Shown here piece after piece: positions 1 to 64,000 of a stretch of DNA of 64,000 bases; the stretch's first letter is position 1, and each line of letters begins with the position of its first letter. The position numbers were made by a program, and so were the translations under genes. The stretch spans positions 224 to 64,223 of the forward strand of contig NZ_CAXAXA010000005.1 in NCBI RefSeq assembly GCF_963973085.1. Reading direction: 5' to 3'. This DNA comes from an uncultured Sneathiella sp. (lineage in GTDB: Bacteria; Pseudomonadota; Alphaproteobacteria; Sneathiellales; Sneathiellaceae). A model generated the notes under the pieces. The model was not told the origin of the DNA and did no database searches. It saw only the letters and a list, made by a program, of their open reading frames with translations.

Positions 1-162
1 TGCTGACCTTCTATTGCGCCCAGACATAATAACCATCCCCTATGGAGGGAGGCTCATCCTTGCAGTCTGACAACAGCAGCGTATCTGTTTTGTCTGCAAT
101 CGATAAATATAAGCTATTGATTTTATGAAATTTATTTCTTAATCGACTTAGTAACGAGTGGG

Positions 163-221
163 AAATATATGGTATATAATAAATTACTAATGAATATATG
201 GCATAGAATAATATTACTTAT
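163..221. repeat. Two imperfect ~29-bp direct repeats in the AT-rich spacer downstream of the 503-aa gene, possibly iteron-like
   Basis: AATATATGGTATA at 164-176 and AATATATGGCATA at 193-205. Each is followed by an AATAA(A/T)ATTACT-like stretch. Confidence 0.4.
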
Positions 222-278
222 ATTAATAGCTATCTGTAAGTTCATTCAAGTATAATTTGTAAGTATTATTACCAAAAT

Positions 279-1790
279 CTATGTAATGTTCATGTTGTCT
301 ATATATGAATACCACTGATATTGCCTATTTGTATATTCTCTATATTCACCTCCAGATAACATTTCCTCAACATTGCCCATATCTACAAATTTATGCTCTA
401 CAGGTGCGTCATAGGTGAGGATCGACTTGCCGTCTACCTTGGCCATAGCTCCGGCAACCTCCATATAGTAGTGTTCCATATATTCCCTAAGCTCGTCAGC
501 TAAAGCATGGTGCACAAGAAAGCTATCATGCACTGGTAGACACGCATATTGCATGTCAGCAAATCTAAGCATGACTTTTTCTGCTATATCAGCGTCCTTT
601 TTCTGTAATTGCAAACCAAACCCGGAGCCAAAATACTCCCTAATAGGAGAGTGCGCATCTATGATAGCTTCCAATAGTTCTTGCCATGAGCAACCGGCGT
701 CCATCTCGTTAAAGTCGCTGTGCTGTTTGATATTCTTGTTAGAAGCATTCACCAGCGAATTAAAGGCAACTTTCTTAACATCACGGACAACATTTTCCAA
801 ACCCATATCATATGGATCTAGGGGAGGGGTAACGCCAACCTCTGCATACACCAAAGCCGGATGCATTCCTGAGTAATCGAGTTCTACTGTTTGCTTACCA
901 TTGATATGAATGTATTTCCTGTATTCTTTGGGAATTCCTAGCCACCATGCGCCATAAAAACGGCCACCTTCGTTCCAACTGCTATTGTTAAAGATCCGTC
1001 TCAGCGTACGCGCACTAACATCTATTGACGGCAGGGCTTCTTCATCTTCCAAATGCCTGTTCCAAACGTGCCGTCTCAAGGCTTCAAACTCTGTATCTTT
1101 CAAATATAAATCAATCCAAAAAGTTGATAGGTGCCTATTGATACGTTCTAAATTTTCCGACATTTTCGTTGTTTGACTATTATGCTCGTAAGGAATGATA
1201 TCTTTATTTTCATCCTTGAGAACAATATTGTTGCACCCTTCTAATTGCCGTATCTGCCACAGAGTAATATGGGCCTGCTCTTCCAGTGCCGACATCAGTT
1301 TCTGAGTTGCTCTAATGCGGGTCCGCTTACCTTTACCCTTCTCCTTGTCGAAATGCCCTTTCTTTTCTGTTCTTAAATATCCGCAGGCTTCTAGTCCTTT
1401 ATAGGCTGACTGGACATCCATATAGGAAAGAGCCACTGACTGATAAAAACTGACCATCCTGTGGTAGTTGTTAGTAGGGCTGTACTCATTCTTGTTTAAC
1501 GGCAACCCAAGCTGCATTCGCTTATTTGACTTTCGGGCTACATATAGGTCAAGCACCAGAGCCTTTACCATGCGAGTAAAACCATGATGCGCTCTTATAG
1601 AACGTTTTTTGGAGCGTTCCTCTTTGCCCTCAATCTCATTACATATATTTTGGAGAACTATCTCAAATAAAGGTGACGCAATATCACGCGACCAAAAGAT
1701 AGATCGAGACGGTTGATTTATTTTACGTGACTGGTCATCATAGTTAGCCGCAGCCATAGCTTCTTCTCTTAGCTGCTCGTCCTTAATCAT
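279..1790 (-). CDS. Hypothetical 503-aa protein with a wHTH-like N-terminal region and a C-terminal region carrying polymerase-palm-like motifs. It may be a replication or nucleotidyltransferase protein.
   Basis: ATG start overlaps the upstream stop (ATGA). Residues 120-165 look like a basic winged helix (YMDVQSAYKGLEACGYLRTEKKG...KRTRIRATQKL). Ordered motifs are GGRFY (275-279), ELDYSGMHP (303-311), RDVKKVAFNSLVNAS (336-350) and PVHDSFLV (419-426). No family was recognised outright. Confidence 0.75.
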   Translation of the reverse strand: MIKDEQLREEAMAAANYDDQSRKINQPSRSIFWSRDIASPLFEIVLQNICNEIEGKEERSKKRSIRAHHGFTRMVKALVLDLYVARKSNKRMQLGLPLNKNEYSPTNNYHRMVSFYQSVALSYMDVQSAYKGLEACGYLRTEKKGHFDKEKGKGKRTRIRATQKLMSALEEQAHITLWQIRQLEGCNNIVLKDENKDIIPYEHNSQTTKMSENLERINRHLSTFWIDLYLKDTEFEALRRHVWNRHLEDEEALPSIDVSARTLRRIFNNSSWNEGGRFYGAWWLGIPKEYRKYIHINGKQTVELDYSGMHPALVYAEVGVTPPLDPYDMGLENVVRDVKKVAFNSLVNASNKNIKQHSDFNEMDAGCSWQELLEAIIDAHSPIREYFGSGFGLQLQKKDADIAEKVMLRFADMQYACLPVHDSFLVHHALADELREYMEHYYMEVAGAMAKVDGKSILTYDAPVEHKFVDMGNVEEMLSGGEYREYTNRQYQWYSYIDNMNIT

Positions 1791-2743
1791 CCGTTTATAT
1801 CCTTAATTTTGGTGCTACTTAGGACTATTTCAGCCAGTTTCTTAGGGTCCACACCATCGCCGTAAGCCCTCTTCGTACCTTCTTCATCTGCGAACTCCAA
1901 CCAGTGCATTCCTTCAACCACGCTGTCAGGGTCTTGTCGCTTAACTTCTTCAAAGTACCTTTTTTTGTACTCCACGAAATCTATTCCATCGTTCTGTTTA
2001 TGAGTTCGGCTAGTCTCATCTTCAAACCCCTTTTTTGCCCAGACAGCAAAGCTGGTGCTATCGTCTTTAATTGCAGTTATACCTGCTGTAGCTCTATTTT
2101 TTAGCTTGTTTGCACCGCCATTAACTAGAGCCTTATATATGGAATAGATGAAACATCCGACTTCTTCAGCGACTACTATCGGAACCTCGAGAAACACGAA
2201 AAACATTGAAGATATCCCACCGAATATACCGACAAAAATAGCCAGCGCCGAGCCAACCCCAAGAAAATAAACATTCCATTGTTCATCTGTATCTTTAAAT
2301 ATTAGGATAAACAGAAATACCGACAATCCTATAATTATCCCAATCCCGCCGGAGCCATAGAATATGGGCTTCCAGAGGCCCCGAAACTCTTCGAGAAAAC
2401 TGTTTCGACGAACTTTCCAAATCCAGCTTGCTTCTTTTATTCCTGCAATTGAGTACAAAAGGAAACGAACGCGTTTTTCGAACCAGTCAGTTGGCGACAT
2501 CCAAATCACAACAGCTCTCATGGTAGCCGCAGCGACAAGCAGCTGACCGGCCAGCCTAATTATAGTTAACTGTTCAGTATCGTAGTGCCCGTTCTGAATT
2601 AGTGTGAATAGGATTGTGACCACTACTGGCACGGCTAGTGAAATCAGCAGGTTTCGGAAGCAAAAAATTACGACCACTGTTATGATAGTTGGTATGTCTG
2701 CAATTGTTACTACAAATAACACTAATATTTCTTCTAGTGTCAT
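1787..2743 (-). CDS. Hypothetical polytopic inner-membrane protein with about 5-7 TM segments and a ~100-aa charged soluble C-terminal domain
   Basis: Long hydrophobic runs (ILVLFVVTIADIPTIITVVVIFCF, LLISLAVPVVVTILFTLI, IGIIIGLSVFLFILIF, FLGVGSALAIFVGIFGGISSMFFVFL), followed by a K/E/D-rich tail. ATGA overlaps with both neighbouring genes. Confidence 0.7.
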   Translation of the reverse strand: MTLEEILVLFVVTIADIPTIITVVVIFCFRNLLISLAVPVVVTILFTLIQNGHYDTEQLTIIRLAGQLLVAAATMRAVVIWMSPTDWFEKRVRFLLYSIAGIKEASWIWKVRRNSFLEEFRGLWKPIFYGSGGIGIIIGLSVFLFILIFKDTDEQWNVYFLGVGSALAIFVGIFGGISSMFFVFLEVPIVVAEEVGCFIYSIYKALVNGGANKLKNRATAGITAIKDDSTSFAVWAKKGFEDETSRTHKQNDGIDFVEYKKRYFEEVKRQDPDSVVEGMHWLEFADEEGTKRAYGDGVDPKKLAEIVLSSTKIKDING

Positions 2744-4377
2744 TTTAAACCCTCATTTTCTAAACCAAAGCTCAAACGTTCTATTGCTTCTTTCTTTTGA
2801 GCAACCGTATATCCATCACCAAAATATACTTGTTGCGTTACGCCTTCTTGAGCGTGCCCTACGATAGCTTTAACGAGAGGTTCAGCGACGCCGGATTGAA
2901 GCAAGTTCGTGACCATCGTGTGGCGAAAGCTATGAAACACCAAACCTTGGCCACTCATGCCCACAGCCTTCAAGAACGGACCATTAAACCATCGGCTTAG
3001 ATTTCGCCCGTACCCGGTTCCCTGACTAAGGGATAGCTCATGCAGCAACCTTTGCTTACCTGACTTCTTTAACCTTTCGGCATGCTCTAAGAAGCCGAGT
3101 TCAAGCAACTCAGAATGGATGGGGATTAGGCGTGTTGCAGAGGAAGTCTTGAGCCTTACCCCATCAGCTTTCTCATTAATGTCAAAGCACCATAAACCGT
3201 CTACTTGTCTGACATCACCAAGTTGCAACTGTGCAATCTCGTTGAGGCGTGCCCCTGAATAGATAGCAATGAGGGGTCCCCATCTTTGATATTCTTTCTT
3301 AATTGCGCTGGTTTCATCTTTCAGGATCGCACTGAGTATCTTGCCAATCTGATCCTTAGAGAATGCTGTCCGTTCCCCATCACCTGATTTCTTGAGCTTG
3401 ATGGTAAGGCCGGTAAATACGTTCTTAGAGACATACCCGTTCTTTTCAGCCCACTTGAATAAGCCGTGGCATGCATTGAGATGTTTATTAATTGTTTTCA
3501 CATGCATCCGTTCTACACCCACAACCGTGATAGCATCTTCAAACTTAAGCCCCCTTGTTTTGGGGTTAGAATTAATGTTCTTGGGCACCTGCTGCAAAGT
3601 GCTCTTCACCTTCTGGGCACTCTTGGATGTAATAGAACTACAGGCGATGTCAGCACCCAAAATGGCAAGCAGTAAACTAAAGATTGCCCGATATTCCTTC
3701 TCTGACTTTTTTGTCCAATTGCCGCCCCTTATTCTCTCTTCCACAAACCGCCTGACAAGCTCACTGAGAGGGGTGTCCATACCTTCGCTTGAGGATGGTG
3801 GGCGGGAAGGCTCAGCAGGGCTTGAGAGGTCGTATTCTTCCATCGACTTGTCATAGTCAAGAACATGTTGGCAATAAGCTTTGTAAGAGCTCCTGAACTC
3901 CGTTTCCATAGTTTTATAGGTATCACTGCCTTGAGAGACGGGAAGCCCATACAGGGCGATCAGACGGTCCACAGGCGGCTTTTCGTCGTTAGCCGTATGG
4001 TTGAATATTTCTGGTGCGTCGGATGTTAAAATACTCGATCTTAGGACGTTTAGCTCGAGCCCGCTCAGGCGTCCTTTATCAGCCATAGACGACTTCCGTT
4101 GCTCTAGGAGGCTTGCGAAATGCGACTTAAGCAGGGTTCTTATTTCGTGATATTTCATATTTTTATTGGCAACGCTACTCAGCAATTCATCAGCCCAGTA
4201 TGATAACCACCGTGACAATTGCATGGCAAGGCGATTATCTCTCGTATCCAGAGACACTCTAATATGCGTGCATTTATTGTAAGGATGGAGGGCCTTAGGA
4301 ATAGGCCAACGGAAATAGAAGACGTTGTGTCTGGAAAGCATCAGGTAGGTAGATATATGCATGGATAAATGGCTCAC
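2740..4377 (-). CDS. int: Site-specific tyrosine recombinase (phage-type integrase) with a long N-terminal extension
   Basis: C-terminal catalytic signature: GARLNEIAQL (Arg box), HSFRHTMVTNLL (H-x-x-R), GHAQEGVTQQVY (His...Tyr). N-terminal FYFRWPIPKAL resembles the YYFR-type integrase N-domain. Position 4377 is a GTG; an ATG alternative is at 4362. Confidence 0.9.
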   Translation of the reverse strand: MSHLSMHISTYLMLSRHNVFYFRWPIPKALHPYNKCTHIRVSLDTRDNRLAMQLSRWLSYWADELLSSVANKNMKYHEIRTLLKSHFASLLEQRKSSMADKGRLSGLELNVLRSSILTSDAPEIFNHTANDEKPPVDRLIALYGLPVSQGSDTYKTMETEFRSSYKAYCQHVLDYDKSMEEYDLSSPAEPSRPPSSSEGMDTPLSELVRRFVEERIRGGNWTKKSEKEYRAIFSLLLAILGADIACSSITSKSAQKVKSTLQQVPKNINSNPKTRGLKFEDAITVVGVERMHVKTINKHLNACHGLFKWAEKNGYVSKNVFTGLTIKLKKSGDGERTAFSKDQIGKILSAILKDETSAIKKEYQRWGPLIAIYSGARLNEIAQLQLGDVRQVDGLWCFDINEKADGVRLKTSSATRLIPIHSELLELGFLEHAERLKKSGKQRLLHELSLSQGTGYGRNLSRWFNGPFLKAVGMSGQGLVFHSFRHTMVTNLLQSGVAEPLVKAIVGHAQEGVTQQVYFGDGYTVAQKKEAIERLSFGLENEGLK

Positions 4378-4430
4378 TTCAATGTGCCACCATCAAAACT
4401 AGGTATCTAATGCATTGATTTTAAAGCAAA

Positions 4431-4520
4431 TGGCGGAGGGTCGGGGATTCGAACCCCGGAAGGGCTTGCACCCTTGCTGGTTTTCAAGACCAGTGCATTC
4501 AACCGCTCTGCCAACCCTCC
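4431..4520 (-). tRNA. tRNA-Ser, anticodon UGA, with long variable arm and encoded CCA
   Basis: The reverse complement GGAGGGT..GGTCTTGAAAACC..CGGGGTTCGAATCCCCGACCCTCCGCCA folds manually. It gives a 7-bp acceptor stem, anticodon loop CTTGAAA, a long variable arm, a TTCGAAT T-loop and discriminator G. Confidence 0.9.
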
Positions 4521-4746
4521 GCGGGGCGGCGCTTTCAAAATGGCATCGGCAAGACGCAATTCAAGGCCGCAAACGGTCCTGATCGTTTAAAGTTCCCGCT
4601 CTGGCCTGTCAATATGTTTGATAGGGAAATCGATAATTCTGTCGCCGGGCATGGCCGCCGTCGAAAATCAAGACTTTTATGTCTGAAAGCGTTGCGAATC
4701 CGCGGGGTTTGTGGCAAAAAGGGTGGATCAGTAAAATGGAGTACCA

Positions 4747-5733
4747 ATGGCCAAGAAACCTGCGCGTTTTATTCTCTTCACCCTGTTCGGCATTTTTTTG
4801 ACGGCTATCGCAACACCGGGGTTCGCCGCGAAGGAGCCATTCGATCAGTGGCTGACTAAGCTGAAAACAGAAGCGCGGGAAGGCGGGATCAGCCAGGCCA
4901 TCCTCGACAGCGCCTTCGCGGACGTGAAACTCATTGAAAAAGTCGTCAAACTAGACCGCAAACAACCCGAGACCGTCCAGACATTCCAGGAATATATGGC
5001 ACAGCGCCTGCCGCAGTCGCTCGTTGACTCGGGCAAGGCCATGCTCAACCAAAACCGCGCCATACTGGAAGAAGTCGGGCGGGAGTTCGGGGTGCAGCCA
5101 CGTTTCATCGTTGCACTGTGGGGGGTGGAGACACGTTACGGTAAATATACCGGCGGGTTCAGCGTCATTGACGCACTCACCACGCTTGCCTATGACAATC
5201 GCCGGGCGGAATATTTTCGAAAGGAGCTGTTGCTCGCCCTCAAGATCCTTGATGACAACCATATCGCACTTGCCGATATGAAGGGTTCCTGGGCCGGTGC
5301 GATGGGACAATCGCAGTTCATGCCGTCAAGCTTCGTCAATTTCGCCATTGATTATGATGAAGATGGCCGCCGTGATATCTGGACAACCAAGGCTGACGTT
5401 TTTGCCTCTGCTGCGAACTATCTGTCGAAATCCGGCTGGCAGGGCGACCAGACGTGGGGCAGGGAGGTCACTTTGCCCAAGAATTTCGACCTGTCCCTGA
5501 TCGACCTTAAAATCGCCAAACCGATGGCGGAATGGGAAGCCCTTGGCGTTCGTAAAATCGACGGATCCGCCTTACCCTCGCGCCAGCTGGTTGGATCGCT
5601 GGTCCAGCCGAAGGGCGGCAACGGGCAGACATTTCTGGTCTATAACAATTACCGAACCATCCTTAAATGGAACCGGTCCACCTATTTTGCAATGTCCGTC
5701 GGCCATCTTGCCGACCTGATCGGGGATGGGTAA
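4747..5733 (+). CDS. Lytic murein transglycosylase (MltB/SLT_2 family), secreted
   Basis: Signal peptide ending PGFA-AK. Motifs ALWGVETRYG and GAMGQSQFMPSSF. Confidence 0.88.
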   Translation: MAKKPARFILFTLFGIFLTAIATPGFAAKEPFDQWLTKLKTEAREGGISQAILDSAFADVKLIEKVVKLDRKQPETVQTFQEYMAQRLPQSLVDSGKAMLNQNRAILEEVGREFGVQPRFIVALWGVETRYGKYTGGFSVIDALTTLAYDNRRAEYFRKELLLALKILDDNHIALADMKGSWAGAMGQSQFMPSSFVNFAIDYDEDGRRDIWTTKADVFASAANYLSKSGWQGDQTWGREVTLPKNFDLSLIDLKIAKPMAEWEALGVRKIDGSALPSRQLVGSLVQPKGGNGQTFLVYNNYRTILKWNRSTYFAMSVGHLADLIGDG

Positions 5734-5770
5734 GAGAGATGAAGTGCGTAGCGTAAAAGGTATAAGTAAT

Positions 5771-6766
5771 ATGGCGAAATTGAACCAACAGTCCGGACTG
5801 ATTGTCCTCGTCACCACCGCCCTGCTGCTGGCGGGCTGCTCCGAGGTCAGTCTGCTCAGTTATGGCGCGAAGAAATACCATGCCGCGGGAAAAGACACCG
5901 CCGCCGTCGGACCAAACGATGTGGATCGTGGCACTCCGAAACTCGGCAATCCTTATCAGGTGGACGGCATCTGGTACTACCCGAAAGTCGACAATGCCTA
6001 TGACGAGACGGGGATTGCTTCCTGGTATGGGGAGCCGTTTCACGGCCGCCGCACGGCGAACGGCGCCGTGTATGACATGCATAAGCTGACGGCGGCGCAC
6101 AAGACATTGCCCCTGCCAACCGATGTGCGGGTGACCAATCTTGAAAATGGCCGGTCAATCATCGTGACGGTGAATGACCGTGGCCCCTTCGCGCATTCCC
6201 GCATTATTGACCTTTCCTATCGTTCTGCGCAAATGCTGGGCATCGTCAAGAAGGGAACGGCAAAAGTCCGAGTGCAGGTGATTAACGGTGGAAATGGGGA
6301 TCAGACCATTATCGCCAAACCCAAAACTCCCTTGACGGAAAAGAATAATGTTGCCGCTGCACCGCAGGCTACCGTCGTTGCCGATACCCTGGCGCCGCCC
6401 GCTGGCGTTAAGCAGGCGCCAGCACCTAAAATTGAAGCCTTGCCAGCACCGGCCGCCGCCGTTGCCGAAACGCAGGTAACATCGGCGTCCGCCTATAGCG
6501 CACCAACCCCGACTGTCAGCGTTCAGCCGATTACTCAGAGTGATATTTTCATACAGGCCGGCGCTTTCGTTGATTTCAATAACGCCAATATCCTGAGTGC
6601 ACGTCTGTCGTCACTCGGCCCGACGAAAGTCAGTCAGGTTCTGGTCAACGGACAGGATTTCTATCGCGTGCGGGTCGGTCCGGTACCGGATATTGATAAG
6701 GCGGACCAGCTGCTGGCGGACCTGATCAATAATGGTCATACGGAAGCTCGGATTGTGATCGAGTAG
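5771..6766 (+). CDS. rlpA: Septal ring lytic transglycosylase RlpA-family lipoprotein with C-terminal SPOR domain
   Basis: Lipobox LLLAGCS. Double-psi beta-barrel motifs ASWYGEPFHGRRTANG and IIVTVNDRGPF. Ala/Pro linker, then a SPOR-like IFIQAGAF...FYRVRVGP. The ORF opens at 5726; the ATG at 5771 is preferred. Confidence 0.85.
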   Translation: MAKLNQQSGLIVLVTTALLLAGCSEVSLLSYGAKKYHAAGKDTAAVGPNDVDRGTPKLGNPYQVDGIWYYPKVDNAYDETGIASWYGEPFHGRRTANGAVYDMHKLTAAHKTLPLPTDVRVTNLENGRSIIVTVNDRGPFAHSRIIDLSYRSAQMLGIVKKGTAKVRVQVINGGNGDQTIIAKPKTPLTEKNNVAAAPQATVVADTLAPPAGVKQAPAPKIEALPAPAAAVAETQVTSASAYSAPTPTVSVQPITQSDIFIQAGAFVDFNNANILSARLSSLGPTKVSQVLVNGQDFYRVRVGPVPDIDKADQLLADLINNGHTEARIVIE

Positions 6767-6851
6767 GCAAGCCTTAAACTGGCCAAAAACACGCATTAAT
6801 GATAGAAATCACCCGATAACTCGAATTTACTGCGAGAAACCTGAAAAGAGA

Positions 6852-8027
6852 ATGACTGAAAGCCCGACCGCCATGAATTTCTGGACCTCCTCCTTCCGAT
6901 TTTTTTCCGCCCTTTTCCTTTCGCTGTTCTTGATTGCAGGGACTGCCGCTGCGGACCCAATTGAAACCGCGGCCCGGGAAGCGTTTATCTTCGATATGAA
7001 TACGGGTGCCGTTCTGCTGGAGAAGAATGCCGACCAGCTTATGTCTCCAGCCTCCATGAGCAAGTTGATGACCATTACCATGGTGTTCGAGTGGCTGAAG
7101 GACGGCACGCTCAATATGGAAGACACCCTGCCGGTCAGCGAGAAGGCCTGGAAAAAGGGCGGCTCCAAGATGTTTGTCGAAGTCGATACCCGCGTCAGCA
7201 TCGGAGATTTGCTGCGCGGCATTATTGTCCAGTCCGGCAATGACGCCTGTATCGTGGTGGCCGAAGGGCTTGGCGGATCGGAAGAGGGGTTTGCCGAGGC
7301 GATGACCTCGCGGGCTCGGGAACTCGGACTTGAGAAAAGCACCTTCAGGAACGCCACCGGCTGGCCCGATCCGAACCACAAGATGACAGCGCGGGAACTT
7401 GCCCTCCTGGCAAAGCATATCATTCAGGACTTTCCGGAATATTATACCATCTTTGCCGAGAAGGATTTCACCTTCAGCGATATCAAGCAGGGCAACCGGA
7501 ACCCGCTTCTCTATAAAGACAATGGCGCGGACGGCCTTAAAACAGGACATACCGAAGAATCCGGCTATGGCCTTGTCGGTTCGTCGGAGCGGGACGGGCG
7601 ACGCATTATCCTCGTCGTCAACGGCCTTGAAAATGCGAAGGAGAGAAGCCGCGAATCCGAGCGGTTGATGGAATGGGCCTTTCGCGAGTTTAACAACTAT
7701 GCGCTTTTCAAGTCCGGTGACATTGTCGATAACGCCCGGGTCTGGCTCGGCGACAAGGATGTGGTGCCGCTGACCGTGGAATCCGATCTCACCGTCACCC
7801 TGTCCCGTCAGGCCCGCAAGTCCATGACCGTCAAGGTCGTCTATAACGAACCCATCCCGGCTCCAATAATCAAGGGAACGCCGGTGGCGCAGCTCGTGGT
7901 TTCCGGCCCCGAAATCGAGACCATTGCCGTGCCCTTGGTCGCGATGGAGGATATCTCTCGCCCCGGCACGTTCAAGCGCCTAACCTCCGCAGTCGAGTAT
8001 CTCGTCTTCGGTCCTTCCGCCAATTAG
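6852..8027 (+). CDS. D-alanyl-D-alanine carboxypeptidase (PBP5/6 class)
   Basis: SxxK (SMSKLMT), SxN (QSGND) and KTG (LKTGHT) motifs, plus a signal-like N-terminus. Confidence 0.9.
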   Translation: MTESPTAMNFWTSSFRFFSALFLSLFLIAGTAAADPIETAAREAFIFDMNTGAVLLEKNADQLMSPASMSKLMTITMVFEWLKDGTLNMEDTLPVSEKAWKKGGSKMFVEVDTRVSIGDLLRGIIVQSGNDACIVVAEGLGGSEEGFAEAMTSRARELGLEKSTFRNATGWPDPNHKMTARELALLAKHIIQDFPEYYTIFAEKDFTFSDIKQGNRNPLLYKDNGADGLKTGHTEESGYGLVGSSERDGRRIILVVNGLENAKERSRESERLMEWAFREFNNYALFKSGDIVDNARVWLGDKDVVPLTVESDLTVTLSRQARKSMTVKVVYNEPIPAPIIKGTPVAQLVVSGPEIETIAVPLVAMEDISRPGTFKRLTSAVEYLVFGPSAN

Positions 8028-8034
8028 GGCGGCA

Positions 8035-8688
8035 GTGGCTCCGATGCAGTGCGCGAAGCGCAAAGGCGGAAAGTTCATTACGCTGGAAGGGGGCGATGGC
8101 AGTGGGAAATCCACGCAAAGCCGTCTTCTTGCCGAGTTCCTTGAGGCCCAGTCCATAGAGACTTTGCTGACACGGGAGCCCGGAGGCGCACCGGGCGCAG
8201 ATGAAATTCGTGAACTGATCCTGACCGGGGATCCGGATCGCTGGGATGCTATCGGCGAGACTTTGCTTTTCTATGCCTCCCGCAGGAACCACCTCCGACT
8301 GACGATCTGGCCAGCACTCGACGAAGACCGCTGGGTTATCTCCGATCGCTTCGCCGATTCAACCATGGCCTATCAGGGGTATGGCAATCAGCTAGGCGAA
8401 GAGGCTGTACAGCGAATCCACGACTTCGCCGTCGGCAGTTTCGCGCCGGACCTTACCTTCATCTTCGATATTCCGGCGGAGGAGGGGCTGAAGCGCACCA
8501 TGGGCCGCACCCATGACGAAGACCGCTTCGAGAAAATGACCCTGTCCTTTCACGAACGCCTGCGGGACGGCTTTCTCGATATCGCCCGGAAAAATCCGGA
8601 CCGCTGCGTCCTGATCGACGCGACCCGGTCTGTCGATGCCATCCAGAAGGAGCTGCGCGAGACAGTCGCCGCGCGCCTGTTGCCATGA
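8035..8688 (+). CDS. tmk: dTMP kinase
   Basis: P-loop LEGGDGSGKST and DRFADSTMAYQG. GTG at 8035; an alternative ATG is at 8044. Confidence 0.9.
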   Translation: MAPMQCAKRKGGKFITLEGGDGSGKSTQSRLLAEFLEAQSIETLLTREPGGAPGADEIRELILTGDPDRWDAIGETLLFYASRRNHLRLTIWPALDEDRWVISDRFADSTMAYQGYGNQLGEEAVQRIHDFAVGSFAPDLTFIFDIPAEEGLKRTMGRTHDEDRFEKMTLSFHERLRDGFLDIARKNPDRCVLIDATRSVDAIQKELRETVAARLLP

Positions 8689-9785
8689 CGGATTTACCGG
8701 TCTCTGACAAGCTGGAGGGATATCCGCATCCGCAGGACCGCATGGAGCTCATCGGCCATGATGCGGCGGAAAAGCGCTTCCTTGAAAACTATCTAAGTGG
8801 CCGGTTTCATCATGCCTGGCTCATTACGGGAGCAAAAGGCGTCGGCAAGGCAAGTTTCGCCTACCGCGCGGCCAAATTTCTGCTGAGCCAGCAGGGAGAG
8901 GGGGGCGGTGGCCTGTTCGGACCGCCGGACAGCCTTGATGTTCCCGAGGGCGATCCGGCACTCGCGCTGATCCGCGCCGGATCACATCCGGGCCTCGCGG
9001 TACTCAGGCGGCAATATGACGTAAAAAACAAAAAGTTTTTCAGCGTTATCCGCGTCGATGATGTTCGTGCCCTCAACCAGTTTTTCCAGTTGACCGCCTC
9101 TGAAGGAAGCTGGCGCATCGTTATCGTCGATCCGGTCGATGAAATGAACCAGAACGCCGCCAATGCGATCCTGAAAATACTCGAAGAACCGCCGAAGAAA
9201 ACGCTTTTCCTCTTGCTCTCCCATACACCGGCAAGTCTGCTGCCGACAATCCGCTCACGCTGTCGTCAACTGGCGCTACGACCGCTCAGCGATGATGACA
9301 TGCGACGGTTTCTCGCGCCCTACAGCGAGACGATTTCCCCTGACCAGCTGGACATGCTCCTGACGCTGGCGGAGGGAAGCCCTGGCATGGCGCTCAGGCT
9401 GCTGGAGGCGGGCGGCCTTGAAATTTTCGCCGATATCCTCGATATCTTCAGGAACTATCCGGTGCTCAACGCCGAGAAACTGCATACACTTGCGGACAAG
9501 AGCGGCCTGAAGGACGGGGAGGCAGGCTATCGCACAATCTGCGAGCTTTACCCCTGGTGGCTGACCCGTCTGGTCCGCGCCGCCAGCGATAATTTCAGTG
9601 ACGGCAATCTGGTTCCCGGAGAAGCGGACATCATGAAAAAAATGGTTTCCCGGCATTCGCCCGCTGACTGGGTTGAAATTTGGGAAAGCGGGAATGACCT
9701 GATAAAAAGGGCAGACGTCATCAACCTTGATCGTAAACAGGTTGTCCTCAACCTGTTTTTGAATGTAGAACGCATGGGCAGGTAA
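8685..9785 (+). CDS. holB: DNA polymerase III subunit delta-prime
   Basis: Follows tmk with an ATGA overlap. Motifs GAKGVGKASFA and IRSRCRQLALRPL. Confidence 0.88.
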   Translation: MTDLPVSDKLEGYPHPQDRMELIGHDAAEKRFLENYLSGRFHHAWLITGAKGVGKASFAYRAAKFLLSQQGEGGGGLFGPPDSLDVPEGDPALALIRAGSHPGLAVLRRQYDVKNKKFFSVIRVDDVRALNQFFQLTASEGSWRIVIVDPVDEMNQNAANAILKILEEPPKKTLFLLLSHTPASLLPTIRSRCRQLALRPLSDDDMRRFLAPYSETISPDQLDMLLTLAEGSPGMALRLLEAGGLEIFADILDIFRNYPVLNAEKLHTLADKSGLKDGEAGYRTICELYPWWLTRLVRAASDNFSDGNLVPGEADIMKKMVSRHSPADWVEIWESGNDLIKRADVINLDRKQVVLNLFLNVERMGR

Positions 9786-9811
9786 GCCGCCACAATAATT
9801 CGGAAAGACAG

Positions 9812-10597
9812 ATGTTAGTCGATAGCCATTGCCATTTGAATTTTGAACAGCTTTCCAGCGAGCTTGACGACGTGGTCGCGCGGGCGAGGGCGGTCGGCGT
9901 CGGACATATGCTGACCATCGGGACAAAACTCCGCGAGTTTGACGCTGTCCGGGCGATCGCGGAGCAGTATGACGATATTCATTGCTCCGTCGGTGTTCAT
10001 CCGCATGAAGCGGAAAGTGAGGGCGATGAAGTAACGGCGGCAAAGCTCATCGAATTGGCCGCGCATCCCAAGGTCGTCGGCATTGGCGAAACCGGCCTTG
10101 ATTATTTTTATGAGCATGCGCCGCGCGAGTTGCAGCAGAAATCCTTTCGTCTTCATATCGAGGCCGCGCGGGAAACCGGACTGCCACTGATCGTGCATAC
10201 CCGCGACGCAGACGATGATACCGTTAAGATTTTACATGAAGAGTACGGGAAGGGGCCTTTTACCGGAGTAATCCATTGCTTTAGTTCAGGATGGGAGGTC
10301 GCTGAGAAATCAATGGAAATTGGTTTCTATATCTCCATTTCCGGGATCGTGACCTTCAAGGCGTCGGAAGAGCTCCGCGATCATGTCAGCCGTATCCCCG
10401 TGGAAAAGCTGCTGGTCGAGACGGACAGCCCTTATCTCGCACCTGTGCCCAAACGCGGCAAGACGAATGAACCATCCTTCGTCGCCCATACCGCCGCCCA
10501 GGTGGCAAAACTGAAAGGCCTTGAGCCGGATCAGCTGGCGACCATCACCACCGACAATTTCTTTAACCTTTTCAATAAAATAGAGCGGAAACTTTAA
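9812..10597 (+). CDS. TatD-family metal-dependent hydrolase
   Basis: Motifs VDSHCHLNF, GETGLDYFY, HCFSS and ETDSPYLAP. Confidence 0.9.
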   Translation: MLVDSHCHLNFEQLSSELDDVVARARAVGVGHMLTIGTKLREFDAVRAIAEQYDDIHCSVGVHPHEAESEGDEVTAAKLIELAAHPKVVGIGETGLDYFYEHAPRELQQKSFRLHIEAARETGLPLIVHTRDADDDTVKILHEEYGKGPFTGVIHCFSSGWEVAEKSMEIGFYISISGIVTFKASEELRDHVSRIPVEKLLVETDSPYLAPVPKRGKTNEPSFVAHTAAQVAKLKGLEPDQLATITTDNFFNLFNKIERKL

Positions 10598-11355
10598 TGG
10601 AAGTGACGATACTCGGATGCGGCACCTCCGGCGGAGTTCCGCGCATTGGAAATGACTGGGGCGCCTGCGATCCGGAGGAGCCAAAAAACCGGCGTCGGCG
10701 CTGTTCTATTCTGGTGAAAGAGAAGGACACGACTGTCCTGATCGATACATCACCGGACATTCGCGAACAGCTTCTGGATGCGGATGTCAGCCGGGTTGAT
10801 GGCGTCGTCTGGACCCACGAACACGCCGATCAGTGCCATGGAATAGACGAACTCCGCGTCCTTGCTATCCGCAATCGCGAGCGCGTTAACGTTTGGAGTG
10901 ACAAGAAAACCCTCGACATATTGATGCGGAGATTTGATTATTGTTTCCGGCAACTTGAAGGGAATCCTTATCCTGCCATCTTAGCTGAACATCTGATCAC
11001 CGGACCGTTTACGATTGGCGATATTAACTTTCTTCCCTTCGATCAGGATCACGGCAGCATCACCAGTCTCGGCTTTCGCATGGGGCCCATCGGCTATTCC
11101 AATGATCTGGTCAATCTCGACGACCGTGGCTTTGAAATTCTCGAGGGCGTTGATACCTGGATCGTCGATGCCATGCGCTACACACCGCATCCGACGCATG
11201 TAAATCTGGAAACCGCGCTCGAATGGATTGACCGGCTTAAACCGCGGCGCGCGGTGTTAACGAATATGCATGTCGACCTCGATTACCGGACATTGCTGAA
11301 AGAACTGCCCGACGGCGTCGAGCCGGCCTATGACGGCATGGTCATAGAGGCCTGA
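10597..11355 (+). CDS. MBL-fold metallo-hydrolase (PhnP-like)
   Basis: HxHxDH-type motif WTHEHADQCHG. Confidence 0.8.
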   Translation: MEVTILGCGTSGGVPRIGNDWGACDPEEPKNRRRRCSILVKEKDTTVLIDTSPDIREQLLDADVSRVDGVVWTHEHADQCHGIDELRVLAIRNRERVNVWSDKKTLDILMRRFDYCFRQLEGNPYPAILAEHLITGPFTIGDINFLPFDQDHGSITSLGFRMGPIGYSNDLVNLDDRGFEILEGVDTWIVDAMRYTPHPTHVNLETALEWIDRLKPRRAVLTNMHVDLDYRTLLKELPDGVEPAYDGMVIEA

Positions 11356-11820
11356 ATGAACGACAGGCTGCAGTTCAGGATAGCGCGCGAGGAAGATCTT
11401 CCCGAGATCGTCCGCTTGCTCGTTCAGGATCAGCTCGGATCCACACGAGAGGTTCTGAGCGATCCGCTGCCGCAGGTTTATCTGGATGCCTTCAACGCCA
11501 TGAAGACCCAGCCGGGCAATGACTATATTATTGGCATCATCAACGAGCGCATTGTTTGCTGCTATCAGTTTACGGTGATCCACGGCATTTCACGCAGCGG
11601 ATCTTCACGCGCGCAAATCGAAGGCGTCCGCGTTGACAGCGACATGCGCGGCCAGAATATCGGAAACCTTCTGATGAAGGACGCAATAGAACGTGCTCGT
11701 GCAAACAAATGCCGACTGTTGCAGCTCACCACCGATAAATCCCGCCCTGATGCCCACCGCTTCTACGAGGGGGTTGGCCTCTCGGCCAGCCATATCGGCT
11801 ATAAGCTTGATATTTCATAA
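11356..11820 (+). CDS. GNAT-family N-acetyltransferase
   Basis: Acetyl-CoA binding-like segment QIEGVRVDSDMRGQNIGNLLM. Confidence 0.8.
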   Translation: MNDRLQFRIAREEDLPEIVRLLVQDQLGSTREVLSDPLPQVYLDAFNAMKTQPGNDYIIGIINERIVCCYQFTVIHGISRSGSSRAQIEGVRVDSDMRGQNIGNLLMKDAIERARANKCRLLQLTTDKSRPDAHRFYEGVGLSASHIGYKLDIS

Positions 11821-11920
11821 TCCAATATTTTCCATAATATATATTATGCGAAAATTAGATATATGAATCATACATCGAAATCCTCCTCCCTATCCATTGA
11901 GCCTTCGATGTTCCAACCAG

Positions 11921-12508
11921 TTAATCGTCTCCGAAAATGATCGCTTCAATCTTCTCCGTGTCCTCCGCATCTATGACGGAGGTTGCGACATCATAGGAAA
12001 AGCCCTGACGTGCCAGCGAGGTAAGTTCCTTGTCCCGGCGATCCTCTCGCGTTTCTTCCGGCTTATAGGGTCCAAACCTGCGTCGCTTCACAAACCGGGC
12101 CGCCGCCTTGCGGTCAAGCAATGTCGTATCCGTGCCGAGTTCCTTAATCGCATGGCTCTGATCGGATTCCGCGAACCCCATTTCCTGGAGTTTCACGCCA
12201 ATCTGAGCTATCGACCGCCCCTGCCGCGCCATCACGCGCGCTTTGCTCGCGGCAAACTCCGTATCATTGATAAAGCCCGATGCCTCCAGTTTCTCGATCA
12301 CCCCGGCGATGCGTTCGTTCAGGACGGTCTCGGACAGCTCGAAATGCTCTGCATGGCGCATCGCCTTGTCAAACAGGTGCCGAGTCATCTTGCGACGCGT
12401 CGCCGGAAAGCGGTTTAAGTACCGAAGCGCCTGATCCCGCAGCCATTTTTCCGTCGGCTCGATCGGTTTTCGCGGCTTTTTGGGTTTTGGTTCCTGTCCG
12501 TCATTCAT
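11921..12508 (-). CDS. recX: Regulatory protein RecX
   Basis: Helical-repeat protein; ALRYLNRFPATRRKMTRHL and its overall length and composition are typical of RecX. Confidence 0.75.
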   Translation of the reverse strand: MNDGQEPKPKKPRKPIEPTEKWLRDQALRYLNRFPATRRKMTRHLFDKAMRHAEHFELSETVLNERIAGVIEKLEASGFINDTEFAASKARVMARQGRSIAQIGVKLQEMGFAESDQSHAIKELGTDTTLLDRKAAARFVKRRRFGPYKPEETREDRRDKELTSLARQGFSYDVATSVIDAEDTEKIEAIIFGDD

Positions 12509-12613
12509 GGCATTCTCGTTTTTCGGGTCGTATTTTCATGATACGTATGGCCAGCGGGAAAGGAAATCCCGTAAACTGGCCTGGCCGGAAATTCGTACCC
12601 GAAAGTAAGTTAC

Positions 12614-13435
12614 ATGACCAAATCCGTTACCCCTGCCCCGATCGATCAACTGCTGGATATCATGGCCCGGCTTCGTAATCCAGAGGGCGGATGCCCCTGG
12701 GATCTTGAGCAGAATTTCGAGACCATCGCCCCCCATACCATCGAGGAAGCCTACGAAGTCGCGGAAGCCATCGCCAAGGGGGATATGGCGGAACTGAAGG
12801 ACGAACTCGGCGATTTGATGTTTCAGGTCGTTTTCTATGCCCAGATGGCGAAGGAAGCTGGAGATTTCGATTTTAACGACGTGATCAAGGCGATTTCGGA
12901 GAAAATGATCCGCCGCCATCCACATGTGTTCGGCAATGAAGACATCGCAACGGCAGAAGCCCAGACAACCGCATGGGAGGAAACGAAGGCACGGGAGCGC
13001 GTATTGAAACGCGAAGCATCCGATACTCCGCCGTCCGCTCTTGATGGGGTGGCGAGCAACCTTCCCGCCCTCACCCGTGCAGTCAAGCTACAGAACCGGG
13101 CCGGACGGGTCGGGTTCGATTGGCCGTCCATCCGACCGGTGTTCGAGAAGATAGAGGAGGAAATGGCGGAACTTCGCGTCGAAATTGATAATGACGGGAG
13201 CGAGGAACGCATTGCCGAGGAATATGGCGACCTGTTGTTCGTGATGGCAAATCTGGGCCGTCATCTGAAACTGGAACCCGAAACTGTCCTGCGATCCGCC
13301 AACCGGAAATTCACCCGTCGTTTCCAGACGGTGGAACAACGCCTCACCTCTAGAGGTAAATCCCTCGACCAATGCTCTCTTGAGGAAATGGATGACGTCT
13401 GGAACGAAATTCGAAAAGAAGATAAATCTAAATAA
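12614..13435 (+). CDS. mazG: Nucleoside triphosphate pyrophosphohydrolase MazG
   Basis: Two MazG repeats: EEAYEVAEAI...ELGDLMFQVVFYAQ and EEYGDLLFVMANL. Confidence 0.9.
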   Translation: MTKSVTPAPIDQLLDIMARLRNPEGGCPWDLEQNFETIAPHTIEEAYEVAEAIAKGDMAELKDELGDLMFQVVFYAQMAKEAGDFDFNDVIKAISEKMIRRHPHVFGNEDIATAEAQTTAWEETKARERVLKREASDTPPSALDGVASNLPALTRAVKLQNRAGRVGFDWPSIRPVFEKIEEEMAELRVEIDNDGSEERIAEEYGDLLFVMANLGRHLKLEPETVLRSANRKFTRRFQTVEQRLTSRGKSLDQCSLEEMDDVWNEIRKEDKSK

Positions 13436-13445
13436 AATTAGATAG

Positions 13446-14759
13446 TTAAAGATCTTTGTTAAGAATTTTCTCGAGCCGCCCGAGGTTCTCTGGTGAGAAT
13501 TTGGCCTCGATATGGACTATGTCTTCCTGATCGGTTCGCTCCAGCACGGTCCCGTTCCGGTATATCCAGGAGAGCGTTGCCCCGTCCTCTGCCGGGATTT
13601 CAAGCTCCAATACTTTCTGCCTGGCCGTCAGCAAGTCCTCTATCCGGCGGAGGAATGTCTCCGTGCCCTCCCCAGTGATCGCCGAGATAGCAACCTGCCC
13701 CTTCCCGCGCTCCGTGCTGTTATAGAGCTTTTCCTTCTCTTCAGGTTCCAGCACATCAATCTTGTTCAAAACTTCAAGATAAGTGCCTTCGTCATCCGTA
13801 TCGACACCGAGCCGCTTCAGAACATCCAGCACGTCCTGCCGCTGCGCGCCCGTGTCGATATGGGTAATGTCGCGCACGTGAACAATCAGGTCCGCCTCCA
13901 GCACCTCTTCCAGGGTGGCGCGAAAGGCAGCGACCAGCTCCGTCGGCAAATCCGAAATAAAGCCGACCGTATCGGAGAGGATCACCGGCTGCCCGCCCGG
14001 TAGGGTAATTTTCCGCATGGTCGGGTCAAGCGTCGCAAACAAAAGATCTTCCGCGAAGACATCCGATTGTGTCATGCGATTGAAAAGGGTCGATTTCCCG
14101 GCGTTGGTATAACCGACGAGTGCAACGATGGGGTAAGGTATCTTCTTGCGCTTCGCCCGGTGCAGCTCCCGCGTCTGGACAACCGAGCTAAGCTGCCGCT
14201 TGATTTTCGTGATCCGCTCGTCAATCAGCCGGCGGTCGATTTCAAGCTGCGATTCACCGGGACCGCCAATAAAGCTCAGGGAGCCGCGCTGTCGTTCCAG
14301 ATGGGTCCATGACCGCACCAGACGGGTCCGCTGGTAGCTGAGATGGGCAAGCTCAACCTGCAGGGCGCCCTCCTTCGTCTGCGCCCGTTCCCCGAAGATT
14401 TCGAGAATCAATCCGGTCCGGTCGACAATCTTGACTTTCCAGTGGCGCTCCAGGTTGCGTTGCTGTACGGGCGTCACCGGCCCGTCGATGATCACGACAT
14501 CAATATGCGAGTTTTTGATGAAATCACCCAGCTCGTCAATCTTGCCGGTTCCGAACAATGTGCCCGGCCGCGCCTTGTTCAGAGTGATAATCTCGGAATG
14601 AACAACATTAAGGGAAATGGCAGCCGTGAGCGAGACGGCTTCTTCGAGGCAACTTTGCGGATCACGAATCTTGGTTTGGGTTGAACGCTTGATATAGGGG
14701 TGCAGAACCAGAGCCGCCTCCCCCGAACGCAAGTTCTCGCGTTCTGAATTAACTTCCAT
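13446..14759 (-). CDS. hflX: GTPase HflX
   Basis: G1 GYTNAGKSTLFN, G3 DTVGF and G4 NKID. Lies immediately downstream of hfq. Confidence 0.92.
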   Translation of the reverse strand: MEVNSERENLRSGEAALVLHPYIKRSTQTKIRDPQSCLEEAVSLTAAISLNVVHSEIITLNKARPGTLFGTGKIDELGDFIKNSHIDVVIIDGPVTPVQQRNLERHWKVKIVDRTGLILEIFGERAQTKEGALQVELAHLSYQRTRLVRSWTHLERQRGSLSFIGGPGESQLEIDRRLIDERITKIKRQLSSVVQTRELHRAKRKKIPYPIVALVGYTNAGKSTLFNRMTQSDVFAEDLLFATLDPTMRKITLPGGQPVILSDTVGFISDLPTELVAAFRATLEEVLEADLIVHVRDITHIDTGAQRQDVLDVLKRLGVDTDDEGTYLEVLNKIDVLEPEEKEKLYNSTERGKGQVAISAITGEGTETFLRRIEDLLTARQKVLELEIPAEDGATLSWIYRNGTVLERTDQEDIVHIEAKFSPENLGRLEKILNKDL

Positions 14760-14797
14760 GTGGGGAATTTAGGCGCAGCATAGGGTCCTTGTCAGGG

Positions 14798-15040
14798 TCA
14801 GCTCTCGGCTGACGGGTCAAAAAGCTGAATAGGTCCGGCGGGCATCACCGTCGAGATGGCGTGCTTATAGACAAGCTGCTCATGTCCATCGCGGCGCAAC
14901 AGAACGCTGAAGTTATCAAACCAGCTTATCGAACCCTGTAATTTTACACCATTAACCAGAAATACCGTAACTGGCACCTTGTCCTTGCGTACCTTGTTCA
15001 GGAATACATCCTGTACATTTTGTGACTTCTCAGCGGCCAT
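14798..15040 (-). CDS. hfq: RNA chaperone Hfq
   Basis: Sm motifs [39 protein letters not shown]. Confidence 0.95.
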
Positions 15041-15256
15041 CTCGAATTATCTCTCGTCTGTCATTAATCTAATGATTTGCCTTTTTATAATCCTATCAAG
15101 GTCTATTTGACGGCTTATGCAAACAAAGGGCAAAAAAGTTTCCCTGACATAAGGATTTATCGCCCTAAACACAAGCACTATCGCGCCTAAATTGCAACAA
15201 ATAACGACTTTGACATAAAAACCACAGTCAAAGTTGAAAATTACGAAAATACTGTG

Positions 15257-16111
15257 TTAAATATCCTGCATGAATTTCTCGTAAATAGCCCTGAGTTGCT
15301 GTGAAACAATGCCCGGGTGACCATTTCCGATGATTTTATCATCTACCTTTACCACAGGCATGACATAAGTCGTGCTGCTGGTCAGAAACACTTCGCGTGC
15401 AGAATTCAGTTCTTCTTTTGAGAAGCTTCGCAGCTCAAGTTCAATATCATGTTTTTTCAGCTCCCGCAGGAGCGATGCCCGCGTGATACCAGCCAGAATA
15501 GAATTACTTGTCGGTCGGGTAACAACCTTTCCCTCTTGCGTAACGATCCAGGCATTGGTGGAACTGCCCTCGGTTACCATGCCGTCTTCATCAATCTGAA
15601 ACGCTTCATACGCGCCCTTTTCCTTGGCTTCCTGCTTGGCCAGTACATTCGGCAACAGGGAGACCGATTTGATGTCCCGTCGGGTCCAGCGGATATCCGG
15701 CACGGTAATGACATTCACGCCGGCCTCCGCCGTTTTTTGCGCCTTTGCCATCGACAGTCTTTTTGCCGTCATGACCAGTGCGGGGGCCACATCCTTCGGG
15801 AAGGGATGATCGCGCGGGGCAACACCCCGCGTCACTTGCAAATAGATAATTCCGTTTTCAATTCCGTTGCGCCGGATCACTTCGCGCATGACCATTTTAA
15901 GCGGCGCGCGCTTCATCGGCGCATCCATCTTCAATTCTTCAAGACTGCGCCAGAGACGATCCAGATGCCCCTCTTCATCGATCATCCGGTTATTGAAGAT
16001 TGTGACCACCTCATAGACCCCGTCGGCGAACTGGTAGCCGCGATCCTCAATATGAACACTGGCAGTCCGGTGCGGAACATACTGACCGTTTACATAAGCA
16101 ATTCTGGACAT
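15257..16111 (-). CDS. D-amino-acid (class IV) aminotransferase
   Basis: Motifs EDRGYQFADGVYEV and MVTEGSSTNAWIV. Confidence 0.85.
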   Translation of the reverse strand: MSRIAYVNGQYVPHRTASVHIEDRGYQFADGVYEVVTIFNNRMIDEEGHLDRLWRSLEELKMDAPMKRAPLKMVMREVIRRNGIENGIIYLQVTRGVAPRDHPFPKDVAPALVMTAKRLSMAKAQKTAEAGVNVITVPDIRWTRRDIKSVSLLPNVLAKQEAKEKGAYEAFQIDEDGMVTEGSSTNAWIVTQEGKVVTRPTSNSILAGITRASLLRELKKHDIELELRSFSKEELNSAREVFLTSSTTYVMPVVKVDDKIIGNGHPGIVSQQLRAIYEKFMQDI

Positions 16112-16126
16112 CTTCTTCCTATTTCG

Positions 16127-17614
16127 TTAACGCCGCCACAGGGCCGGGTTGAGCAGGGAAAGCACAGCAAAAAATTCCAGCCGTCCCACCAGCATAGTGA
16201 CACATAATAGCCATTTGGAAAAATTCGGTAAGGCCCCGTAGCTGATAAAATTCTCTTCACCGACAATCACATCCGTGATCAGGGGCTGGGCGGCTGAACC
16301 CGCGTTAGCGAGGTTCGTTACCGCAAGAGAAACCGACGACTGCAGATCGAGCCCATTGAAGGCGAGCAGCAGCGTCACCACGACAAGGGTACCACAATAC
16401 AGAACGAAAAAACTCCAGGCGGAGAGTATCTGCTCACGTGAGATACGCTGATCACCATATGTCAGCGGAAAAACGCTGCTTGGAAAACTGAGACGATTGA
16501 TTTCCGAATTTGACACCTTCATTAGAATACTGAGGCGCATGAGCTTGATTCCCCCAGCCGTCGAGCCGGTCGAACCGCCAATGGTGATTAGAACCAGGAT
16601 CACAAGGAGCGCCCCGATCGGCCAATAATACTGACCGCTGCCGGAGACAAGCGGCATGTTATACCCCGTTGTCGTCACGGCGGAGACAGTATTGAAAACT
16701 GCATATCGCAAGGTATCGGGAATGCTCATATCCGTCTGGGTCATCATCAGGAAGAAAACAAACAGGCTGCCCAGCACGATCACCACCAGCAGATAGCGAT
16801 ATTCTGAGTCCTTGAAATAGGATTGCCGATCGCCATTGAAGAATGACCAGTGGAGAGAGAAATTGACGGCGCCGATCACCATGAAAATCATCAGTACAAC
16901 TTCAATCCCACGGCTGGCGAACGCGGTTCCGGCTGTATTTGACGTCACAAACCCGCCGGTCGACAGGGTACTGAAGGCGTAGCACAGCGCATCAAAGGCC
17001 GACATACCGGAAAACCAAAGCGCAACAATGCAAATGGCCGTCAGCAGGCCATATATCTTCAACAGGGAGAGCACTGCGTAACCAAAACGACGCGAGACCT
17101 GACGGCGGCTGCTCTTGGCGAGCGCCCGGGTGAGAGGATTGTTTCCCGGTAGATTGAAGGCACTCGCCAGGGCAGAAAGGAAGACAATGATCGAAAACCC
17201 GCCCGCCCATTGGATGAGGCTCCGCCACAGCAGGATGGCCCGCGTCTGAATATCAAGATCATCGATAACAGTCGCGCCGTTTGTAGTGAAGCCGGATATG
17301 GCCTCAAAGTAAGAATTGGTCGCCGAGGGGATGGCATCGCTCAGATAGAAGGGCAAGGCGGCAAACGCCGGAAGCACGATCCAGATTAAGGTCGCCGCGA
17401 AGAAAGTCTCCCGTCGCCCCAATATTGTCATTTCCCGCCGCATGGCGAGAACCATGCCGCCGCCGAAGAACAGTGTCACGATCGCCGACACGACAAAGCT
17501 GGCGGCAAGCCCTGCCTGCCCCTGCGCCAGGGCGAAAGCCATCGGCACCAGCATTAGAGCCGCCAGGAATCCCAGAGCCCAGCCCAGAAAGGTAAAGACA
17601 GGTGCAAATAACAT
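16127..17614 (-). CDS. trkH: Potassium uptake protein TrkH
   Basis: Polytopic protein with repeated TTGF/TGG pore-loop-like segments (FTTNGAT, STGGFV, TTTGYN, GGSTGSTAGGIK). Adjacent to trkA. Confidence 0.9.
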   Translation of the reverse strand: MLFAPVFTFLGWALGFLAALMLVPMAFALAQGQAGLAASFVVSAIVTLFFGGGMVLAMRREMTILGRRETFFAATLIWIVLPAFAALPFYLSDAIPSATNSYFEAISGFTTNGATVIDDLDIQTRAILLWRSLIQWAGGFSIIVFLSALASAFNLPGNNPLTRALAKSSRRQVSRRFGYAVLSLLKIYGLLTAICIVALWFSGMSAFDALCYAFSTLSTGGFVTSNTAGTAFASRGIEVVLMIFMVIGAVNFSLHWSFFNGDRQSYFKDSEYRYLLVVIVLGSLFVFFLMMTQTDMSIPDTLRYAVFNTVSAVTTTGYNMPLVSGSGQYYWPIGALLVILVLITIGGSTGSTAGGIKLMRLSILMKVSNSEINRLSFPSSVFPLTYGDQRISREQILSAWSFFVLYCGTLVVVTLLLAFNGLDLQSSVSLAVTNLANAGSAAQPLITDVIVGEENFISYGALPNFSKWLLCVTMLVGRLEFFAVLSLLNPALWRR

Positions 17615-17619
17615 CGGTC

Positions 17620-18996
17620 TTAGAAAAATTCCAGGCCGACGGAAAACATTTCCTCAACCTTGTGAATGGATTCCTGAAGACCGAGAATGATTACCCGGTC
17701 GTCCTCCTGTATAACGGTTTCACCGCGCGGTATTTCAACTCTGTTCCCCTTGATGACGGCTCCGATGATGGTTCCCGGCGGCAGCTTGATATCGCGAAGT
17801 GGCTTCCCGACCAGCAGTGAGGTTTCAAGCGCATCTCCTTCCACTACCTCTGCAGCGCCGTCGCGGAATGAATGCAGACCGCGGATACGGCCGCGGCGGA
17901 TATGACGGAGGATTTCCGACACCGTCGTCGCCCGCGGATCAACCACTACCTCGATGCCGAGCGATGTGACGAGATTGCCAAAAACCGGATTATTGATGAG
18001 GGTAACAGCGGTTTTCGTGCCCTGCCCTTTTGCCAGCAGGGACGACAGGATATTCACCTGGTCATCATTGGTCAGCGCCACAATCGTCTCGGCCCGCGCC
18101 GCGTTGGCCTCCTGCAGAAGCTCCGGATCTATCGCACTGCCATGAAGGACGACCGTCCGGTCCAGTTCTTCGGTAATTTTCTCCGCGCGGGCACGGTTAT
18201 TCTCGATCAGCTTTAGCGAGACGTTCCGCATGTTCTTCTCAACATACTTCGCAAGATGCAGTCCGATATTTCCCCCGCCGACAATGACAATGCTGCGGGC
18301 CTCCTGCTCTTCATGACCGAACAACGGCATGGCACGGGCTACATGATCGGTGTCTGCGGCGAAATAGACTTCATCGTCCGGAAACATCTGATCCCCGCTG
18401 GCAGGAACAATCATCTTCCCATCACGATATATAGCGACAACCACGACGTTAAGGTCAGGGAAAAGCTCCGTTAGCTGCTTGAGCGGCGTATTAACGATCG
18501 GACAGTTTTCATCCAGCCGGACACCAATTACCTGAACTTTCCCGTCGCCGAATGACACCGTATCAAAGGCGCCAGGAACCTTGAGCCGCCGCTCTATCGC
18601 GTGCGCAACCTCAATTTCCGGCGAAATAATGACATCAATGGGCAGGTTTTCACGACTGAACAAATGCGCCCATAACGGATTTGTATATTGCTGCGCCCGG
18701 ATACGCGCTATTTTCTTCGGTATATCGAAAATCGAATGAGCAATTTGGCAGGCGACCATATTGACTTCATCGCTGTAGGTGACGGCAATGATCATATCCG
18801 CGTCATACGCCCCTGCCCGCTCCAGTGCATCGGGATAGGACGCATGGCCAACCATCGTGCGGACATCCAGCTCGTCGCCAAATTTTCGCACAAGTTCGGC
18901 GGACTGATCGATCAGCGTTACGTCATTGCTTTCCTGGGCGAGCTGACGCGCGATATTCGAGCCGACCTGGCCTGCGCCACAAACGATAACTTTCAT
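17620..18996 (-). CDS. trkA: Potassium uptake protein TrkA (two RCK/NAD-binding repeats)
   Basis: Rossmann motifs VCGAGQVGSNIA and IVGGGNIGLHLA. Confidence 0.92.
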   Translation of the reverse strand: MKVIVCGAGQVGSNIARQLAQESNDVTLIDQSAELVRKFGDELDVRTMVGHASYPDALERAGAYDADMIIAVTYSDEVNMVACQIAHSIFDIPKKIARIRAQQYTNPLWAHLFSRENLPIDVIISPEIEVAHAIERRLKVPGAFDTVSFGDGKVQVIGVRLDENCPIVNTPLKQLTELFPDLNVVVVAIYRDGKMIVPASGDQMFPDDEVYFAADTDHVARAMPLFGHEEQEARSIVIVGGGNIGLHLAKYVEKNMRNVSLKLIENNRARAEKITEELDRTVVLHGSAIDPELLQEANAARAETIVALTNDDQVNILSSLLAKGQGTKTAVTLINNPVFGNLVTSLGIEVVVDPRATTVSEILRHIRRGRIRGLHSFRDGAAEVVEGDALETSLLVGKPLRDIKLPPGTIIGAVIKGNRVEIPRGETVIQEDDRVIILGLQESIHKVEEMFSVGLEFF

Positions 18997-19045
18997 CGCC
19001 TCAAATTTCCCCTCATATACTGCCGGTTCCGAAAGCTATTGCCCC

Positions 19046-20452
19046 CTAGTCCGAGACTCTTTTCCGTTCGCCATTGCTAACACCAAGTGTTTTCAGCTTG
19101 CGATGCAGAGCTGACCTCTCCATACCAACAAATGACGCGGTACGCGAAATATTTCCGCCAAAGCGATTGATTTGGGCTTCAAGATACTCTTTCTCAAACC
19201 GTTCCCGCGCTTCACGCAAAGGCAACGCCATTATTTCCGTGTTCTCATTCTGTCCCGTCATGATAGAATGAGCCGAACCTGCATCCGCCGGCACCATATT
19301 GGCCGTGATCGGCGCGGTCTTGTCATCCGTTGCCAGTATCATGATCTGCTCGATAACATTTTTCAGCTGGCGGACATTGCCCGGCCAGGACGAGGCCTGC
19401 AAGGTGGCAATCGCATCCTCACCGACTTTGCGTAGCGGCAGGCCGGAGCTTTTTGAAAATCTCTCGACAAAATAACGGGCGAGCGGCCCGATATCCTCCG
19501 GTCGTTCTTTCAGGGATGGCACAAAAATCGGGACCACACCGAGTCGATGATAGAGATCCTCCCGCAGGCGGCCACTGGTCATTTCCTCTTTCAGGTCACG
19601 GCTTGAAGAGGAAATAATCCGTGCGTCCACTTTGATCTTTTCGGTTCCGCCGACCCGCTGAAAGGACTGATCGACCAGCACCCTGAGAATCTTGCCTTGT
19701 GTCTCCATCGGCATATCGGCAATTTCATCAAGGAAAAGCGTGCCGCCATGGGCCTGCTCCAACAGGCCGCGCCGACCACCTTTGACGGAATTCATCCGCC
19801 CTTCCTCTACACCGAACAGCTGTATTTCAAGCCGTTCCGGCGCCAGTGTCGCTGCATTCAATACGACGAACGGACCCGAGCTTCTGTTGGAACGACTATG
19901 AATCAGGCGGGCAACGACTTCCTTGCCGGCACCCGACGGCCCCGTAATGAGGACGCGGCTGTTGGTCGGGGCGACTTTTTCGATCGTTTGCTGGAGCTGG
20001 ATCATGACATGGGACCTACAGATCAGCTCATTTGTTAGCTCGCTTCCCCGGGTTTTAAGCTCCGCGACTTCCCGGCGCAGCCGAATTGCTTCCAGCACCC
20101 TGTCGACAAGCTGGATGAGCCGCTCCGCCTTGAATGGTTTCTCGATAAAGTCATAGGCTCCCAGCTTAATAGCCTGTACAGCCGTCTCGATATTGCCATG
20201 ACCTGAAATCATCAGGATCGGCAGGTCAGGCTGATCTTTCTTTACGGCCTGCAGTATTTCAATCCCGTCCAGTTTGCTACCTCGCAGCCAAATATCAAGA
20301 ATCATCAGGCTTGGCCGCCGATGCGCGATTTCAGCAAGACACTGATCGCTGTTCGCGGCCATACGTGTCTCATATCCTTCGTCTTCAAGAATCCCCGCCA
20401 CAAGTTCCCGAATATCGGCTTCGTCATCTACAATAAGAATGTCAGCAGACAT
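19046..20452 (-). CDS. ntrX: Response regulator NtrX (REC, AAA+, HTH)
   Basis: REC domain ILIVDDEADIRE. Walker [18 protein letters not shown] is present, but no GAFTGA loop, as is typical of NtrX. Follows ntrY. Confidence 0.88.
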   Translation of the reverse strand: MSADILIVDDEADIRELVAGILEDEGYETRMAANSDQCLAEIAHRRPSLMILDIWLRGSKLDGIEILQAVKKDQPDLPILMISGHGNIETAVQAIKLGAYDFIEKPFKAERLIQLVDRVLEAIRLRREVAELKTRGSELTNELICRSHVMIQLQQTIEKVAPTNSRVLITGPSGAGKEVVARLIHSRSNRSSGPFVVLNAATLAPERLEIQLFGVEEGRMNSVKGGRRGLLEQAHGGTLFLDEIADMPMETQGKILRVLVDQSFQRVGGTEKIKVDARIISSSSRDLKEEMTSGRLREDLYHRLGVVPIFVPSLKERPEDIGPLARYFVERFSKSSGLPLRKVGEDAIATLQASSWPGNVRQLKNVIEQIMILATDDKTAPITANMVPADAGSAHSIMTGQNENTEIMALPLREARERFEKEYLEAQINRFGGNISRTASFVGMERSALHRKLKTLGVSNGERKRVSD

Positions 20453-20454
20453 TT

Positions 20455-22668
20455 TTAGTCATTCCCCGTTTTCAAACTCGGTTCACTCATTGGAAAAGCA
20501 ATCCTGACCTTTGCTCCGATTCCAGTTTGCGTATCCATCATGGCGAGACTGCCACCATGTTCCTCCATAATCTTGTTGACGATCGCAAGTCCCAGACCCG
20601 TTCCCTTCTCGCGATGGGTAACATAAGGCTCGGTCAATCGGCTACGGTTTTCCTTGGGAAGGCCGCGGCCATTGTCCGTAATCTCGACAATGATCTCGTC
20701 ATTTGTCGTCTCGATATTGACCTCGATACGTCCCTTTGGCAGTTTTTCACCATCGCCTTCCCGCCCGTCTATGGCATCGGCGCTGTTCTGCAGTAGATTG
20801 GTGAGAACACGGTTGACCTGCGACGCATCACAGGCGCAGGTCAACGCTGTCGCCGGGGCTTTGAACTCATACTCGATTTCAGGATGGGCTATCTTCTGCA
20901 GAAACACCGCTTGCCCGACAAGTTCGTTAATATCTTCAGGCTTGAATTCCGGTGTCGGCATCCGGGCGAAAGACGAGAATTCGTCGACCATCTGGCCGAT
21001 GTCCCCGACCTGTCGGATGATTGTGTCTGTACATTGATTAAAGACATCAACATCCTCCAGAATTTGCCGCCCGTATTTTCTCTTTATCCGTTCTGCCGAG
21101 AGCTGGATCGGCGTAAGCGGATTTTTGATTTCATGAGCGATACGCCGGGCAATATCCCCCCAGGCGGCCATGCGCTGCGCCGAGACGAGATCGGTAATAT
21201 CATCAAGGGTCACGACAAAGCCCTGGATACTGCCGCTGGAGATTTCCGCGGAGGCGCGCACCAGAAGATGGCGATGCCCGTCTCCGGCTTGAAGCTGTAT
21301 CTGCCGCTCCACCACGCGATACGGCTTCTCCCGTATTTCGTCGAGCAGTGCCGCCATTTGCGGCTGTATCTCGGAAAAATATGACCCGATCAATTCAGAA
21401 CTGGAGAGCCCGAGAAGTTCCGTTGCCTTGCGGTTCGGCAGGTTGATCACCCCATTTTTATCCAGCCCGATAACACCAGAGGAGACACCAGACAGCACAG
21501 CCTCGGTAAAACGCCGCCGTTCATCCAATTTTTCGTTGGTCATTTCCAACTCATAACGCTGGGTACCGAGTTGATCGGTCATTCGGTTGAAGGCGCGGCT
21601 CAGGGTGGCCATTTCATCATAGGCACGGCTTTCATCGACCTTTGCTGTCAAATCGCCGGACCGGACCCGTTCCGCCGCCTTCACAAGGCTCTCGATCGGA
21701 CCGACGATACGGGAGGCGATCACCAGCCCAAACCAGACGGCCGCCAGAACAACCATCAGGGCGATGATAAAGAAGATAACGGCGAACTGGATCTGGATGC
21801 CAAATCCTTCCTCTTTCAGTTCTTCATACTCTGCGGCGGCAATGCGGGTTCGCTCCATATGCGCAAGCACTCTCGGTTCAACAAACCGCCCGACATACAG
21901 AAATCCGTCCAACATCCGATCCAGCCGGATCAGGGCGCGCACCTGATCATCTCCTTCTTCCGTGCTGATAACTACATCGCGCTCCCGCGCCTCTGCAAAC
22001 AAGGCCGGGCTGATCTTGTCAAACTCGAGGGCGAAGCTGAGATCAGACTGGGCAATAACATTCTGCGCCCCGTCGATAACCACGGCCTCGCTCAGATTGC
22101 GGGCAATGACCTGATCGCTGAGATAGGAGCCGAACAAGCCCTGGTTCTCAAGAACCCGTGTCGGCGCACTATTGATCTGCGCCGCCATTTCCAACACGTC
22201 GGAACGGATATTCTGGATATGCTCCTTGATATAGGCATCGGCGACAGCGATCGATTCTGACACAGCCATATTCACCGGATCGGAAAAATGCCGCTGGAAG
22301 TAAATATTGAAGAAAAGTGCCGAAAATAGCGCCACCATAAGGGCCGGTGCGACGGCAATCAGGGAAAACAGTCGCAGGATACGGCGATGCATCATGCTGC
22401 CTGCCCCGCCGACCTGTCCCTTGCGCCATGTCCTGATCAACCGATGCGTGATGATTACTGCCAGAATGACGACAATGACAATATCAACAATAAGCAAAAC
22501 ACGCGTGTAAGCCGGATTATCGATGGTCAGGGATTCATATGTTGCGATGCCGCTCGCGATGGCCAGCATCGCGACGAAAAAAGACGTCTTCGGCCCCAAC
22601 CCGATCTTCCGTGTCCAGCGGATGAATGAGAAGGACGGCTTTCCCTTAGTTTGCTGTGACTCGACCAC
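20455..22668 (-). CDS. ntrY: Sensor histidine kinase NtrY (TM, HAMP, PAS, HisKA, HATPase)
   Basis: H-box AHEIKNPLTPI and G-box GTGLGLAIV, with N-terminal TM segments. GTG start. Confidence 0.9.
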   Translation of the reverse strand: MVESQQTKGKPSFSFIRWTRKIGLGPKTSFFVAMLAIASGIATYESLTIDNPAYTRVLLIVDIVIVVILAVIITHRLIRTWRKGQVGGAGSMMHRRILRLFSLIAVAPALMVALFSALFFNIYFQRHFSDPVNMAVSESIAVADAYIKEHIQNIRSDVLEMAAQINSAPTRVLENQGLFGSYLSDQVIARNLSEAVVIDGAQNVIAQSDLSFALEFDKISPALFAEARERDVVISTEEGDDQVRALIRLDRMLDGFLYVGRFVEPRVLAHMERTRIAAAEYEELKEEGFGIQIQFAVIFFIIALMVVLAAVWFGLVIASRIVGPIESLVKAAERVRSGDLTAKVDESRAYDEMATLSRAFNRMTDQLGTQRYELEMTNEKLDERRRFTEAVLSGVSSGVIGLDKNGVINLPNRKATELLGLSSSELIGSYFSEIQPQMAALLDEIREKPYRVVERQIQLQAGDGHRHLLVRASAEISSGSIQGFVVTLDDITDLVSAQRMAAWGDIARRIAHEIKNPLTPIQLSAERIKRKYGRQILEDVDVFNQCTDTIIRQVGDIGQMVDEFSSFARMPTPEFKPEDINELVGQAVFLQKIAHPEIEYEFKAPATALTCACDASQVNRVLTNLLQNSADAIDGREGDGEKLPKGRIEVNIETTNDEIIVEITDNGRGLPKENRSRLTEPYVTHREKGTGLGLAIVNKIMEEHGGSLAMMDTQTGIGAKVRIAFPMSEPSLKTGND

Positions 22669-22768
22669 AACCCCCTCCGACCGGCTTGTTCATGACGCGA
22701 TCACGGTCCAAGGATTTCGCATCACTTTCAACTTTACGGTCAAAATACCACATTGTGGCATTTAAGCA

Positions 22769-24211
22769 TCACTTGAGCCCGCGCACAACCTGAATATCCA
22801 GCTCCCGGATTTTTTTACGCAAGGTATTCCGGTTAACCCCCAGCAAGTCAGCCGCTTTGATCTGGTTTCCGTTGGTTGCCTCCAGCGACAGCGACAACAG
22901 CGGCCTTTCGACCTCGCGGATCACCCGCTCATACAGCCCGGATGGTGGCAGACTGCCCGAATGCGCCGCAAAGTATTTTGCGACATGCCGCTCCACCGCC
23001 ATACCGAGACTTTCATCCGATCCGGTAATTTCCTCTGTATCGCCAATCTCCTGGGGCTGCAGTTCCTGCTGGATGACCGAAAGGTTGATAACGTCGTCTG
23101 AATAAAGGGCGGCAAGGCGGCGCACAAGATTTTCAAGCTCCCGCACATTGCCCGGCCATTTATGCTTTTTAAGCGCCTCTAATGATTCTTTATCAATACT
23201 CTTGACCGGCAGCCCCTCCTCCATCGCCTGGGCGAGAAAATGCCGGACAAGGTCGGGAATATCTTCCGCCCGCTCCCGCAGCGGCGGCAGGCGCAACGGT
23301 ACCACGTTCAATCGGTAATACAGATCCTCGCGGAACAACCCCTGCCGCACGAACTGCCGCAAGTCCCGGTTGGTCGCGGCAACAATCCGCACATCTGTCC
23401 GGATCGCCGTCCGTCCGCCGACGGTCGTATATTCCCCTTGTTGCAATACACGCAGAAGCCGGGTCTGGGCCTCGATCGGCATATCCCCGATTTCATCGAG
23501 GAACAATGTCCCGCCCTGGGCCTGCTCAAACCGGCCAATGGCACGGGAATCCGCGCCGGTAAAAGCGCCTTTCTCATGACCGAACAGCTCCGATTCAATA
23601 AGCTCCTTTGGAATGGCCGCCATGTTGATCGGCACAAACGGTCCCGCTTTACGCTTGCCGTACTCGTGAAGGGCGCGTGCTACAAGCTCCTTGCCGGTGC
23701 CGCTTTCTCCCGATACCAACACCGTAAGATCTGTTCCCATGAGGCGCGCCAGCACCCGGTATATCTCCTGCATTGCCGGAGATCGGCCGATCAGAGGCGT
23801 TTTGGTCTCATCCTCCTCTTCTGCGCCCGAACGTTTTGCGGCTTTCTTCGGCTTGGAAAGTGCCCTTTCCACCACTTGAAGCAATACCTTCAGATCAAAC
23901 GGCTTTGGCAGATAATCATAGGCCCCCCGCTCCGTCGCCTTGATTGCCGTCAGCAAGGTGTTCTGTGCGCTCATCACGACAACCGGCAGTTCGGGTCGGA
24001 TTTTCTTGATACGCGGCAGCAGATCGAGGCCGTTTTCATCCGGCATAACCACATCGGTCAAGATGATATCGCCCAATCCTTCCAGCACCCAGTTGTAGAG
24101 CGTAGCCGCGTTGCCAGTAGAGCGCACAACGTAGTTAGCCCGTGCAAGTGCCTGCTCTAGGACAGTGCGAATACTCTGATCATCATCTGCGACTAAAATT
24201 GTGCCGGGCAT
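22769..24211 (-). CDS. ntrC: Nitrogen regulation response regulator NtrC (sigma-54 activator)
   Basis: REC domain. Walker [15 protein letters not shown] loop (HEKGAFTGA) and C-terminal Fis-type HTH. Confidence 0.92.
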
Positions 24212-24212
24212 A

Positions 24213-25334
24213 TTATTCCGTATCCGTTTTATTAATGTAGTAAACCGGCAGACGGATCAGCGCCTTGCCACCCTCTCCCGATGTGTCAAACTCGACGATA
24301 CCCCCATGATCCCCGACAATCTTGGCCACCAGAGCCAGGCCAAGTCCGCTGCCGCCAGCCTTCGTGGTGACAAAAGGATCGAAGATATGCGGCATGATTT
24401 CCTCCGGAATACCGGGCCCGTTGTCGTGTATCCCGACTTCCAGCGGCAGTTGCACCTTCTCCTGCGCGCCGGGAACGGCAAGGCGGATACCGTGACGATA
24501 GGCCGTGCTCAAGGTGATCTCCCCGCTAGCTTCCGGGGTTGCCTCCGCCGCGTTCTTCACCAAGTTTAAAAGCACCTGAACGAGTTGGTCGCGATTGCCA
24601 TACACAAAGGGAAGCGACGGGTCGTAATTTTCGCGAAAGGTGATGTTGCGACCAAAGCCTGCCTCGGCCACCCGCCGGACATGTTCCAGAACCTCATGGA
24701 TATTAACGGCATCACGGTCGATCGGCCGGTCATCCGAAAACGCCTCCATGCGGTCGACAAGCGCGCAAATCCGGTCCGTCTCGTCGCAAATCAGCCGGGT
24801 CAGTGCTCGGTCGGCATCAGACGCGTTCATTTCCAACAGCTGCGCCGATCCGCGAATGCCGGAGAGCGGGTTTTTCACCTCATGAGCCAGCATGATCGCC
24901 ATCGCCGTAACAGACCGCGCCGCGCCGCGATGGGTAAGCTGCCGGTCCATCTTGGCTGCAATGGTCCGCTCCTCGATCTGGACCACCACATTCGGTGTTC
25001 CGTACATCAGCGAGACCTGCAAATTGACATTCTTCACGCCGGTTTTGGGAGTTCCAAGATCAACGCTATATTCGGAAACACAATCCCCAAGGGTCCGGAC
25101 CTGCTCCACCAAGCCCAGTAGCGGGCTGTCGAACGGAACAATCTCCTCCACCGTCATCCGGGTCAGCATTTTCGCCGACAGGGCGAAAAACTCCTCCCCC
25201 GCCGGGTTGGTCATGCAGATATACCCGTCGTCATCAATCACGATCAGCGGATCGGGTAAAGCGTTCAGCACAGACAGCGCATCCACATCCGTTTTCTTGC
25301 GTTTTGCGCCGCTAAAGGGATTTGGCAGGGCCAT
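24213..25334 (-). CDS. ntrB: Nitrogen regulation sensor kinase NtrB
   Basis: PAS domain plus H-box [12 protein letters not shown] and G-box GSGLGLALV. Lies directly upstream of ntrC. Confidence 0.9.
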
Positions 25335-25335
25335 G

Positions 25336-26322
25336 TTATGCGCTTTCCTTCAATTGCAGGTCATTGTAAAACACGTTTATCTCATCGCGCACTTGATGCC
25401 GGTCCGTCAGGCGGACGACCTTCTGCCGAAAAGTTTCGCCGCCCGGCAATCGCGCGGAATACCAGCCCAGATGCTTCCTGGCGACCCGGACGCCAACCTC
25501 TTCCCCGTAAAGGGAGATCAGGGCGTCATAATGCTCCAGAAGGACGGAGCGTTGCTCATCGAAATCCGGGTCCGGCAGCGTCTGCCCGGATTTGAAATGC
25601 TCCGCCACCTGCGACACGAACCAGGGCCGGCCATAGCTGCCCCGTCCGATCATCACACCATCGGCACCAGACTGGGCCCGAGCCTCGACCGCATCCTCAA
25701 CTGTCTGGATATCCCCATTGACGATAACGGGCAGCGACACCGCCTCCTTGACCTCGCCGACATATCGCCAGTCCGCCGCGCCTTTGAAGAACTGGCATCG
25801 CGTACGGCCATGCACCGTCAGCATCCGGATGCCCGCATCCTCGGCGATTTTTGCAAGCTCCGGCGCATTGCGGCTCTCCTCGTCCCAGCCCGTCCGCATT
25901 TTAAGGGTTACCGGTATGCTGACGGCATTAACCGTCGCCTTGAGTATCTTTCCGGCATGATCGAGATCGCGCATCAGTGAGGAGCCCGCCATACCGGCCG
26001 TTACCTTTTTTACCGGGCAGCCCATATTGATATCGATGATCTTCGCGCCCATTTCCTCATTCAGCCTTGCCGCTTCGGCCATAATCTCCGGATCGCAGCC
26101 TGCAAGCTGGACCGCCATTGGCTGGTCATCATTCGCGGAGCGGACGATACGAAGAGACCGCCGCGTTTCCGCGACCATGGCCTTGCTTGCCACCATTTCC
26201 GAGAACACCATCCCGGCCCCGTACCGCGTCACCAGACGACGAAAAGGCAGGTCTGTGATACCGGCCATAGGTGCCAGAAAAACCGGAGGGTCGATCGTAA
26301 TTGAATCGATAGTAATGACCAT
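25336..26322 (-). CDS. dusB: tRNA dihydrouridine synthase DusB
   Basis: Motifs [13 protein letters not shown] and [10 protein letters not shown]. Confidence 0.92.
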
Positions 26323-26450
26323 TTATTATGCAATTAAAAATATGACTAATATTTAGGCACTATAGTGCGGTCTCTGCCGCACTGCAACAGAATCATTCGT
26401 AAGCTGTCAATTTTATTGAACCTTCCGGTTTCGCGACCTATTGTCGGGCC

Positions 26451-27602
26451 ATGACAACCATCGCCCTCATCGTCGCCGCCGGCAAAGGCCTCCGAACCGG
26501 AATGAGCTTTCCCAAGCAATATATTGAGATTGCAGGAAAAACCATACTCAGGAGAAGCATCGATGCGTTCCTTGAGCATCCAGCCATCGACAATATTTGC
26601 GTGGTTATCAGCGATGCGGACTTAGCGCTCTATGACGAGGCAACAAAAGACCTCAACGTGCTGCCGGCGGTAATGGGCGGTGCGACGCGTCAAGAATCGG
26701 TCCGCAACGGGTTGGAGAGCCTGACTGATTTGTCACCAGATTTTGTGCTAATTCATGATGCCGCGCGGCCCTTCGTAAGCACCGCATTGATCAGCCGGTG
26801 CCTAGAGATGCTGGAAACCGGGCAGGCTGTGTTGCCGACGCTCCCCCTTACGGACAGTCTGAAGACATTTTCCGATGGACAGATTACCGGCTCCGTCAAT
26901 CGCGATGAAATTGTCGCTGCGCAGACACCGCAGGGCTTTGCTTTTGCGGCTATTCTGGCAGCGCACCGGGCCTTTGACGGCGAGAATTTGACAGATGATA
27001 CAGCCCTTGCCGCTCGCGCGGGTCTAGGTGTGTCAATAGTTGAGGGGGAAGCCCTCAATTTCAAGATCACCACTGCGGCGGATATGGCGGCGGCGGAGCG
27101 GCATATCCTCAAATCTCTCGGGGATATCCGCACTGGCTATGGTTTTGATGTTCACGCCTTCGAGGCCGGCGAAAGTGTCTGGCTTGGCGGCGTTGAAATC
27201 CCCTATAGGAAAAAACTGAAAGGCCATTCCGATGCGGATGTGGCGCTGCATGCCCTGACGGACGCCTTGCTGGGCGCTGTTGCCGCCGGAGATATCGGCG
27301 TTCATTTCCCGCCCTCGGATCCTGTATGGAAAGGCGCGGCGTCCGAGAGATTTATCTCCCATGCCGCCCGCCTCGTCGCGGAGAAAGGCGGCGTGATCAG
27401 CCATGTCGATCTGACCATCATCTGCGAAGAGCCGAAAATCGGTCCGCACCGCGCGGCCATGACAGAGAAAATTGCCGATATCCTGAAAATTCAAAGCGAC
27501 CGGGTCAGCGTCAAAGGGACAACGACGGAAAAGCTCGGCTTCACCGGCCGCGGAGAAGGCATCGCCGCGCAGGCGGTCGCAACGGTGAGGCTGCCTGAAT
27601 GA
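26451..27602 (+). CDS. ispDF: Bifunctional IspD/IspF (MEP cytidylyltransferase fused to MEcPP synthase)
   Basis: N-terminal VAAGKGLR. C-terminal GYGFDVHAF and GHSDADVALHAL. Confidence 0.93.
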   Translation: MTTIALIVAAGKGLRTGMSFPKQYIEIAGKTILRRSIDAFLEHPAIDNICVVISDADLALYDEATKDLNVLPAVMGGATRQESVRNGLESLTDLSPDFVLIHDAARPFVSTALISRCLEMLETGQAVLPTLPLTDSLKTFSDGQITGSVNRDEIVAAQTPQGFAFAAILAAHRAFDGENLTDDTALAARAGLGVSIVEGEALNFKITTAADMAAAERHILKSLGDIRTGYGFDVHAFEAGESVWLGGVEIPYRKKLKGHSDADVALHALTDALLGAVAAGDIGVHFPPSDPVWKGAASERFISHAARLVAEKGGVISHVDLTIICEEPKIGPHRAAMTEKIADILKIQSDRVSVKGTTTEKLGFTGRGEGIAAQAVATVRLPE

Positions 27603-28090
27603 GCCAAAAAATCGCCCCCCTCTCCCTCTGGCATCCGGCGGTTATTCTTTCCACCTGGTTCTGGAGCGGCCTGTCTCCCAAGGCACCGGGAACGGTCGGT
27701 TCCCTCGCGGCACTGCCGTTTGGTATTTTGATCTTTCATTATCTCGGTGCACCGGCGCTTGGCGTGGCCTCGCTGATTGCCTTCGGTGTCGGCTGGTGGA
27801 GCACGAAAATCTATCTGGAGCGCACCGGGAAAACCGATCCGGGCGAAGTGGTCATTGACGAAGTCGCGGGAATCTGGCTCGCGCTTCATGCGGCGGCGCT
27901 TACCCCCGTGATGATATTGGTGACCTTCCTTCTCTTCAGGCTCCTTGACATCTGGAAGCCCTGGCCCATTGGCTGGCTGGACCTAAAAGTGAAAGGCGCT
28001 TTCGGCGTCATGATCGATGACTATGTGGCGGGGCTGATTGCCGCCGTCCTGATCGTTATAATAAAAAGGGTATATGATGGGAATTTTTAG
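27599..28090 (+). CDS. pgpA: Phosphatidylglycerophosphatase A
   Basis: Motifs GTVGSLAALP, DPGEVVIDEVAG and FRLLDIWKPWP. Confidence 0.88.
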   Translation: MSQKIAPLSLWHPAVILSTWFWSGLSPKAPGTVGSLAALPFGILIFHYLGAPALGVASLIAFGVGWWSTKIYLERTGKTDPGEVVIDEVAGIWLALHAAALTPVMILVTFLLFRLLDIWKPWPIGWLDLKVKGAFGVMIDDYVAGLIAAVLIVIIKRVYDGNF

Positions 28091-28577
28091 CGGAGACATC
28101 GAAAAGCTGGCAACCGAGGTGCTGGAAAAATGCCGCGCAAAAAAATGGCAGCTGGCGACGGCGGAATCCTGCACCGGCGGACTGATTGGCGGGGCGCTCA
28201 CGGATATCGCCGGTTCCTCCGACGTGTTCGATCGCGGCTTTATCACCTACAGCAACAAGGCAAAGGCGCGTGTTATCGGTGTCAGCACGGAGACATTGCG
28301 AAGCTTCGGTGCGGTATCGGAGGAAACGGCGCGGGAAATGGCGTTAGGGGCCCTAAAAACCGCAGGCGCGAATATTACTGTCGCCGTAACCGGTATTGCC
28401 GGCCCCGGTGGTGGCGGTCCCGGAAAGCCGGTCGGCTTGGTTCATTTTGCCGTTGCCACGGAAGAGGGCGTCGCGGAGCACCGAAAGATGGAATATGGGG
28501 ATATAGGCCGGTCTGAAGTTCGCATCGCCACGGTAAAGACGGCACTTGAAATGCTCTTCGCGGCGGCTAGCCGCTGA
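28074..28577 (+). CDS. CinA-family (PncC-like) nicotinamide-nucleotide amidohydrolase domain protein
   Basis: Motifs ATAESCTGGL and TGIAGPGGG. Confidence 0.88.
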   Translation: MMGIFSGDIEKLATEVLEKCRAKKWQLATAESCTGGLIGGALTDIAGSSDVFDRGFITYSNKAKARVIGVSTETLRSFGAVSEETAREMALGALKTAGANITVAVTGIAGPGGGGPGKPVGLVHFAVATEEGVAEHRKMEYGDIGRSEVRIATVKTALEMLFAAASR

Positions 28578-29031
28578 CGGATTGATCCTCAACAGACTTG
28601 ATCCCGTATAGTTCTTTCGCGCGGGTTTCAAAGGCCGAGATCATGCGGGTCACCGCTTCGTTAAAGAGCATCCCGATCGTCTTTTGCAGGATCATTGAGC
28701 GGAACTCGAAATCGACAAAAAAATCGATTTCACACCCTTTCGGGTGTTCGTTGAATTGCCAGTGATTGTTGAGATAGCGGAAGGGTCCGTCCATATACTC
28801 AACATCAATCCGCATATGTTCTTCATCCAGCGTCACTTTAGACGTGAATTTCTCCCGGAACAGCTTGAAGCCGATCACGAGATCGGCCAGCACAATATTC
28901 TCTTTTCGCTCCTTAATGCGCGCGCCGACGCACCAGGGGAGGAATTCGTCATACCTGTCGATTTCCGCCACCAGATCAAACATCTGCTTTGGACTATAAG
29001 GGAGAACCCGCTGTTCCGCGTGTGTTGGCAT
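28567..29031 (-). CDS. SRPBCC-fold RatA/COQ10-like protein
   Basis: Length and motifs (FDLVAEIDRYDEFLPWC) match the polyketide-cyclase/RatA family that commonly sits next to lipA. Confidence 0.75.
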   Translation of the reverse strand: MPTHAEQRVLPYSPKQMFDLVAEIDRYDEFLPWCVGARIKERKENIVLADLVIGFKLFREKFTSKVTLDEEHMRIDVEYMDGPFRYLNNHWQFNEHPKGCEIDFFVDFEFRSMILQKTIGMLFNEAVTRMISAFETRAKELYGIKSVEDQSVSG

Positions 29032-29062
29032 ACTCTACTTTATTCCGTACTCGCTTGACTGG

Positions 29063-30013
29063 TCAGTTCTTGCCATTGGTCCGCTCGCGCGCTGCCTTCA
29101 GCTTGGCGAAATCCTCACCCGCATGATGACTTGAGCGGGTCAGCGGCGAGGCGGAAACCATCAGGAAGCCTTTAGCATAGGCCTGCTTTTCGAGAACTGC
29201 AAATTCATCCGGCGTCACAAAGCGATGAAGGGCATGATGCTTGACCGTTGGTTGGAGATACTGGCCAATCGTAATGAAATCGATATTCGCAACGCGCATG
29301 TCATCCATGACCTGGGAGACTTCCTCCCTCTCCTCGCCAAGTCCGACCATCAGGCCCGATTTGGTGAACATGGTCGGATCAAGCTCCTTCACCCGTTCCA
29401 GCAGACGGAGGGAATGATAATAGCGGGCGCCAGGACGGACGGAGGGATAAAGCTTCGGTACCGTCTCAAGGTTATGGTTGAAGACATCAGGCTTTGCCGC
29501 AACAACGACTTCTAACGCACCGGGTTTCTTGAGAAAATCCGGCGTTAGAATTTCGATCGTCGTTTCCGGCGTTGCTTCGCGAATGGCCGTGATAACCTCG
29601 GCGAAATGCTGTGCGCCACCGTCTTTCAGGTCATCGCGGTCAACGGAGGTGATCACGACATGATTGAGGCCGAGCGTCTTGACAGCCGTTGCCACGTTGA
29701 CCGGCTCGAAAGGATCTAGGGCATTGGGCTTACCGGTCGACACATTGCAGAAGGCGCAGGCGCGGGTGCAAATTTCACCCATGATCATCATCGTCGCATG
29801 TTTTTTTGCCCAGCATTCACCGATATTGGGACAGGCCGCCTCCTCGCAGACCGTAGTGAGGTTAAGGCCGCGCATCAACTCGCGCGTCTCGTTGTAGGTT
29901 TTCGAGACAGGCGCCTTCACCCGGATCCAGGCGGGCTTGCGCTGTATCGGGTTGTCCGGCCGGTTCACCTTTTCCGGATGACGAACACGCTTTATCGATG
30001 CTGTCTCATTCAT
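29063..30013 (-). CDS. lipA: Lipoyl synthase
   Basis: Cys clusters [12 protein letters not shown] and [10 protein letters not shown]. Confidence 0.95.
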
Positions 30014-30061
30014 AACTCAACCTTACCATCGTTTCTCCCTGTAGACTGGCAGAGAATTAAA

Positions 30062-31465
30062 CTAGATGTGGATCACCTTGCCATAGGCGTCAAGCACGGA
30101 TTCATGCATGGCCTCCGATATTGTTGGGTGCGGGAAGACCGTATGCATCAGGTCAAGCTCGGTCGCTTCCAGTGTTTTCGCGATGTCGAACCCCTGAATG
30201 AGTTCGGTCACTTCCGCGCCGATCATATGGGCGCCCAGCAATTCTCCCGTTTTGGCATCGAATACCGTCTTGACCAGACCTTCCGGCTCGCCGAGCGCTA
30301 TTGCCTTGCCGTTTCCAATGAAAGGAAAGCGGCCGACCTTGACGTCATAGCCCTTTTCTTTCGCCGCCGCTTCCGTCATGCCGACGGAGGCAACCTGCGG
30401 ATTGCAATAGGTGCAACCCGGTATATTTGACGTATTTAGCGGATGCACATCCTTCTCGCCGGCAATTTTCTCAACGCAGATTACCCCTTCATGGGAGGCC
30501 TTGTGCGCGAGCCAGGGTGGACCGGTCAAATCGCCAATAGCATAAACGCCGGGCTCCCCGGTGCGCGAAAATTCATCCACTACGACATGAGTTTTCTCGA
30601 CTTTCACCTTTGAATCTTCGAGGCCGATGTTCTCGACATTGCCGACAATACCGACGGCGAGGATGACGCGATCGAATGTATCCGTCGAGCTTTTGTCCTT
30701 CTTGTCCTTGAAGGTGGCCGTGACTTTGCCTCCAGACTTCTTCAATTCGGAGACTGTCGTTCCCTTGTGGATGGTCATGCCCTGTTTCTTGAAGGCTTTC
30801 TCCGCAAGGGAGGAAATCTCGGCGTCTTCCACCGGCAGGATGCGATCCATCACCTCGACAACGGTAACTTCGGATCCGAGGGCATTGAAAAAGCTCGCAA
30901 ATTCGATCCCAATCGCGCCGGAGCCGACAACCAGCAGCTTCTTCGGCATAACATCCGGCACCAATGCTTCCTTATAAGTCCAGATCAGCTTGCCATCCGG
31001 TTCAAGCCCCGGCAATGTCCTGGCCCGCGCGCCGGTCGCGAGAATGATATGCTTGGCATCCACCGTTATGACGACTTTATCATCCTTGGTCACTTCGAGC
31101 TTTCCGCCGCCTTTCAGCTTACCATGCCCATCGATGACCGTGACCTTATGCTTCTTCAGAAGATGCTTGACCCCACCGGAAAGCTGACCGGCCACCTGAC
31201 GGGACCGGTCCACGGTTTTCTTGAGATCGACGGAGGCGCCCTCGACCTTGATGCCGAATGTTTCCGCATGCTTGATCAGGGTATAGACATCAGCGGTCCG
31301 CAGAAGCGCCTTTGTGGGAATACAACCCCAGTTCAGGCAGATGCCGCCGAGGTGTTCCCGCTCGACAACCGCGGTTTTTAGCCCAAGCTGCGCCGCACGA
31401 ATTGCCGCCACATATCCGCCAGGGCCGGACCCGACAACGACCAGGTCAAATTTCGTCTCGCTCAT
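30062..31465 (-). CDS. lpdA: Dihydrolipoyl dehydrogenase (E3)
   Basis: FAD motif GSGPGGYVAAIRAAQLG and redox disulfide GGICLNWGCIPTK. Confidence 0.95.
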   Translation of the reverse strand: MSETKFDLVVVGSGPGGYVAAIRAAQLGLKTAVVEREHLGGICLNWGCIPTKALLRTADVYTLIKHAETFGIKVEGASVDLKKTVDRSRQVAGQLSGGVKHLLKKHKVTVIDGHGKLKGGGKLEVTKDDKVVITVDAKHIILATGARARTLPGLEPDGKLIWTYKEALVPDVMPKKLLVVGSGAIGIEFASFFNALGSEVTVVEVMDRILPVEDAEISSLAEKAFKKQGMTIHKGTTVSELKKSGGKVTATFKDKKDKSSTDTFDRVILAVGIVGNVENIGLEDSKVKVEKTHVVVDEFSRTGEPGVYAIGDLTGPPWLAHKASHEGVICVEKIAGEKDVHPLNTSNIPGCTYCNPQVASVGMTEAAAKEKGYDVKVGRFPFIGNGKAIALGEPEGLVKTVFDAKTGELLGAHMIGAEVTELIQGFDIAKTLEATELDLMHTVFPHPTISEAMHESVLDAYGKVIHI

Positions 31466-31475
31466 ATCCGGCTCC

Positions 31476-32810
31476 TCACAGCATCATGGTCAGGGGCTCT
31501 TCAATATACCCCTTGAAATATTTAAGTAATTCCGCCCCCATGGCGCCATCAATGACGCGATGATCGCAAGAGAGTGTCACGCTCATCATCGTCGCCATGG
31601 CAAGCGCTCCGTCTTTTACAACCGGGCGTAATTCTCCGGCCCCAACCGCAAGAATTGCTGATTGCGGCGGATTGATTACAGCAGAAAATTCCTTGATCCC
31701 GTACATACCGAGATTGGAAATCGAGAAACAGCCGCCCTGATATTCCTCCGGCATCAGCTTGCCTGCTTTTGCCTTGCCCGCAAGTTCCTTCATTTCGTTG
31801 GAAATCCCGGCGAGACCTTTCTGGTCGGCATGGCGGACAACCGGCGTGATCAAACCGCCGTCAATCGCCACGGCAACGGAAATATCAAAGTCCTTATACT
31901 GAAGAATCTTGTCGCCGCCCCAGATGGCATTGGCCGAAGGCAGTTTCTTGAGCGCAAGCGCAGACGCCCGGATGACGAAGTCATTGACCGAGATCTTATA
32001 CTCATCAGACCGGCCATTCAGTTCCTTGCGCATCGCCAGCAGATTTTCGAGCTCGCATTCAATGGTCAGATAGAAATGCGGGATCGTCTGCTTGGCCTCG
32101 CTCAGCCGCCGGGCAATTGTCTTGCGCATACTGGAGAGCGGAATTTCTTCATAATTCCCTTCCGGTGGCGGTGTTGTTGCCTGCGGCTGTGAGGCAGGTG
32201 CGGAAGCAGCCGCCTTGGGTGCCTCCTTGTCTGCCTTGGCCGTTCCCGAGGCAATTGCCTTTTCTACGTCCGCCTTGACGATCCGGCCATGCGGTCCGGT
32301 TCCTTTGATTGCTTTGAGGTCAAGCCCTTCATTCGCCGCTATCCGGCGAGCGAGTGGGCTTGAAAAGATGCGCTCCCCTTTCTTTGAGACCGGGGCCGGG
32401 CCACTGCTACCCTTGACTTCCGGCGCGGCTTCATCCGTCGCCGGTTCGGATTTATCTTCGCCAGCCTTCTTCTTTGGCGCTTCTTCCTTTTCGGGTTCGT
32501 CCGATGCCTCCTTCTCCGGCGCCGGTGCCGATCCTGCATCGAAGTCGTCAAGGGCGGATTCATCCTCCCCCTCTTCCAGCAGGATTGCGATCGGCGTATT
32601 CACGGCAACATTTTCGGTGCCGCCCTCAATCAGGATCTTGGCGAGCGTTCCTTCGTCCACCGCCTCGACTTCCATGGTCGCCTTGTCAGTTTCAATCTCA
32701 GCCAACACGTCCCCGGAGGAGACAGTATCGCCCTCTTTCATTTGCCAGTTGGCCAGCGTCCCTTCGGTCATCGTCGGTGAGAGGGCTGGCATGGTGATGG
32801 TAATTGGCAT
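31476..32810 (-). CDS. pdhC: Pyruvate dehydrogenase E2 (dihydrolipoyllysine acetyltransferase)
   Basis: Lipoyl domain [13 protein letters not shown], a subunit-binding domain and the catalytic DHRVIDGA. Confidence 0.93.
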
Positions 32811-32821
32811 TTTCGCCCCCT

Positions 32822-34243
32822 TTAATCGCGATAACAGACAGATTTAGCCGCCGCCACAACCTCATCGGCATGCGGAAGCGCCAGTTTTTCAAGATTGGCG
32901 GCATAGGGCATCGGCACATCTTTTCCCGACACGCGAAGAACCGGCGCATCAAGATAGTCGAACGCGTGATGCATGATCTGCGCCGTGATTTCCGCGCCAA
33001 CGCCACTCTGTGGCCAGCCTTCCTCAACCGTGACACACCGGTTCGTCTTGCGAACCGAGGCCAGCACGGTGTCCATATCCATCGGCCGGATGGTGCGAAG
33101 GTCGATCACCTCGGCCGAGATATCCTCCTCAGCGAGCTTGTCCGCTGCCTCCAGCGAATACCGCATTCCCATGCCAAAGGAGACAATAGTCACATCGTCA
33201 CCGGAGCGTTCAATCTTCGCCTTGCCGATGGGCAAAACAAAATCATCCATCACCGGCACCTCGAAACTCTGTCCGTAGAGAATTTCATTCTCCAAGAAAA
33301 TCACCGGGTTCGGATTGCGGATGGCGGCCTTCAGGAGACCCTTGGCATCCGCCGCCGTATGCGGCGCAATCACAATCAGCCCCGGCACATGGGAATACCA
33401 GGACGCATAGCATTGGGAATGCTGCGCCGCCACGCGAGATGCCGCCCCATTGGGGCCACGGAACACGATCGGGCTTCCCATCTGTCCGCCCGACATATAG
33501 CGGGTCTTGGCGGCGGAATTGACAATCTGGTCAATGGCTTGCATGGCAAAGTTAAATGTCATGAACTCAACGATGGGCCGCAGCCCATGAAAGGCCGCGC
33601 CGACACCGACACCGGCGAAACCATGCTCGGTAATCGGGGTATCAATCACGCGGCGCGCGCCGAATTCATCGAGCAACCCTTGCGTCACCTTGTAGGCGCC
33701 CTGATATTCGGCGACTTCCTCACCCATGACGAAAACACGCTCATCCTCACGCATTTCCTCCGCCATGGCATCGCGAAGCGCTTCACGGACCGTCATCTTG
33801 GTCATCTCGGTGCCTTCCGGGATTTCCCCGCTGGCATCATAGGCGTCCGGCGTTTTCGAACCCCCGCGTGAGGCCGGAGACGGAGCACGCTCCTCTTCTT
33901 CCTTCCCGTCGCTATCCTCCTCCGTTTCCTCCTCGTCAGATGATTTGGACGCAGAGGACGGGGCACTGGGAGTGAAATCATCAAGATCGCTTTCATCCTC
34001 CCCTTCTTCGAGGAGAACCGCAATCGGGGTATTGACGGCAACATTCTCCGTCTCTCCCTCGATCAGGATCTTGCCGATTTTTCCCTCATCGACCGCTTCC
34101 ACTTCCATGGTCGCCTTGTCGGTCTCGATCTCGGCCAGCACGTCCCCGGAACTAACCGTGTCGCCCTCCTTAACCATCCAGCGGGCCAGTTTGCCCTCGG
34201 TCATCGTCGGCGATAGCGCGGGCATCAAAATTTCTGTTGGCAT
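32822..34243 (-). CDS. pdhB: Pyruvate dehydrogenase E1 beta subunit with N-terminal lipoyl domain
   Basis: Residues 1-90 form a lipoyl domain ([13 protein letters not shown]). The rest is the transketolase-like beta subunit ([18 protein letters not shown]). Confidence 0.93.
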
Positions 34244-34273
34244 TTATCTCGTCCTTCCCAACCTGATCGGCAC

Positions 34274-35308
34274 TTATGCCAAAACATCCGTGTAAAGCTC
34301 TTCCGGTTTCGGTTCCGGACTGTCCTGGGCAAATTCGACAGCATCAGCGATAATTGCCTTGATCTCGCGGTCGATTTCCTTGAGCTCATCTTCGGTGTGG
34401 ATTTTGTCATCGAGAATGGTCTGGCGCAGGTGATCTATCGGATCATGTTCCGCGCGTTTCTTGTTGACCTCCTCTTTCGAGCGATATTTCGCCGGATCAG
34501 ACATGGAATGTCCGCGATAACGGTAGGTTTTCATTTCAAGAATATAAGGCCCCTTTCCGGAACGAACCCAGTCGACGGCTTTCTTTCCTGCCTCAGCGAC
34601 GGCGAAAACATCCATGCCATCAACCTGTTCGCCGGGAACATTAAAGCTATCACCGCGCTTATAGAGCTCTGTCTGCGCGGAAGACCGCTTGACCGATGTT
34701 CCCATGGCATATTCGTTATTTTCAATGACATATACCACCGGCAGGTTCCAAAGTTCCGCCATATTGAAGCTCTCATAGACCTGGCCCTGGTTGACCGTGC
34801 CATCGCCCATATAGCAGAGGGTGATTTCTTTCGTGCCCTGGTATTTCTGGCTGAACGCGAGCCCGGTCCCGAGCGGCACACAGGCGCCGACGATACCGTG
34901 GCCGCCATAAAAGTTCTTTTCCTTGCTGAACATATGCATGGAGCCGCCCTTTCCTTTGGAATAGCCGCCCTCGCGTCCGGTAAGCTCGGCCATGACGCCT
35001 TTCGGATCCATGCCGCAGGCCAGCATATGGCCGTGATCGCGATAAGAGGTAATGACCGCGTCATCATCCGTGATCGCCGACTTCATACCGACGACAACGG
35101 CCTCCTGCCCAATATACAAGTGGCAAAAGCCGCCAATCAGGCCCATGCCATAGATCTGTCCGGCCTTCTCTTCGAACCGGCGGATCAGAAGCATGTCCCA
35201 GTAAAACTTCTCAATGACCTCTTTTGAGAATTTCGGCTTGGCCTTGCGGGCACCTGTGCTCGACTTCTTGGTCGCAGGCGCAGGCTTCTTCGCAGCTTGA
35301 CGTGCCAT
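34274..35308 (-). CDS. pdhA: Pyruvate dehydrogenase E1 alpha subunit
   Basis: TPP motif GDGTVNQGQVYESFNMAELWNLPVVYVIENNEYAMGT. The ORF opens at 35374; the ATG at 35308 is preferred because a GGGAGA Shine-Dalgarno lies about 5 nt upstream. Confidence 0.92.
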   Translation of the reverse strand: MARQAAKKPAPATKKSSTGARKAKPKFSKEVIEKFYWDMLLIRRFEEKAGQIYGMGLIGGFCHLYIGQEAVVVGMKSAITDDDAVITSYRDHGHMLACGMDPKGVMAELTGREGGYSKGKGGSMHMFSKEKNFYGGHGIVGACVPLGTGLAFSQKYQGTKEITLCYMGDGTVNQGQVYESFNMAELWNLPVVYVIENNEYAMGTSVKRSSAQTELYKRGDSFNVPGEQVDGMDVFAVAEAGKKAVDWVRSGKGPYILEMKTYRYRGHSMSDPAKYRSKEEVNKKRAEHDPIDHLRQTILDDKIHTEDELKEIDREIKAIIADAVEFAQDSPEPKPEELYTDVLA

Positions 35309-35430
35309 GGTGTCTCCCATTGATGTGGGCATCGAAGGTATCCCTGCCCTGTCCGATGCGCGTTGTGACTGCATCAGAATGTGTATGAACAGGTCGACTT
35401 AGACAAGCTGTATTTATAGATTAACTTTAT

Positions 35431-35540
35431 ATCAGTTAATATTTTAGAAAATTACTTCGCACATGCAAAATAAACCGAAAATCAGTTAATATTTTCAGGC
35501 GCACGAAATGCAAAATTTCAACTGAACGCACGCAATAAAC
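35431..35540. repeat. Direct repeats in the AT-rich tract upstream of pdhA
   Basis: A perfect 15-mer ATCAGTTAATATTTT occurs at 35431-35445 and 35481-35495, exactly 50 bp apart. There are also three CGCAC..GCAA(A)ATAAAC-like copies starting at 35458, 35500 and 35527. Confidence 0.6.
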
Positions 35541-35598
35541 AATAATAATAATAAATATAAAACGGGATATAAAAAAAACAAAACAGACTATCGCCTGA

Positions 35599-35910
35599 CT
35601 ATTTTCTGTAAATGACGATCTCGTCAGGGTGAGCAAGCCCTAAAACGTCACGACTGCGCTCTTCCAGCATATCGACATCGAGATTCTCCGGTCGCAGCAA
35701 GGCAACCCGCTTTTCAAGCGCCTGTTTCTCGTTCTCGGTAAGCTGGTAAATGGCTTCCGCCCGGTCAATCGCATGCTGAAGTTTCAGATAGGCGAAAAGG
35801 CCCCGATCCCCTTCAACAAGATGATAGCTGAAATAGGCAACAGCAAGTATTCCCAGTATGGGTCCGGCTCCGGCTTTCGCGCGCTTGCGTATTTCATGGC
35901 TGACGTTCAT
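35599..35910 (-). CDS. FtsB/septum-formation-initiator family protein
   Basis: Single N-terminal TM segment (ILGILAVAYFSYHLV) followed by a coiled coil. Conserved position between pdhA and eno. Confidence 0.8.
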   Translation of the reverse strand: MNVSHEIRKRAKAGAGPILGILAVAYFSYHLVEGDRGLFAYLKLQHAIDRAEAIYQLTENEKQALEKRVALLRPENLDVDMLEERSRDVLGLAHPDEIVIYRK

Positions 35911-36025
35911 GAAGTGAGTGAATCAAATAGCGGAGTCGAGGTCAACCGTTAAATTGCCCTCCGGACAATTTAGTTGCGAAAAACATCATAATAGACTGAA
36001 ATTGCGGAAATTAGGGACGATACCC

Positions 36026-36526
36026 TCAAGTATATTTCCCCTCGGCGAAAAGCTTACCCTCTTTCTCCCGCCGTTCCTTTAGGACGGGCGAGACCTCTTT
36101 ACCACTACCGAGATGGGTCCAACGCGCAATATCGGCTAACGCGCCTTTTTTATCCCCCGCATAAATCCATCGATCTAGTTCCGCTGGAACAGCGTTATAA
36201 TCGCTTTCATTCAGCTTTTTGAGTAATGTTGACGATTTAAAAGCTTCCTCCCCGACATTGTAGGTAAAGGATACCAAAGCGTCGAACTGGCTCTGCTTGA
36301 GATCAACTTTCACCGCATTATTGACCGTATCCACCGCCCATTTCACATCTTCCGTGAAATAGCTGTTCGCCTGGGCCTGGGTGATCGTCTCTCCGACCTT
36401 TACATCACCCGTATGGCCATAACCGATGGTCATGACCCCTGTTCCGTCATCATAGGCGGTTAGCCGTTCCCCCTCGAAATGCTTAATGAAATTTGCGCCC
36501 TGCGAAGAGAGTTCATGCGTCATCAT
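36026..36526 (-). CDS. GH24 phage-type lysozyme (muramidase) with no signal peptide
   Basis: Motifs IKHFEGERLTAYDDGTGVMTIGYGHT and QSQFDALVSFTYNVGEEAFKSSTLLKKLN. A strong GGAGG Shine-Dalgarno lies upstream. The N-terminus is hydrophilic. Confidence 0.88.
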   Translation of the reverse strand: MMTHELSSQGANFIKHFEGERLTAYDDGTGVMTIGYGHTGDVKVGETITQAQANSYFTEDVKWAVDTVNNAVKVDLKQSQFDALVSFTYNVGEEAFKSSTLLKKLNESDYNAVPAELDRWIYAGDKKGALADIARWTHLGSGKEVSPVLKERREKEGKLFAEGKYT

Positions 36527-36546
36527 CAGCCTCCAAATATCAAAGT

Positions 36547-36582
36547 TTTAAATATCTATATTAGATAGCTTTAAATATCTAT
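36547..36582. promoter_or_regulatory. Direct repeat plus palindrome just upstream of the lysozyme gene (candidate operator)
   Basis: TTTAAATATCTAT occurs at 36547-36559 and 36570-36582. The perfect palindrome TATCTA-TAT-TAGATA lies at 36553-36567. Confidence 0.35.
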
Positions 36583-36719
36583 TTTTCAATTTTGAATTGT
36601 AAAATAGAACAGGCACATACCATTGCCCGTTCCGCGTCGAAACGGGGCGCATGGCATACATAGTGGTCCTGCGTGGTTTTCGCGATATCCGCCGGTAAAA
36701 GCTATCCGGTGGCTGACTT

Positions 36720-38018
<1,299 letters not shown>

Positions 38019-38852
38019 TTAGAGATTTTTGGCAAGAGTATCGAATTTTTTCAGTGTGGTAAGCAGGGCCTCCATCTGGTCGATGGGTACCATATTTGGT
38101 CCGTCGGAGGGTGCGTTATCCGGGTCCTGGTGGGTTTCCATGAAAACCATGGCAACGCCGACGGAGACAGCGGCCCGCGCCAGCACCGGCACGAATTCCC
38201 GCTGGCCGCCCGATGTCGTGCCCTGCCCGCCCGGCTGCTGCACGGAATGGGTCGCATCAAAAACAATAGGTTGACCGGTCTGTTCTGCCATAATGGCAAG
38301 GCTGCGCATGTCCGTGACAAGTGTGTTATAGCCGAAGCTCGCGCCGCGTTCCGTCAGCAAGATCCGGTTGTTCCCGGCGCTGATCAACTTGTTCGCAACA
38401 TTCTTCATATCCCATGGGGCCAGGAACTGACCCTTTTTGACATTGATCACTTTGCCGGTTTTTGCGGCAGCAACAAGAAGATCCGTCTGGCGACACAGAA
38501 AGGCCGGTATCTGCAGAACATCCACCGCATCGCCCAAGGCCGCACAATGTTCCGGCAGATGCACATCCGTCAGCACGGGAATGCCGAATTCACTGCGAAT
38601 TCTTTCAAAGACCGGGATCGCGCCTTCGAGGCCAAGGCCGCGCTCCGCCGTATGCGATGTGCGGTTCGCCTTGTCAAAGGAGGTTTTGTAAACCAATGGG
38701 ATGCCGAGTTTCTGTGTCATCTCATGCAGGCGGCCCGCCATATCCATCGCATGGATCATGCTTTCCATCTGGCATGGTCCCGCGATCAGGGCGATGGGTA
38801 AATCGTTGCCAACGGTAAAGTCGCCAATCTGGACGTGATGGGTTTCAGTCAT
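38019..38852 (-). CDS. kdsA: 3-deoxy-8-phosphooctulonate synthase
   Basis: Motifs [19 protein letters not shown] and REF. Confidence 0.93.
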
Positions 38853-38854
38853 GT

Positions 38855-40495
<1,641 letters not shown>

Positions 40496-40525
40496 TTATA
40501 ACCAATTCTTTATTCGCCGTGAAGT

Positions 40526-40555
40526 AAAAGAGGCGGCTTTTACGCCGCCTCCGAT
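40526..40555 (-). terminator. Rho-independent terminator downstream of secG (hairpin flanked by T runs on both strands)
   Basis: GAGGCGGC (40530-40537) pairs with GCCGCCTC (40544-40551) across a 6-nt loop. AAAA at 40526-40529 gives a TTTT tail on the minus strand. Confidence 0.6.
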
Positions 40556-40575
40556 ATTTTTTGTAAAATGTCCGA

Positions 40576-40917
40576 TTATTCGGACAATGGAGCCGAGGGC
40601 TCAGCCGGGGCCGCCGGGACGGCGGGCGCCGTGCTTTCCGGCGCGTCCGTGGTTGTCGCGGGGACATCGAGAATGGACGTCGGCTCTGAATGCGTACCGC
40701 TCACGATCGCGAGCAGGACACTTGTCAGCATAAAGCCAGCCGCGAGGACGGCTGTCGTCCGGGTCAGCAGGTTGGCAGCTCCGCGGCTGCTCATCGCGCC
40801 GCCTCCGCCGCCACCGCCGCCGATACCCAGTGCACCGCCTTCGGACCGTTGCAACAAGACTACCCCGACCAAAACGATCGCGATCATAACATGAATGACC
40901 AGCAGGACAGTTTCCAT
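40576..40917 (-). CDS. secG: Preprotein translocase subunit SecG
   Basis: Two TM segments with LLQRSEGGALG between them, a Gly-rich loop and the typical length. Confidence 0.88.
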   Translation of the reverse strand: METVLLVIHVMIAIVLVGVVLLQRSEGGALGIGGGGGGGGAMSSRGAANLLTRTTAVLAAGFMLTSVLLAIVSGTHSEPTSILDVPATTTDAPESTAPAVPAAPAEPSAPLSE

Positions 40918-41046
40918 ACTTCTAAAATCCCGATATTCCGGCGGCCCTCGCCGCCCGTTTCATCAACAATTGCTGGGCTTCTACACGAAACTCAACCAGA
41001 TTACCAGAGACTAGTTACGCGTACTCATCAGAAAGGAACAAGAGCC

Positions 41047-41736
41047 CTACTCCTTTATGCCGCGAATCCGCATGACCGCTTCCTGGAAGGATGGCTGCCT
41101 CAATATGACGTCCGCATAGGCATTGCCCAGCAACTGACCCGAAATGATGTCCATCGGATAATGTACGCCGGCAGTAACGCGCCCATAACCAATCTGTCTG
41201 GCTAACTCCGATAGTTCCGCTTCACGCTCCGGAAAAATATATGCCAGCAGGCGCGCATAGACTGTTGCCCGTATGGCGTGCCCGCTTGGATAGGAGGCGA
41301 CAGGCCGTGCATCGCCAACTGGAGTCACTGCATCGCTGACCTGAAAGGGACGCGGATAATCATACCTGCCCTTGACCGCATCATAGTCCTGCCTTACCTG
41401 ATCGATGGCCTTATCCAGCGTTTCTTCAAGCGCGACCCGATCAACACTATCGAGATCATGCCCCAGAATTGGTGCGAACCGGTCGAAATTCAGAGGCTTT
41501 TCAACAAAGGCAACCTCTTCCGGCGTGCGAATCTTCTGCATCCACATCACGACAGCCATCTGCTGATTGAATTCCGGCGACCCTAATTCCGGCGGAGCGC
41601 CGATCAAAGATTCCGCCTTGACTTCACCATCTGGCAGAAACTTATTGTTCTCCGTATTCTTTGGCGTCATCCCGCTTACGAAAATTGCGATGACAAGAAG
41701 AGGTGCTATAGCCGTAATCCGACTGAAAATCTTCAT
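41047..41736 (-). CDS. PAP2-superfamily (class A acid phosphatase-like) secreted phosphatase
   Basis: Signal-like N-terminus. Motifs YDYPRPF, PSGHA and GRVTAGVHYPMD. Confidence 0.82.
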   Translation of the reverse strand: MKIFSRITAIAPLLVIAIFVSGMTPKNTENNKFLPDGEVKAESLIGAPPELGSPEFNQQMAVVMWMQKIRTPEEVAFVEKPLNFDRFAPILGHDLDSVDRVALEETLDKAIDQVRQDYDAVKGRYDYPRPFQVSDAVTPVGDARPVASYPSGHAIRATVYARLLAYIFPEREAELSELARQIGYGRVTAGVHYPMDIISGQLLGNAYADVILRQPSFQEAVMRIRGIKE

Positions 41737-41816
41737 TCTCTGATTCCCCTTGGGTTATAGCAGGACCAGTGACATGTAGTATTGAACAGATTGAATTCAA
41801 TCCAGACGGTTGAATC

Positions 41817-42575
41817 TCAAATACAGGTACTCACGATCGGCCAGAAATCAACCGCCTTCAAACTCGCGCCGCCGACCAATGCTCCATCGACATTTTCAAC
41901 CGCCATCAGTTCCGCCGCATTGCTGCCCTTGACCGACCCGCCATAAAGCACACGGACAGAATCCGAATCGCCCATCATCGATCCCAGTTCCTTGCGGATA
42001 TGGGCGTGAACGTCGGCAACATTCTCCGGCGTCGGTGTCTTGCCCGTGCCGATTGCCCAAACCGGCTCATAGGCAATGACGGTATTGCTTGCCGTTGCAC
42101 CGCCGGGCAGGGAATTCCGGACCTGGTCACTGATAACGTCGAGGGTCTTGTCCCCTTCCCGCTCAACCAGGGTTTCGCCGACACAGACAATGGCAATCAG
42201 GCCAGCGCGCAAGGCCGCCTCCGCCTTCGCTTTTACTACCGCATTGCTCTCACCGTGATCGGCGCGGCGTTCGGAGTGACCGACAATGCAATATTCCGCG
42301 CCGGCATCCTTCAGCATTTCAGCGGAGATGTCGCCGGTATGGGCGCCACTCTCATTTGCGTGACAATTCTGACCGCCAATTTTGACGGCGCTTCCCTCCG
42401 CAAGGGACACCATTTCATAAAGCAGGGTGGCAGGCGGGCAGATCAGTATATCGCACTTCGGGTCAGGATGGTCACCCGCGCGCTTTACAAGTTCCTGCAA
42501 TTCCGGTGTGGCGGACCCCACCAGACCATTCATTTTCCAGTTCCCGGCAATCAACGGGCGTCTTTGCTTTGACAT
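41817..42575 (-). CDS. tpiA: Triosephosphate isomerase
   Basis: Motifs [16 protein letters not shown] and [11 protein letters not shown]. Confidence 0.96.
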
Positions 42576-42779
42576 CTATTTTCCTCGAAACATGAAACAT
42601 ATAGGGGTAATTATTGCATTTTCACGATCATATGCCATTTTTTATCCAAGAAAGATACCGCTTTGCAAAATTCCATGTTGCCCCGCCCCGCCCCGTCCCT
42701 ATAATCTGGCGCGCTGTGCCGGAGGTGCGGCCTTGGATATGTAATTTTTAATTCGAACTGGTTTTGGTAGACAACAAAT

Positions 42780-44663
42780 ATGCTTCACGCGATGCGAAAA
42801 GGAGCCAGCGGATGGCTCGCAAAAGGTTTGTTACTTCTTCTTGTCGCGAGTTTCGGCGTTTGGGGAATTGGCGGTGATATGCTGTCCAGTTCCGTCGGCG
42901 GCAATGTGATCGAGGTCGGCGATACCTCTGTCTCCCTTGGTGAGTTCCAGCGCGACTACCAGCGCAATCTCAATCTGCTGTCGCAGCGTTTTAATACGCA
43001 GCTTACACAGGAGCAGGCGCGTCAGTTCGGGCTCGCGCAGATGACAATCAATCAGATCGCCTCCCGCGCCCTCGTCGATGAGAAGACCAAGACGCTCGGT
43101 CTCAGCGCCAATGATGAAGCCGTGCGCAGGATGATCCAGAGTCAACCTGCGTTCCAGAACCAGGCAGGACAGTTTGACCGCTTTCTATTCGAGCAGTTCC
43201 TCTCCCGCAATGGCTACAGCGAGGGAGAGTATATCGAGATTGTCCGCAACGATATCACCGGCGATCAGCTTTTCGGTACACTCCCGCTGGGTGTCAGCAA
43301 GGCTCCGGATGTCCTTGTCGATACCTTTTATGCGTTTCTTGCAGAAAAGCGGACAGCGGAATATATCGACATTAAAGATAGCAGCATCGGCTTCGCCCCG
43401 GCCCCGACGGATGAGGAACTCGAGGCATTAATCGAAGCAGCGCCGGAAAATTACTCCGCGCCCGAGTATCGCAAACTCAGCTATGTCCTTCTCACCCCAG
43501 AAGCCGTCGCAGCGGCAACGGATATTTCGGAGGAGGAACTCAGAGCAGAGTTCGAAGCCCGCAAAGATCAGCTGGACACGCCGGAACAACGGCATGTCCA
43601 GCAAATGATTTTCGAAACCGAGGAAGCCGCTATCGCTGCTCGCAAGAAAATTGCGGAAGGCGAGGATTTCGCCAATGTGGCCATGGCGGATCTACAACTG
43701 ACGACCGCCGATATTGATCTTGGCCTGATGGCACCTACCGATCTTCTGCCCGAATTGCAGGATCCGATTTTCAGCCTTGAAAAGGATGGCGTGACAGCGC
43801 CGATAAAAACGGTTCTGGGCTGGCATCTCGCGACAGTGTCTGAAATCCAGCCCGGCGAAACCCGTGAGTTCGCGGAAGTCCAGGAACAATTGAAGAAAGA
43901 TATCCAGCTCGGACAGGCTCAGGAATTGCTGTATGAACGGGCCACCAGGCTTGAAGATGAATTCGCAGGCGGCTCTAAACTCGATGAAGCGGCGAAAACG
44001 CTCGACCTTAATATCATCACAACCGACTGGATTGATGCCAGCGGCAATGACAAATCCGGGAAAGCCGCAGAGCTGCCCGACGTTACGGGGTTCCTGACGG
44101 AAGCCTTCGCCCGCAGTCCACAGGATGAGCCGGAAGTGAGCGAGGCCAACGGGGGCGGATACTACGCGGTCACTGTCACGGACATCGAGGCCGCTGCTGT
44201 TAAGTCCCTTGCTGAAGTCAGGGAGCAGGCAATACAGGATTGGCAGGACAACTGGCGGCATGAGGAAGCCAGAAAGAAAGCAGAAGCTCTCCTCGTCGAG
44301 CTTAATGGCGGTAAAACGCTCGAGACTGTGGCGAATGAACAGGGTTTGACGATCCAGACATCAAAGCCCATTCTGAGAGTTGGCAGCGCCGAGGAATTAT
44401 CCCCAATTGCCCGTGACGGACTGTTCGACCTTCAGACCGGCGCCTATGGCGTGAATGCTAACAAGGCAGGTGATGGTACTCTTGTTTATGGCGTTGCCGA
44501 TATCATTCCGGCCGATCCTGCAACCGACCAAGACGCGTTCACACAGATGACCGAGCAGATCACAGCCAGCATAAAGACCGGCATTCTGACGGAATATGAA
44601 AATTACCTTCAAAAAGATATCGGTATTTCCGTCAAGGAAGAGCTGATCCAGGAATATTTTTAA
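42780..44663 (+). CDS. Periplasmic chaperone / peptidyl-prolyl isomerase PpiD-like
   Basis: N-terminal TM anchor, a SurA_N-like region, a parvulin-like segment (LGWHLATV) and length of about 630 aa. Confidence 0.8.
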   Translation: MLHAMRKGASGWLAKGLLLLLVASFGVWGIGGDMLSSSVGGNVIEVGDTSVSLGEFQRDYQRNLNLLSQRFNTQLTQEQARQFGLAQMTINQIASRALVDEKTKTLGLSANDEAVRRMIQSQPAFQNQAGQFDRFLFEQFLSRNGYSEGEYIEIVRNDITGDQLFGTLPLGVSKAPDVLVDTFYAFLAEKRTAEYIDIKDSSIGFAPAPTDEELEALIEAAPENYSAPEYRKLSYVLLTPEAVAAATDISEEELRAEFEARKDQLDTPEQRHVQQMIFETEEAAIAARKKIAEGEDFANVAMADLQLTTADIDLGLMAPTDLLPELQDPIFSLEKDGVTAPIKTVLGWHLATVSEIQPGETREFAEVQEQLKKDIQLGQAQELLYERATRLEDEFAGGSKLDEAAKTLDLNIITTDWIDASGNDKSGKAAELPDVTGFLTEAFARSPQDEPEVSEANGGGYYAVTVTDIEAAAVKSLAEVREQAIQDWQDNWRHEEARKKAEALLVELNGGKTLETVANEQGLTIQTSKPILRVGSAEELSPIARDGLFDLQTGAYGVNANKAGDGTLVYGVADIIPADPATDQDAFTQMTEQITASIKTGILTEYENYLQKDIGISVKEELIQEYF

Positions 44664-44666
44664 AAG

Positions 44667-46184
44667 ATGTCCATCCAACCCAGCTTTGCCGACTTCAAGG
44701 AGAAACACGACAGCGGGCAGTCCCAGATACTCTGGACGACGCTGGTCGCCGATCTTGAAACCCCTGTCTCTGCGATGATGAAGCTCGCCGAAGGACAGGC
44801 CAACTCCTTCCTGCTCGAATCCGTTGAAGGCGGTGCCGTCCGTGGACGCTATTCAATCATCGGCCTCAAACCGGACCTGATCTGGCGCTGTGACGGGAAT
44901 GAGGCACGGATCAACCGGATGGCCCGCTTCGATCCCGACGCTTTCGTCGCCTGCGATCAGCCAGTACTGGAAAACCTGCAGGCGCTGATCGACGAAAGCC
45001 ATATTGACCTGCCACCGAACCTGCCACCGATGGCGGCCGGTCTGGTAGGCTATATGTCTTATGACACCGTCCGGCTAATGGAGAAGATACCGGATGGCAA
45101 CCCTGACCACCTGAAAGTACCGGAAGGGATGTTCATTCGCCCGACGGTCATGGCGATCTTTGATTCCATCCTCGATCTGGTCACGATCATTACGCCGATC
45201 TGGTCTGGGGACGATCGATCCGCGCAGAATGCCTATAACCACGCCGCGGAGCGACTTTCCGATGCGGTACAGGATTTCGAGCGCAGCTTGCCGCATGCGG
45301 CGTCTCTCGATGCTGGAAATCTCGATCTACCCGAACCAACGTCAAACACGACCAAGGCCGAGTATTACGACATGGTCGAGAGGGCGAAGGAATATATTCG
45401 CGCCGGAGACATCTTCCAGGTTGTGCCGTCGCAGCGCTTCGAGCTACCGTTCGAGCTTCCCTCTCTCGCGCTTTACCGGGCGCTAAGACGCACAAATCCC
45501 TCCCCCTTTATGTTCTACCTCAACTTCGGGGAATTCTCGATTGTCGGATCAAGTCCGGAAATCCTTGTCCGCTTGCGCGATGGCAAGGTAACAGTCCGGC
45601 CGATTGCCGGCACACGCCCACGCGGGACCACCGCCGCCGAGGACGCCGCACTCGCCGAGGATTTGCTATCGGATCCAAAAGAGCTGGCCGAGCATCTCAT
45701 GCTACTCGATCTGGGTCGTAATGACGTTGGACGTGTCGCCAAGATCGGAAGCGTAAAAGTCACGGAGAAGATGGACATCGAGAATTACTCCCATGTCATG
45801 CACATCGTCTCCAACGTGGAAGGGGAGATCGCCGAAGGGCTGACTGCAATCGATGCGCTGAAAGCCGGTTTTCCGGCAGGCACCGTTTCCGGCGCGCCCA
45901 AGGTCCGGGCAATGGAAATTATTGACGAGCTTGAGAAAAGCCGCCGCGGTATCTATGCGGGCGCTGTCGGCTATATCTCCGCCAACGGTTCGATGGATAC
46001 CTGTATCGCACTACGTACAGCGCTGGTGAAAGACAACAAGGTTTATATTCAGGCGGGCGGCGGTGTCGTTGCCGATAGCGATCCGGAAGCTGAGTATCAG
46101 GAGACCGTCAATAAGGCCAAGGCTCTTGTCCGTGCCGCACAGGAGGCTGTGCGCTATGCCTCCAGTAGCGGCCGAAACCGTTAG
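44667..46184 (+). CDS. trpE: Anthranilate synthase component I
   Basis: Motifs LLESVEGG, IFQVVPSQRF and GIYAGAVGY. Confidence 0.94.
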   Translation: MSIQPSFADFKEKHDSGQSQILWTTLVADLETPVSAMMKLAEGQANSFLLESVEGGAVRGRYSIIGLKPDLIWRCDGNEARINRMARFDPDAFVACDQPVLENLQALIDESHIDLPPNLPPMAAGLVGYMSYDTVRLMEKIPDGNPDHLKVPEGMFIRPTVMAIFDSILDLVTIITPIWSGDDRSAQNAYNHAAERLSDAVQDFERSLPHAASLDAGNLDLPEPTSNTTKAEYYDMVERAKEYIRAGDIFQVVPSQRFELPFELPSLALYRALRRTNPSPFMFYLNFGEFSIVGSSPEILVRLRDGKVTVRPIAGTRPRGTTAAEDAALAEDLLSDPKELAEHLMLLDLGRNDVGRVAKIGSVKVTEKMDIENYSHVMHIVSNVEGEIAEGLTAIDALKAGFPAGTVSGAPKVRAMEIIDELEKSRRGIYAGAVGYISANGSMDTCIALRTALVKDNKVYIQAGGGVVADSDPEAEYQETVNKAKALVRAAQEAVRYASSSGRNR

Positions 46185-46198
46185 GACAGCTCAGCGCG

Positions 46199-47323
46199 TT
46201 ATCCTTTGAAGGTGAGCGCTGTAACGGCGCTCACCGGTACAAAAAGAAAGCCCTTCTTTTTCGCCTCCGGCAACCATTTTTTTAAAGCCCGAATTGTTGC
46301 CGGATGTGGATGTCCTATGGCAATCGCGACGCCGGAACGTTCTGCAATAACCTCCACTTTCGCAAGCTGCTTCAGGATCGCCTCATCCTCAATAACGTGA
46401 TCGATGAAAATATCCCGTTTAACGGACGGCATACCCCGTTCGACGGCGAGACGGTATCCGGTGGAGGCAGAGGTCGTCTTGGAATCGAGAAACAGCAATC
46501 CCCGGGCCGCCATAATGTCCATAACGACAGCCATAGCCTCGCCATCGGCTGTAAAGCGGCTCCCCATGTGGTTGTTAACGCCGACATAACCGCTAAAGCT
46601 GTCCAGATTACGGATGGTTCTCCGGCGGAGTTCCTCTATATCAAGACCCGTCAGTAAAGCATCCGGGCCCGGGTCTGCATCAGGCGAAGATGGCTCCATC
46701 GGAAGATGCAGCATGACCTCATTCCCTTCCCGGCGGGTCAATTCAACCTTCCTCTGAAGCGACGGTGCGTAAGGCAGATAAGCAAGGGTCAATAGCGCCG
46801 GAAGCGCATTCAGTTCTTCCACGCGCTGGTGACTCAGGCCGACATCGTCGATAACAATGGCGATCAGCGGTTTGTCCTGCAAGGGCGGTGCAAGGGCAGC
46901 ATACCGTTTCCAGGCTGGCTGCTCTGAGGTTAACTTTTCGACCGCTAGCGTTTCAATTACGGGATCGGGCTTCATCGTCTCTACGGCCTCGCGCTCGATA
47001 GGAAGCGCTGCCGTTACCAGTGGTATCTCTTCTGTTCTCGCCTCAACCGGGTAGTCATTATAGGCATACGGACTTTCCGGTACAAACACTCTAGTAGCGG
47101 CAACCGGCTTCTCAGCCTCAATTGGCATCGCGAGAGCGTTCACCACCTGCAACTCGATTTCTTGAGATTGGGGACCAAAAAGCTTGCCGATCAGGATGCC
47201 GCCACTGACACTGATGAACAGCACCGCCACGCACAGAATGGCGATCCGCGCCGGAGCTTCCGTCACACGGCTCGCCCACGACAATAATGTCGGCTTGCTT
47301 TTTCCCATATTCCGGGATGGCAT
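46199..47323 (-). CDS. Divergent polysaccharide deacetylase (YibQ-like) with N-terminal TM anchor
   Basis: Motifs IAIVIDDVG, LHLPMEP, GVNNHMGSRFT, FLDSKTT and AIGHPHPATI. Confidence 0.8.
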   Translation of the reverse strand: MPSRNMGKSKPTLLSWASRVTEAPARIAILCVAVLFISVSGGILIGKLFGPQSQEIELQVVNALAMPIEAEKPVAATRVFVPESPYAYNDYPVEARTEEIPLVTAALPIEREAVETMKPDPVIETLAVEKLTSEQPAWKRYAALAPPLQDKPLIAIVIDDVGLSHQRVEELNALPALLTLAYLPYAPSLQRKVELTRREGNEVMLHLPMEPSSPDADPGPDALLTGLDIEELRRRTIRNLDSFSGYVGVNNHMGSRFTADGEAMAVVMDIMAARGLLFLDSKTTSASTGYRLAVERGMPSVKRDIFIDHVIEDEAILKQLAKVEVIAERSGVAIAIGHPHPATIRALKKWLPEAKKKGFLFVPVSAVTALTFKG

Positions 47324-47547
47324 GAAAAATGACCCCTTCGCGATACGATGCCGTTACTTGCTTATGTTAATTCTACTTCAATATGGTAAACAAGGCATAA
47401 AAATGGCGATATGAAAACGGAAAAGGACTTTTGCTCTCTTGATTTTATGGCGAAAAAGGAGAAACTGCTAGTCGAACCTGCGGGATCGTTGACTGTGACG
47501 GCAAATAACTCCGCCATGACAATAAGAAAGTATGATATAATATTGAT

Positions 47548-48141
47548 ATGATTACGTTAATCGATAACTACGATAGCTTTACGTATAATCTGGTCCATTT
47601 TCTTGGAGAATTGGGCGCGGACGTAAAAGTTTACCGAAATAATGTCGTCTCTGTAGATGCAGTCTTTGATGAAAATCCGGAAGGGATTGTTCTCTCTCCT
47701 GGTCCGTGTGATCCGGACAGGGCGGGCATTTGCCTTGAGGTGGTCAAACGGGCAAGCATGAGCGGAACGCCGCTTCTGGGCGTCTGCCTCGGCCATCAGA
47801 CTATTGGCCAGGTGTTCGGAGGGAAGGTCGTTCGCGCCAATGAGTTGATGCATGGCAAGACGTCCGAGATTGTGCATTCCGGTTCCGGCCTATTTGAGAA
47901 ACTCCCGAACCGCTTTATCGCAACACGCTATCACTCCCTTACCGTTGATCCAGCGACGGTCCCGAATACTCTGGAGGTCACGGCAACCACCGAAGATGGC
48001 GTCATCATGGGGCTCAGCCATAAAGCACTGCCGCTGCACGGTGTGCAGTTCCATCCCGAGAGCATCGCATCCGAGCATGGCCATGCATTACTGCAGAATT
48101 TCCTGAACTTGACGCGACCGGACAGCAAGGCGGCCGCATGA
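47548..48141 (+). CDS. trpG: Anthranilate synthase component II (glutamine amidotransferase)
   Basis: Motifs GVCLGHQ and VQFHPES. Confidence 0.93.
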   Translation: MITLIDNYDSFTYNLVHFLGELGADVKVYRNNVVSVDAVFDENPEGIVLSPGPCDPDRAGICLEVVKRASMSGTPLLGVCLGHQTIGQVFGGKVVRANELMHGKTSEIVHSGSGLFEKLPNRFIATRYHSLTVDPATVPNTLEVTATTEDGVIMGLSHKALPLHGVQFHPESIASEHGHALLQNFLNLTRPDSKAAA

Positions 48142-49178
48142 ACAGCGTCCAGCCTGAGTTCAAGACGCTGATTGCAAAAATCGCGTCCGGCAAAACCCTG
48201 ACCGTGGATGAGGCGAAAACTGCCTTTAACATCATCCTGTCCGGCGATGCCACGCCTGCGCAAATGGGCGCCTTCCTGATGGGCCTGCATCTGCGCGGCG
48301 AGACCGTGGAGGAATTGGTCGGCGGCGTCTCCGTTCTCCGTGAGAAAGCCACCTATATCACAGCTCCAGAAAATGCCGTCGATGTGGTCGGAACAGGCGG
48401 TGATGGCCACGGCACCCTCAATATTTCCACAGCGGCGGCATTCGTTACAGCAGGCGCTGGAGTTCCGGTCGCCAAGCATGGCAACAAGGCTGCCTCTTCC
48501 CGCTCGGGTACCGCGGATGTGCAGGCTGTTCTCGGTATCAATACGGAATGCGACTTCGCCTTGACCGAACGCGCGATACGTGAAGCCGGCATCGGCTTTA
48601 TGGTCGCCTATCGCCATCATGGTGCCATGCGACATGTCGGCCCGACGCGGAGTGAACTTGGTATTCGCACGATTTTCAATCTGCTCGGCGTCATGTCCAA
48701 CCCGGCCAACGTCAAACGCCAGTTGATCGGGGTATATCTCCCGCGCTGGATGCGCCCGATGGCGGAGACGCTCCGAAAACTCGGATCGACCCATGTCTGG
48801 ATCATGGAAGGGGCTGACGGCCTCGATGAACTGACGACCACCGGCCCCTCCAACGTTGTGGAGTTGAAGAACGGCGAGATAACGGAATTTGAAGTCACTC
48901 CTGAACAATTCGGCCTCAAAAAAGTTCCGATCGAGGCGCTCAAAGGCGGAACACCGGAAAGAAATGCAGAAGCCCTGACGGCATTGCTGAACGGCGATCC
49001 CGGCCCCTATCGGGATGTGGCCCTGCTGAATGCCGGCGCGGCCATTATGATCGGCGGAAAATGCGATACTGTGGCCGAGGGGATCGAGCTTGCCAGGCAG
49101 TCAATTGATACGGGCGCAGCGCTGAACGCATTTGAAACCCTAAAACGGATTTCCAATGAAACGGTTGAAGTGGTATGA
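48138..49178 (+). CDS. trpD: Anthranilate phosphoribosyltransferase
   Basis: Motifs [16 protein letters not shown] and VAKHGNKA. Confidence 0.95.
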
Positions 49179-49966
49179 GTATTCTCGCAAAAATCTGTGA
49201 TGACAAGCGCCAGCATATTCGCGACTGCAAGGATCGCGTAATGCTCTCCGACATCGAGGCAGCGGCGAAAGCTTCGGAGCCCCCGCGCGGATTTATTCGC
49301 GCCCTCAAGAAACGCCGGGATGCCGGTGAGTATGGGCTGATCGCGGAAATCAAGAAAGCCTCGCCTTCGAAAGGGCTGATCCGCGAGGATTTTGACCCGC
49401 CAATCCTCGCAAAAGCCTATGAGAAAGGCGGAGCCACCTGCCTTTCGGTGCTCACCGATATTCCCTATTTTCAGGGTTCGGATGATTATCTGGTTACGGC
49501 GCGCGGCGCTGTCTCCCTTCCCGTCCTTCGCAAGGATTTCATGTTGGATCCCTATCAGATTACCGAGGCACGTGCCCTCGGCGCGGATTGTATCCTCTTG
49601 ATCATGGCGGCCCTTGACGATACGGAGGCACAGGAGCTGGAAGCGGCGGCGCATGAGTGGGGCATGGATGTTCTGATCGAGGTTCATGATCGCAGCGAAC
49701 TCGATCGTGCGGTCAGGCTCAAAAGTCCGTTAATCGGCATCAATAATCGCAACTTGAAAACCCTCAATGTGGATATCGCCACGACGGAGGAGCTGGCGGG
49801 AGCTCTGCCGGAGGGATGTCTCGCGGTCAGTGAAAGCGGCCTCTATACGCCCGCCGATCTGGCCCGGATGGAAAAGGCCGGTTGCGGTATTTTCCTTGTC
49901 GGCGAATCCCTGATGCGGCAAGCAGATGTCGCCGCCGCCGTGCGGTCCCTGCTGACCCGGAGTTAA
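49175..49966 (+). CDS. trpC: Indole-3-glycerol phosphate synthase
   Basis: Motifs [17 protein letters not shown] and INNRNL. Confidence 0.95.
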
Positions 49967-49975
49967 GGAGGTACC

Positions 49976-50452
49976 ATGAGCGGTCTCACTCATTTCGACA
50001 AGAAAGGCGCCGCTCAAATGGTCGATGTCGGTGACAAGGACATCACCGAACGTGAAGCCACGGCAACAGCAAGCATTGAAATGGCGCCGGAAACCCTGGC
50101 GCTTATTCGGGAGGGGAAGGCCAATAAAGGAGATGTTCTGGGAGTCGCCCGCCTCGCTGGCATTATGGCCGCCAAGAAAACCGCCGACCTGATTCCGCTC
50201 TGCCATCCACTCGCGCTCAGCAAGGTGAGTGTCGAGTTTATTATCGATGAAGACAACAGCCGTATCGAAACACAGGCGACCTGCAAGCTTAAAGGCCGCA
50301 CCGGTGTCGAGATGGAGGCCCTCACCGCTGCCTCCATCGCGGCCCTCACCATTTATGACATGTGCAAGGCCGTCGATCGCGGCATGACCATTGTCGAGAC
50401 GAAGCTACTGCATAAAAGTGGCGGCAAGTCAGGAACTTATAACGCGTCATGA
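49976..50452 (+). CDS. moaC: Cyclic pyranopterin monophosphate synthase
   Basis: Motifs MVDVGDK, IPLCHPL and [10 protein letters not shown]. An AAGGAGG Shine-Dalgarno lies upstream. Confidence 0.95.
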
Positions 50453-51663
50453 TCTCGGTAGAGGAAGCCCGCAAGAACATCCTGAAGGAGATCCGCGCTG
50501 TCGGGACGGAAGTCATCTCCCTTCAGGCGGCCGCAGGGCGCGTGCTGGCAGAAAATGTTCGCTCTCGCCGGACCCAACCACCTGCCGACCTGTCTGCAAT
50601 GGATGGCTTTGCAGTCAAGGCCGCCGATCTTGGAACAATTCCGGCCAGCCTCAAAATTGTCGGGGAAGTGCCTGCGGGCGGCTCCTACGATAATACCGTC
50701 GGGACCGGCGAAGCAGTCCGCATTTTCACCGGCGCAGCGCTCCCCTCCGGTACCGATACCATCATTATTCAGGAAGATACGGAATTCGATGCCGAAACCG
50801 TGACGGTTAAGGAAGGTGCGGCAAAGGGGACATATGTCCGGCCTGCGGGCCTTGATTTCAGCGCCGGTGACATTGGGATAAAGGCCCCGACCATCCTGAC
50901 GCCACGGGATATCGGGCTGCTGGCGGCGATGGATATTCCCTGGATCACGGTCAGGCGCAAGCCGAAAATCGCTCTCTTATCGACGGGAGACGAACTGGTC
51001 CGGCCCGGGGAGCCGCTTGGCCCTAACCAGATTATTTCTTCCAACAGCCTTGCCATTGCCGCCCTGATTGAGGCCGCCGGCGGTGAAGCGCTCGACCTCG
51101 GGATCGCGCAGGATAACGCAGAGTCCCTCCGTGAAAAAGTCATGAACGCCAAGTCAGCGGATATGCTCATCACCCTCGGCGGGGCCTCCGTTGGCGATCA
51201 CGACCTGATCCAGCCTGTGCTCGGCAAGGAGGGCTTAAGTGTTGATTTCTGGCGGATCGCCATGCGGCCCGGCAAACCGCTGATGTTTGGCAATTTTGCC
51301 GGGATACCCATGCTGGGCATGCCGGGAAATCCGGTTTCCAGCCTGATCTGCAGCTTTCTCTTCCTGATCCCCGCCATCGATGCGTTAAACGACCTCACCC
51401 CGCGGACCCCTCCCCGCCAACGCGCCATCCTCACCCATGCGTTGAAGGAAAATGACCAGCGGGAAGATTATATGCGTGCCGTCATCACCGAAGAGACGAG
51501 CGGCCTGCCGGTCATCCGGCTATTTGACAAGCAGGACAGTTCCATGCTCTCGCCGCTGTCTCTTGCCGATTGCCTGGTTGTCCGTGCGCCTTTTGCGGCT
51601 GCGCTGCCTGAGGGGTCCGAAGTGGATATCATCCCGCTCAGCCGCCGTTATCCGTCCATCTGA
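50449..51663 (+). CDS. moeA: Molybdopterin molybdotransferase
   Basis: Motifs [21 protein letters not shown] and GLPGNPVS-like GMPGNPVS. Confidence 0.93.
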
Positions 51664-51705
51664 ACCGATTGCAAAACCGGGAGCTTTTCCCTTGACGCGA
51701 GAAAA

Positions 51706-51720
51706 GAACTTTTGTAGAAC
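51706..51720 (+). promoter_or_regulatory. Alphaproteobacterial-type SOS (LexA) box upstream of lexA
   Basis: A perfect GAAC-TTTTGTA-GAAC direct repeat lies 43 nt upstream of the lexA ATG. Confidence 0.7.
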
Positions 51721-51729
51721 ATTTGGAAT

Positions 51730-51744
51730 GTTTTTGATTTGTTC
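51730..51744 (+). promoter_or_regulatory. Second, imperfect, oppositely oriented SOS-box-like element
   Basis: GTTT-TTGATTT-GTTC, which is 7 of 8 matches to GTTC-N7-GTTC. Confidence 0.4.
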
Positions 51745-51762
51745 TTTACGGTGGTTTTGATC

Positions 51763-52494
51763 ATGCTGACAAAAAAACAGCATCAGCTTCTTCTCTATAT
51801 TCATGAATGCCTGGAAAGTCGTGGAGTCTCGCCGTCCTTCGATGAAATGAAGGAAGCGCTTGATCTGAAATCGAAATCCGGCATTCACCGCTTGATCACG
51901 GGGCTGACGGAGCGCGGGTTTATCCGTCGCCTGCCTCACCGCGCCCGCGCGCTTGAAGTGTTGAAGCTGCCCGACGACCTCAGGAACAAGATCGCCAGCG
52001 ATGAGCGGGACGCCGTTGCTGATGACAACCTTGTTGAGGTGAATTTCGCCAAAGGGCTGAGCCGTCAGGCGAATGCCAACAAGGCCCCTGCCCCCGAGAA
52101 TGAACGCGAAGGTATCCTGAACCTGCCGCTGTATGGCCGGATTGCCGCCGGTACGGCGATCGAGGCCTTGAGCGACCCGAGCAGTTTTGTGGATGTACCT
52201 GCAGGCATGCTGGCGTCCGGTCGGCATTACTGCCTTGAAGTGGCTGGTGATTCGATGATTGATGCCGGTATCCATGATGGCGATACCGTGATAATCCGCG
52301 AAAGCGAAACGGCGGAAAATGGCAAGATTGTCGTCGCCCTGATCGATGATTTTGAAGTGACTCTGAAAAGGCTCCGGCGCAAGGGAGGCTCGATCGCTCT
52401 GGAGGCCGCCAATCCGGATTATGAAACGCGCATCTTCGGTCCGGATCAAGTCAAGGTGCAGGGCCATCTTGTTGGCCTCTTCCGAAAGTACTAA
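51763..52494 (+). CDS. lexA: LexA repressor
   Basis: N-terminal wHTH ([12 protein letters not shown]). Long linker. Catalytic VAGDSMID and TLKRL. The ORF opens at 51739; the ATG at 51763 is preferred. Confidence 0.93.
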
Positions 52495-52505
52495 ACCTTC
52501 GTGAT

Positions 52506-54602
52506 TTAGTCCGCCTTGCTCTCCGGGCTCTTGCGATAACGGAGCGGTACCCACGGCCTGTTCCCCCGGAGTCCATTATTGGTATCGACAAGGATTTGTC
52601 CGGATGGATCAAAATAGAGGCTATGTGCCCCGTTCCGCCATAAATCAAACTTGTCGATGATCAATCGTGCCGCGCTGCAATCCTCCGGCGCGGGGATGCG
52701 GCTTATGATGATATCGGCCCGTTTACAATCCGCCTCAACGCCCGCCATCGTTACCGGAAAGGCGATGACATCGGCCCCCTTCCGATAGACACATCCATAG
52801 GGATCACAAGAGAGTTCCGGCAATGGCTCGTCTGCGACTTCCTCCCCCATCACCAGCCGCCAGCGTTCTGCTTCAAACCGATCGGCCCGGCGAGTGGAAA
52901 GATAGGTTTCTCCTTCCACATTCTTAACTGCGTAGAGATTGCCGCTTTCGGAAATCAGGATATCCGGCGAACGGTTGAACAGAAAGGAGAGAAAAAGTAT
53001 CCCCAGCATCGGGAGCGCGAGCCAGCGTATCGGTTGACGCCAGATGATATACCAGAGACCAATAACGGTAATCGCAATCAGCTGCACGACAGAGAAGGAG
53101 CCCAGAAACTGCACTGCCTCGGGCCAGGAGGCGGTCTCCGCCGCCACTCGCAGGATCATGTCAACGCCACTTCCAACGATAACAAGCGGAAAAGAGAAGC
53201 CAAACGGATAGCAGATAAAGGCGAGGATAACACCCGGCATCACCCACAGACCCATCAAGGGAACGGCGAGAAAATTGGCAATCAGACTGTAGGCGGCCAC
53301 TTGCCCGAAGTGATAGAGCGCGAAGGGCGCTGTCGCAAGCCCGGCCACAAGGGATGTCAGGACAATGCCGATAAGATACGCAATACTGCGGCGAATGATC
53401 CCGCCGCTTCTTGCAACCCGGCCAAGCCAGGGGCCCAGCTGCTCATAGAGAGAGATAAGGGCGAAGACGGCGGCAAAGGACATCTGGAAACTCGCCGTGA
53501 CAAGGCTTTCCGGATATAAAATCAGGATGATCACCGCCGCCATCGCCACCATGCGTAACGAAAGGGCTGTCCGGTCAAAGCAGATTGCAACAAACAGCGC
53601 GGAGATCATGATGAAGGCCCGAACGGCTGAAACGCTCATCCCGCTTACGAACAGATATCCGGCAAGCCCCAGAAGAGCGACTATTGCGGCAATCTTCTTG
53701 ATCGGATAATGAAGCCCTACATAGGGTATAAGCACCAACAAGAGGCGAACAGCGAAAAAAATAAGTCCGCCAATCATCCCCATATGCATCCCGGAAATTG
53801 CGAGCAAATGCGCCAGTCCCGAAAAGCGCATGTTGTCGAGCTGCTCCTCCGGGATCGCCGACTTATCTCCTGTCATAATGGCAATGATAAACCCGGCGTT
53901 TTGTTGCGGGGCATTGTCCATAACAAAATCAGCGATTCGCGCCCGAATCCCAGAGGATAGCTGGCGAATGCGCGAGAAAAAATCGCGTTTCTCCCCGAGT
54001 ATTTCAAAAGAGCTGATGCTATACCCGACCGCGCCGATGGATTGGTAATAGGAATGACGCTGAAAATCATAGCCGCCGGGATAGGCTGGCTCCGGTGGGG
54101 GCAATAGCACCGCCTTTACGCGAATGATCTGCCCCGGCCTGACTTCCTCGAAGTTGGTACGCGACGAAAGCCGGATGCGGTGGAGCTTGGGAAAATCCTC
54201 CTGGCCCGAGAGAATAATGTCCCCGAGGAGAAACCGGGCTGCGTTATACCCGGTCGATTTTTCGAGCACGCTCGCGCGCAGCTCCGTCACTGCTTTTTTC
54301 TGCAAGATCGGCGCATCAACGATCTGCGTCCGGATGATCGCCGCTGAAAAGCCGAGTGAGACAAGCAAAAATATACCGAGGATCCAGACATATCCACTTT
54401 CTGGTCTTTCCCTCAGCCAAAGCAAGCCGAGCCCCGGCAGGAGGGGAACCGCCAGCCATACAGGGTCCGGTTCCGCCGGAAGTGCAAAGTAAAAGGCGAT
54501 GCCGAAACCGATGGCCACTGGAAACCAGAGAAACCAGCGCGACCGTTCGCGCCGAAACTGGTCGGGCAGCTCTTCCAGATTGTGCCTACTCAACAGTGCC
54601 AC
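52506..54602 (-). CDS. comEC: ComEC/Rec2-family DNA internalisation channel protein
   Basis: N-terminal DUF4131-like region and a polytopic competence domain (LAHLLAISGMHMG). Confidence 0.88.
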   Translation of the reverse strand: MALLSRHNLEELPDQFRRERSRWFLWFPVAIGFGIAFYFALPAEPDPVWLAVPLLPGLGLLWLRERPESGYVWILGIFLLVSLGFSAAIIRTQIVDAPILQKKAVTELRASVLEKSTGYNAARFLLGDIILSGQEDFPKLHRIRLSSRTNFEEVRPGQIIRVKAVLLPPPEPAYPGGYDFQRHSYYQSIGAVGYSISSFEILGEKRDFFSRIRQLSSGIRARIADFVMDNAPQQNAGFIIAIMTGDKSAIPEEQLDNMRFSGLAHLLAISGMHMGMIGGLIFFAVRLLLVLIPYVGLHYPIKKIAAIVALLGLAGYLFVSGMSVSAVRAFIMISALFVAICFDRTALSLRMVAMAAVIILILYPESLVTASFQMSFAAVFALISLYEQLGPWLGRVARSGGIIRRSIAYLIGIVLTSLVAGLATAPFALYHFGQVAAYSLIANFLAVPLMGLWVMPGVILAFICYPFGFSFPLVIVGSGVDMILRVAAETASWPEAVQFLGSFSVVQLIAITVIGLWYIIWRQPIRWLALPMLGILFLSFLFNRSPDILISESGNLYAVKNVEGETYLSTRRADRFEAERWRLVMGEEVADEPLPELSCDPYGCVYRKGADVIAFPVTMAGVEADCKRADIIISRIPAPEDCSAARLIIDKFDLWRNGAHSLYFDPSGQILVDTNNGLRGNRPWVPLRYRKSPESKAD

Positions 54603-54718
54603 GGCGCGAACCTTCCAACGGCATACTTGCCCTCCGCCATGACAAAGGGTACAAAAGCCTGTTTTTTGTGATCATCCGGCTCAAATTTATAATCGAACGG
54701 AATGTAAAGTAAATTCTT

Positions 54719-56122
54719 ATGACTGTCGTAACACGTTTCGCTCCCTCACCCACTGGCTTCCTGCATATAGGCGGCGCCCGGACGGCCCTCTTCAACTGGC
54801 TTTATGCCCGCCATCACAAAGGAAAATTTCTTCTCCGGATCGAAGATACAGATCGGGAAAGATCAACTGATGCCGCAATCGAGGCTATTCTGGATGGCCT
54901 GGCCTGGCTCGGGCTCGATTGGGACGAGGAGCCGGTATTCCAGTTTTCCCGGCGGGAGCGTCATGCGGAGGTTGCGCAAGAATTGCTGGCCACAGGAAAA
55001 GCCTATTATTGCTATGCTTCCCGTGAAGAGCTCGCTGAAATGCGCGAAACCGCACGGGCGGAAGGCCGCCCGCCAATCTATGACGGACGCTGGCGGGATA
55101 AGGATCCGGCAGAGGCGCCAGCGGGTGTAGATCCCGTCGTCCGGTTCAAATCCCCCAATGACGGCGAGACTGTGGTCAGGGATCTCGTTCAGGGTGACGT
55201 TACTTTCGCCAATGCACAGCTTGATGACATGATCCTGCTCCGGGCAGATGGAACGCCGACCTATATGCTTTCCGTGGTGGTGGATGATCATGACATGGGA
55301 GTCACAGATATTATCCGCGGCGACGACCACCTCACCAACGCGGCGCGGCAGCAGCAATTGATCGAGGCGATCGGATGGTCTGTTCCCCGCTATAGCCACA
55401 TCCCGCTGATTCACGGTCCGGATGGCGCGAAGCTTTCAAAACGGCATGGCGCACTCGGCGTTGATGCCTATCGCGAAATGGGATATTTGCCCGAGGCATT
55501 ACGGAATTACCTATTGCGGCTGGGCTGGTCCCACGGAGACGATGAGGTGATTTCGACGGCCGAGGCGATTGACTGGTTCAACCTTGAAAATATTGGAAAA
55601 TCGGCGGCCCGCTTCGATTTTGCAAAGCTGGAAAACCTTAATGGCATCTATATTCGAGAGGCAGATGACACCTATCTGACGTGGCTCGTGGCGCCGATAC
55701 TAGCCGAAAAAACCGGTCAGGATATAAGCTCTAATCAACTGAAATTAATAGAAAAAGCCATGAATGGCTTGAAAGAACGCGCAAAATCTGTAAACTCCCT
55801 AGCGGAGAGTTCCCTGTTCCTCATCGCCGAGCGGCCACTTGCGCTGGACGAGAAAGCCAAAAGCCTGATAACCGAAGAAGCCAGCGCTGTTCTGATGCGG
55901 CTGGCGGATCGATTGGAGGCGCTGGAGAACTGGAACGCAGAGGACTTGGAAGCGGCCGTTCGGGCGACGGCAGAGGCGGAAAGCCTCAAACTGGGGAAAA
56001 TCGCGCAACCCTTGAGGGCAGTGTTGACAGGAACCACAGTTTCGCCCGGTATCTTTGACGTTCTGGACGTCCTTGGACGGGAGCAGTCAATCGGACGTAT
56101 TCGGGATGCGGCTATCACTTGA
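54719..56122 (+). CDS. gltX: Glutamate--tRNA ligase
   Basis: HIGH motif ([10 protein letters not shown]) and KMSKS motif (KLSKR). Confidence 0.95.
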
Positions 56123-56243
56123 GATACTGCGCCGGGGGCAAGCGCTCCAGTGAAAACGTCATAAAAAAAAGAAAAAATTCCACCCGGAATTTTATCAATA
56201 TTACGGGCGCACCCAGCCTGAAAAATATAAAGGAAGTGGATGA

Positions 56244-57548
56244 ATGAGTAGCTCTACTGTTACCGGCAACGTCACCCTGTCAGAAGGGAGCGACGACACG
56301 CTCAGCCTGCCCCTGATTGCGGGCACCGTTGGACCGTCTGTTATTGACGTTCGCAAGCTATATGCCGATACAGGTCATTTCACCTATGATCCAGGCTTTA
56401 CGTCGACGGCATCCTGTGACTCCGCAATTACCTATATCGACGGTGATGCTGGCATACTGATGCATCGTGGCTACAAGATCGAGGAACTGGCGGAGAAAAG
56501 TGACTTTATGGAAGTCTGCTATCTGCTGTTGAAAGGCGAATTGCCGACACAGCCGCAGAAGGATAAATTTTCCCACGATATCACCTATCATACGATGCTG
56601 CATGAGCAGTTGACACAGTTCTATCGCGGCTTCCGTCGCGATGCGCATCCGATGGCCATTATGGTCGGTGTGGTTGGCGCCCTGTCCGCCTTCTATCATG
56701 ACAGCACGGATATTACGGACCCGAAACAGCGGATGATCGCCAGCTACCGCCTGATCGCGAAGATGCCGACAATTGCGGCAATGGCCTATAAATACTCCGT
56801 TGGCCAGCCTTTTATCTATCCGAGCAATGACATGTCCTATGCGGAAAACTTCCTGCATATGACGTTCAGCGTACCCGCAGAGCGCTACAAGCTGTCGCCC
56901 ACCATTGCCCGGGCCATGGACCGAATTTTCATCCTCCATGCGGACCATGAACAGAACGCCTCCACGTCGACGGTGCGTCTTGCCGGATCATCTGGTGCCA
57001 ATCCGTTCGCCTGTATCGCGGCGGGTATCGCCTGTCTCTGGGGCCCGGCTCATGGCGGCGCAAACGAGGCTGTGCTCACCATGCTCAGGCAGATTGGCAG
57101 CGTCGATCGGGTGCAGGAATTCATTGCCAAGGCAAAAGACAAGGACGACCCCTTCCGTCTGATGGGCTTCGGGCATCGGGTCTATAAAAACTACGATCCG
57201 CGCGCGAAGGTCATGCAGCAGACGTGCTATGATGTTCTTGATGAGCTAGGCATCAAGGATGAGCCGATGCTCAAGCTCGCGATGGAACTCGAAAAGATCG
57301 CCCTGAATGATCCATACTTCATCGAGAAGAAGCTCTTCCCGAACGTTGATTTCTACTCCGGTATCATTCTACAGGCGCTTGGCTTCCCGACAAGCATGTT
57401 TACCGTGCTCTTTGCTCTGGCCCGGACGGTTGGCTGGGTTGCCCAGTGGAACGAGATGATGGAAGATCCGTCACAGAAAATCGGGCGGCCGCGTCAGCTT
57501 TACACAGGGGCAACCGAGCGTCCCTTTGTTGACATCAGCAAACGGTGA
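56244..57548 (+). CDS. gltA: Citrate synthase (type II)
   Basis: Motifs [11 protein letters not shown] and [13 protein letters not shown]. Confidence 0.96.
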
Positions 57549-57552
57549 TCGG

Positions 57553-57756
57553 ATGAGCGGAGCCTCACCAACAAGCAAAAAAATGACGCCTTCGGTCCCA
57601 ACCGGAGGCGTCAAACCAGCCGGGCGGCTCTATCTCAGGGCGGCCAATGACAATCGGGCGCCGTTTCTCTATCGGATCAAGAAACTCTCGATGATCCTGC
57701 TGCCGGCGGCAATGCTGCTCTTCTTTGCGGCCGTCTGGTATTTCGGCGGCGCGTAA
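57553..57756 (+). CDS. Possible small (67-aa) basic protein with a C-terminal TM helix
   Basis: The ATG lies 5 nt after the gltA stop, with GGTGA upstream. Third codon positions are GC-rich like neighbouring genes. C-terminal MILLPAAMLLFFAAVWYFGG. No family recognised. Confidence 0.4.
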   Translation: MSGASPTSKKMTPSVPTGGVKPAGRLYLRAANDNRAPFLYRIKKLSMILLPAAMLLFFAAVWYFGGA

Positions 57757-57760
57757 CCAC

Positions 57761-58171
57761 TTATTTCCGTTCAATAAGCTCTATTTTGTAGCCATCCGGG
57801 TCCTCGATAAAAGCGATCACGGAGGTGCCGTGTTTCATTGGCCCGGGCGGACGCGGAATATTGACTCCCTGTACCGCCAGCTTCTCGCAAATTCCGTAAA
57901 TATCCTGCACCCCAAGGGCAAGATGCCCGAAACCATCGCCTAGATCATAGGGCACTTCCTGATCCCAGTTGTGGGTCAGCTCAATAACGGCTGTGTCTTT
58001 TTCATCGCCATAACCCACGAAGGCCAACGTGAATTTCCCGCCCGGAAAATCTGTCCGCCGGAGGAGCTTCATCTCCAGTTTATCGACATAGAAATTGATC
58101 GATTTATCCAGGTCCTTGACCCGGATCATCGTGTGTAGCAGTCTGAAATTATTCTTATCGTCGCCGCTCAT
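57761..58171 (-). CDS. gloA: Lactoylglutathione lyase (glyoxalase I)
   Basis: Motifs LLHTMIRVKDLDKSINFY, ELTHNW and GFGHLA. Confidence 0.9.
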   Translation of the reverse strand: MSGDDKNNFRLLHTMIRVKDLDKSINFYVDKLEMKLLRRTDFPGGKFTLAFVGYGDEKDTAVIELTHNWDQEVPYDLGDGFGHLALGVQDIYGICEKLAVQGVNIPRPPGPMKHGTSVIAFIEDPDGYKIELIERK

Positions 58172-59337
58172 GTTGTTCTATTCCTTGCAATGAGTTCCAT
58201 GATGATCCCCGCCGCGCGCACGCCGGGTGCCTCGCCGCCTTCCCCCAACATTACCATGGCCTCGCCATAGGAAACAATCTGTTGGTGGCGCTTTTCCTCT
58301 GAACGGAAAAGCTCGGCGAGAGCATTTGACAGATTATCCGCCGTACAATTTTCAAGAATATGTTCGGGGACAACCTCTTTCCCCATTAGAATATTTACCA
58401 GATTAACATAGTCCAGCTTCACCGCGCGCCGCGCGATCCAGCTGGTGATCGCATTCATCCGATAGGCAATGACGGTTGGCAACCGGGCGAGCCCCAGTTC
58501 CAATGCGACTGTGCCGGACGCTGCAAGCGCCAAATCAGCGGCGGCCATAGCATCATATTTCTCGTCTTCTCCGTCAACAACCAGGACGGAGGTGTCCCAA
58601 TTCGCAACTTCCTCCCGGACAATAACCCCGGCTCGACCAATAACGGGGGTAACAATCCGAAAGGCGCCGATGTCAGAGCGAAGCTTCTCGACCGCTTCCT
58701 TAAAAACCGGCAGATGGCGCGTGACCTCTCCGCGCCGACTTCCGGGCAGCAGCATCAGGAGGCGTTCATCCGGCTTAATACCGTGCCGAGCCCGAAAAGC
58801 GGGTCCATCGCCCTTGTCCGCGCCACTCTCGATGACAGAATGGCCAACAAAGTCTGCGGATAACCCGACTGCTTCAAAATATGGTGGTTCAAATGGCAGA
58901 AGCGTCAGCAGGTGATCGTACAGCCCAGCTATTTTCTTTGCCCGACCCGGACGCCATGCCCAGACGGAGGGAGCGACATAATGGACTTTCGGGAAATCAC
59001 TTCCCTTGAGTTGCCTGGCCACGCGAGAGCTGAAATCTGGCGCATCGACGGTGATAAAAATATCCGGTGAGAATTTTCTCACGGCAGTGGCCGTTTGTCT
59101 GATCCGTTTCAGCAGTTGAGGAAGCCTTGGCAACACCTCAACCAGACCCATGACGCTCAGCTCCTCCATCGGAAAGAGACTCTTGAGGCCTTGCTCCATC
59201 ATTAGAGGACCGCCAACGCCTTGAAACTCTATATCCGGCGACATTGCCTTCAATCCCGCCATCTGGTGCGCGGCAAGCGCATCCCCGGAAGCTTCGCCCG
59301 CCAGAATAAAAACTTTATACCGATCTACGGCCGACAT
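58168..59337 (-). CDS. lpxB: Lipid-A-disaccharide synthase
   Basis: Motifs ILAGEASGD and YVAPSVWAWR. Confidence 0.93.
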   Translation of the reverse strand: MSAVDRYKVFILAGEASGDALAAHQMAGLKAMSPDIEFQGVGGPLMMEQGLKSLFPMEELSVMGLVEVLPRLPQLLKRIRQTATAVRKFSPDIFITVDAPDFSSRVARQLKGSDFPKVHYVAPSVWAWRPGRAKKIAGLYDHLLTLLPFEPPYFEAVGLSADFVGHSVIESGADKGDGPAFRARHGIKPDERLLMLLPGSRRGEVTRHLPVFKEAVEKLRSDIGAFRIVTPVIGRAGVIVREEVANWDTSVLVVDGEDEKYDAMAAADLALAASGTVALELGLARLPTVIAYRMNAITSWIARRAVKLDYVNLVNILMGKEVVPEHILENCTADNLSNALAELFRSEEKRHQQIVSYGEAMVMLGEGGEAPGVRAAGIIMELIARNRTT

Positions 59338-60161
59338 TATGAACCGCTCTCGGGATCCAGGCCGATCAGGAAAATACCCGCGGCATCCGCCCGCCGGATC
59401 GATTCTTTAAGATCAAGGATGAGAGTTTTCTTCTCTTCCAGGGCAATGCCCCGCAAATTCGCTTCAGCTGCCAGAGTGACGGTATCCGGTCCGATTGTCG
59501 GCATATCCGCCTTCAGCTCCTGACCCGGTTTCGAGAGTTTCACCAGAACCCCCGCCCGTTCTTCCCATGCGAAGGCCGCAGAGCGCGACAACAGACCGTC
59601 CGTTCCTTCCGCCGCCTCGACCGCAAGGACATAGCCATCACGAATGATGGCGGCCTGCCCGATATCGAGCGCGCCGACCGCTTTGACGATACGCATACCT
59701 GCCGTAATATCCGCCTTGTCCCGCTCAGTCGGCGAAACCCTACCAAGCTGGCCAGTGGGCACCAGCAAGTCTCTCGCCAACTCATGGGCACCGATAATTG
59801 TAAATCCTTTTTCCTGTATGTAGCTTGTAATTGCCCGCATCAGGCCATCATCCCCCTTGCGGCTGGCCCCGGTTATCCGGGCGAGCAATTTCACACCTTC
59901 CATATCCGGGACGAGATTCTTGAGATCAGGCCGTTTTACAGGACCGGCAAGGGTAATATGGGTGCATTTTTCACGCGCAAGTGCCTTCAGGAACCGCCCG
60001 ACCTTGGTGATCCGAATAACCTCATGCGGAAAGTCCTTATATTCCGCCGGATCGGCCTCCCCTTCCACCAGAAGAAGATAGGGTGCCTTCCCGTCCCCCC
60101 GCAAGGCCTCAGCCAGCGCGAGAGGCAAGCTTCCGCTACCAGCGACGATGCCGACCCGCAT
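59337..60161 (-). CDS. lpxI: UDP-2,3-diacylglucosamine diphosphatase LpxI
   Basis: Starts MRVGIVAGSGSLP. DUF1009-type sequence lying between lpxA and lpxB. The ORF opens at 60344 but would then overlap lpxA; the ATG at 60161 is preferred. Confidence 0.85.
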   Translation of the reverse strand: MRVGIVAGSGSLPLALAEALRGDGKAPYLLLVEGEADPAEYKDFPHEVIRITKVGRFLKALAREKCTHITLAGPVKRPDLKNLVPDMEGVKLLARITGASRKGDDGLMRAITSYIQEKGFTIIGAHELARDLLVPTGQLGRVSPTERDKADITAGMRIVKAVGALDIGQAAIIRDGYVLAVEAAEGTDGLLSRSAAFAWEERAGVLVKLSKPGQELKADMPTIGPDTVTLAAEANLRGIALEEKKTLILDLKESIRRADAAGIFLIGLDPESGS

Positions 60162-60171
60162 GGAGTTTGTG

Positions 60172-60957
60172 TTATTCCGGATGACAGAATCCACGCTTTG
60201 TTTCCTCATTGACGAAATTGAGGACTGTTTGAACCGACAGGAATTTGCTGTATTCCTCCGGCACAGATTTGCAACGTTCCGCGAAGGTTCCATCTCCGGA
60301 GAAAAGATATTTATAGGCACTGCGCAGTGCATGAATATCATCACGCGAAAAGCCGCGCCGTTTCATTCCCGTGAGATTAAGTCCGCCAAGAGCCGCGCGA
60401 TTTCCTGTGGCCGAGCCGAAGGGGATGATATCCGTTTCCACTCCAGAGGCCCCGCCAATCATCGCATGTTCCCCGATCCGGACAAACTGATGTACTGCCG
60501 ACAATCCGCCAATAATCACAAAATCACCAAGCATGACGTGCCCGCCCAGGGTCGCATTATTCACAAGGATAACATGATCGCCGAGAATACAGTCATGGGC
60601 GACATGCGCGCCAATCATCAATAGGCAATTATCGCCAATCCTGGTCTGCATCCCGCCGCCCTCAGTGCCGGGATTAATCGTAACATGCTCCCGTATCGTG
60701 CAGTTCTCCCCGATGACAAGCTCAGAGTTTTCCCCGTTGTATTTCAGATCCTGCGGCGCATGGCCGATAGACGCGAAGGGGAATATGGTTGTTCCACTTC
60801 CGATCTTCGTATTGCCCGCAACGGCGACATGGGATTTCAGCGTTACGTCAGCGGCAAGCATCACATCCTTGCCAACCACGCAAAATGGGCCGACGTCGGC
60901 GTCTGGATGTACCGAGGCTCCGTCCTCGATAATTGCTGTCTGATGAATTCTGCCCAT
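60172..60957 (-). CDS. lpxA: Acyl-ACP--UDP-GlcNAc O-acyltransferase
   Basis: Hexapeptide repeats followed by a helical C-terminal domain (GLNLTGMKRRGFS). The ATG at 60957 (MGRIHQTAII) is preferred over the ORF opening at 61035. Confidence 0.92.
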   Translation of the reverse strand: MGRIHQTAIIEDGASVHPDADVGPFCVVGKDVMLAADVTLKSHVAVAGNTKIGSGTTIFPFASIGHAPQDLKYNGENSELVIGENCTIREHVTINPGTEGGGMQTRIGDNCLLMIGAHVAHDCILGDHVILVNNATLGGHVMLGDFVIIGGLSAVHQFVRIGEHAMIGGASGVETDIIPFGSATGNRAALGGLNLTGMKRRGFSRDDIHALRSAYKYLFSGDGTFAERCKSVPEEYSKFLSVQTVLNFVNEETKRGFCHPE

Positions 60958-61063
60958 ACGGTACCCAGTCAATCTAACGTATAAATGAAAAATGTGCGCT
61001 ATAGCTAACGCGGAACGGCCCGGATCACAAATCAAGCTGTGTTACAGCCGGTTACCTGTCTTT

Positions 61064-61528
61064 CTAGTCGACGATCATTGCGGAAAAATCAGCCTCTGCA
61101 ACTTTCTTTCCTTCCACAAGGACTTCGCCGGAAAATCGCCAGACAGCTCCGCGGTTCTGCTTCACCTTGACATGAACATGCATGGTGTCACCCGGCGTTA
61201 CGGGCTTGCGGAAGCGCGCATTGTCGATCGACATAAAAAAGACATGCTTGCCTTGAGATTCCGCGCCGAGGCTCTTGATCACAAGAACACCCGCTGTCTG
61301 CGCCATGGATTCAACAATCATCACCCCCGGCATGATCGGCCGGTTGGGGAAATGCCCCTGGAAATGGGGTTCATTCATCGTCACATTCTTGATACCAACC
61401 GCAGACTCATTGGGAACAATCTCAATCATCCGATCCACGAGAAGCATCGGGTAGCGATGCGGTATCATATCCAGAATATTGAGAATATCGAGGGCGTCAG
61501 CCGTACCAGAGGAGCGTTCTTCAGTCAT
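61064..61528 (-). CDS. fabZ: 3-hydroxyacyl-ACP dehydratase FabZ
   Basis: Motifs [23 protein letters not shown] and IVESMAQ. Confidence 0.95.
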
Positions 61529-62553
61529 TTTACAGTACCCTTGTTATTCGATAATTTACCCAAAATAGCCATCTGGCGGAAAAACTGCCGACGGGGACGT
61601 GCGGGGAAGCCTGCATATGTCTCCCCAGCCGGCACATCCGAAATAACGCCCGATTTTGCCGTAATCTGGGCCCCTTTTCCAATCGTAATATGACCCGCAA
61701 GGCCGACCTGTCCCCCGATAACCACAAAGTCCTCAATCACCGTACTGCCTGAAATGCCGGTTTGGGCGGCAATAATGACACCTTTACCGATCTTCACGTT
61801 ATGGGCGACCTGAACCAGGTTATCAAGCCAGGTGTTGTCGCCTATGACTGTATCCGGACCAGAGCCGCGGTCAATTGTCGTATTCGCCCCGAATTCGCAA
61901 TTTGATCCGATAATGACACGACCGAGCTGTGGAATTTTCACATGCTGTACTGGATCAGGCGCAAATCCGAAACCATCCTGGCCAATTTTCACACCATTAT
62001 GAATAAAAACATTATCGCCTATATGGCAAAAACTTAACACCACGCCGGCACCAAGACGGCAGTCCGCCCCGAGCTTGACCGCCCGGTTTAAGTAAGAATG
62101 GGGCCCGATGATACAATTGTCCCCGACAACGACGTTTTCCTCAATCACCACATATGGCCCAATGGAGGGGTTTTTACCAAGCTTTGCCTTGGGTGATATC
62201 ACCGCTGTCGGATGAATATCGCCACTCCCAAGCACCGGCTGATAAAATTTATTGGCAATTCGTGCGTAGGCTTTATAAGGATCTTTCGCCACCAGAATGG
62301 ACAACCCTTTCGGAAAATTCTTGAGGGCCGTCCGCGCGGCAATGCAGGCCGTTGCATTCGTACTTAAAAACCGATCCAGATATTTCGGATTGCTGAGAAA
62401 TGTCAAATCCCCTTCCCCGGCCTGATCCAGTGGGCGAACATCGGAGATCATTACGTTTGGGTCAACTTCCGGTGCCAGCTCCACGTCCGGCAACTCAGCA
62501 AGTTCTGCAAGGGAGAAAGGCCCCGCAACTCCATAAAATAGAGGATCTGGCAT
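61525..62553 (-). CDS. lpxD: UDP-3-O-acylglucosamine N-acyltransferase
   Basis: Extended hexapeptide-repeat protein of 342 aa, lying between skp and fabZ. Confidence 0.93.
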
Positions 62554-63119
62554 CAGCTTTTCTTCAAGGGGACGAGTTCAACCTTGGTTTTTTTCAGTTC
62601 CTTGTTGAGGCGATCAATCAATACATCCGTAATCTCCAACGGCTTTTCGGCAAACAGGATTTCACTCACATCGACAACCAGCGTTGCGCCATATTCATCC
62701 ATTACCGTCCGGACAATTGGAATCATCTGTTCCCTGACCTTGTCGAGTGCCTTGATCCGGCTCCGCTGCAATTGCCGGTTTCGTTCCTGTACATTGACAC
62801 GGAATGCCGCCGCCTTGCGATTAAAGTCAGCCTGCTTTTTAGAATAAGCATCGGGCGTTACCAGGGTTTTTTGACGTTCAATCTGGGTTTTCTCATCCTT
62901 CAATTTCTGTTCCGCCGCGGCAAGCTCCGCATTTACCTCGTCGTCATAGGCGGCCATTTGCGCATTGATATCCTTGGCAACCTCTATTTCGCGCATGATT
63001 TTTTGCATATCAATAACGCCGATTTTCGCTTTTGACGCAGATTGGGCAAAGCTCGTCTGAGTGAAAGCCGGCATTAAAATTAGCAGGAATATGGCACTGA
63101 GCAGAATTCTTGAGATCAT
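62553..63119 (-). CDS. OmpH/Skp-family periplasmic chaperone
   Basis: Signal peptide followed by a long K/E/Q-rich coiled coil. Lies between bamA and lpxD. Confidence 0.88.
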
Positions 63120-63130
63120 TTTTCCTTATC

Positions 63131-64000
63131 CTAGAATCGCGTCCCGAAGTCGAGCTGGAATATCTCTTCCTTGTCGTAATCTTCCTTCAATAAAGGAACC
63201 GCGACATTTATCTGAATGGGACCGAACGGTGAGACCCAGTTCAAGCCAACGCCGACCGCTGCCCGTATACTAGGGTCATCCGCAATGCCGGGGTCATCAT
63301 CATCAATGGTCGTCAAGGTTCCGACATCAAGGAACGTCCGACCGAGAACGCCATATTCCTCCGGCAGACCGACCGGGAAGCGAAGCTCGGCGGTTGCAAC
63401 AAAATAAGCGTTACCGCCAAGCGCATCCCCGGACGCCAGATCCCGCGGCCCGATACCGCGGTTATCAAAACCGCGGAAGTTACGTCCACCGACATTATAG
63501 CGTTGCGCAAGGATAACGTCTTCCCCAAGTCCAAAAATATAACCGCCTGTAATACCGGTACTCAGGACAACATCATTCTCATAGACCGGAAAAAACCGGA
63601 TATAACTGGCATTCGTGGCAAGAGAGCGAACGTCCCCGCCAATACCGGACAGCGTCTGTCCAAATGTATATTTACTTCCGGTTGTCGGAAATAGCGTATC
63701 GTCCAGATCACTGATCGTGATGGTGTAGCCGACCGAGGAAATGAGGTACTCCCCAGCCGCCTTTTGAATAGCCACCGGAGCGTTTAGGGCCAGATTATCA
63801 ATTTTCTCATTCACCAGGCTGTAGAAAACATCCCCGCGAACATATTCACGGATGGGAAAGCCCGACCGCAACACAAAGCCGGTGCGTTCCAGATCATATC
63901 CACTTTCGTCCTGATAATCGCGAACCGTCCGGAAAATATCGAAACCGGCACTCAGGTCACGATCAAGGAAATAGGGCTCCGTGAACCCAATATCAATCGT
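63131..64000 (-). CDS. bamA: Outer membrane protein assembly factor BamA, C-terminal barrel (partial; continues past the window end)
   Basis: Ends ...FQLDFGTRF. My translation upstream of 63874 stays open to position 64000 (..GFTEPYFLDRDLSAGFDIF..). Confidence 0.9.
   Translation of the reverse strand, partial: TIDIGFTEPYFLDRDLSAGFDIFRTVRDYQDESGYDLERTGFVLRSGFPIREYVRGDVFYSLVNEKIDNLALNAPVAIQKAAGEYLISSVGYTITISDLDDTLFPTTGSKYTFGQTLSGIGGDVRSLATNASYIRFFPVYENDVVLSTGITGGYIFGLGEDVILAQRYNVGGRNFRGFDNRGIGPRDLASGDALGGNAYFVATAELRFPVGLPEEYGVLGRTFLDVGTLTTIDDDDPGIADDPSIRAAVGVGLNWVSPFGPIQINVAVPLLKEDYDKEEIFQLDFGTRF

Follow-up and report, generated by a model that had tools for sequence, protein, structure and literature searches.

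Genes and features at the locus

The window (the whole 64,000-nt stretch of DNA analysed here) opens within a low-GC island, with a GC content of 0.41-0.45 in positions 1-4000 versus about 0.55 elsewhere. Its edge cuts the island 278 nt beyond the stop codon of a polymerase gene, which the ORF listing of the window gives as a single ATG ORF of 503 aa on the minus strand. An earlier reading of the letters by themselves (the sequence-only reading) had placed this ORF in an island, as is borne out by the low GC, a tyrosine integrase gene and a tRNA-Ser(TGA) gene; it had left the strand of the ORF unstated. The features of the locus are as follows.

164..211, no strand: two imperfect direct repeats of 19-26 nt, 29 nt apart, which lie in the AT-rich spacer that follows the polymerase gene
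279..1790, minus: TV-Pol-type (Transposon-Virus polymerase) gene (ORF listing, PHROG match, AF2 model, Foldseek)
1787..2743, minus: predicted membrane protein of 318 aa (ORF listing), in a variable slot between integrase and polymerase
2740..4377, minus: tyrosine integrase (DUF6538 and Phage_integrase; Pfam, PHROG 1), the first gene of the island
4431..4520, minus: tRNA-Ser(TGA), the integration target (ARAGORN)

The window contains a single copy of the att core, which is the 3'-terminal 17 nt of the tRNA (4431-4447, TCCCCGACCCTCCGCCA). Sneathiella sp. HT1-7 has a second copy of this 17-mer at a distance of 10,129 nt, giving an island of about 10 kb. In order, the island comprises the tyrosine integrase, a small ORF that varies, TV-Pol, an ORF of 223 aa, a serine resolvase on the other strand and variable cargo. 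The first 4 nt of the polymerase ORF are shared with the end of the upstream ORF, and the 318-aa ORF is translationally coupled at both ends. This 318-aa ORF had no family match in Pfam, PHROG, NCBIfam or PADLOC, and the 223-aa ORF had no family match either. Other genera carry unrelated ~210-aa ORFs in the same slot; kinship of the 318-aa ORF with those of Brucella and Phyllobacterium was considered and rejected, as the comparison shows no relation. A TatD_DNase gene near the locus belongs to the chromosomal flank, outside the island. Scanning for promoters and terminators yielded nothing usable.

Among 39 genomic loci with full flanks, an integrase lay at most 5 kb from the polymerase in 30 and a resolvase in 14. 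Two genomes with different cargo, and with just 81% identity in integrase and chromosome, share the block of TV-Pol, 223-aa ORF and resolvase at 98-99% identity, and we therefore consider TV-Pol a core gene rather than cargo. No convincing terminal repeats were found to bound the 3.6-kb conserved block. The HT1-7 copy, 99% identical, also has the spacer repeats at 164..211, but they were not found in more distant relatives, so no origin is claimed; the repeats may serve as a candidate site for protein binding or as an origin, and any origin binding would likewise be putative.

Polymerase core and N-terminal domain

Searches by sequence gave little on the polymerase protein. There was no Pfam match at E <= 1 (the DNA_pol_A model fails to detect it) and none in NCBIfam or PADLOC, and the PHROG match was to entry 4756, 'unknown function' (E 6e-49). 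Against PDB sequences, phmmer and profile hmmsearch returned just spurious haemagglutinin coiled-coil matches plus a weak PadR match, with no polymerase match from profiles A1 or A3. The AF2 model (pLDDT 87.8, pTM 0.84) was used in Foldseek, and its best 50 matches in the PDB were all family A DNA polymerases (PolA; E 9e-6 to 5e-4, probability 0.94-1.00), including apicoplast Pol, Bst and Taq Pol I and Pol theta, with no RNA polymerase (RNAP) in these 50. Matches in BFVD included phage PolAs, the Zamilon virophage replication protein (E 1.8e-4), Qinghai Lake virophage (E 1e-3) and T7-like RNAPs (E 8e-4 to 1e-3). As the best 50 PDB matches are all PolA and RNAPs appear just at E ~1e-3 in BFVD, the fold resembles family A DNA polymerases more closely than T7-like RNAPs. 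The polymerase likeness noted in the sequence-only reading stands, including the palm-type similarity for which AlphaFold and Foldseek had been proposed. The model supports a right-hand polymerase core of the Pol I/T7 RNAP superfamily in the C-terminal ~300 residues, with much reduced fingers. Its parts, with the N-terminal domain, are as follows (all on the minus strand).

1206..1790: N-terminal domain, residues 1-195 (DSSP of models; phage and viral homologues match it in part)
1047..1178: thumb, two antiparallel helices, 205-221 and 232-248 (DSSP of AF2 model; first feature of TV-Pol)
954..1001: beta-hairpin 264-279 with R265 and G276-R277-x-Y279 (GGRFY), each residue 59/59; DSSP strands 264-267 and 275-279
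861..896: motif A, first palm strand 299-306, ending in D305 (E303 and D305 59/59; D305 opposite Pol I D705)
747..785: motif B or O-helix equivalent, 336-348, with R336xxxK340 and N348 (helix in model; 59/59; hhalign)
582..608: LQxxDxxxA helix, 395-403, opposite 'MQGTAADI' (Q849) of Pol I in hhalign
510..542: motif C beta-hairpin 417-427 (CLPVHDSFLVH), strands 418-420 and 423-427, with H421-D422 at the turn

Direct translation reproduced the four motifs in the fixed order and at the residues reported earlier: SWNEGGRFYGAWW at 271-283, VELDYSGMHPALVY at 302-315, RDVKKVAFNSLVNAS at 336-350 and LPVHDSFLV at 418-426, with the GGRFY codons at nt 954-968. The reference Asp numbering was also right when checked on fetched sequences (D537/D812 in T7 RNAP, D705/D882 in E. 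coli Pol I), and the 117 residues between D305 and D422, versus 177 in Pol I, agree with the drastic reduction of the fingers that had been proposed. Homologues were aligned in a set of 36 and then of 59, after phage and viral relatives at 22-30% identity had been added. R265, G276, R277, Y279, R291, E303, D305, R336, K340, N348, P419, H421, D422 and F424 are invariant in both sets, so the motif set is no chance pattern, and the catalytic and motif residues are likewise invariant in a 47-sequence alignment (A3) that includes the Ma-LMM01 gp030 family. The residues singled out from the sequence are therefore the conserved ones, among them the two Asp (59/59), which are predicted to form a metal-binding pair on an RRM-type palm. 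The homologues come from Rhodobacterales, Brucella and Rhizobiales. Phage records have them as well, at between one and three places in each genome, among them Vibrio phage genomes of ~120-140 kb. All genes surrounding one Vibrio phage copy are annotated hypothetical.

Residues were mapped to Pol I by hhalign. With the viral relatives in the query, the family aligned with a PolA profile collinearly over six motifs, a weak match (E 0.027) that serves residue mapping and is no proof of homology. Before they were added, motif A alone aligned with a small PolA profile, and comparison of the family profile with single Pol I, T7 DNAP and T7 RNAP sequences gave meaningless local matches. In the mapping, R277 corresponds to R668, D305 to D705, R336/K340 to R754/K758 and H421-D422 to H881-D882. 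The hairpin GGRFY lies opposite TGRLSS of Pol I, as the counterpart of TGR (R668) and of T/DxxGR in T7 RNAP. H310 (56/59) occupies the position of Klenow E710, placing His at the steric-gate Glu. The lysine of motif B is K340, preceded by R336 (RxxxK); of the canonical RxxxKxxxFxxxYG only this part is present, as the Tyr (Y766 in Pol I, Y639 in T7 RNAP) is replaced by the invariant N348 and there is no YG, so the missing Tyr-Gly that had been noticed is real. Also conserved are D325 in the fingers (56/59) and, in the LQxxDxxxA helix, Q396 (55/59), D399 (58/59) and A403 (58/59).

The N-terminal domain consists, by DSSP, of a helical hairpin (helices 40-56 and 65-88) and a winged-helix-like unit (helices 108-117 and 123-135, strands 139-143 and 157-161), and profile positions ~100-204 are also matched in phage and viral homologues. 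Foldseek gave nothing significant for this domain (best E 0.064); the weak matches were nearly all winged-helix proteins (PadR, MarR, ArsR, TFE, ORC), with no plasmid Rep, and PadR-like 1xma was matched by HMM at E 0.14. The suggestion of a winged-helix head is thus weakly favoured by the helix-helix-beta-beta unit and by these matches, and that of kinship with plasmid Rep proteins is not. A plasmid Rep winged-helix initiator was also rejected as a candidate, as there was no significant Rep match and, of 72,556 plasmid records, just 3 encode a homologue, each on a replicon between 128 kb and 2.2 Mb in size. From these few, large records, the protein is evidently no self-sufficient plasmid replicase.

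Family assignment and proposed role

The sequence-only reading had found no named family for this architecture. It fits TV-Pol with an N-terminal domain, a family named by Iyer, Abhiman and Aravind (2008, Biol Direct 3:39; PMC2579912). The TV-Pol core combines a thumb of two helices with an Arg on a beta-hairpin, a palm bearing two Asp and minimal fingers, which are inserted after the first palm strand and have a conserved Asp and, in their first helix, RxxxK; the family has no exonuclease, a subset has an extra N-terminal domain, the neighbours are integrases, resolvases or transposases, and the hosts include Alphaproteobacteria (PMC2579912). The host range seen here agrees with the alphaproteobacterial list of that paper. 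All four structural features are present here, as are an extra N-terminal domain and the neighbourhood, and on this basis, together with indirect homology, we assign ORF 279-1790 to TV-Pol. In the predicted structure the thumb helices lie directly N-terminal of the palm; R277 of the hairpin, predicted to sit at the active site, is invariant in the 59 sequences and in A3; the palm carries the invariant D305/D422 in a fold that matches PolA; and the fingers have D325 and, within helix 336-348, R336/K340. No Pfam nuclease was matched in the 503 aa, and there was no dedicated exonuclease family among the neighbouring products. The neighbourhood comprises a lambda-type integrase in the window, a resolvase in identical and related loci and the att repeat. 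The N-terminal domain is probably, judging from the model, the TV-PolN of the 2008 paper.

Indirect homology is suggested by the fold matches to virophage replication proteins and by the gp030 family of Microcystis phage Ma-LMM01, which hhalign aligned over 306 columns with all motifs (E 0.0045). The gp030 match was found just by profile-profile comparison, as hmmsearch of the Ma-LMM01 ORFs with the family HMM returned nothing. The gp030 gene adjoins two genes annotated as transposases and, from these and its size, is presumably the Ma-LMM01 member meant in 2008. The protein is a well-supported but already known kind of mobile-element polymerase, and no new kind of system.

The gene context is best read as pointing to a role in replication of the island, which supports that option of the sequence-only reading. 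The likely role is that of a primase-polymerase for the element's own DNA, and we consider it fairly probable that TV-Pol acts in this way in the conserved core of the tRNA-Ser(TGA) island. The integrase would excise the element, or a replicative recombination step would be under way; the N-terminal domain would place the enzyme on element DNA, and the polymerase core would start and extend a DNA strand. The element would thereby gain its own round of DNA synthesis, and the resolvase would separate the products. Both the priming and the choice of template are steps that we infer. Primase and DNA polymerase activity of TV-Pol was predicted in 2008 (PMC2579912); according to Bebel et al (2020), CCPol was the one member characterised biochemically, and it does not belong to the TV-Pols with this N-terminal domain (PMC7581432). 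In the literature after that paper, we found no further biochemically characterised member besides CCPol, which Iyer et al assigned to TV-Pol. CCPol is an active DNA polymerase that primes de novo when bound to MP and uses dNTPs, not NTPs (PMC7581432); alone it just extends primers, MP being required for priming (PMC10061031). It is apparently derived from a full Pol I-like enzyme and requires an OB-fold partner (PMC10061031, PMC10201439), and its properties may not transfer to N-domain TV-Pols.

A more specific proposal, which we hold tentatively and think somewhat unlikely, is that N-domain TV-Pols are single-polypeptide, site-specific primase-polymerases and that the ~3.6-kb block is a self-copying cassette that passes from one unrelated integrase island to another. 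The winged-helix-like head would recognise a site in the element, and synthesis would be started, with no separate SSB or helicase, by the minimal PolA core, in which the substitutions His310 and Asn348 are unusual. If true, this would be a third, independent and very common (about 10,000 protein clusters) family A priming route.

Other explanations were weighed against the primase-polymerase role. First, the protein could be a primer-dependent gap-filling or repair DNA polymerase that completes ends or gaps left by the island recombinases in the course of integration or replicative recombination, without replicating the whole element. The primer extension by CCPol alone would agree with this, as would the near absence of the family from plasmids, the tight linkage to recombinases and the lack of an evident helicase or SSB gene beside the polymerase at the examined loci, HT1-7 included. 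However, tyrosine and serine recombinases leave no gaps that need filling, host Pol I is already there for that task, and the conserved extra DNA-binding-like N-terminal domain suggests targeted initiation, all of which make a gap-filling enzyme rather improbable.

Second, a nucleotide-polymerising effector or sensor on a defence island, comparable to reverse-transcriptase-based systems, was considered, a form of which the sequence-only reading had offered as an alternative. Cargo of relatives does include genes of defence type, such as a type IIG restriction-modification enzyme (Phyllobacterium) and DndB (Sulfitobacter), and an AAA_23/SbcC-like ATPase neighbours the gene in the window's own lineage. 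We nevertheless regard this as quite improbable, considering that PADLOC gave no match, that the gene stays beside integrase and resolvase while the cargo changes completely (for example to metal-resistance genes in HT1-7) and that phage genomes carry homologues, as given above. Nothing was found in support of that alternative.

Third, a single-subunit RNAP of the T7 or N4 mini-vRNAP kind could transcribe island genes or make RNA primers. Motif C reads HDSF as in T7 RNAP, the GR-x-Y hairpin resembles T/DxxGR and T7-like RNAPs are among the BFVD matches. With His at the steric gate and Asn at the O-helix Tyr, either NTPs or dNTPs may be used, and the specificity for dNTPs assumed here is putative. 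The all-DNA-polymerase set of best PDB matches, a 300-residue core with no promoter-recognition domain or specificity loop, and the use of dNTPs, not NTPs, by CCPol make an RNAP highly improbable. Finally, a catalytically dead, Rep-like DNA-binding initiator that keeps a polymerase-like fold is scarcely credible, despite the winged-helix-like domain and the unusual motif B, because both Asp together with R277, R291, R336 and K340 do not vary among the 59 sequences, even at ~22% identity, which indicates selection on catalysis.

The TV-Pol label marks a core, replication-type gene of small islands that target tRNA genes and are widespread in marine and soil Alphaproteobacteria. The family comprises about 10,000 clusters at 50% identity, and these are annotated hypothetical because there is neither a Pfam nor an NCBIfam model for it and its PHROG entry reads 'unknown function', a gap in the annotation databases for a family whose definition dates to a 2008 sequence analysis (PMC2579912). 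At 503 aa and with a confident model, the enzyme is also a tractable subject with which to find the least part of a family A polymerase that suffices for synthesis, and possibly for priming.

Comparison with known systems

T7-like RNAPs and N4 mini-vRNAP share with this protein the order of motifs and the HDSF spelling of motif C. They differ in that it is about a third of their size, ranks them below DNA polymerases in structural matches and lacks their promoter-binding N-terminal domain, specificity loop and intercalating hairpin. Family A DNA polymerases (Pol I, Klenow, Taq, Bst, T7 gp5) share the fold and the motif order (TGR, an R682-like Arg, DYS, RxxxK, a Q849-like Gln, HD), whereas here an exonuclease domain is missing, the fingers are greatly shortened (Asp-Asp spacing as above), the O-helix Tyr is an invariant Asn and the steric-gate Glu a His, and Pfam DNA_pol_A is blind to the protein. 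Virophage replication proteins (Sputnik V13-type; Zamilon, Qinghai Lake) have a TV-Pol-type core, detected by fold, but it is fused to a C-terminal D5/SF3 helicase and does not come with this N-terminal domain.

CCPol-MP of SCCmec (Bebel et al, 2020; Rice, 2023) is alike in its A-family-type core, for which two catalytic Asp are required, its location in an integrating element, its adjacent site-specific recombinases and DNA-primer synthesis, proposed or shown. In contrast, CCPol keeps remnants of a 3'-5' exonuclease and is without the TV-Pol N-terminal domain, and its Asp pair (D169/D324) is 155 residues apart versus 117 here. It also requires the OB-fold partner MP and is followed by the Cch2 helicase, whereas this island has no gene that could be recognised as MP-like or as a helicase: a check for a CCPol-MP-type operon found no helicase family among the neighbours, and the 223-aa and 318-aa ORFs are without family match. 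The TV-Pol subgroup with an N-terminal domain has the minimal PolA-like core, a length of 400-600 residues, no exonuclease and an extra N-terminal domain, as here; TV-PolN was all-helical by the 2008 prediction, whereas the present model combines helices with a winged-helix-like beta unit. Like the gene described here, TV-Pol genes are linked to those of lambda-type integrases and gamma-delta resolvases in alphaproteobacterial mobile elements.

The island and the polymerase gene

The polymerase gene lies inside an island whose other end falls past the window's left edge, as judged from the low GC (0.41-0.45 over window 1-4000 vs about 0.55 elsewhere in the window) and from the 318-aa ORF, integrase and tRNA-Ser(TGA) that lie upstream on the same strand:

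279..1790, minus strand: polymerase ORF, 503 aa, the single long ORF at this site (ORF listing)
1787..2743, minus strand: 318-aa ORF, start and stop codons overlapping its neighbours (ORF listing)
2740..4377, minus strand: tyrosine integrase, DUF6538 and Phage_integrase domains (Pfam)
4431..4520, minus strand: tRNA-Ser(TGA) (ARAGORN)

The 318-aa ORF, whose N terminus is hydrophobic and C terminus polar, is translationally coupled to integrase and polymerase and matched no family. Its slot in other genera holds an unrelated ORF of ~210 aa (Brucella and Phyllobacterium copies are 38% identical).

Identical copies of the polymerase were found in marine metagenome contigs, and a 99% identical copy in Sneathiella sp. 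HT1-7 (locus L013). The 17-nt att core (TCCCCGACCCTCCGCCA), which is the 3' end of the tRNA-Ser(TGA) (window 4431-4447), is present in HT1-7 at L013 7321-7337 and again at 17450-17466, 10,129 nt apart, giving an island of ~10 kb with the order integrase, small ORF(s), polymerase, 223-aa ORF, serine resolvase (opposite strand) and cargo. Past the second att copy, GC remains low and another integrase-like ORF is present; a tandem second element may therefore lie there. Directly past the polymerase stop codon, an AT-rich spacer carries a pair of imperfect direct repeats 29 nt apart, AATATATGGTATATAATAA and AATATATGGCATAGAATAA (window 164-211, L013 11577-11631); relatives at 40-66% identity do not share them.

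Motif conservation and predicted fold

Direct translation of 279..1790 placed all four motif strings listed by the sequence-only reading at exactly the residues it named, with GGRFY at nt 954-968, and its reference numbering (T7 RNAP D537/D812, Pol I D705/D882) agreed with the fetched sequences. Fourteen residues (R265, G276, R277, Y279, R291, E303, D305, R336, K340, N348, P419, H421, D422 and F424) are invariant, first in 36 homologues and then in all 59 sequences once phage and viral homologues of 22-30% identity were added; the set includes both Asp residues proposed as the catalytic pair. Because of this invariance, the motif set is under strong selection and not a chance pattern. Motif B reads R336xxxK340, and the position at Arg+12, a tyrosine in Pol I and T7 RNAP, is an invariant Asn; N348 stands in place of the O-helix Tyr, and H310 in place of the steric-gate Glu.

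Sequence methods alone (a Pfam scan and searches of PDB sequences) did not reach PolA. A profile-profile alignment to PolA was weak (E 0.027) but collinear.

Correspondence with E. coli Pol I in the weak profile-profile alignment
GGRFY: TGRLSS (R668)
WWQxIP: LQNIP
R291: R682
D305-Y-S: D705-Y-S
R336 / K340: R754 / K758
N348: Y766
Q396: Q849
H421-D422: H881-D882

An AlphaFold2 model built from the 36-sequence alignment (pLDDT 87.8, pTM 0.84) predicts a palm of the RRM type whose first strand is followed by the inserted fingers.

Secondary structure of the AlphaFold2 model, by residue
~25-195: N-terminal domain
205-221 and 232-248: two long antiparallel helices
264-267 and 275-279: beta-hairpin
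299-306: strand with D305 at its end
309-412: helical insert including motif B (helix 336-348)
418-420 and 423-427: hairpin, H421-D422 at the turn
428-446, then 452-454: helix, then strand

Foldseek against the PDB gave 68 matches at E <= 1e-3, and the best 50 of the 68 were all family A DNA polymerases (probability 0.94-1.00), among them Plasmodium apicoplast Pol, the Bst, Taq, Aquifex and M. smegmatis Pol I enzymes, and Pol theta. TM-scores for these PolA matches were low (about 0.3), which fits a match confined to parts of the query and of each target. In BFVD, full-length phage homologues came first (TM 0.6-0.7), followed by phage PolAs and virophage replication proteins (Zamilon, Qinghai Lake virophage), and T7-like RNAPs matched at E about 1e-3. 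The model and the alignments together show a predicted fold of the PolA type in which selection has kept every catalytic residue, which supports the earlier suggestion of a drastically reduced Pol I/T7-type polymerase. The winged-helix-like head proposed with it fared less clearly: modelled confidently (pLDDT 89.2), the N-terminal domain had no significant structural match in the PDB (best E 0.064), and its weak matches were almost all winged-helix DNA-binding proteins, making a DNA-targeting role plausible.

Membership in the TV-Pol family

The sequence-only reading had recognised no named family, which proved incorrect. The Transposon-Virus polymerases (TV-Pol; Iyer, Abhiman and Aravind 2008, PMC2579912) are 400-600 residues long and occur in the mobile elements of Alphaproteobacteria (Brucella, Loktanella, Sulfitobacter, Roseovarius, Paracoccus, Methylobacterium and others), phages and virophages. 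Their minimal core comprises a coiled-coil thumb, a beta-hairpin Arg, a two-Asp palm and fingers with a conserved Asp and RxxxK; they have no exonuclease, and genes of the subset bearing an N-terminal TV-PolN domain adjoin a lambda-type integrase, gamma-delta resolvase or transposase (PMC2579912). The core elements, size, exonuclease absence and integrase/resolvase setting were all found here, and because they match that description point for point, the 503-aa protein is a new TV-Pol member. One difference is that TV-PolN was predicted to be all-helical (PMC2579912), whereas the model of the candidate TV-PolN domain here has helices plus a winged-helix-like unit.

The same paper names the Microcystis phage Ma-LMM01 genome as carrying a TV-Pol element. 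The sequence link to a published member is indirect: our family profile matched the Ma-LMM01 gp030 family at E 0.0045 across 306 columns, all motifs being in register (profile-profile), and R277, Y279, R291, D305, K340, N348, H421 and D422 stayed invariant with that family included (MAFFT). The 506-aa 'hypothetical' gp030 adjoins two transposase-annotated genes (gp030-gp032, 22746-26129 of the phage locus L215), has the motifs GLRVY, NYDVVKCH, TVKTAVLAVINGA and QHDGALIH in the same order, and has only six relatives in a 5.8-billion-protein database.

Of the 535 relatives recovered by a database search, most come from Alphaproteobacteria and marine metagenomes, and nearly all are unnamed or 'hypothetical'. 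An exhaustive profile search at E <= 1e-3 reached 10,030 clusters (50% identity), of which 3,906 passed E <= 1e-30. Among the top 150, lengths are mostly 400-550 aa, and the majority align over nearly the whole profile. Homologues also occur in 227 phage records at 20-33% identity (Rheinheimera 115, Vibrio 86, Aeromonas 14, others), as 'hypothetical' genes among small ORFs, with one to three sites in each genome (the IMG/VR loci L207 and L208 share a contig); such repeated occurrence hints that they are selfish mobile genes residing in phages. Homologues turned up in only 3 of 72,556 plasmid records, all of them large replicons: Thioclava electrotropha (128 kb), Neorhizobium galegae (1.6 Mb) and Paracoccus versutus (2.2 Mb). 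Given this near-absence from plasmids, TV-Pol is not a stand-alone replicon initiator.

A mobile polymerase-resolvase block and its likely role

The polymerase gene is part of the integrating element's conserved core. Of 39 species genomes in which it has 5 kb or more of flank on each side, 30 carry a tyrosine integrase and 14 a resolvase within 5 kb of it. No helicase or SSB gene was evident among the neighbouring genes of the loci examined. HT1-7 and the window's lineage share 80.7% identity over chromosome flank and integrase (window 2792-11345), against 97.9% over the block of TV-Pol, 223-aa ORF and resolvase (99.1% for its in-window part, 1-1980). On this difference the block moves or recombines on its own, apart from host and integrase, and the comparison suggests recent transfer between islands of different species. 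The near-identical stretch of ~3.6 kb (L013 9811-13425) takes in the final 190 nt of the upstream ORF, extends through the resolvase and, comparing L013 with L001 (the window's own lineage), stops where cargo starts. TV-Pol-resolvase elements have been described in Brucella (PMC2579912), which the block here echoes.

Cargo is unlike between the two near-identical cores. HT1-7 carries a MerR regulator, a CDF efflux protein with an HMA domain, signal peptidase II and cytochrome c (L013 14320-16907); in the window's lineage there is a 75-aa ORF and an AAA_23/SbcC-like ATPase (L001 13710-14538), within which the contig ends. Elsewhere, a type IIG restriction-modification enzyme is among the Phyllobacterium cargo, the gene directly after the resolvase in Brucella pseudogrignonensis encodes an unannotated 1253-aa protein, and a DndB gene adjoins the polymerase gene in Sulfitobacter.

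We infer that the enzyme would start and extend DNA on the element, in line with the context-based proposal of PMC2579912. The data do not favour a primer-dependent gap-filling enzyme or a defence effector, nor an RNA polymerase or a dead initiator. Interest in this putative DNA-starting enzyme rests on a very large family for which Pfam and NCBIfam have no model and which PHROGs labels 'unknown', on the domain form of the predicted enzyme, and on its link to a mobile polymerase-resolvase block. As of Bebel et al. (2020), CCPol of SCCmec was the sole assayed TV-Pol (PMC7581432), and our literature searches found no later assays of others. CCPol is an active DNA polymerase that primes with dNTPs when bound to its partner MP (PMC7581432), which lends support to a start-and-extend role; however, it lacks the N-terminal domain seen here, keeps exonuclease remnants and requires an OB-fold partner (PMC10061031, PMC10201439).

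Follow-up and report, generated by a model that had tools for sequence, protein, structure and literature searches.

A tRNA-Ser-linked operon of an integrase, a membrane protein and a TV-Pol-type polymerase as the probable core of a small integrative element

The integrase, membrane protein and polymerase genes (int, mid, pol) located directly behind tRNA-Ser in the window, i.e. in the whole stretch of 64,000 nucleotides analysed here, probably constitute the core, at the tRNA-proximal end, of a small and site-specific integrative element, which resides in the tRNA-Ser gene and possesses a polymerase of the TV-Pol type. In its closest complete copy the element comprises about 10 kb; the host is a Sneathiella-like marine alphaproteobacterium. 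Islands of this kind were predicted by in silico work in 2008 (PMC2579912); the locus represents them well but is rather ordinary among them, and it does not constitute a new defence system. The following features were assigned; all coordinates are those of the window.

1..278, no strand: intergenic region between convergent genes, following Pol and rich in AT (35% GC); candidate ori or res site
279..1790, minus strand: TV-Pol-type minimal A-family polymerase, Pol (motifs, AF2, Foldseek, PHROG)
1787..2743, minus strand: Mid, polytopic membrane protein whose C-terminal ~60 aa form a conserved domain (hydropathy, alignments)
1790..1984, minus strand: MidC, the C-terminal domain of Mid, residues ~254-318 (two alignments, HMMER)
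1981..2791, minus strand: mosaic segment covering the final ~50 nt of int and the part of mid that codes for its TM region (blastn; no similarity to the copy in Sneathiella sp. HT1-7)
2740..4377, minus strand: large tyrosine integrase, Int, with DUF6538 N-terminus and Phage_integrase catalytic domain (Pfam, PHROG, residues)
4378..4430, minus strand: spacer of 53 nt from the tRNA 3' end to the GTG of int (sequence; 25-97 nt in relatives)
4431..4447, minus strand: att core of 17 nt, TCCCCGACCCTCCGCCA, identical to the tRNA 3' end; the same 17-mer is the exact direct repeat flanking the island of Sneathiella sp. HT1-7
4431..4520, minus strand: tRNA-Ser (anticodon TGA), integration target, attL side (ARAGORN; Rfam tRNA 58 bits)

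Counted from its GTG codon, Int consists of 545 residues, with the earliest ATG at 4362; Mid has 318 and Pol 503 residues. The genes are joined by two ATGA overlaps: at 2743-2740, the ATG of Mid (2743-2741) overlaps the TGA of Int (2742-2740), and at 1790-1787 the ATG of Pol (1790-1788) overlaps the TGA of Mid (1789-1787). SD-like GAGG and AAGGA motifs are found 8-12 nt 5' of the Mid and Pol starts. These data, taken from the ORF listing and the sequence, bear out the original observation of three co-directional minus-strand genes forming one tightly packed unit; ARAGORN, Rfam and the sequence likewise agree with its placement 53 nt after a co-oriented tRNA-Ser (68 nt, if the first ATG is used). 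A scan of the spacer revealed neither a terminator-like nor a sigma-70-like site; therefore read-through of the tRNA transcript into the operon, as had been suggested, is possible. Similar arrangements occur in related loci: the Int/Mid/Pol overlaps are present as well in L086, an ATGA overlap joins a 235-aa protein and Pol in L007 (the copy in Sneathiella sp. HT1-7), and in L052 the stop codon of Int overlaps the start codon of Pol directly. The island is compositionally distinct, with a GC content of ~42% vs ~55% in the flank, and extends past the left end of the window, where its tRNA-proximal 4.4 kb are the sole visible part. As the far end falls beyond position 1, the window contains a single copy of TCCCCGACCCTCCGCCA.

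Both ends can be seen in Sneathiella sp. HT1-7, where the same element of 10.1 kb is bounded by the 17-nt repeat of the tRNA-Ser 3' end; the exact copies lie at 7321-7337 and 17450-17466 of L007, 10,129 nt apart. A blastn comparison with the window gave 94% identity up to position 2792, no match for 2791-1981, and 99% for 1980-1. By gene, the identity is 94% for int and 97-99% for the block from MidC via Pol and the following 223-aa protein to the resolvase (99% for Pol itself), vs 76% for the host flanks. Judged by these comparisons, the core of the element has moved recently between species.

Int shows all signs of an intact tyrosine recombinase at the attL edge. Pfam detected PF00589 with 42.5 bits (cut-off 27.1) plus PF20172, PHROG assigned phrog_1 integrase at 8e-40, and the predicted catalytic set is complete (R377, K410, H482, R485, H508, Y518). 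Where related loci have an integrase, it mostly follows a co-oriented tRNA at a distance of 25-97 nt, and the targets across the loci surveyed comprise 11 different tRNA species. The position of int directly behind the tRNA is characteristic of the integrase family as a whole and no peculiarity of this locus.

For Mid, hydropathy predicts ~5 TM segments in residues 8-185, and searches of Pfam, PHROG, NCBIfam and PADLOC gave no match. The one full-length homologue, P0126, has 43% identity and the same order Int>Mid>Pol; the TM region has one homologue among 1.84 billion representative proteins and is confined to two lineages. In L007, it is swapped for an unrelated soluble sequence. L052 and L030 have no Mid; in Rhodobacterales and SAR116 loci Mid is likewise lacking or has no relation to that of the window, and most loci contain no Mid-like gene. 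The C-terminal domain behaves differently: with HMMER, 15 other proteins matched MidC only, covering just Mid residues ~250-316. The alignments give MidC the pattern F.EY...Y..EVKR.DP..V..G.HW.E..D.EG.KRA..DGV.P..LA. Most of the MidC proteins inspected have a single N-terminal TM helix, and MidC is also found beside the integrase where Pol is missing. At the level of sequence comparison, the multi-TM part is not conserved; only MidC recurs.

Could mid then be a cargo or exclusion gene that is independent of its neighbours and can be exchanged, coding for instance for a membrane protein which blocks the entry of related elements, its coupling to int and pol being due to genome compaction and not to a joint function? 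The mosaic breakpoints at ~2791 and ~1981 are cassette-like, the slot between int and pol is filled by 0 to 6 unrelated ORFs elsewhere, and Mid diverges fast (43% identity where Pol has 75%). However, the C-terminal ~60 aa survive both the swaps and the passage to distant lineages, usually together with a membrane anchor; because MidC is kept through swaps, we argue that it has a conserved role linked to the core of the element, and consider the cargo explanation rather unlikely.

Judged by sequence and model, Pol agrees with the TV-Pol branch of the A-family polymerases in its fold and in every catalytic motif. An N-terminal domain (residues 1-260) precedes the thumb/palm/fingers core (residues 261-450). 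In an alignment of 31 relatives with identities down to 31%, the motifs G275-G-R277-F-Y, D305-Y-S, R336xxxK340, and H421-D422-S-F are invariant. These comprise G275-G276-R277-F278-Y279, modelled by AF2 as strands (275-279), the palm aspartates D305 (ELDYS, motif A) and D422 (VHDSF, motif C), and R336 and K340 of the fingers, where D325 is conserved to at least 90%. The AF2 model has a pLDDT of 85.5 and a pTM of 0.82. With this model, all 18 Foldseek matches in the PDB at E ≤ 1e-3 were A-family DNA polymerases or mitochondrial T7-like RNAPs; the best ones were apicoplast, Klenow and Taq Pol I and mitochondrial RNAPs, the low TM-scores against Pol I (0.25-0.36) signalling a local similarity of the core only. 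In BFVD, phage proteins of 400-450 aa, one of them named DNA polymerase, were found at E-values of 1e-23 to 1e-17, and the replication protein of Zamilon virophage at 3e-4. Pol matches phrog_4756 at 6e-49. For its N-terminal domain, the structural matches are weak and winged-helix-like (best E 0.1), and Pfam detected no exonuclease domain. Searching the genome of phage Ma-LMM01 with Pol profiles gave nothing significant; hhalign aligned Pol with the family of Ma-LMM01 gp030, which we infer to be the published TV-Pol member, at an E-value of 0.05, collinearly over 325 columns and through all motifs.

The same motifs raise the question whether the enzyme might be a minimal T7-like single-subunit RNAP, which would transcribe the element's genes or make an RNA primer or a regulatory RNA independently of the host RNAP. 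The HDSF version of motif C is typical of T7-like RNAPs, and Pol I enzymes possess a steric-gate Glu; Pol has HDSF, and five residues after the Asp of motif A it contains a conserved His (H310) and no such Glu. The structural matches include mitochondrial and phage RNAPs, but the best ones are DNA polymerases. Moreover, the 503 residues of Pol leave out the promoter-recognition and N-terminal domains of T7-like RNAPs, conserved promoter-like repeats were not found, and the sole characterised TV-Pol strongly favours dNTPs (PMC7581432). We regard an RNAP function as improbable.

In a census of 39 alphaproteobacterial Pol loci with full flanks, the same large tyrosine integrase as in the window was located within 5 kb of Pol in 27 cases, and at 5.2 and 6.8 kb in two more. 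A small serine recombinase was present in 13 of the 39 loci, and either type of recombinase in 30; many relatives of Pol, e.g. those in SAR116 loci, have no integrase within 5 kb. These counts link Pol genomically to the DUF6538-type integrase family and to small serine recombinases across Alphaproteobacteria: in terms of gene neighbourhoods, the conserved partner of Pol is a recombinase and not the TM protein. In 72,556 plasmid records, tblastn gave just three matches to the Pol family; this near-absence argues against a stand-alone replicon. Pol, which had been called cargo, belongs to the core of the element. Among the functions originally proposed, the minimal integrate-and-replicate module is the one best supported by the TV-Pol features and the integrase/resolvase linkage. 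It is most improbable that Pol and Mid form a defence pair following the logic of retron/DRT/CBASS systems, hitch-hiking with the integrase, in which a nucleic-acid or nucleotide product made by Pol upon phage infection activates the multi-TM Mid as an effector that disrupts the membrane. In favour of such a pair, the coupling of the genes is tight, the ~5 TM segments would suit an effector, the TM version stays beside Pol in the second lineage at 43% identity, and such islands do carry defence cargo, e.g. an LmuB-like ATPase in L001. However, Int, Mid and Pol match 0 PADLOC families, a copy with a 99%-identical Pol does without the TM region, other loci lack Mid altogether, MidC occurs beside integrases without any Pol, and Pol keeps company with recombinases.

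In the region downstream of pol, positions 1..278, a 19-nt sequence is directly repeated (211-193 and 182-164), and a block, TTACTAAGTCGATTAAGA (154-137), is kept in a relative of 75% identity; we consider this region a candidate ori or res site. In L001 and L007, a convergent gene for a 223-aa secreted-type protein and then a resolvase (PF00239) follow Pol. A helicase was found in neither of the two, and no recognisable initiator is encoded by the element. The following sequence of events would be in line with these data. The overlaps would let a single transcript, which in the integrated state of the element may begin at the tRNA promoter, supply Int, Mid and Pol jointly. Int would excise the element, and TV-Pol would prime and/or copy the circular form, probably at the AT-rich repeat region just 3' of its gene. 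As the element encodes no helicase, Pol would have to hand over to host replication proteins; the resolvase would then resolve multimers. Mid appears to be a fast-evolving, exchangeable, membrane-anchored accessory whose MidC travels with the integrase family, and it would most likely tether or regulate the excised element, or its recombination/replication proteins, at the membrane. Every function proposed for Mid above the level of sequence is a guess.

One such guess, doubtful as it is, concerns MidC, a previously undescribed domain that almost always comes with a membrane anchor: it may specifically partner the DUF6538-type integrase and/or TV-Pol and would then localise excision and self-primed replication to the membrane. 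Replication of phage phi29 is membrane-anchored and provides a lead. The logic would resemble that of the protein MP, which enables priming by the polymerase CCPol. If true, the operon would represent a three-part, membrane-organised excise-and-copy machine, and Pol would be the first TV-Pol with an N-terminal domain to act as an origin-specific primase without a helicase of its own.

The element shares many traits with the TV-Pol elements of Iyer, Abhiman & Aravind 2008 (PMC2579912): the minimal A-family core, which lacks an exonuclease and contains the beta-hairpin Arg, both catalytic Asp and RxxxK, the extra N-terminal domain, and the location in alphaproteobacterial islands of distinct composition, close to a lambda-type integrase and a gamma-delta-type resolvase. 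There, TV-Pols with an N-terminal domain, which adjoin these recombinases, were proposed to be primase-polymerases, and Brucella, Rhodobacterales, Sulfitobacter, and Loktanella were listed as hosts (PMC2579912). The integrase/resolvase linkage is consequently not new; what goes beyond that work is the overlapping operon tRNA>Int>(Mid)>Pol, the att sites at the tRNA 3' end, and Mid with MidC.

The best functional model is CCPol-MP-Cch2 of SCCmec (Bebel et al. 2020, PMC7581432; Rice 2023, PMC10061031), where a TV-Pol-type polymerase and a small neighbour protein likewise share an operon in a chromosomal island mobilised by recombinases, with a putative ori just 3' of the operon. CCPol, the sole characterised TV-Pol, is a dNTP primase-polymerase when bound to its partner protein (PMC7581432). 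However, MP is an OB-fold SSB encoded downstream and followed by a helicase, whereas Mid is encoded upstream, is predicted to be membrane-anchored and has no detectable OB fold; an OB-fold partner 3' of the polymerase, followed by a helicase, was not found in L001 or L007. Mobilisation differs as well: SCCmec relies on large serine Ccr recombinases, the window element on a tyrosine integrase and a small resolvase, without a helicase.

According to the available text of the preprint by Hackl et al. (bioRxiv 10.1101/2020.12.28.424599), tycheposons are also marine and possess an inward-facing tyrosine integrase beside a tRNA, a small module next to it (with a replication role that is predicted in our case), in some cases a small serine recombinase, and further on cargo of the niche or defence type. 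That text labels tRNA-Ser TGA among the targets, reports related elements in Alphaproteobacteria, and names only polymerases, primases and helicases for the replication modules; a specific integrase lineage is part of the definition of tycheposons. Pipolins (PMC11551731) combine a tyrosine recombinase, a self-priming DNA polymerase and defence cargo in integrative islands as well, but their primer-independent piPolB belongs to family B and is not homologous to the A-family TV-Pol.

TV-Pols are a widespread and barely characterised branch of the A-family, with biochemistry only for the truncated staphylococcal CCPol. The window locus is a very compact example consisting of tRNA, integrase, optional membrane protein and polymerase, and the near-identical, fully bounded copy in the cultured Sneathiella sp. 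HT1-7 makes it a practical system for asking whether small marine islands replicate after excision, whether a minimal Pol I-like enzyme primes DNA synthesis, and how islands shuttle defence and metal-resistance cargo among species. Deeper in the island, beyond the section covered by the window, the copy of Sneathiella sp. HT1-7 carries metal-resistance genes, and in the window's lineage (L001) the cargo includes a Lamassu-like (LmuB-like) ATPase.

Two readings had been offered in the original prediction for the three minus-strand genes behind tRNA-Ser(TGA), which encode a tyrosine integrase (Int), a membrane protein (Mid) and a polymerase (Pol) resembling the TV-Pols, minimal A-family polymerases of mobile elements. 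The reading as an integrate-and-replicate module gained weight from a conserved integrase-Pol neighbourhood and from TV-Pol motifs, whereas the reading as a defence pair lost ground. Our analysis supports the view that Int, Mid and Pol form the predicted integration-and-replication core of a tRNA-integrating, TV-Pol-type island. The relevant features are the following.

Features of the locus and of the related complete island
4431-4520, minus strand (as Int, Mid and Pol): tRNA-Ser(TGA)
2740-4377, minus strand: Int, 545 aa from GTG; 540 aa from the first ATG (4362), the choice of gene callers
1787-2743, minus strand: Mid, 318 aa (ORF listing)
279-1790, minus strand: Pol, 503 aa (ORF listing)
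1-278, between convergent genes: Pol-p223 intergenic region, 35% GC
L001:11798-12469 (L001, the window lineage reaching past the left edge), just outside the window, convergent with Pol: p223, 223 aa, signal peptide
L007:7321-17466 (L007, Sneathiella sp. HT1-7): complete island, 10.1 kb between copies of a 17-nt tRNA 3'-end repeat

The proposed layout of three overlapping genes behind tRNA-Ser is real and was well described: reading the reverse strand again gave ATGA at 2743-2740 and 1790-1787, where the upstream stop overlaps the next start both times. Both internal starts, those of Mid and Pol, are preceded within a few bases by GAGG / AAGGA motifs. The 3' end of the tRNA and the GTG of int are separated by 53 nt; since a site scan found no terminator-like or promoter-like site in this spacer, read-through from tRNA-Ser into int is possible. 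Promoter-like sites were not more frequent than in shuffled sequence. Terminator-like sites numbered 10 versus 4.0 +/- 1.9 expected, about 3 sd over the shuffle mean; these are weak matches lying nearly all within ORFs, and neither the spacer nor the two junctions contain any. The GC content is about 42% in the Int-Mid-Pol region versus about 55% in the flank, and the low-GC island leaves the window at its left end. An Rfam sX4 match over tRNA-Ser was rejected, its score being far under the gathering score.

Pol has no match in Pfam, NCBIfam, PADLOC or, by sequence, among PDB chains, which were searched with Pol itself and with its 31-sequence profile; it matches phrog_4756 at 6e-49. A k-mer-filtered search returned 535 relatives, and the few from named organisms are Alphaproteobacteria, e.g. 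Rhizobium, Brucella, Xanthobacter, Sulfitobacter and Hoeflea. When 31 relatives with identities down to 31% were aligned, the invariant residues were G275-G-R277-F-Y, D305-Y-S, R336...K340 and H421-D422-S-F. These correspond to the beta-hairpin arginine, the two palm aspartates and the RxxxK fingers motif on which the TV-Pol family was defined (PMC2579912). For the AlphaFold2 model of Pol (pLDDT 85.5, pTM 0.82), the PDB gave no matches at E <= 1e-3 other than A-family DNA polymerases (apicoplast Pol, Klenow, Taq, Bst) and T7-like RNA polymerases of mitochondria. Motif C reads HDSF, as it does in T7-like RNA polymerases, and a conserved His sits at the steric-gate position. Among predicted viral structures, the model matched proteins of 400-450 aa from Aeromonas, Rheinheimera and other phages (1e-23 to 1e-17; TM-scores reaching 0.73) and more weakly phage Pol I, T7-like RNA polymerases, as well as the Zamilon virophage replication protein. 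The N-terminal domain (residues 1-260) alone gave a confident fold (pLDDT 80), for which Foldseek returned winged-helix-type matches only, none significant (best E 0.1); a role as origin-binding wHTH may serve as a lead. Phages, too, encode remote Pol homologues (22-33% identity; 209 records, e.g. KT932418.1 6141-7208). These records are mostly of phages of about 115-140 kb infecting Vibrio, Aeromonas, Pseudoalteromonas and Rheinheimera; in many of them the homologues occupy two places, and in nearly all they are annotated as hypothetical.

Microcystis phage Ma-LMM01 was reported to encode a TV-Pol (PMC2579912). HMM and jackhmmer profiles of the Pol family had no match in its entire 162 kb, and this search yielded no significant direct sequence link of Pol to a named founding TV-Pol. 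Compared with the gp030 family by hhalign, the Pol family gave a collinear alignment through all motifs, but with an E of only 0.05. The 'putative DNA primase' gp134 was rejected as a relative (hhalign E 0.42, without any Pol motif); its zinc-finger-like N-terminus suggests a DnaG-type primase.

With one genome scanned per species, 505 Pol relatives were obtained, from which 79 loci were retained. Within 5 kb of Pol, the neighbour met most often is the same large tyrosine integrase (525-600 aa), present in 41 of 77 loci; in the subset of 39 loci in which Pol is flanked on each side by 5 kb or more, it was found 27 times within this distance and twice more at 5.2 and 6.8 kb. A small serine recombinase ranks second (13 of these 39). 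Rhizobiales-type loci are ordered tRNA > Int > 0-3 genes > Pol > < resolvase, those of Rhodobacterales Pol > < Int < tRNA-Cys. Where the integrase is present, it mostly follows a co-oriented tRNA at a distance of 25-97 nt, the targets including Ser, Met, Val, Cys, Ala, Thr, Tyr, Arg, Gly, Phe and Leu; a position right after a tRNA of the same orientation thus characterises the whole integrase family. In mobile islands, TV-Pols with an N-terminal domain are known to adjoin integrases of the lambda type and gamma-delta resolvases; it was proposed in 2008 that they prime and copy these islands (PMC2579912). A stand-alone plasmid replicase is disfavoured, because plasmid collections contain almost no Pol relatives.

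Mid has about 5 TM segments within residues 8-185, according to hydropathy, and no Pfam or NCBIfam model. A word-indexed search retrieved an identical protein and 4 proteins sharing only the last quarter. Exhaustive HMMER searching of 1.84 billion representatives added a single full-length homologue (P0126, 43% identity), whose gene is flanked by those of an integrase and of a Pol with 75% identity, again with overlapping stops and starts; on this evidence, Mid is a real gene. The other 15 HMMER matches are restricted to residues ~250-316, and most inspected proteins among them have a single N-terminal TM helix. The C-terminal domain of about 60 aa, termed MidC, has no Pfam or PHROG match. In L007, window 2791-1981 has no DNA counterpart; the slot between Int and Pol encodes a TM protein of 97 aa and a soluble protein of 235 aa with MidC at its end. 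As MidC is also found on Pol-free contigs, where it either directly follows an integrase of the same family or is convergent with one, it appears to belong with the element core, and its tie to Int is perhaps closer than that to Pol. The part of Mid with several TM segments is probably an exchangeable variant of a membrane anchor, and the family of membrane-anchored MidC proteins is the one previously undescribed feature of the locus. A frameshift splitting Mid into two ORFs in one relative (L004) was rejected: this is an assembly gap with a run of N translated as X.

These observations bear on the suggestion that Pol and a multi-TM effector form a defence pair. The pairing of the TM part of Mid with Pol is not conserved: this part is swapped in L007, and Mid is gone in two further loci, in one of which (L052) Int and Pol adjoin directly, the stop of the former overlapping the start of the latter, while in the other (L030) the Int-Pol gap is 229 nt. 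Since the TM partner is not kept with Pol and no PADLOC defence model matched Int, Mid or Pol, this reading is not supported and falls by the refuting test set for it.

Returning to the integration-and-replication core, CCPol, the TV-Pol of SCCmec, is the best functional model for Pol by analogy. With a partner protein bound, it becomes a dNTP primase-polymerase, and the origin at which it acts lies immediately downstream of the operon (PMC7581432). By this analogy Pol would, after excision, prime or copy the circle, perhaps at the repeat region (35% GC) that follows pol, and the resolvase would then resolve multimers. That region (window 1-278) contains two 19-nt direct repeats at 211-193 and 182-164 with a spacing of 29 nt, the block TTACTAAGTCGATTAAGA at 154-137, which one relative (Pol identity 75%) conserves, and, at 50-36, a hairpin resembling a terminator; the region is a candidate for an ori or a res site. 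No helicase is encoded by the element; this, the near absence from plasmids and the question of sugar selectivity raised by the steric-gate His and the HDSF motif count against simple autonomy. In their organisation, tycheposons of marine bacteria are alike in having an inward-facing integrase at a tRNA and an adjoining small replication module (here predicted), with an optional small serine recombinase followed by cargo. TV-Pol islands have been known from computational work since 2008, and the window's island is a further example.

The copy in Sneathiella sp. HT1-7 is bounded on both sides. The 17 nt of its tRNA-Ser 3' end, TCCCCGACCCTCCGCCA, recur exactly 10,129 nt downstream, and its Pol is 99% identical to that of the window. 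Cargo there comprises a cytochrome c, LspA, a CDF/HMA transporter and a MerR regulator. Another integrase, distinct from the first, lies at 17609-18706 of L007 and starts 143 nt past attR, which suggests a tandem island array. The locus in this strain offers a compact, culturable test case for the biochemistry of N-terminal-domain TV-Pols. Comparing window 1-4700 with L007, identity is 76% in the host flanks, 94% in int and 97-99% in the MidC-Pol-p223-resolvase block, which indicates a recent transfer of the element core between species; sharp mosaic breakpoints near 2791 and 1981 likewise indicate cassette exchange inside the operon.

Cargo beyond the resolvase is wholly different between the two lineages. 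Past the window's left edge, identical metagenome contigs continue with the convergent p223, which lacks any family match and occurs only in the window lineage and HT1-7, a resolvase (PF00239), a 75-aa ORF and an ATPase that the end of the contig truncates. The N-terminus of this ATPase (AAA_23/SMC_N; L001:13888-14538) matches PADLOC LmuB of Lamassu at 1.7e-12; with the 75-aa ORF preceding it, the island probably carries a defence system as cargo. Independent metagenome contigs (L002, L003, L006) and the window itself end 280-570 nt past the Pol stop, suggesting that population-level variation, i.e. alternative cargo, begins at the intergenic region downstream of Pol.

A metagenome scan for att-core/int junctions, as in excised or tandem forms, gave 1 contig (L150). 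Its positions 2511-2698 match the att core and the first ~33 codons of int at 83% identity, a second short match corresponds to the region past attR in L007, and its 9.3 kb contain no tRNA; it is probably a decayed island remnant. The host flank at window 4747-9785 encodes an SLT_2 lytic transglycosylase, an RlpA-like DPBB/SPOR protein, a D-Ala-D-Ala carboxypeptidase, thymidylate kinase and DNA polymerase III delta', a core gene order that is the same in Sneathiella HT1-7.
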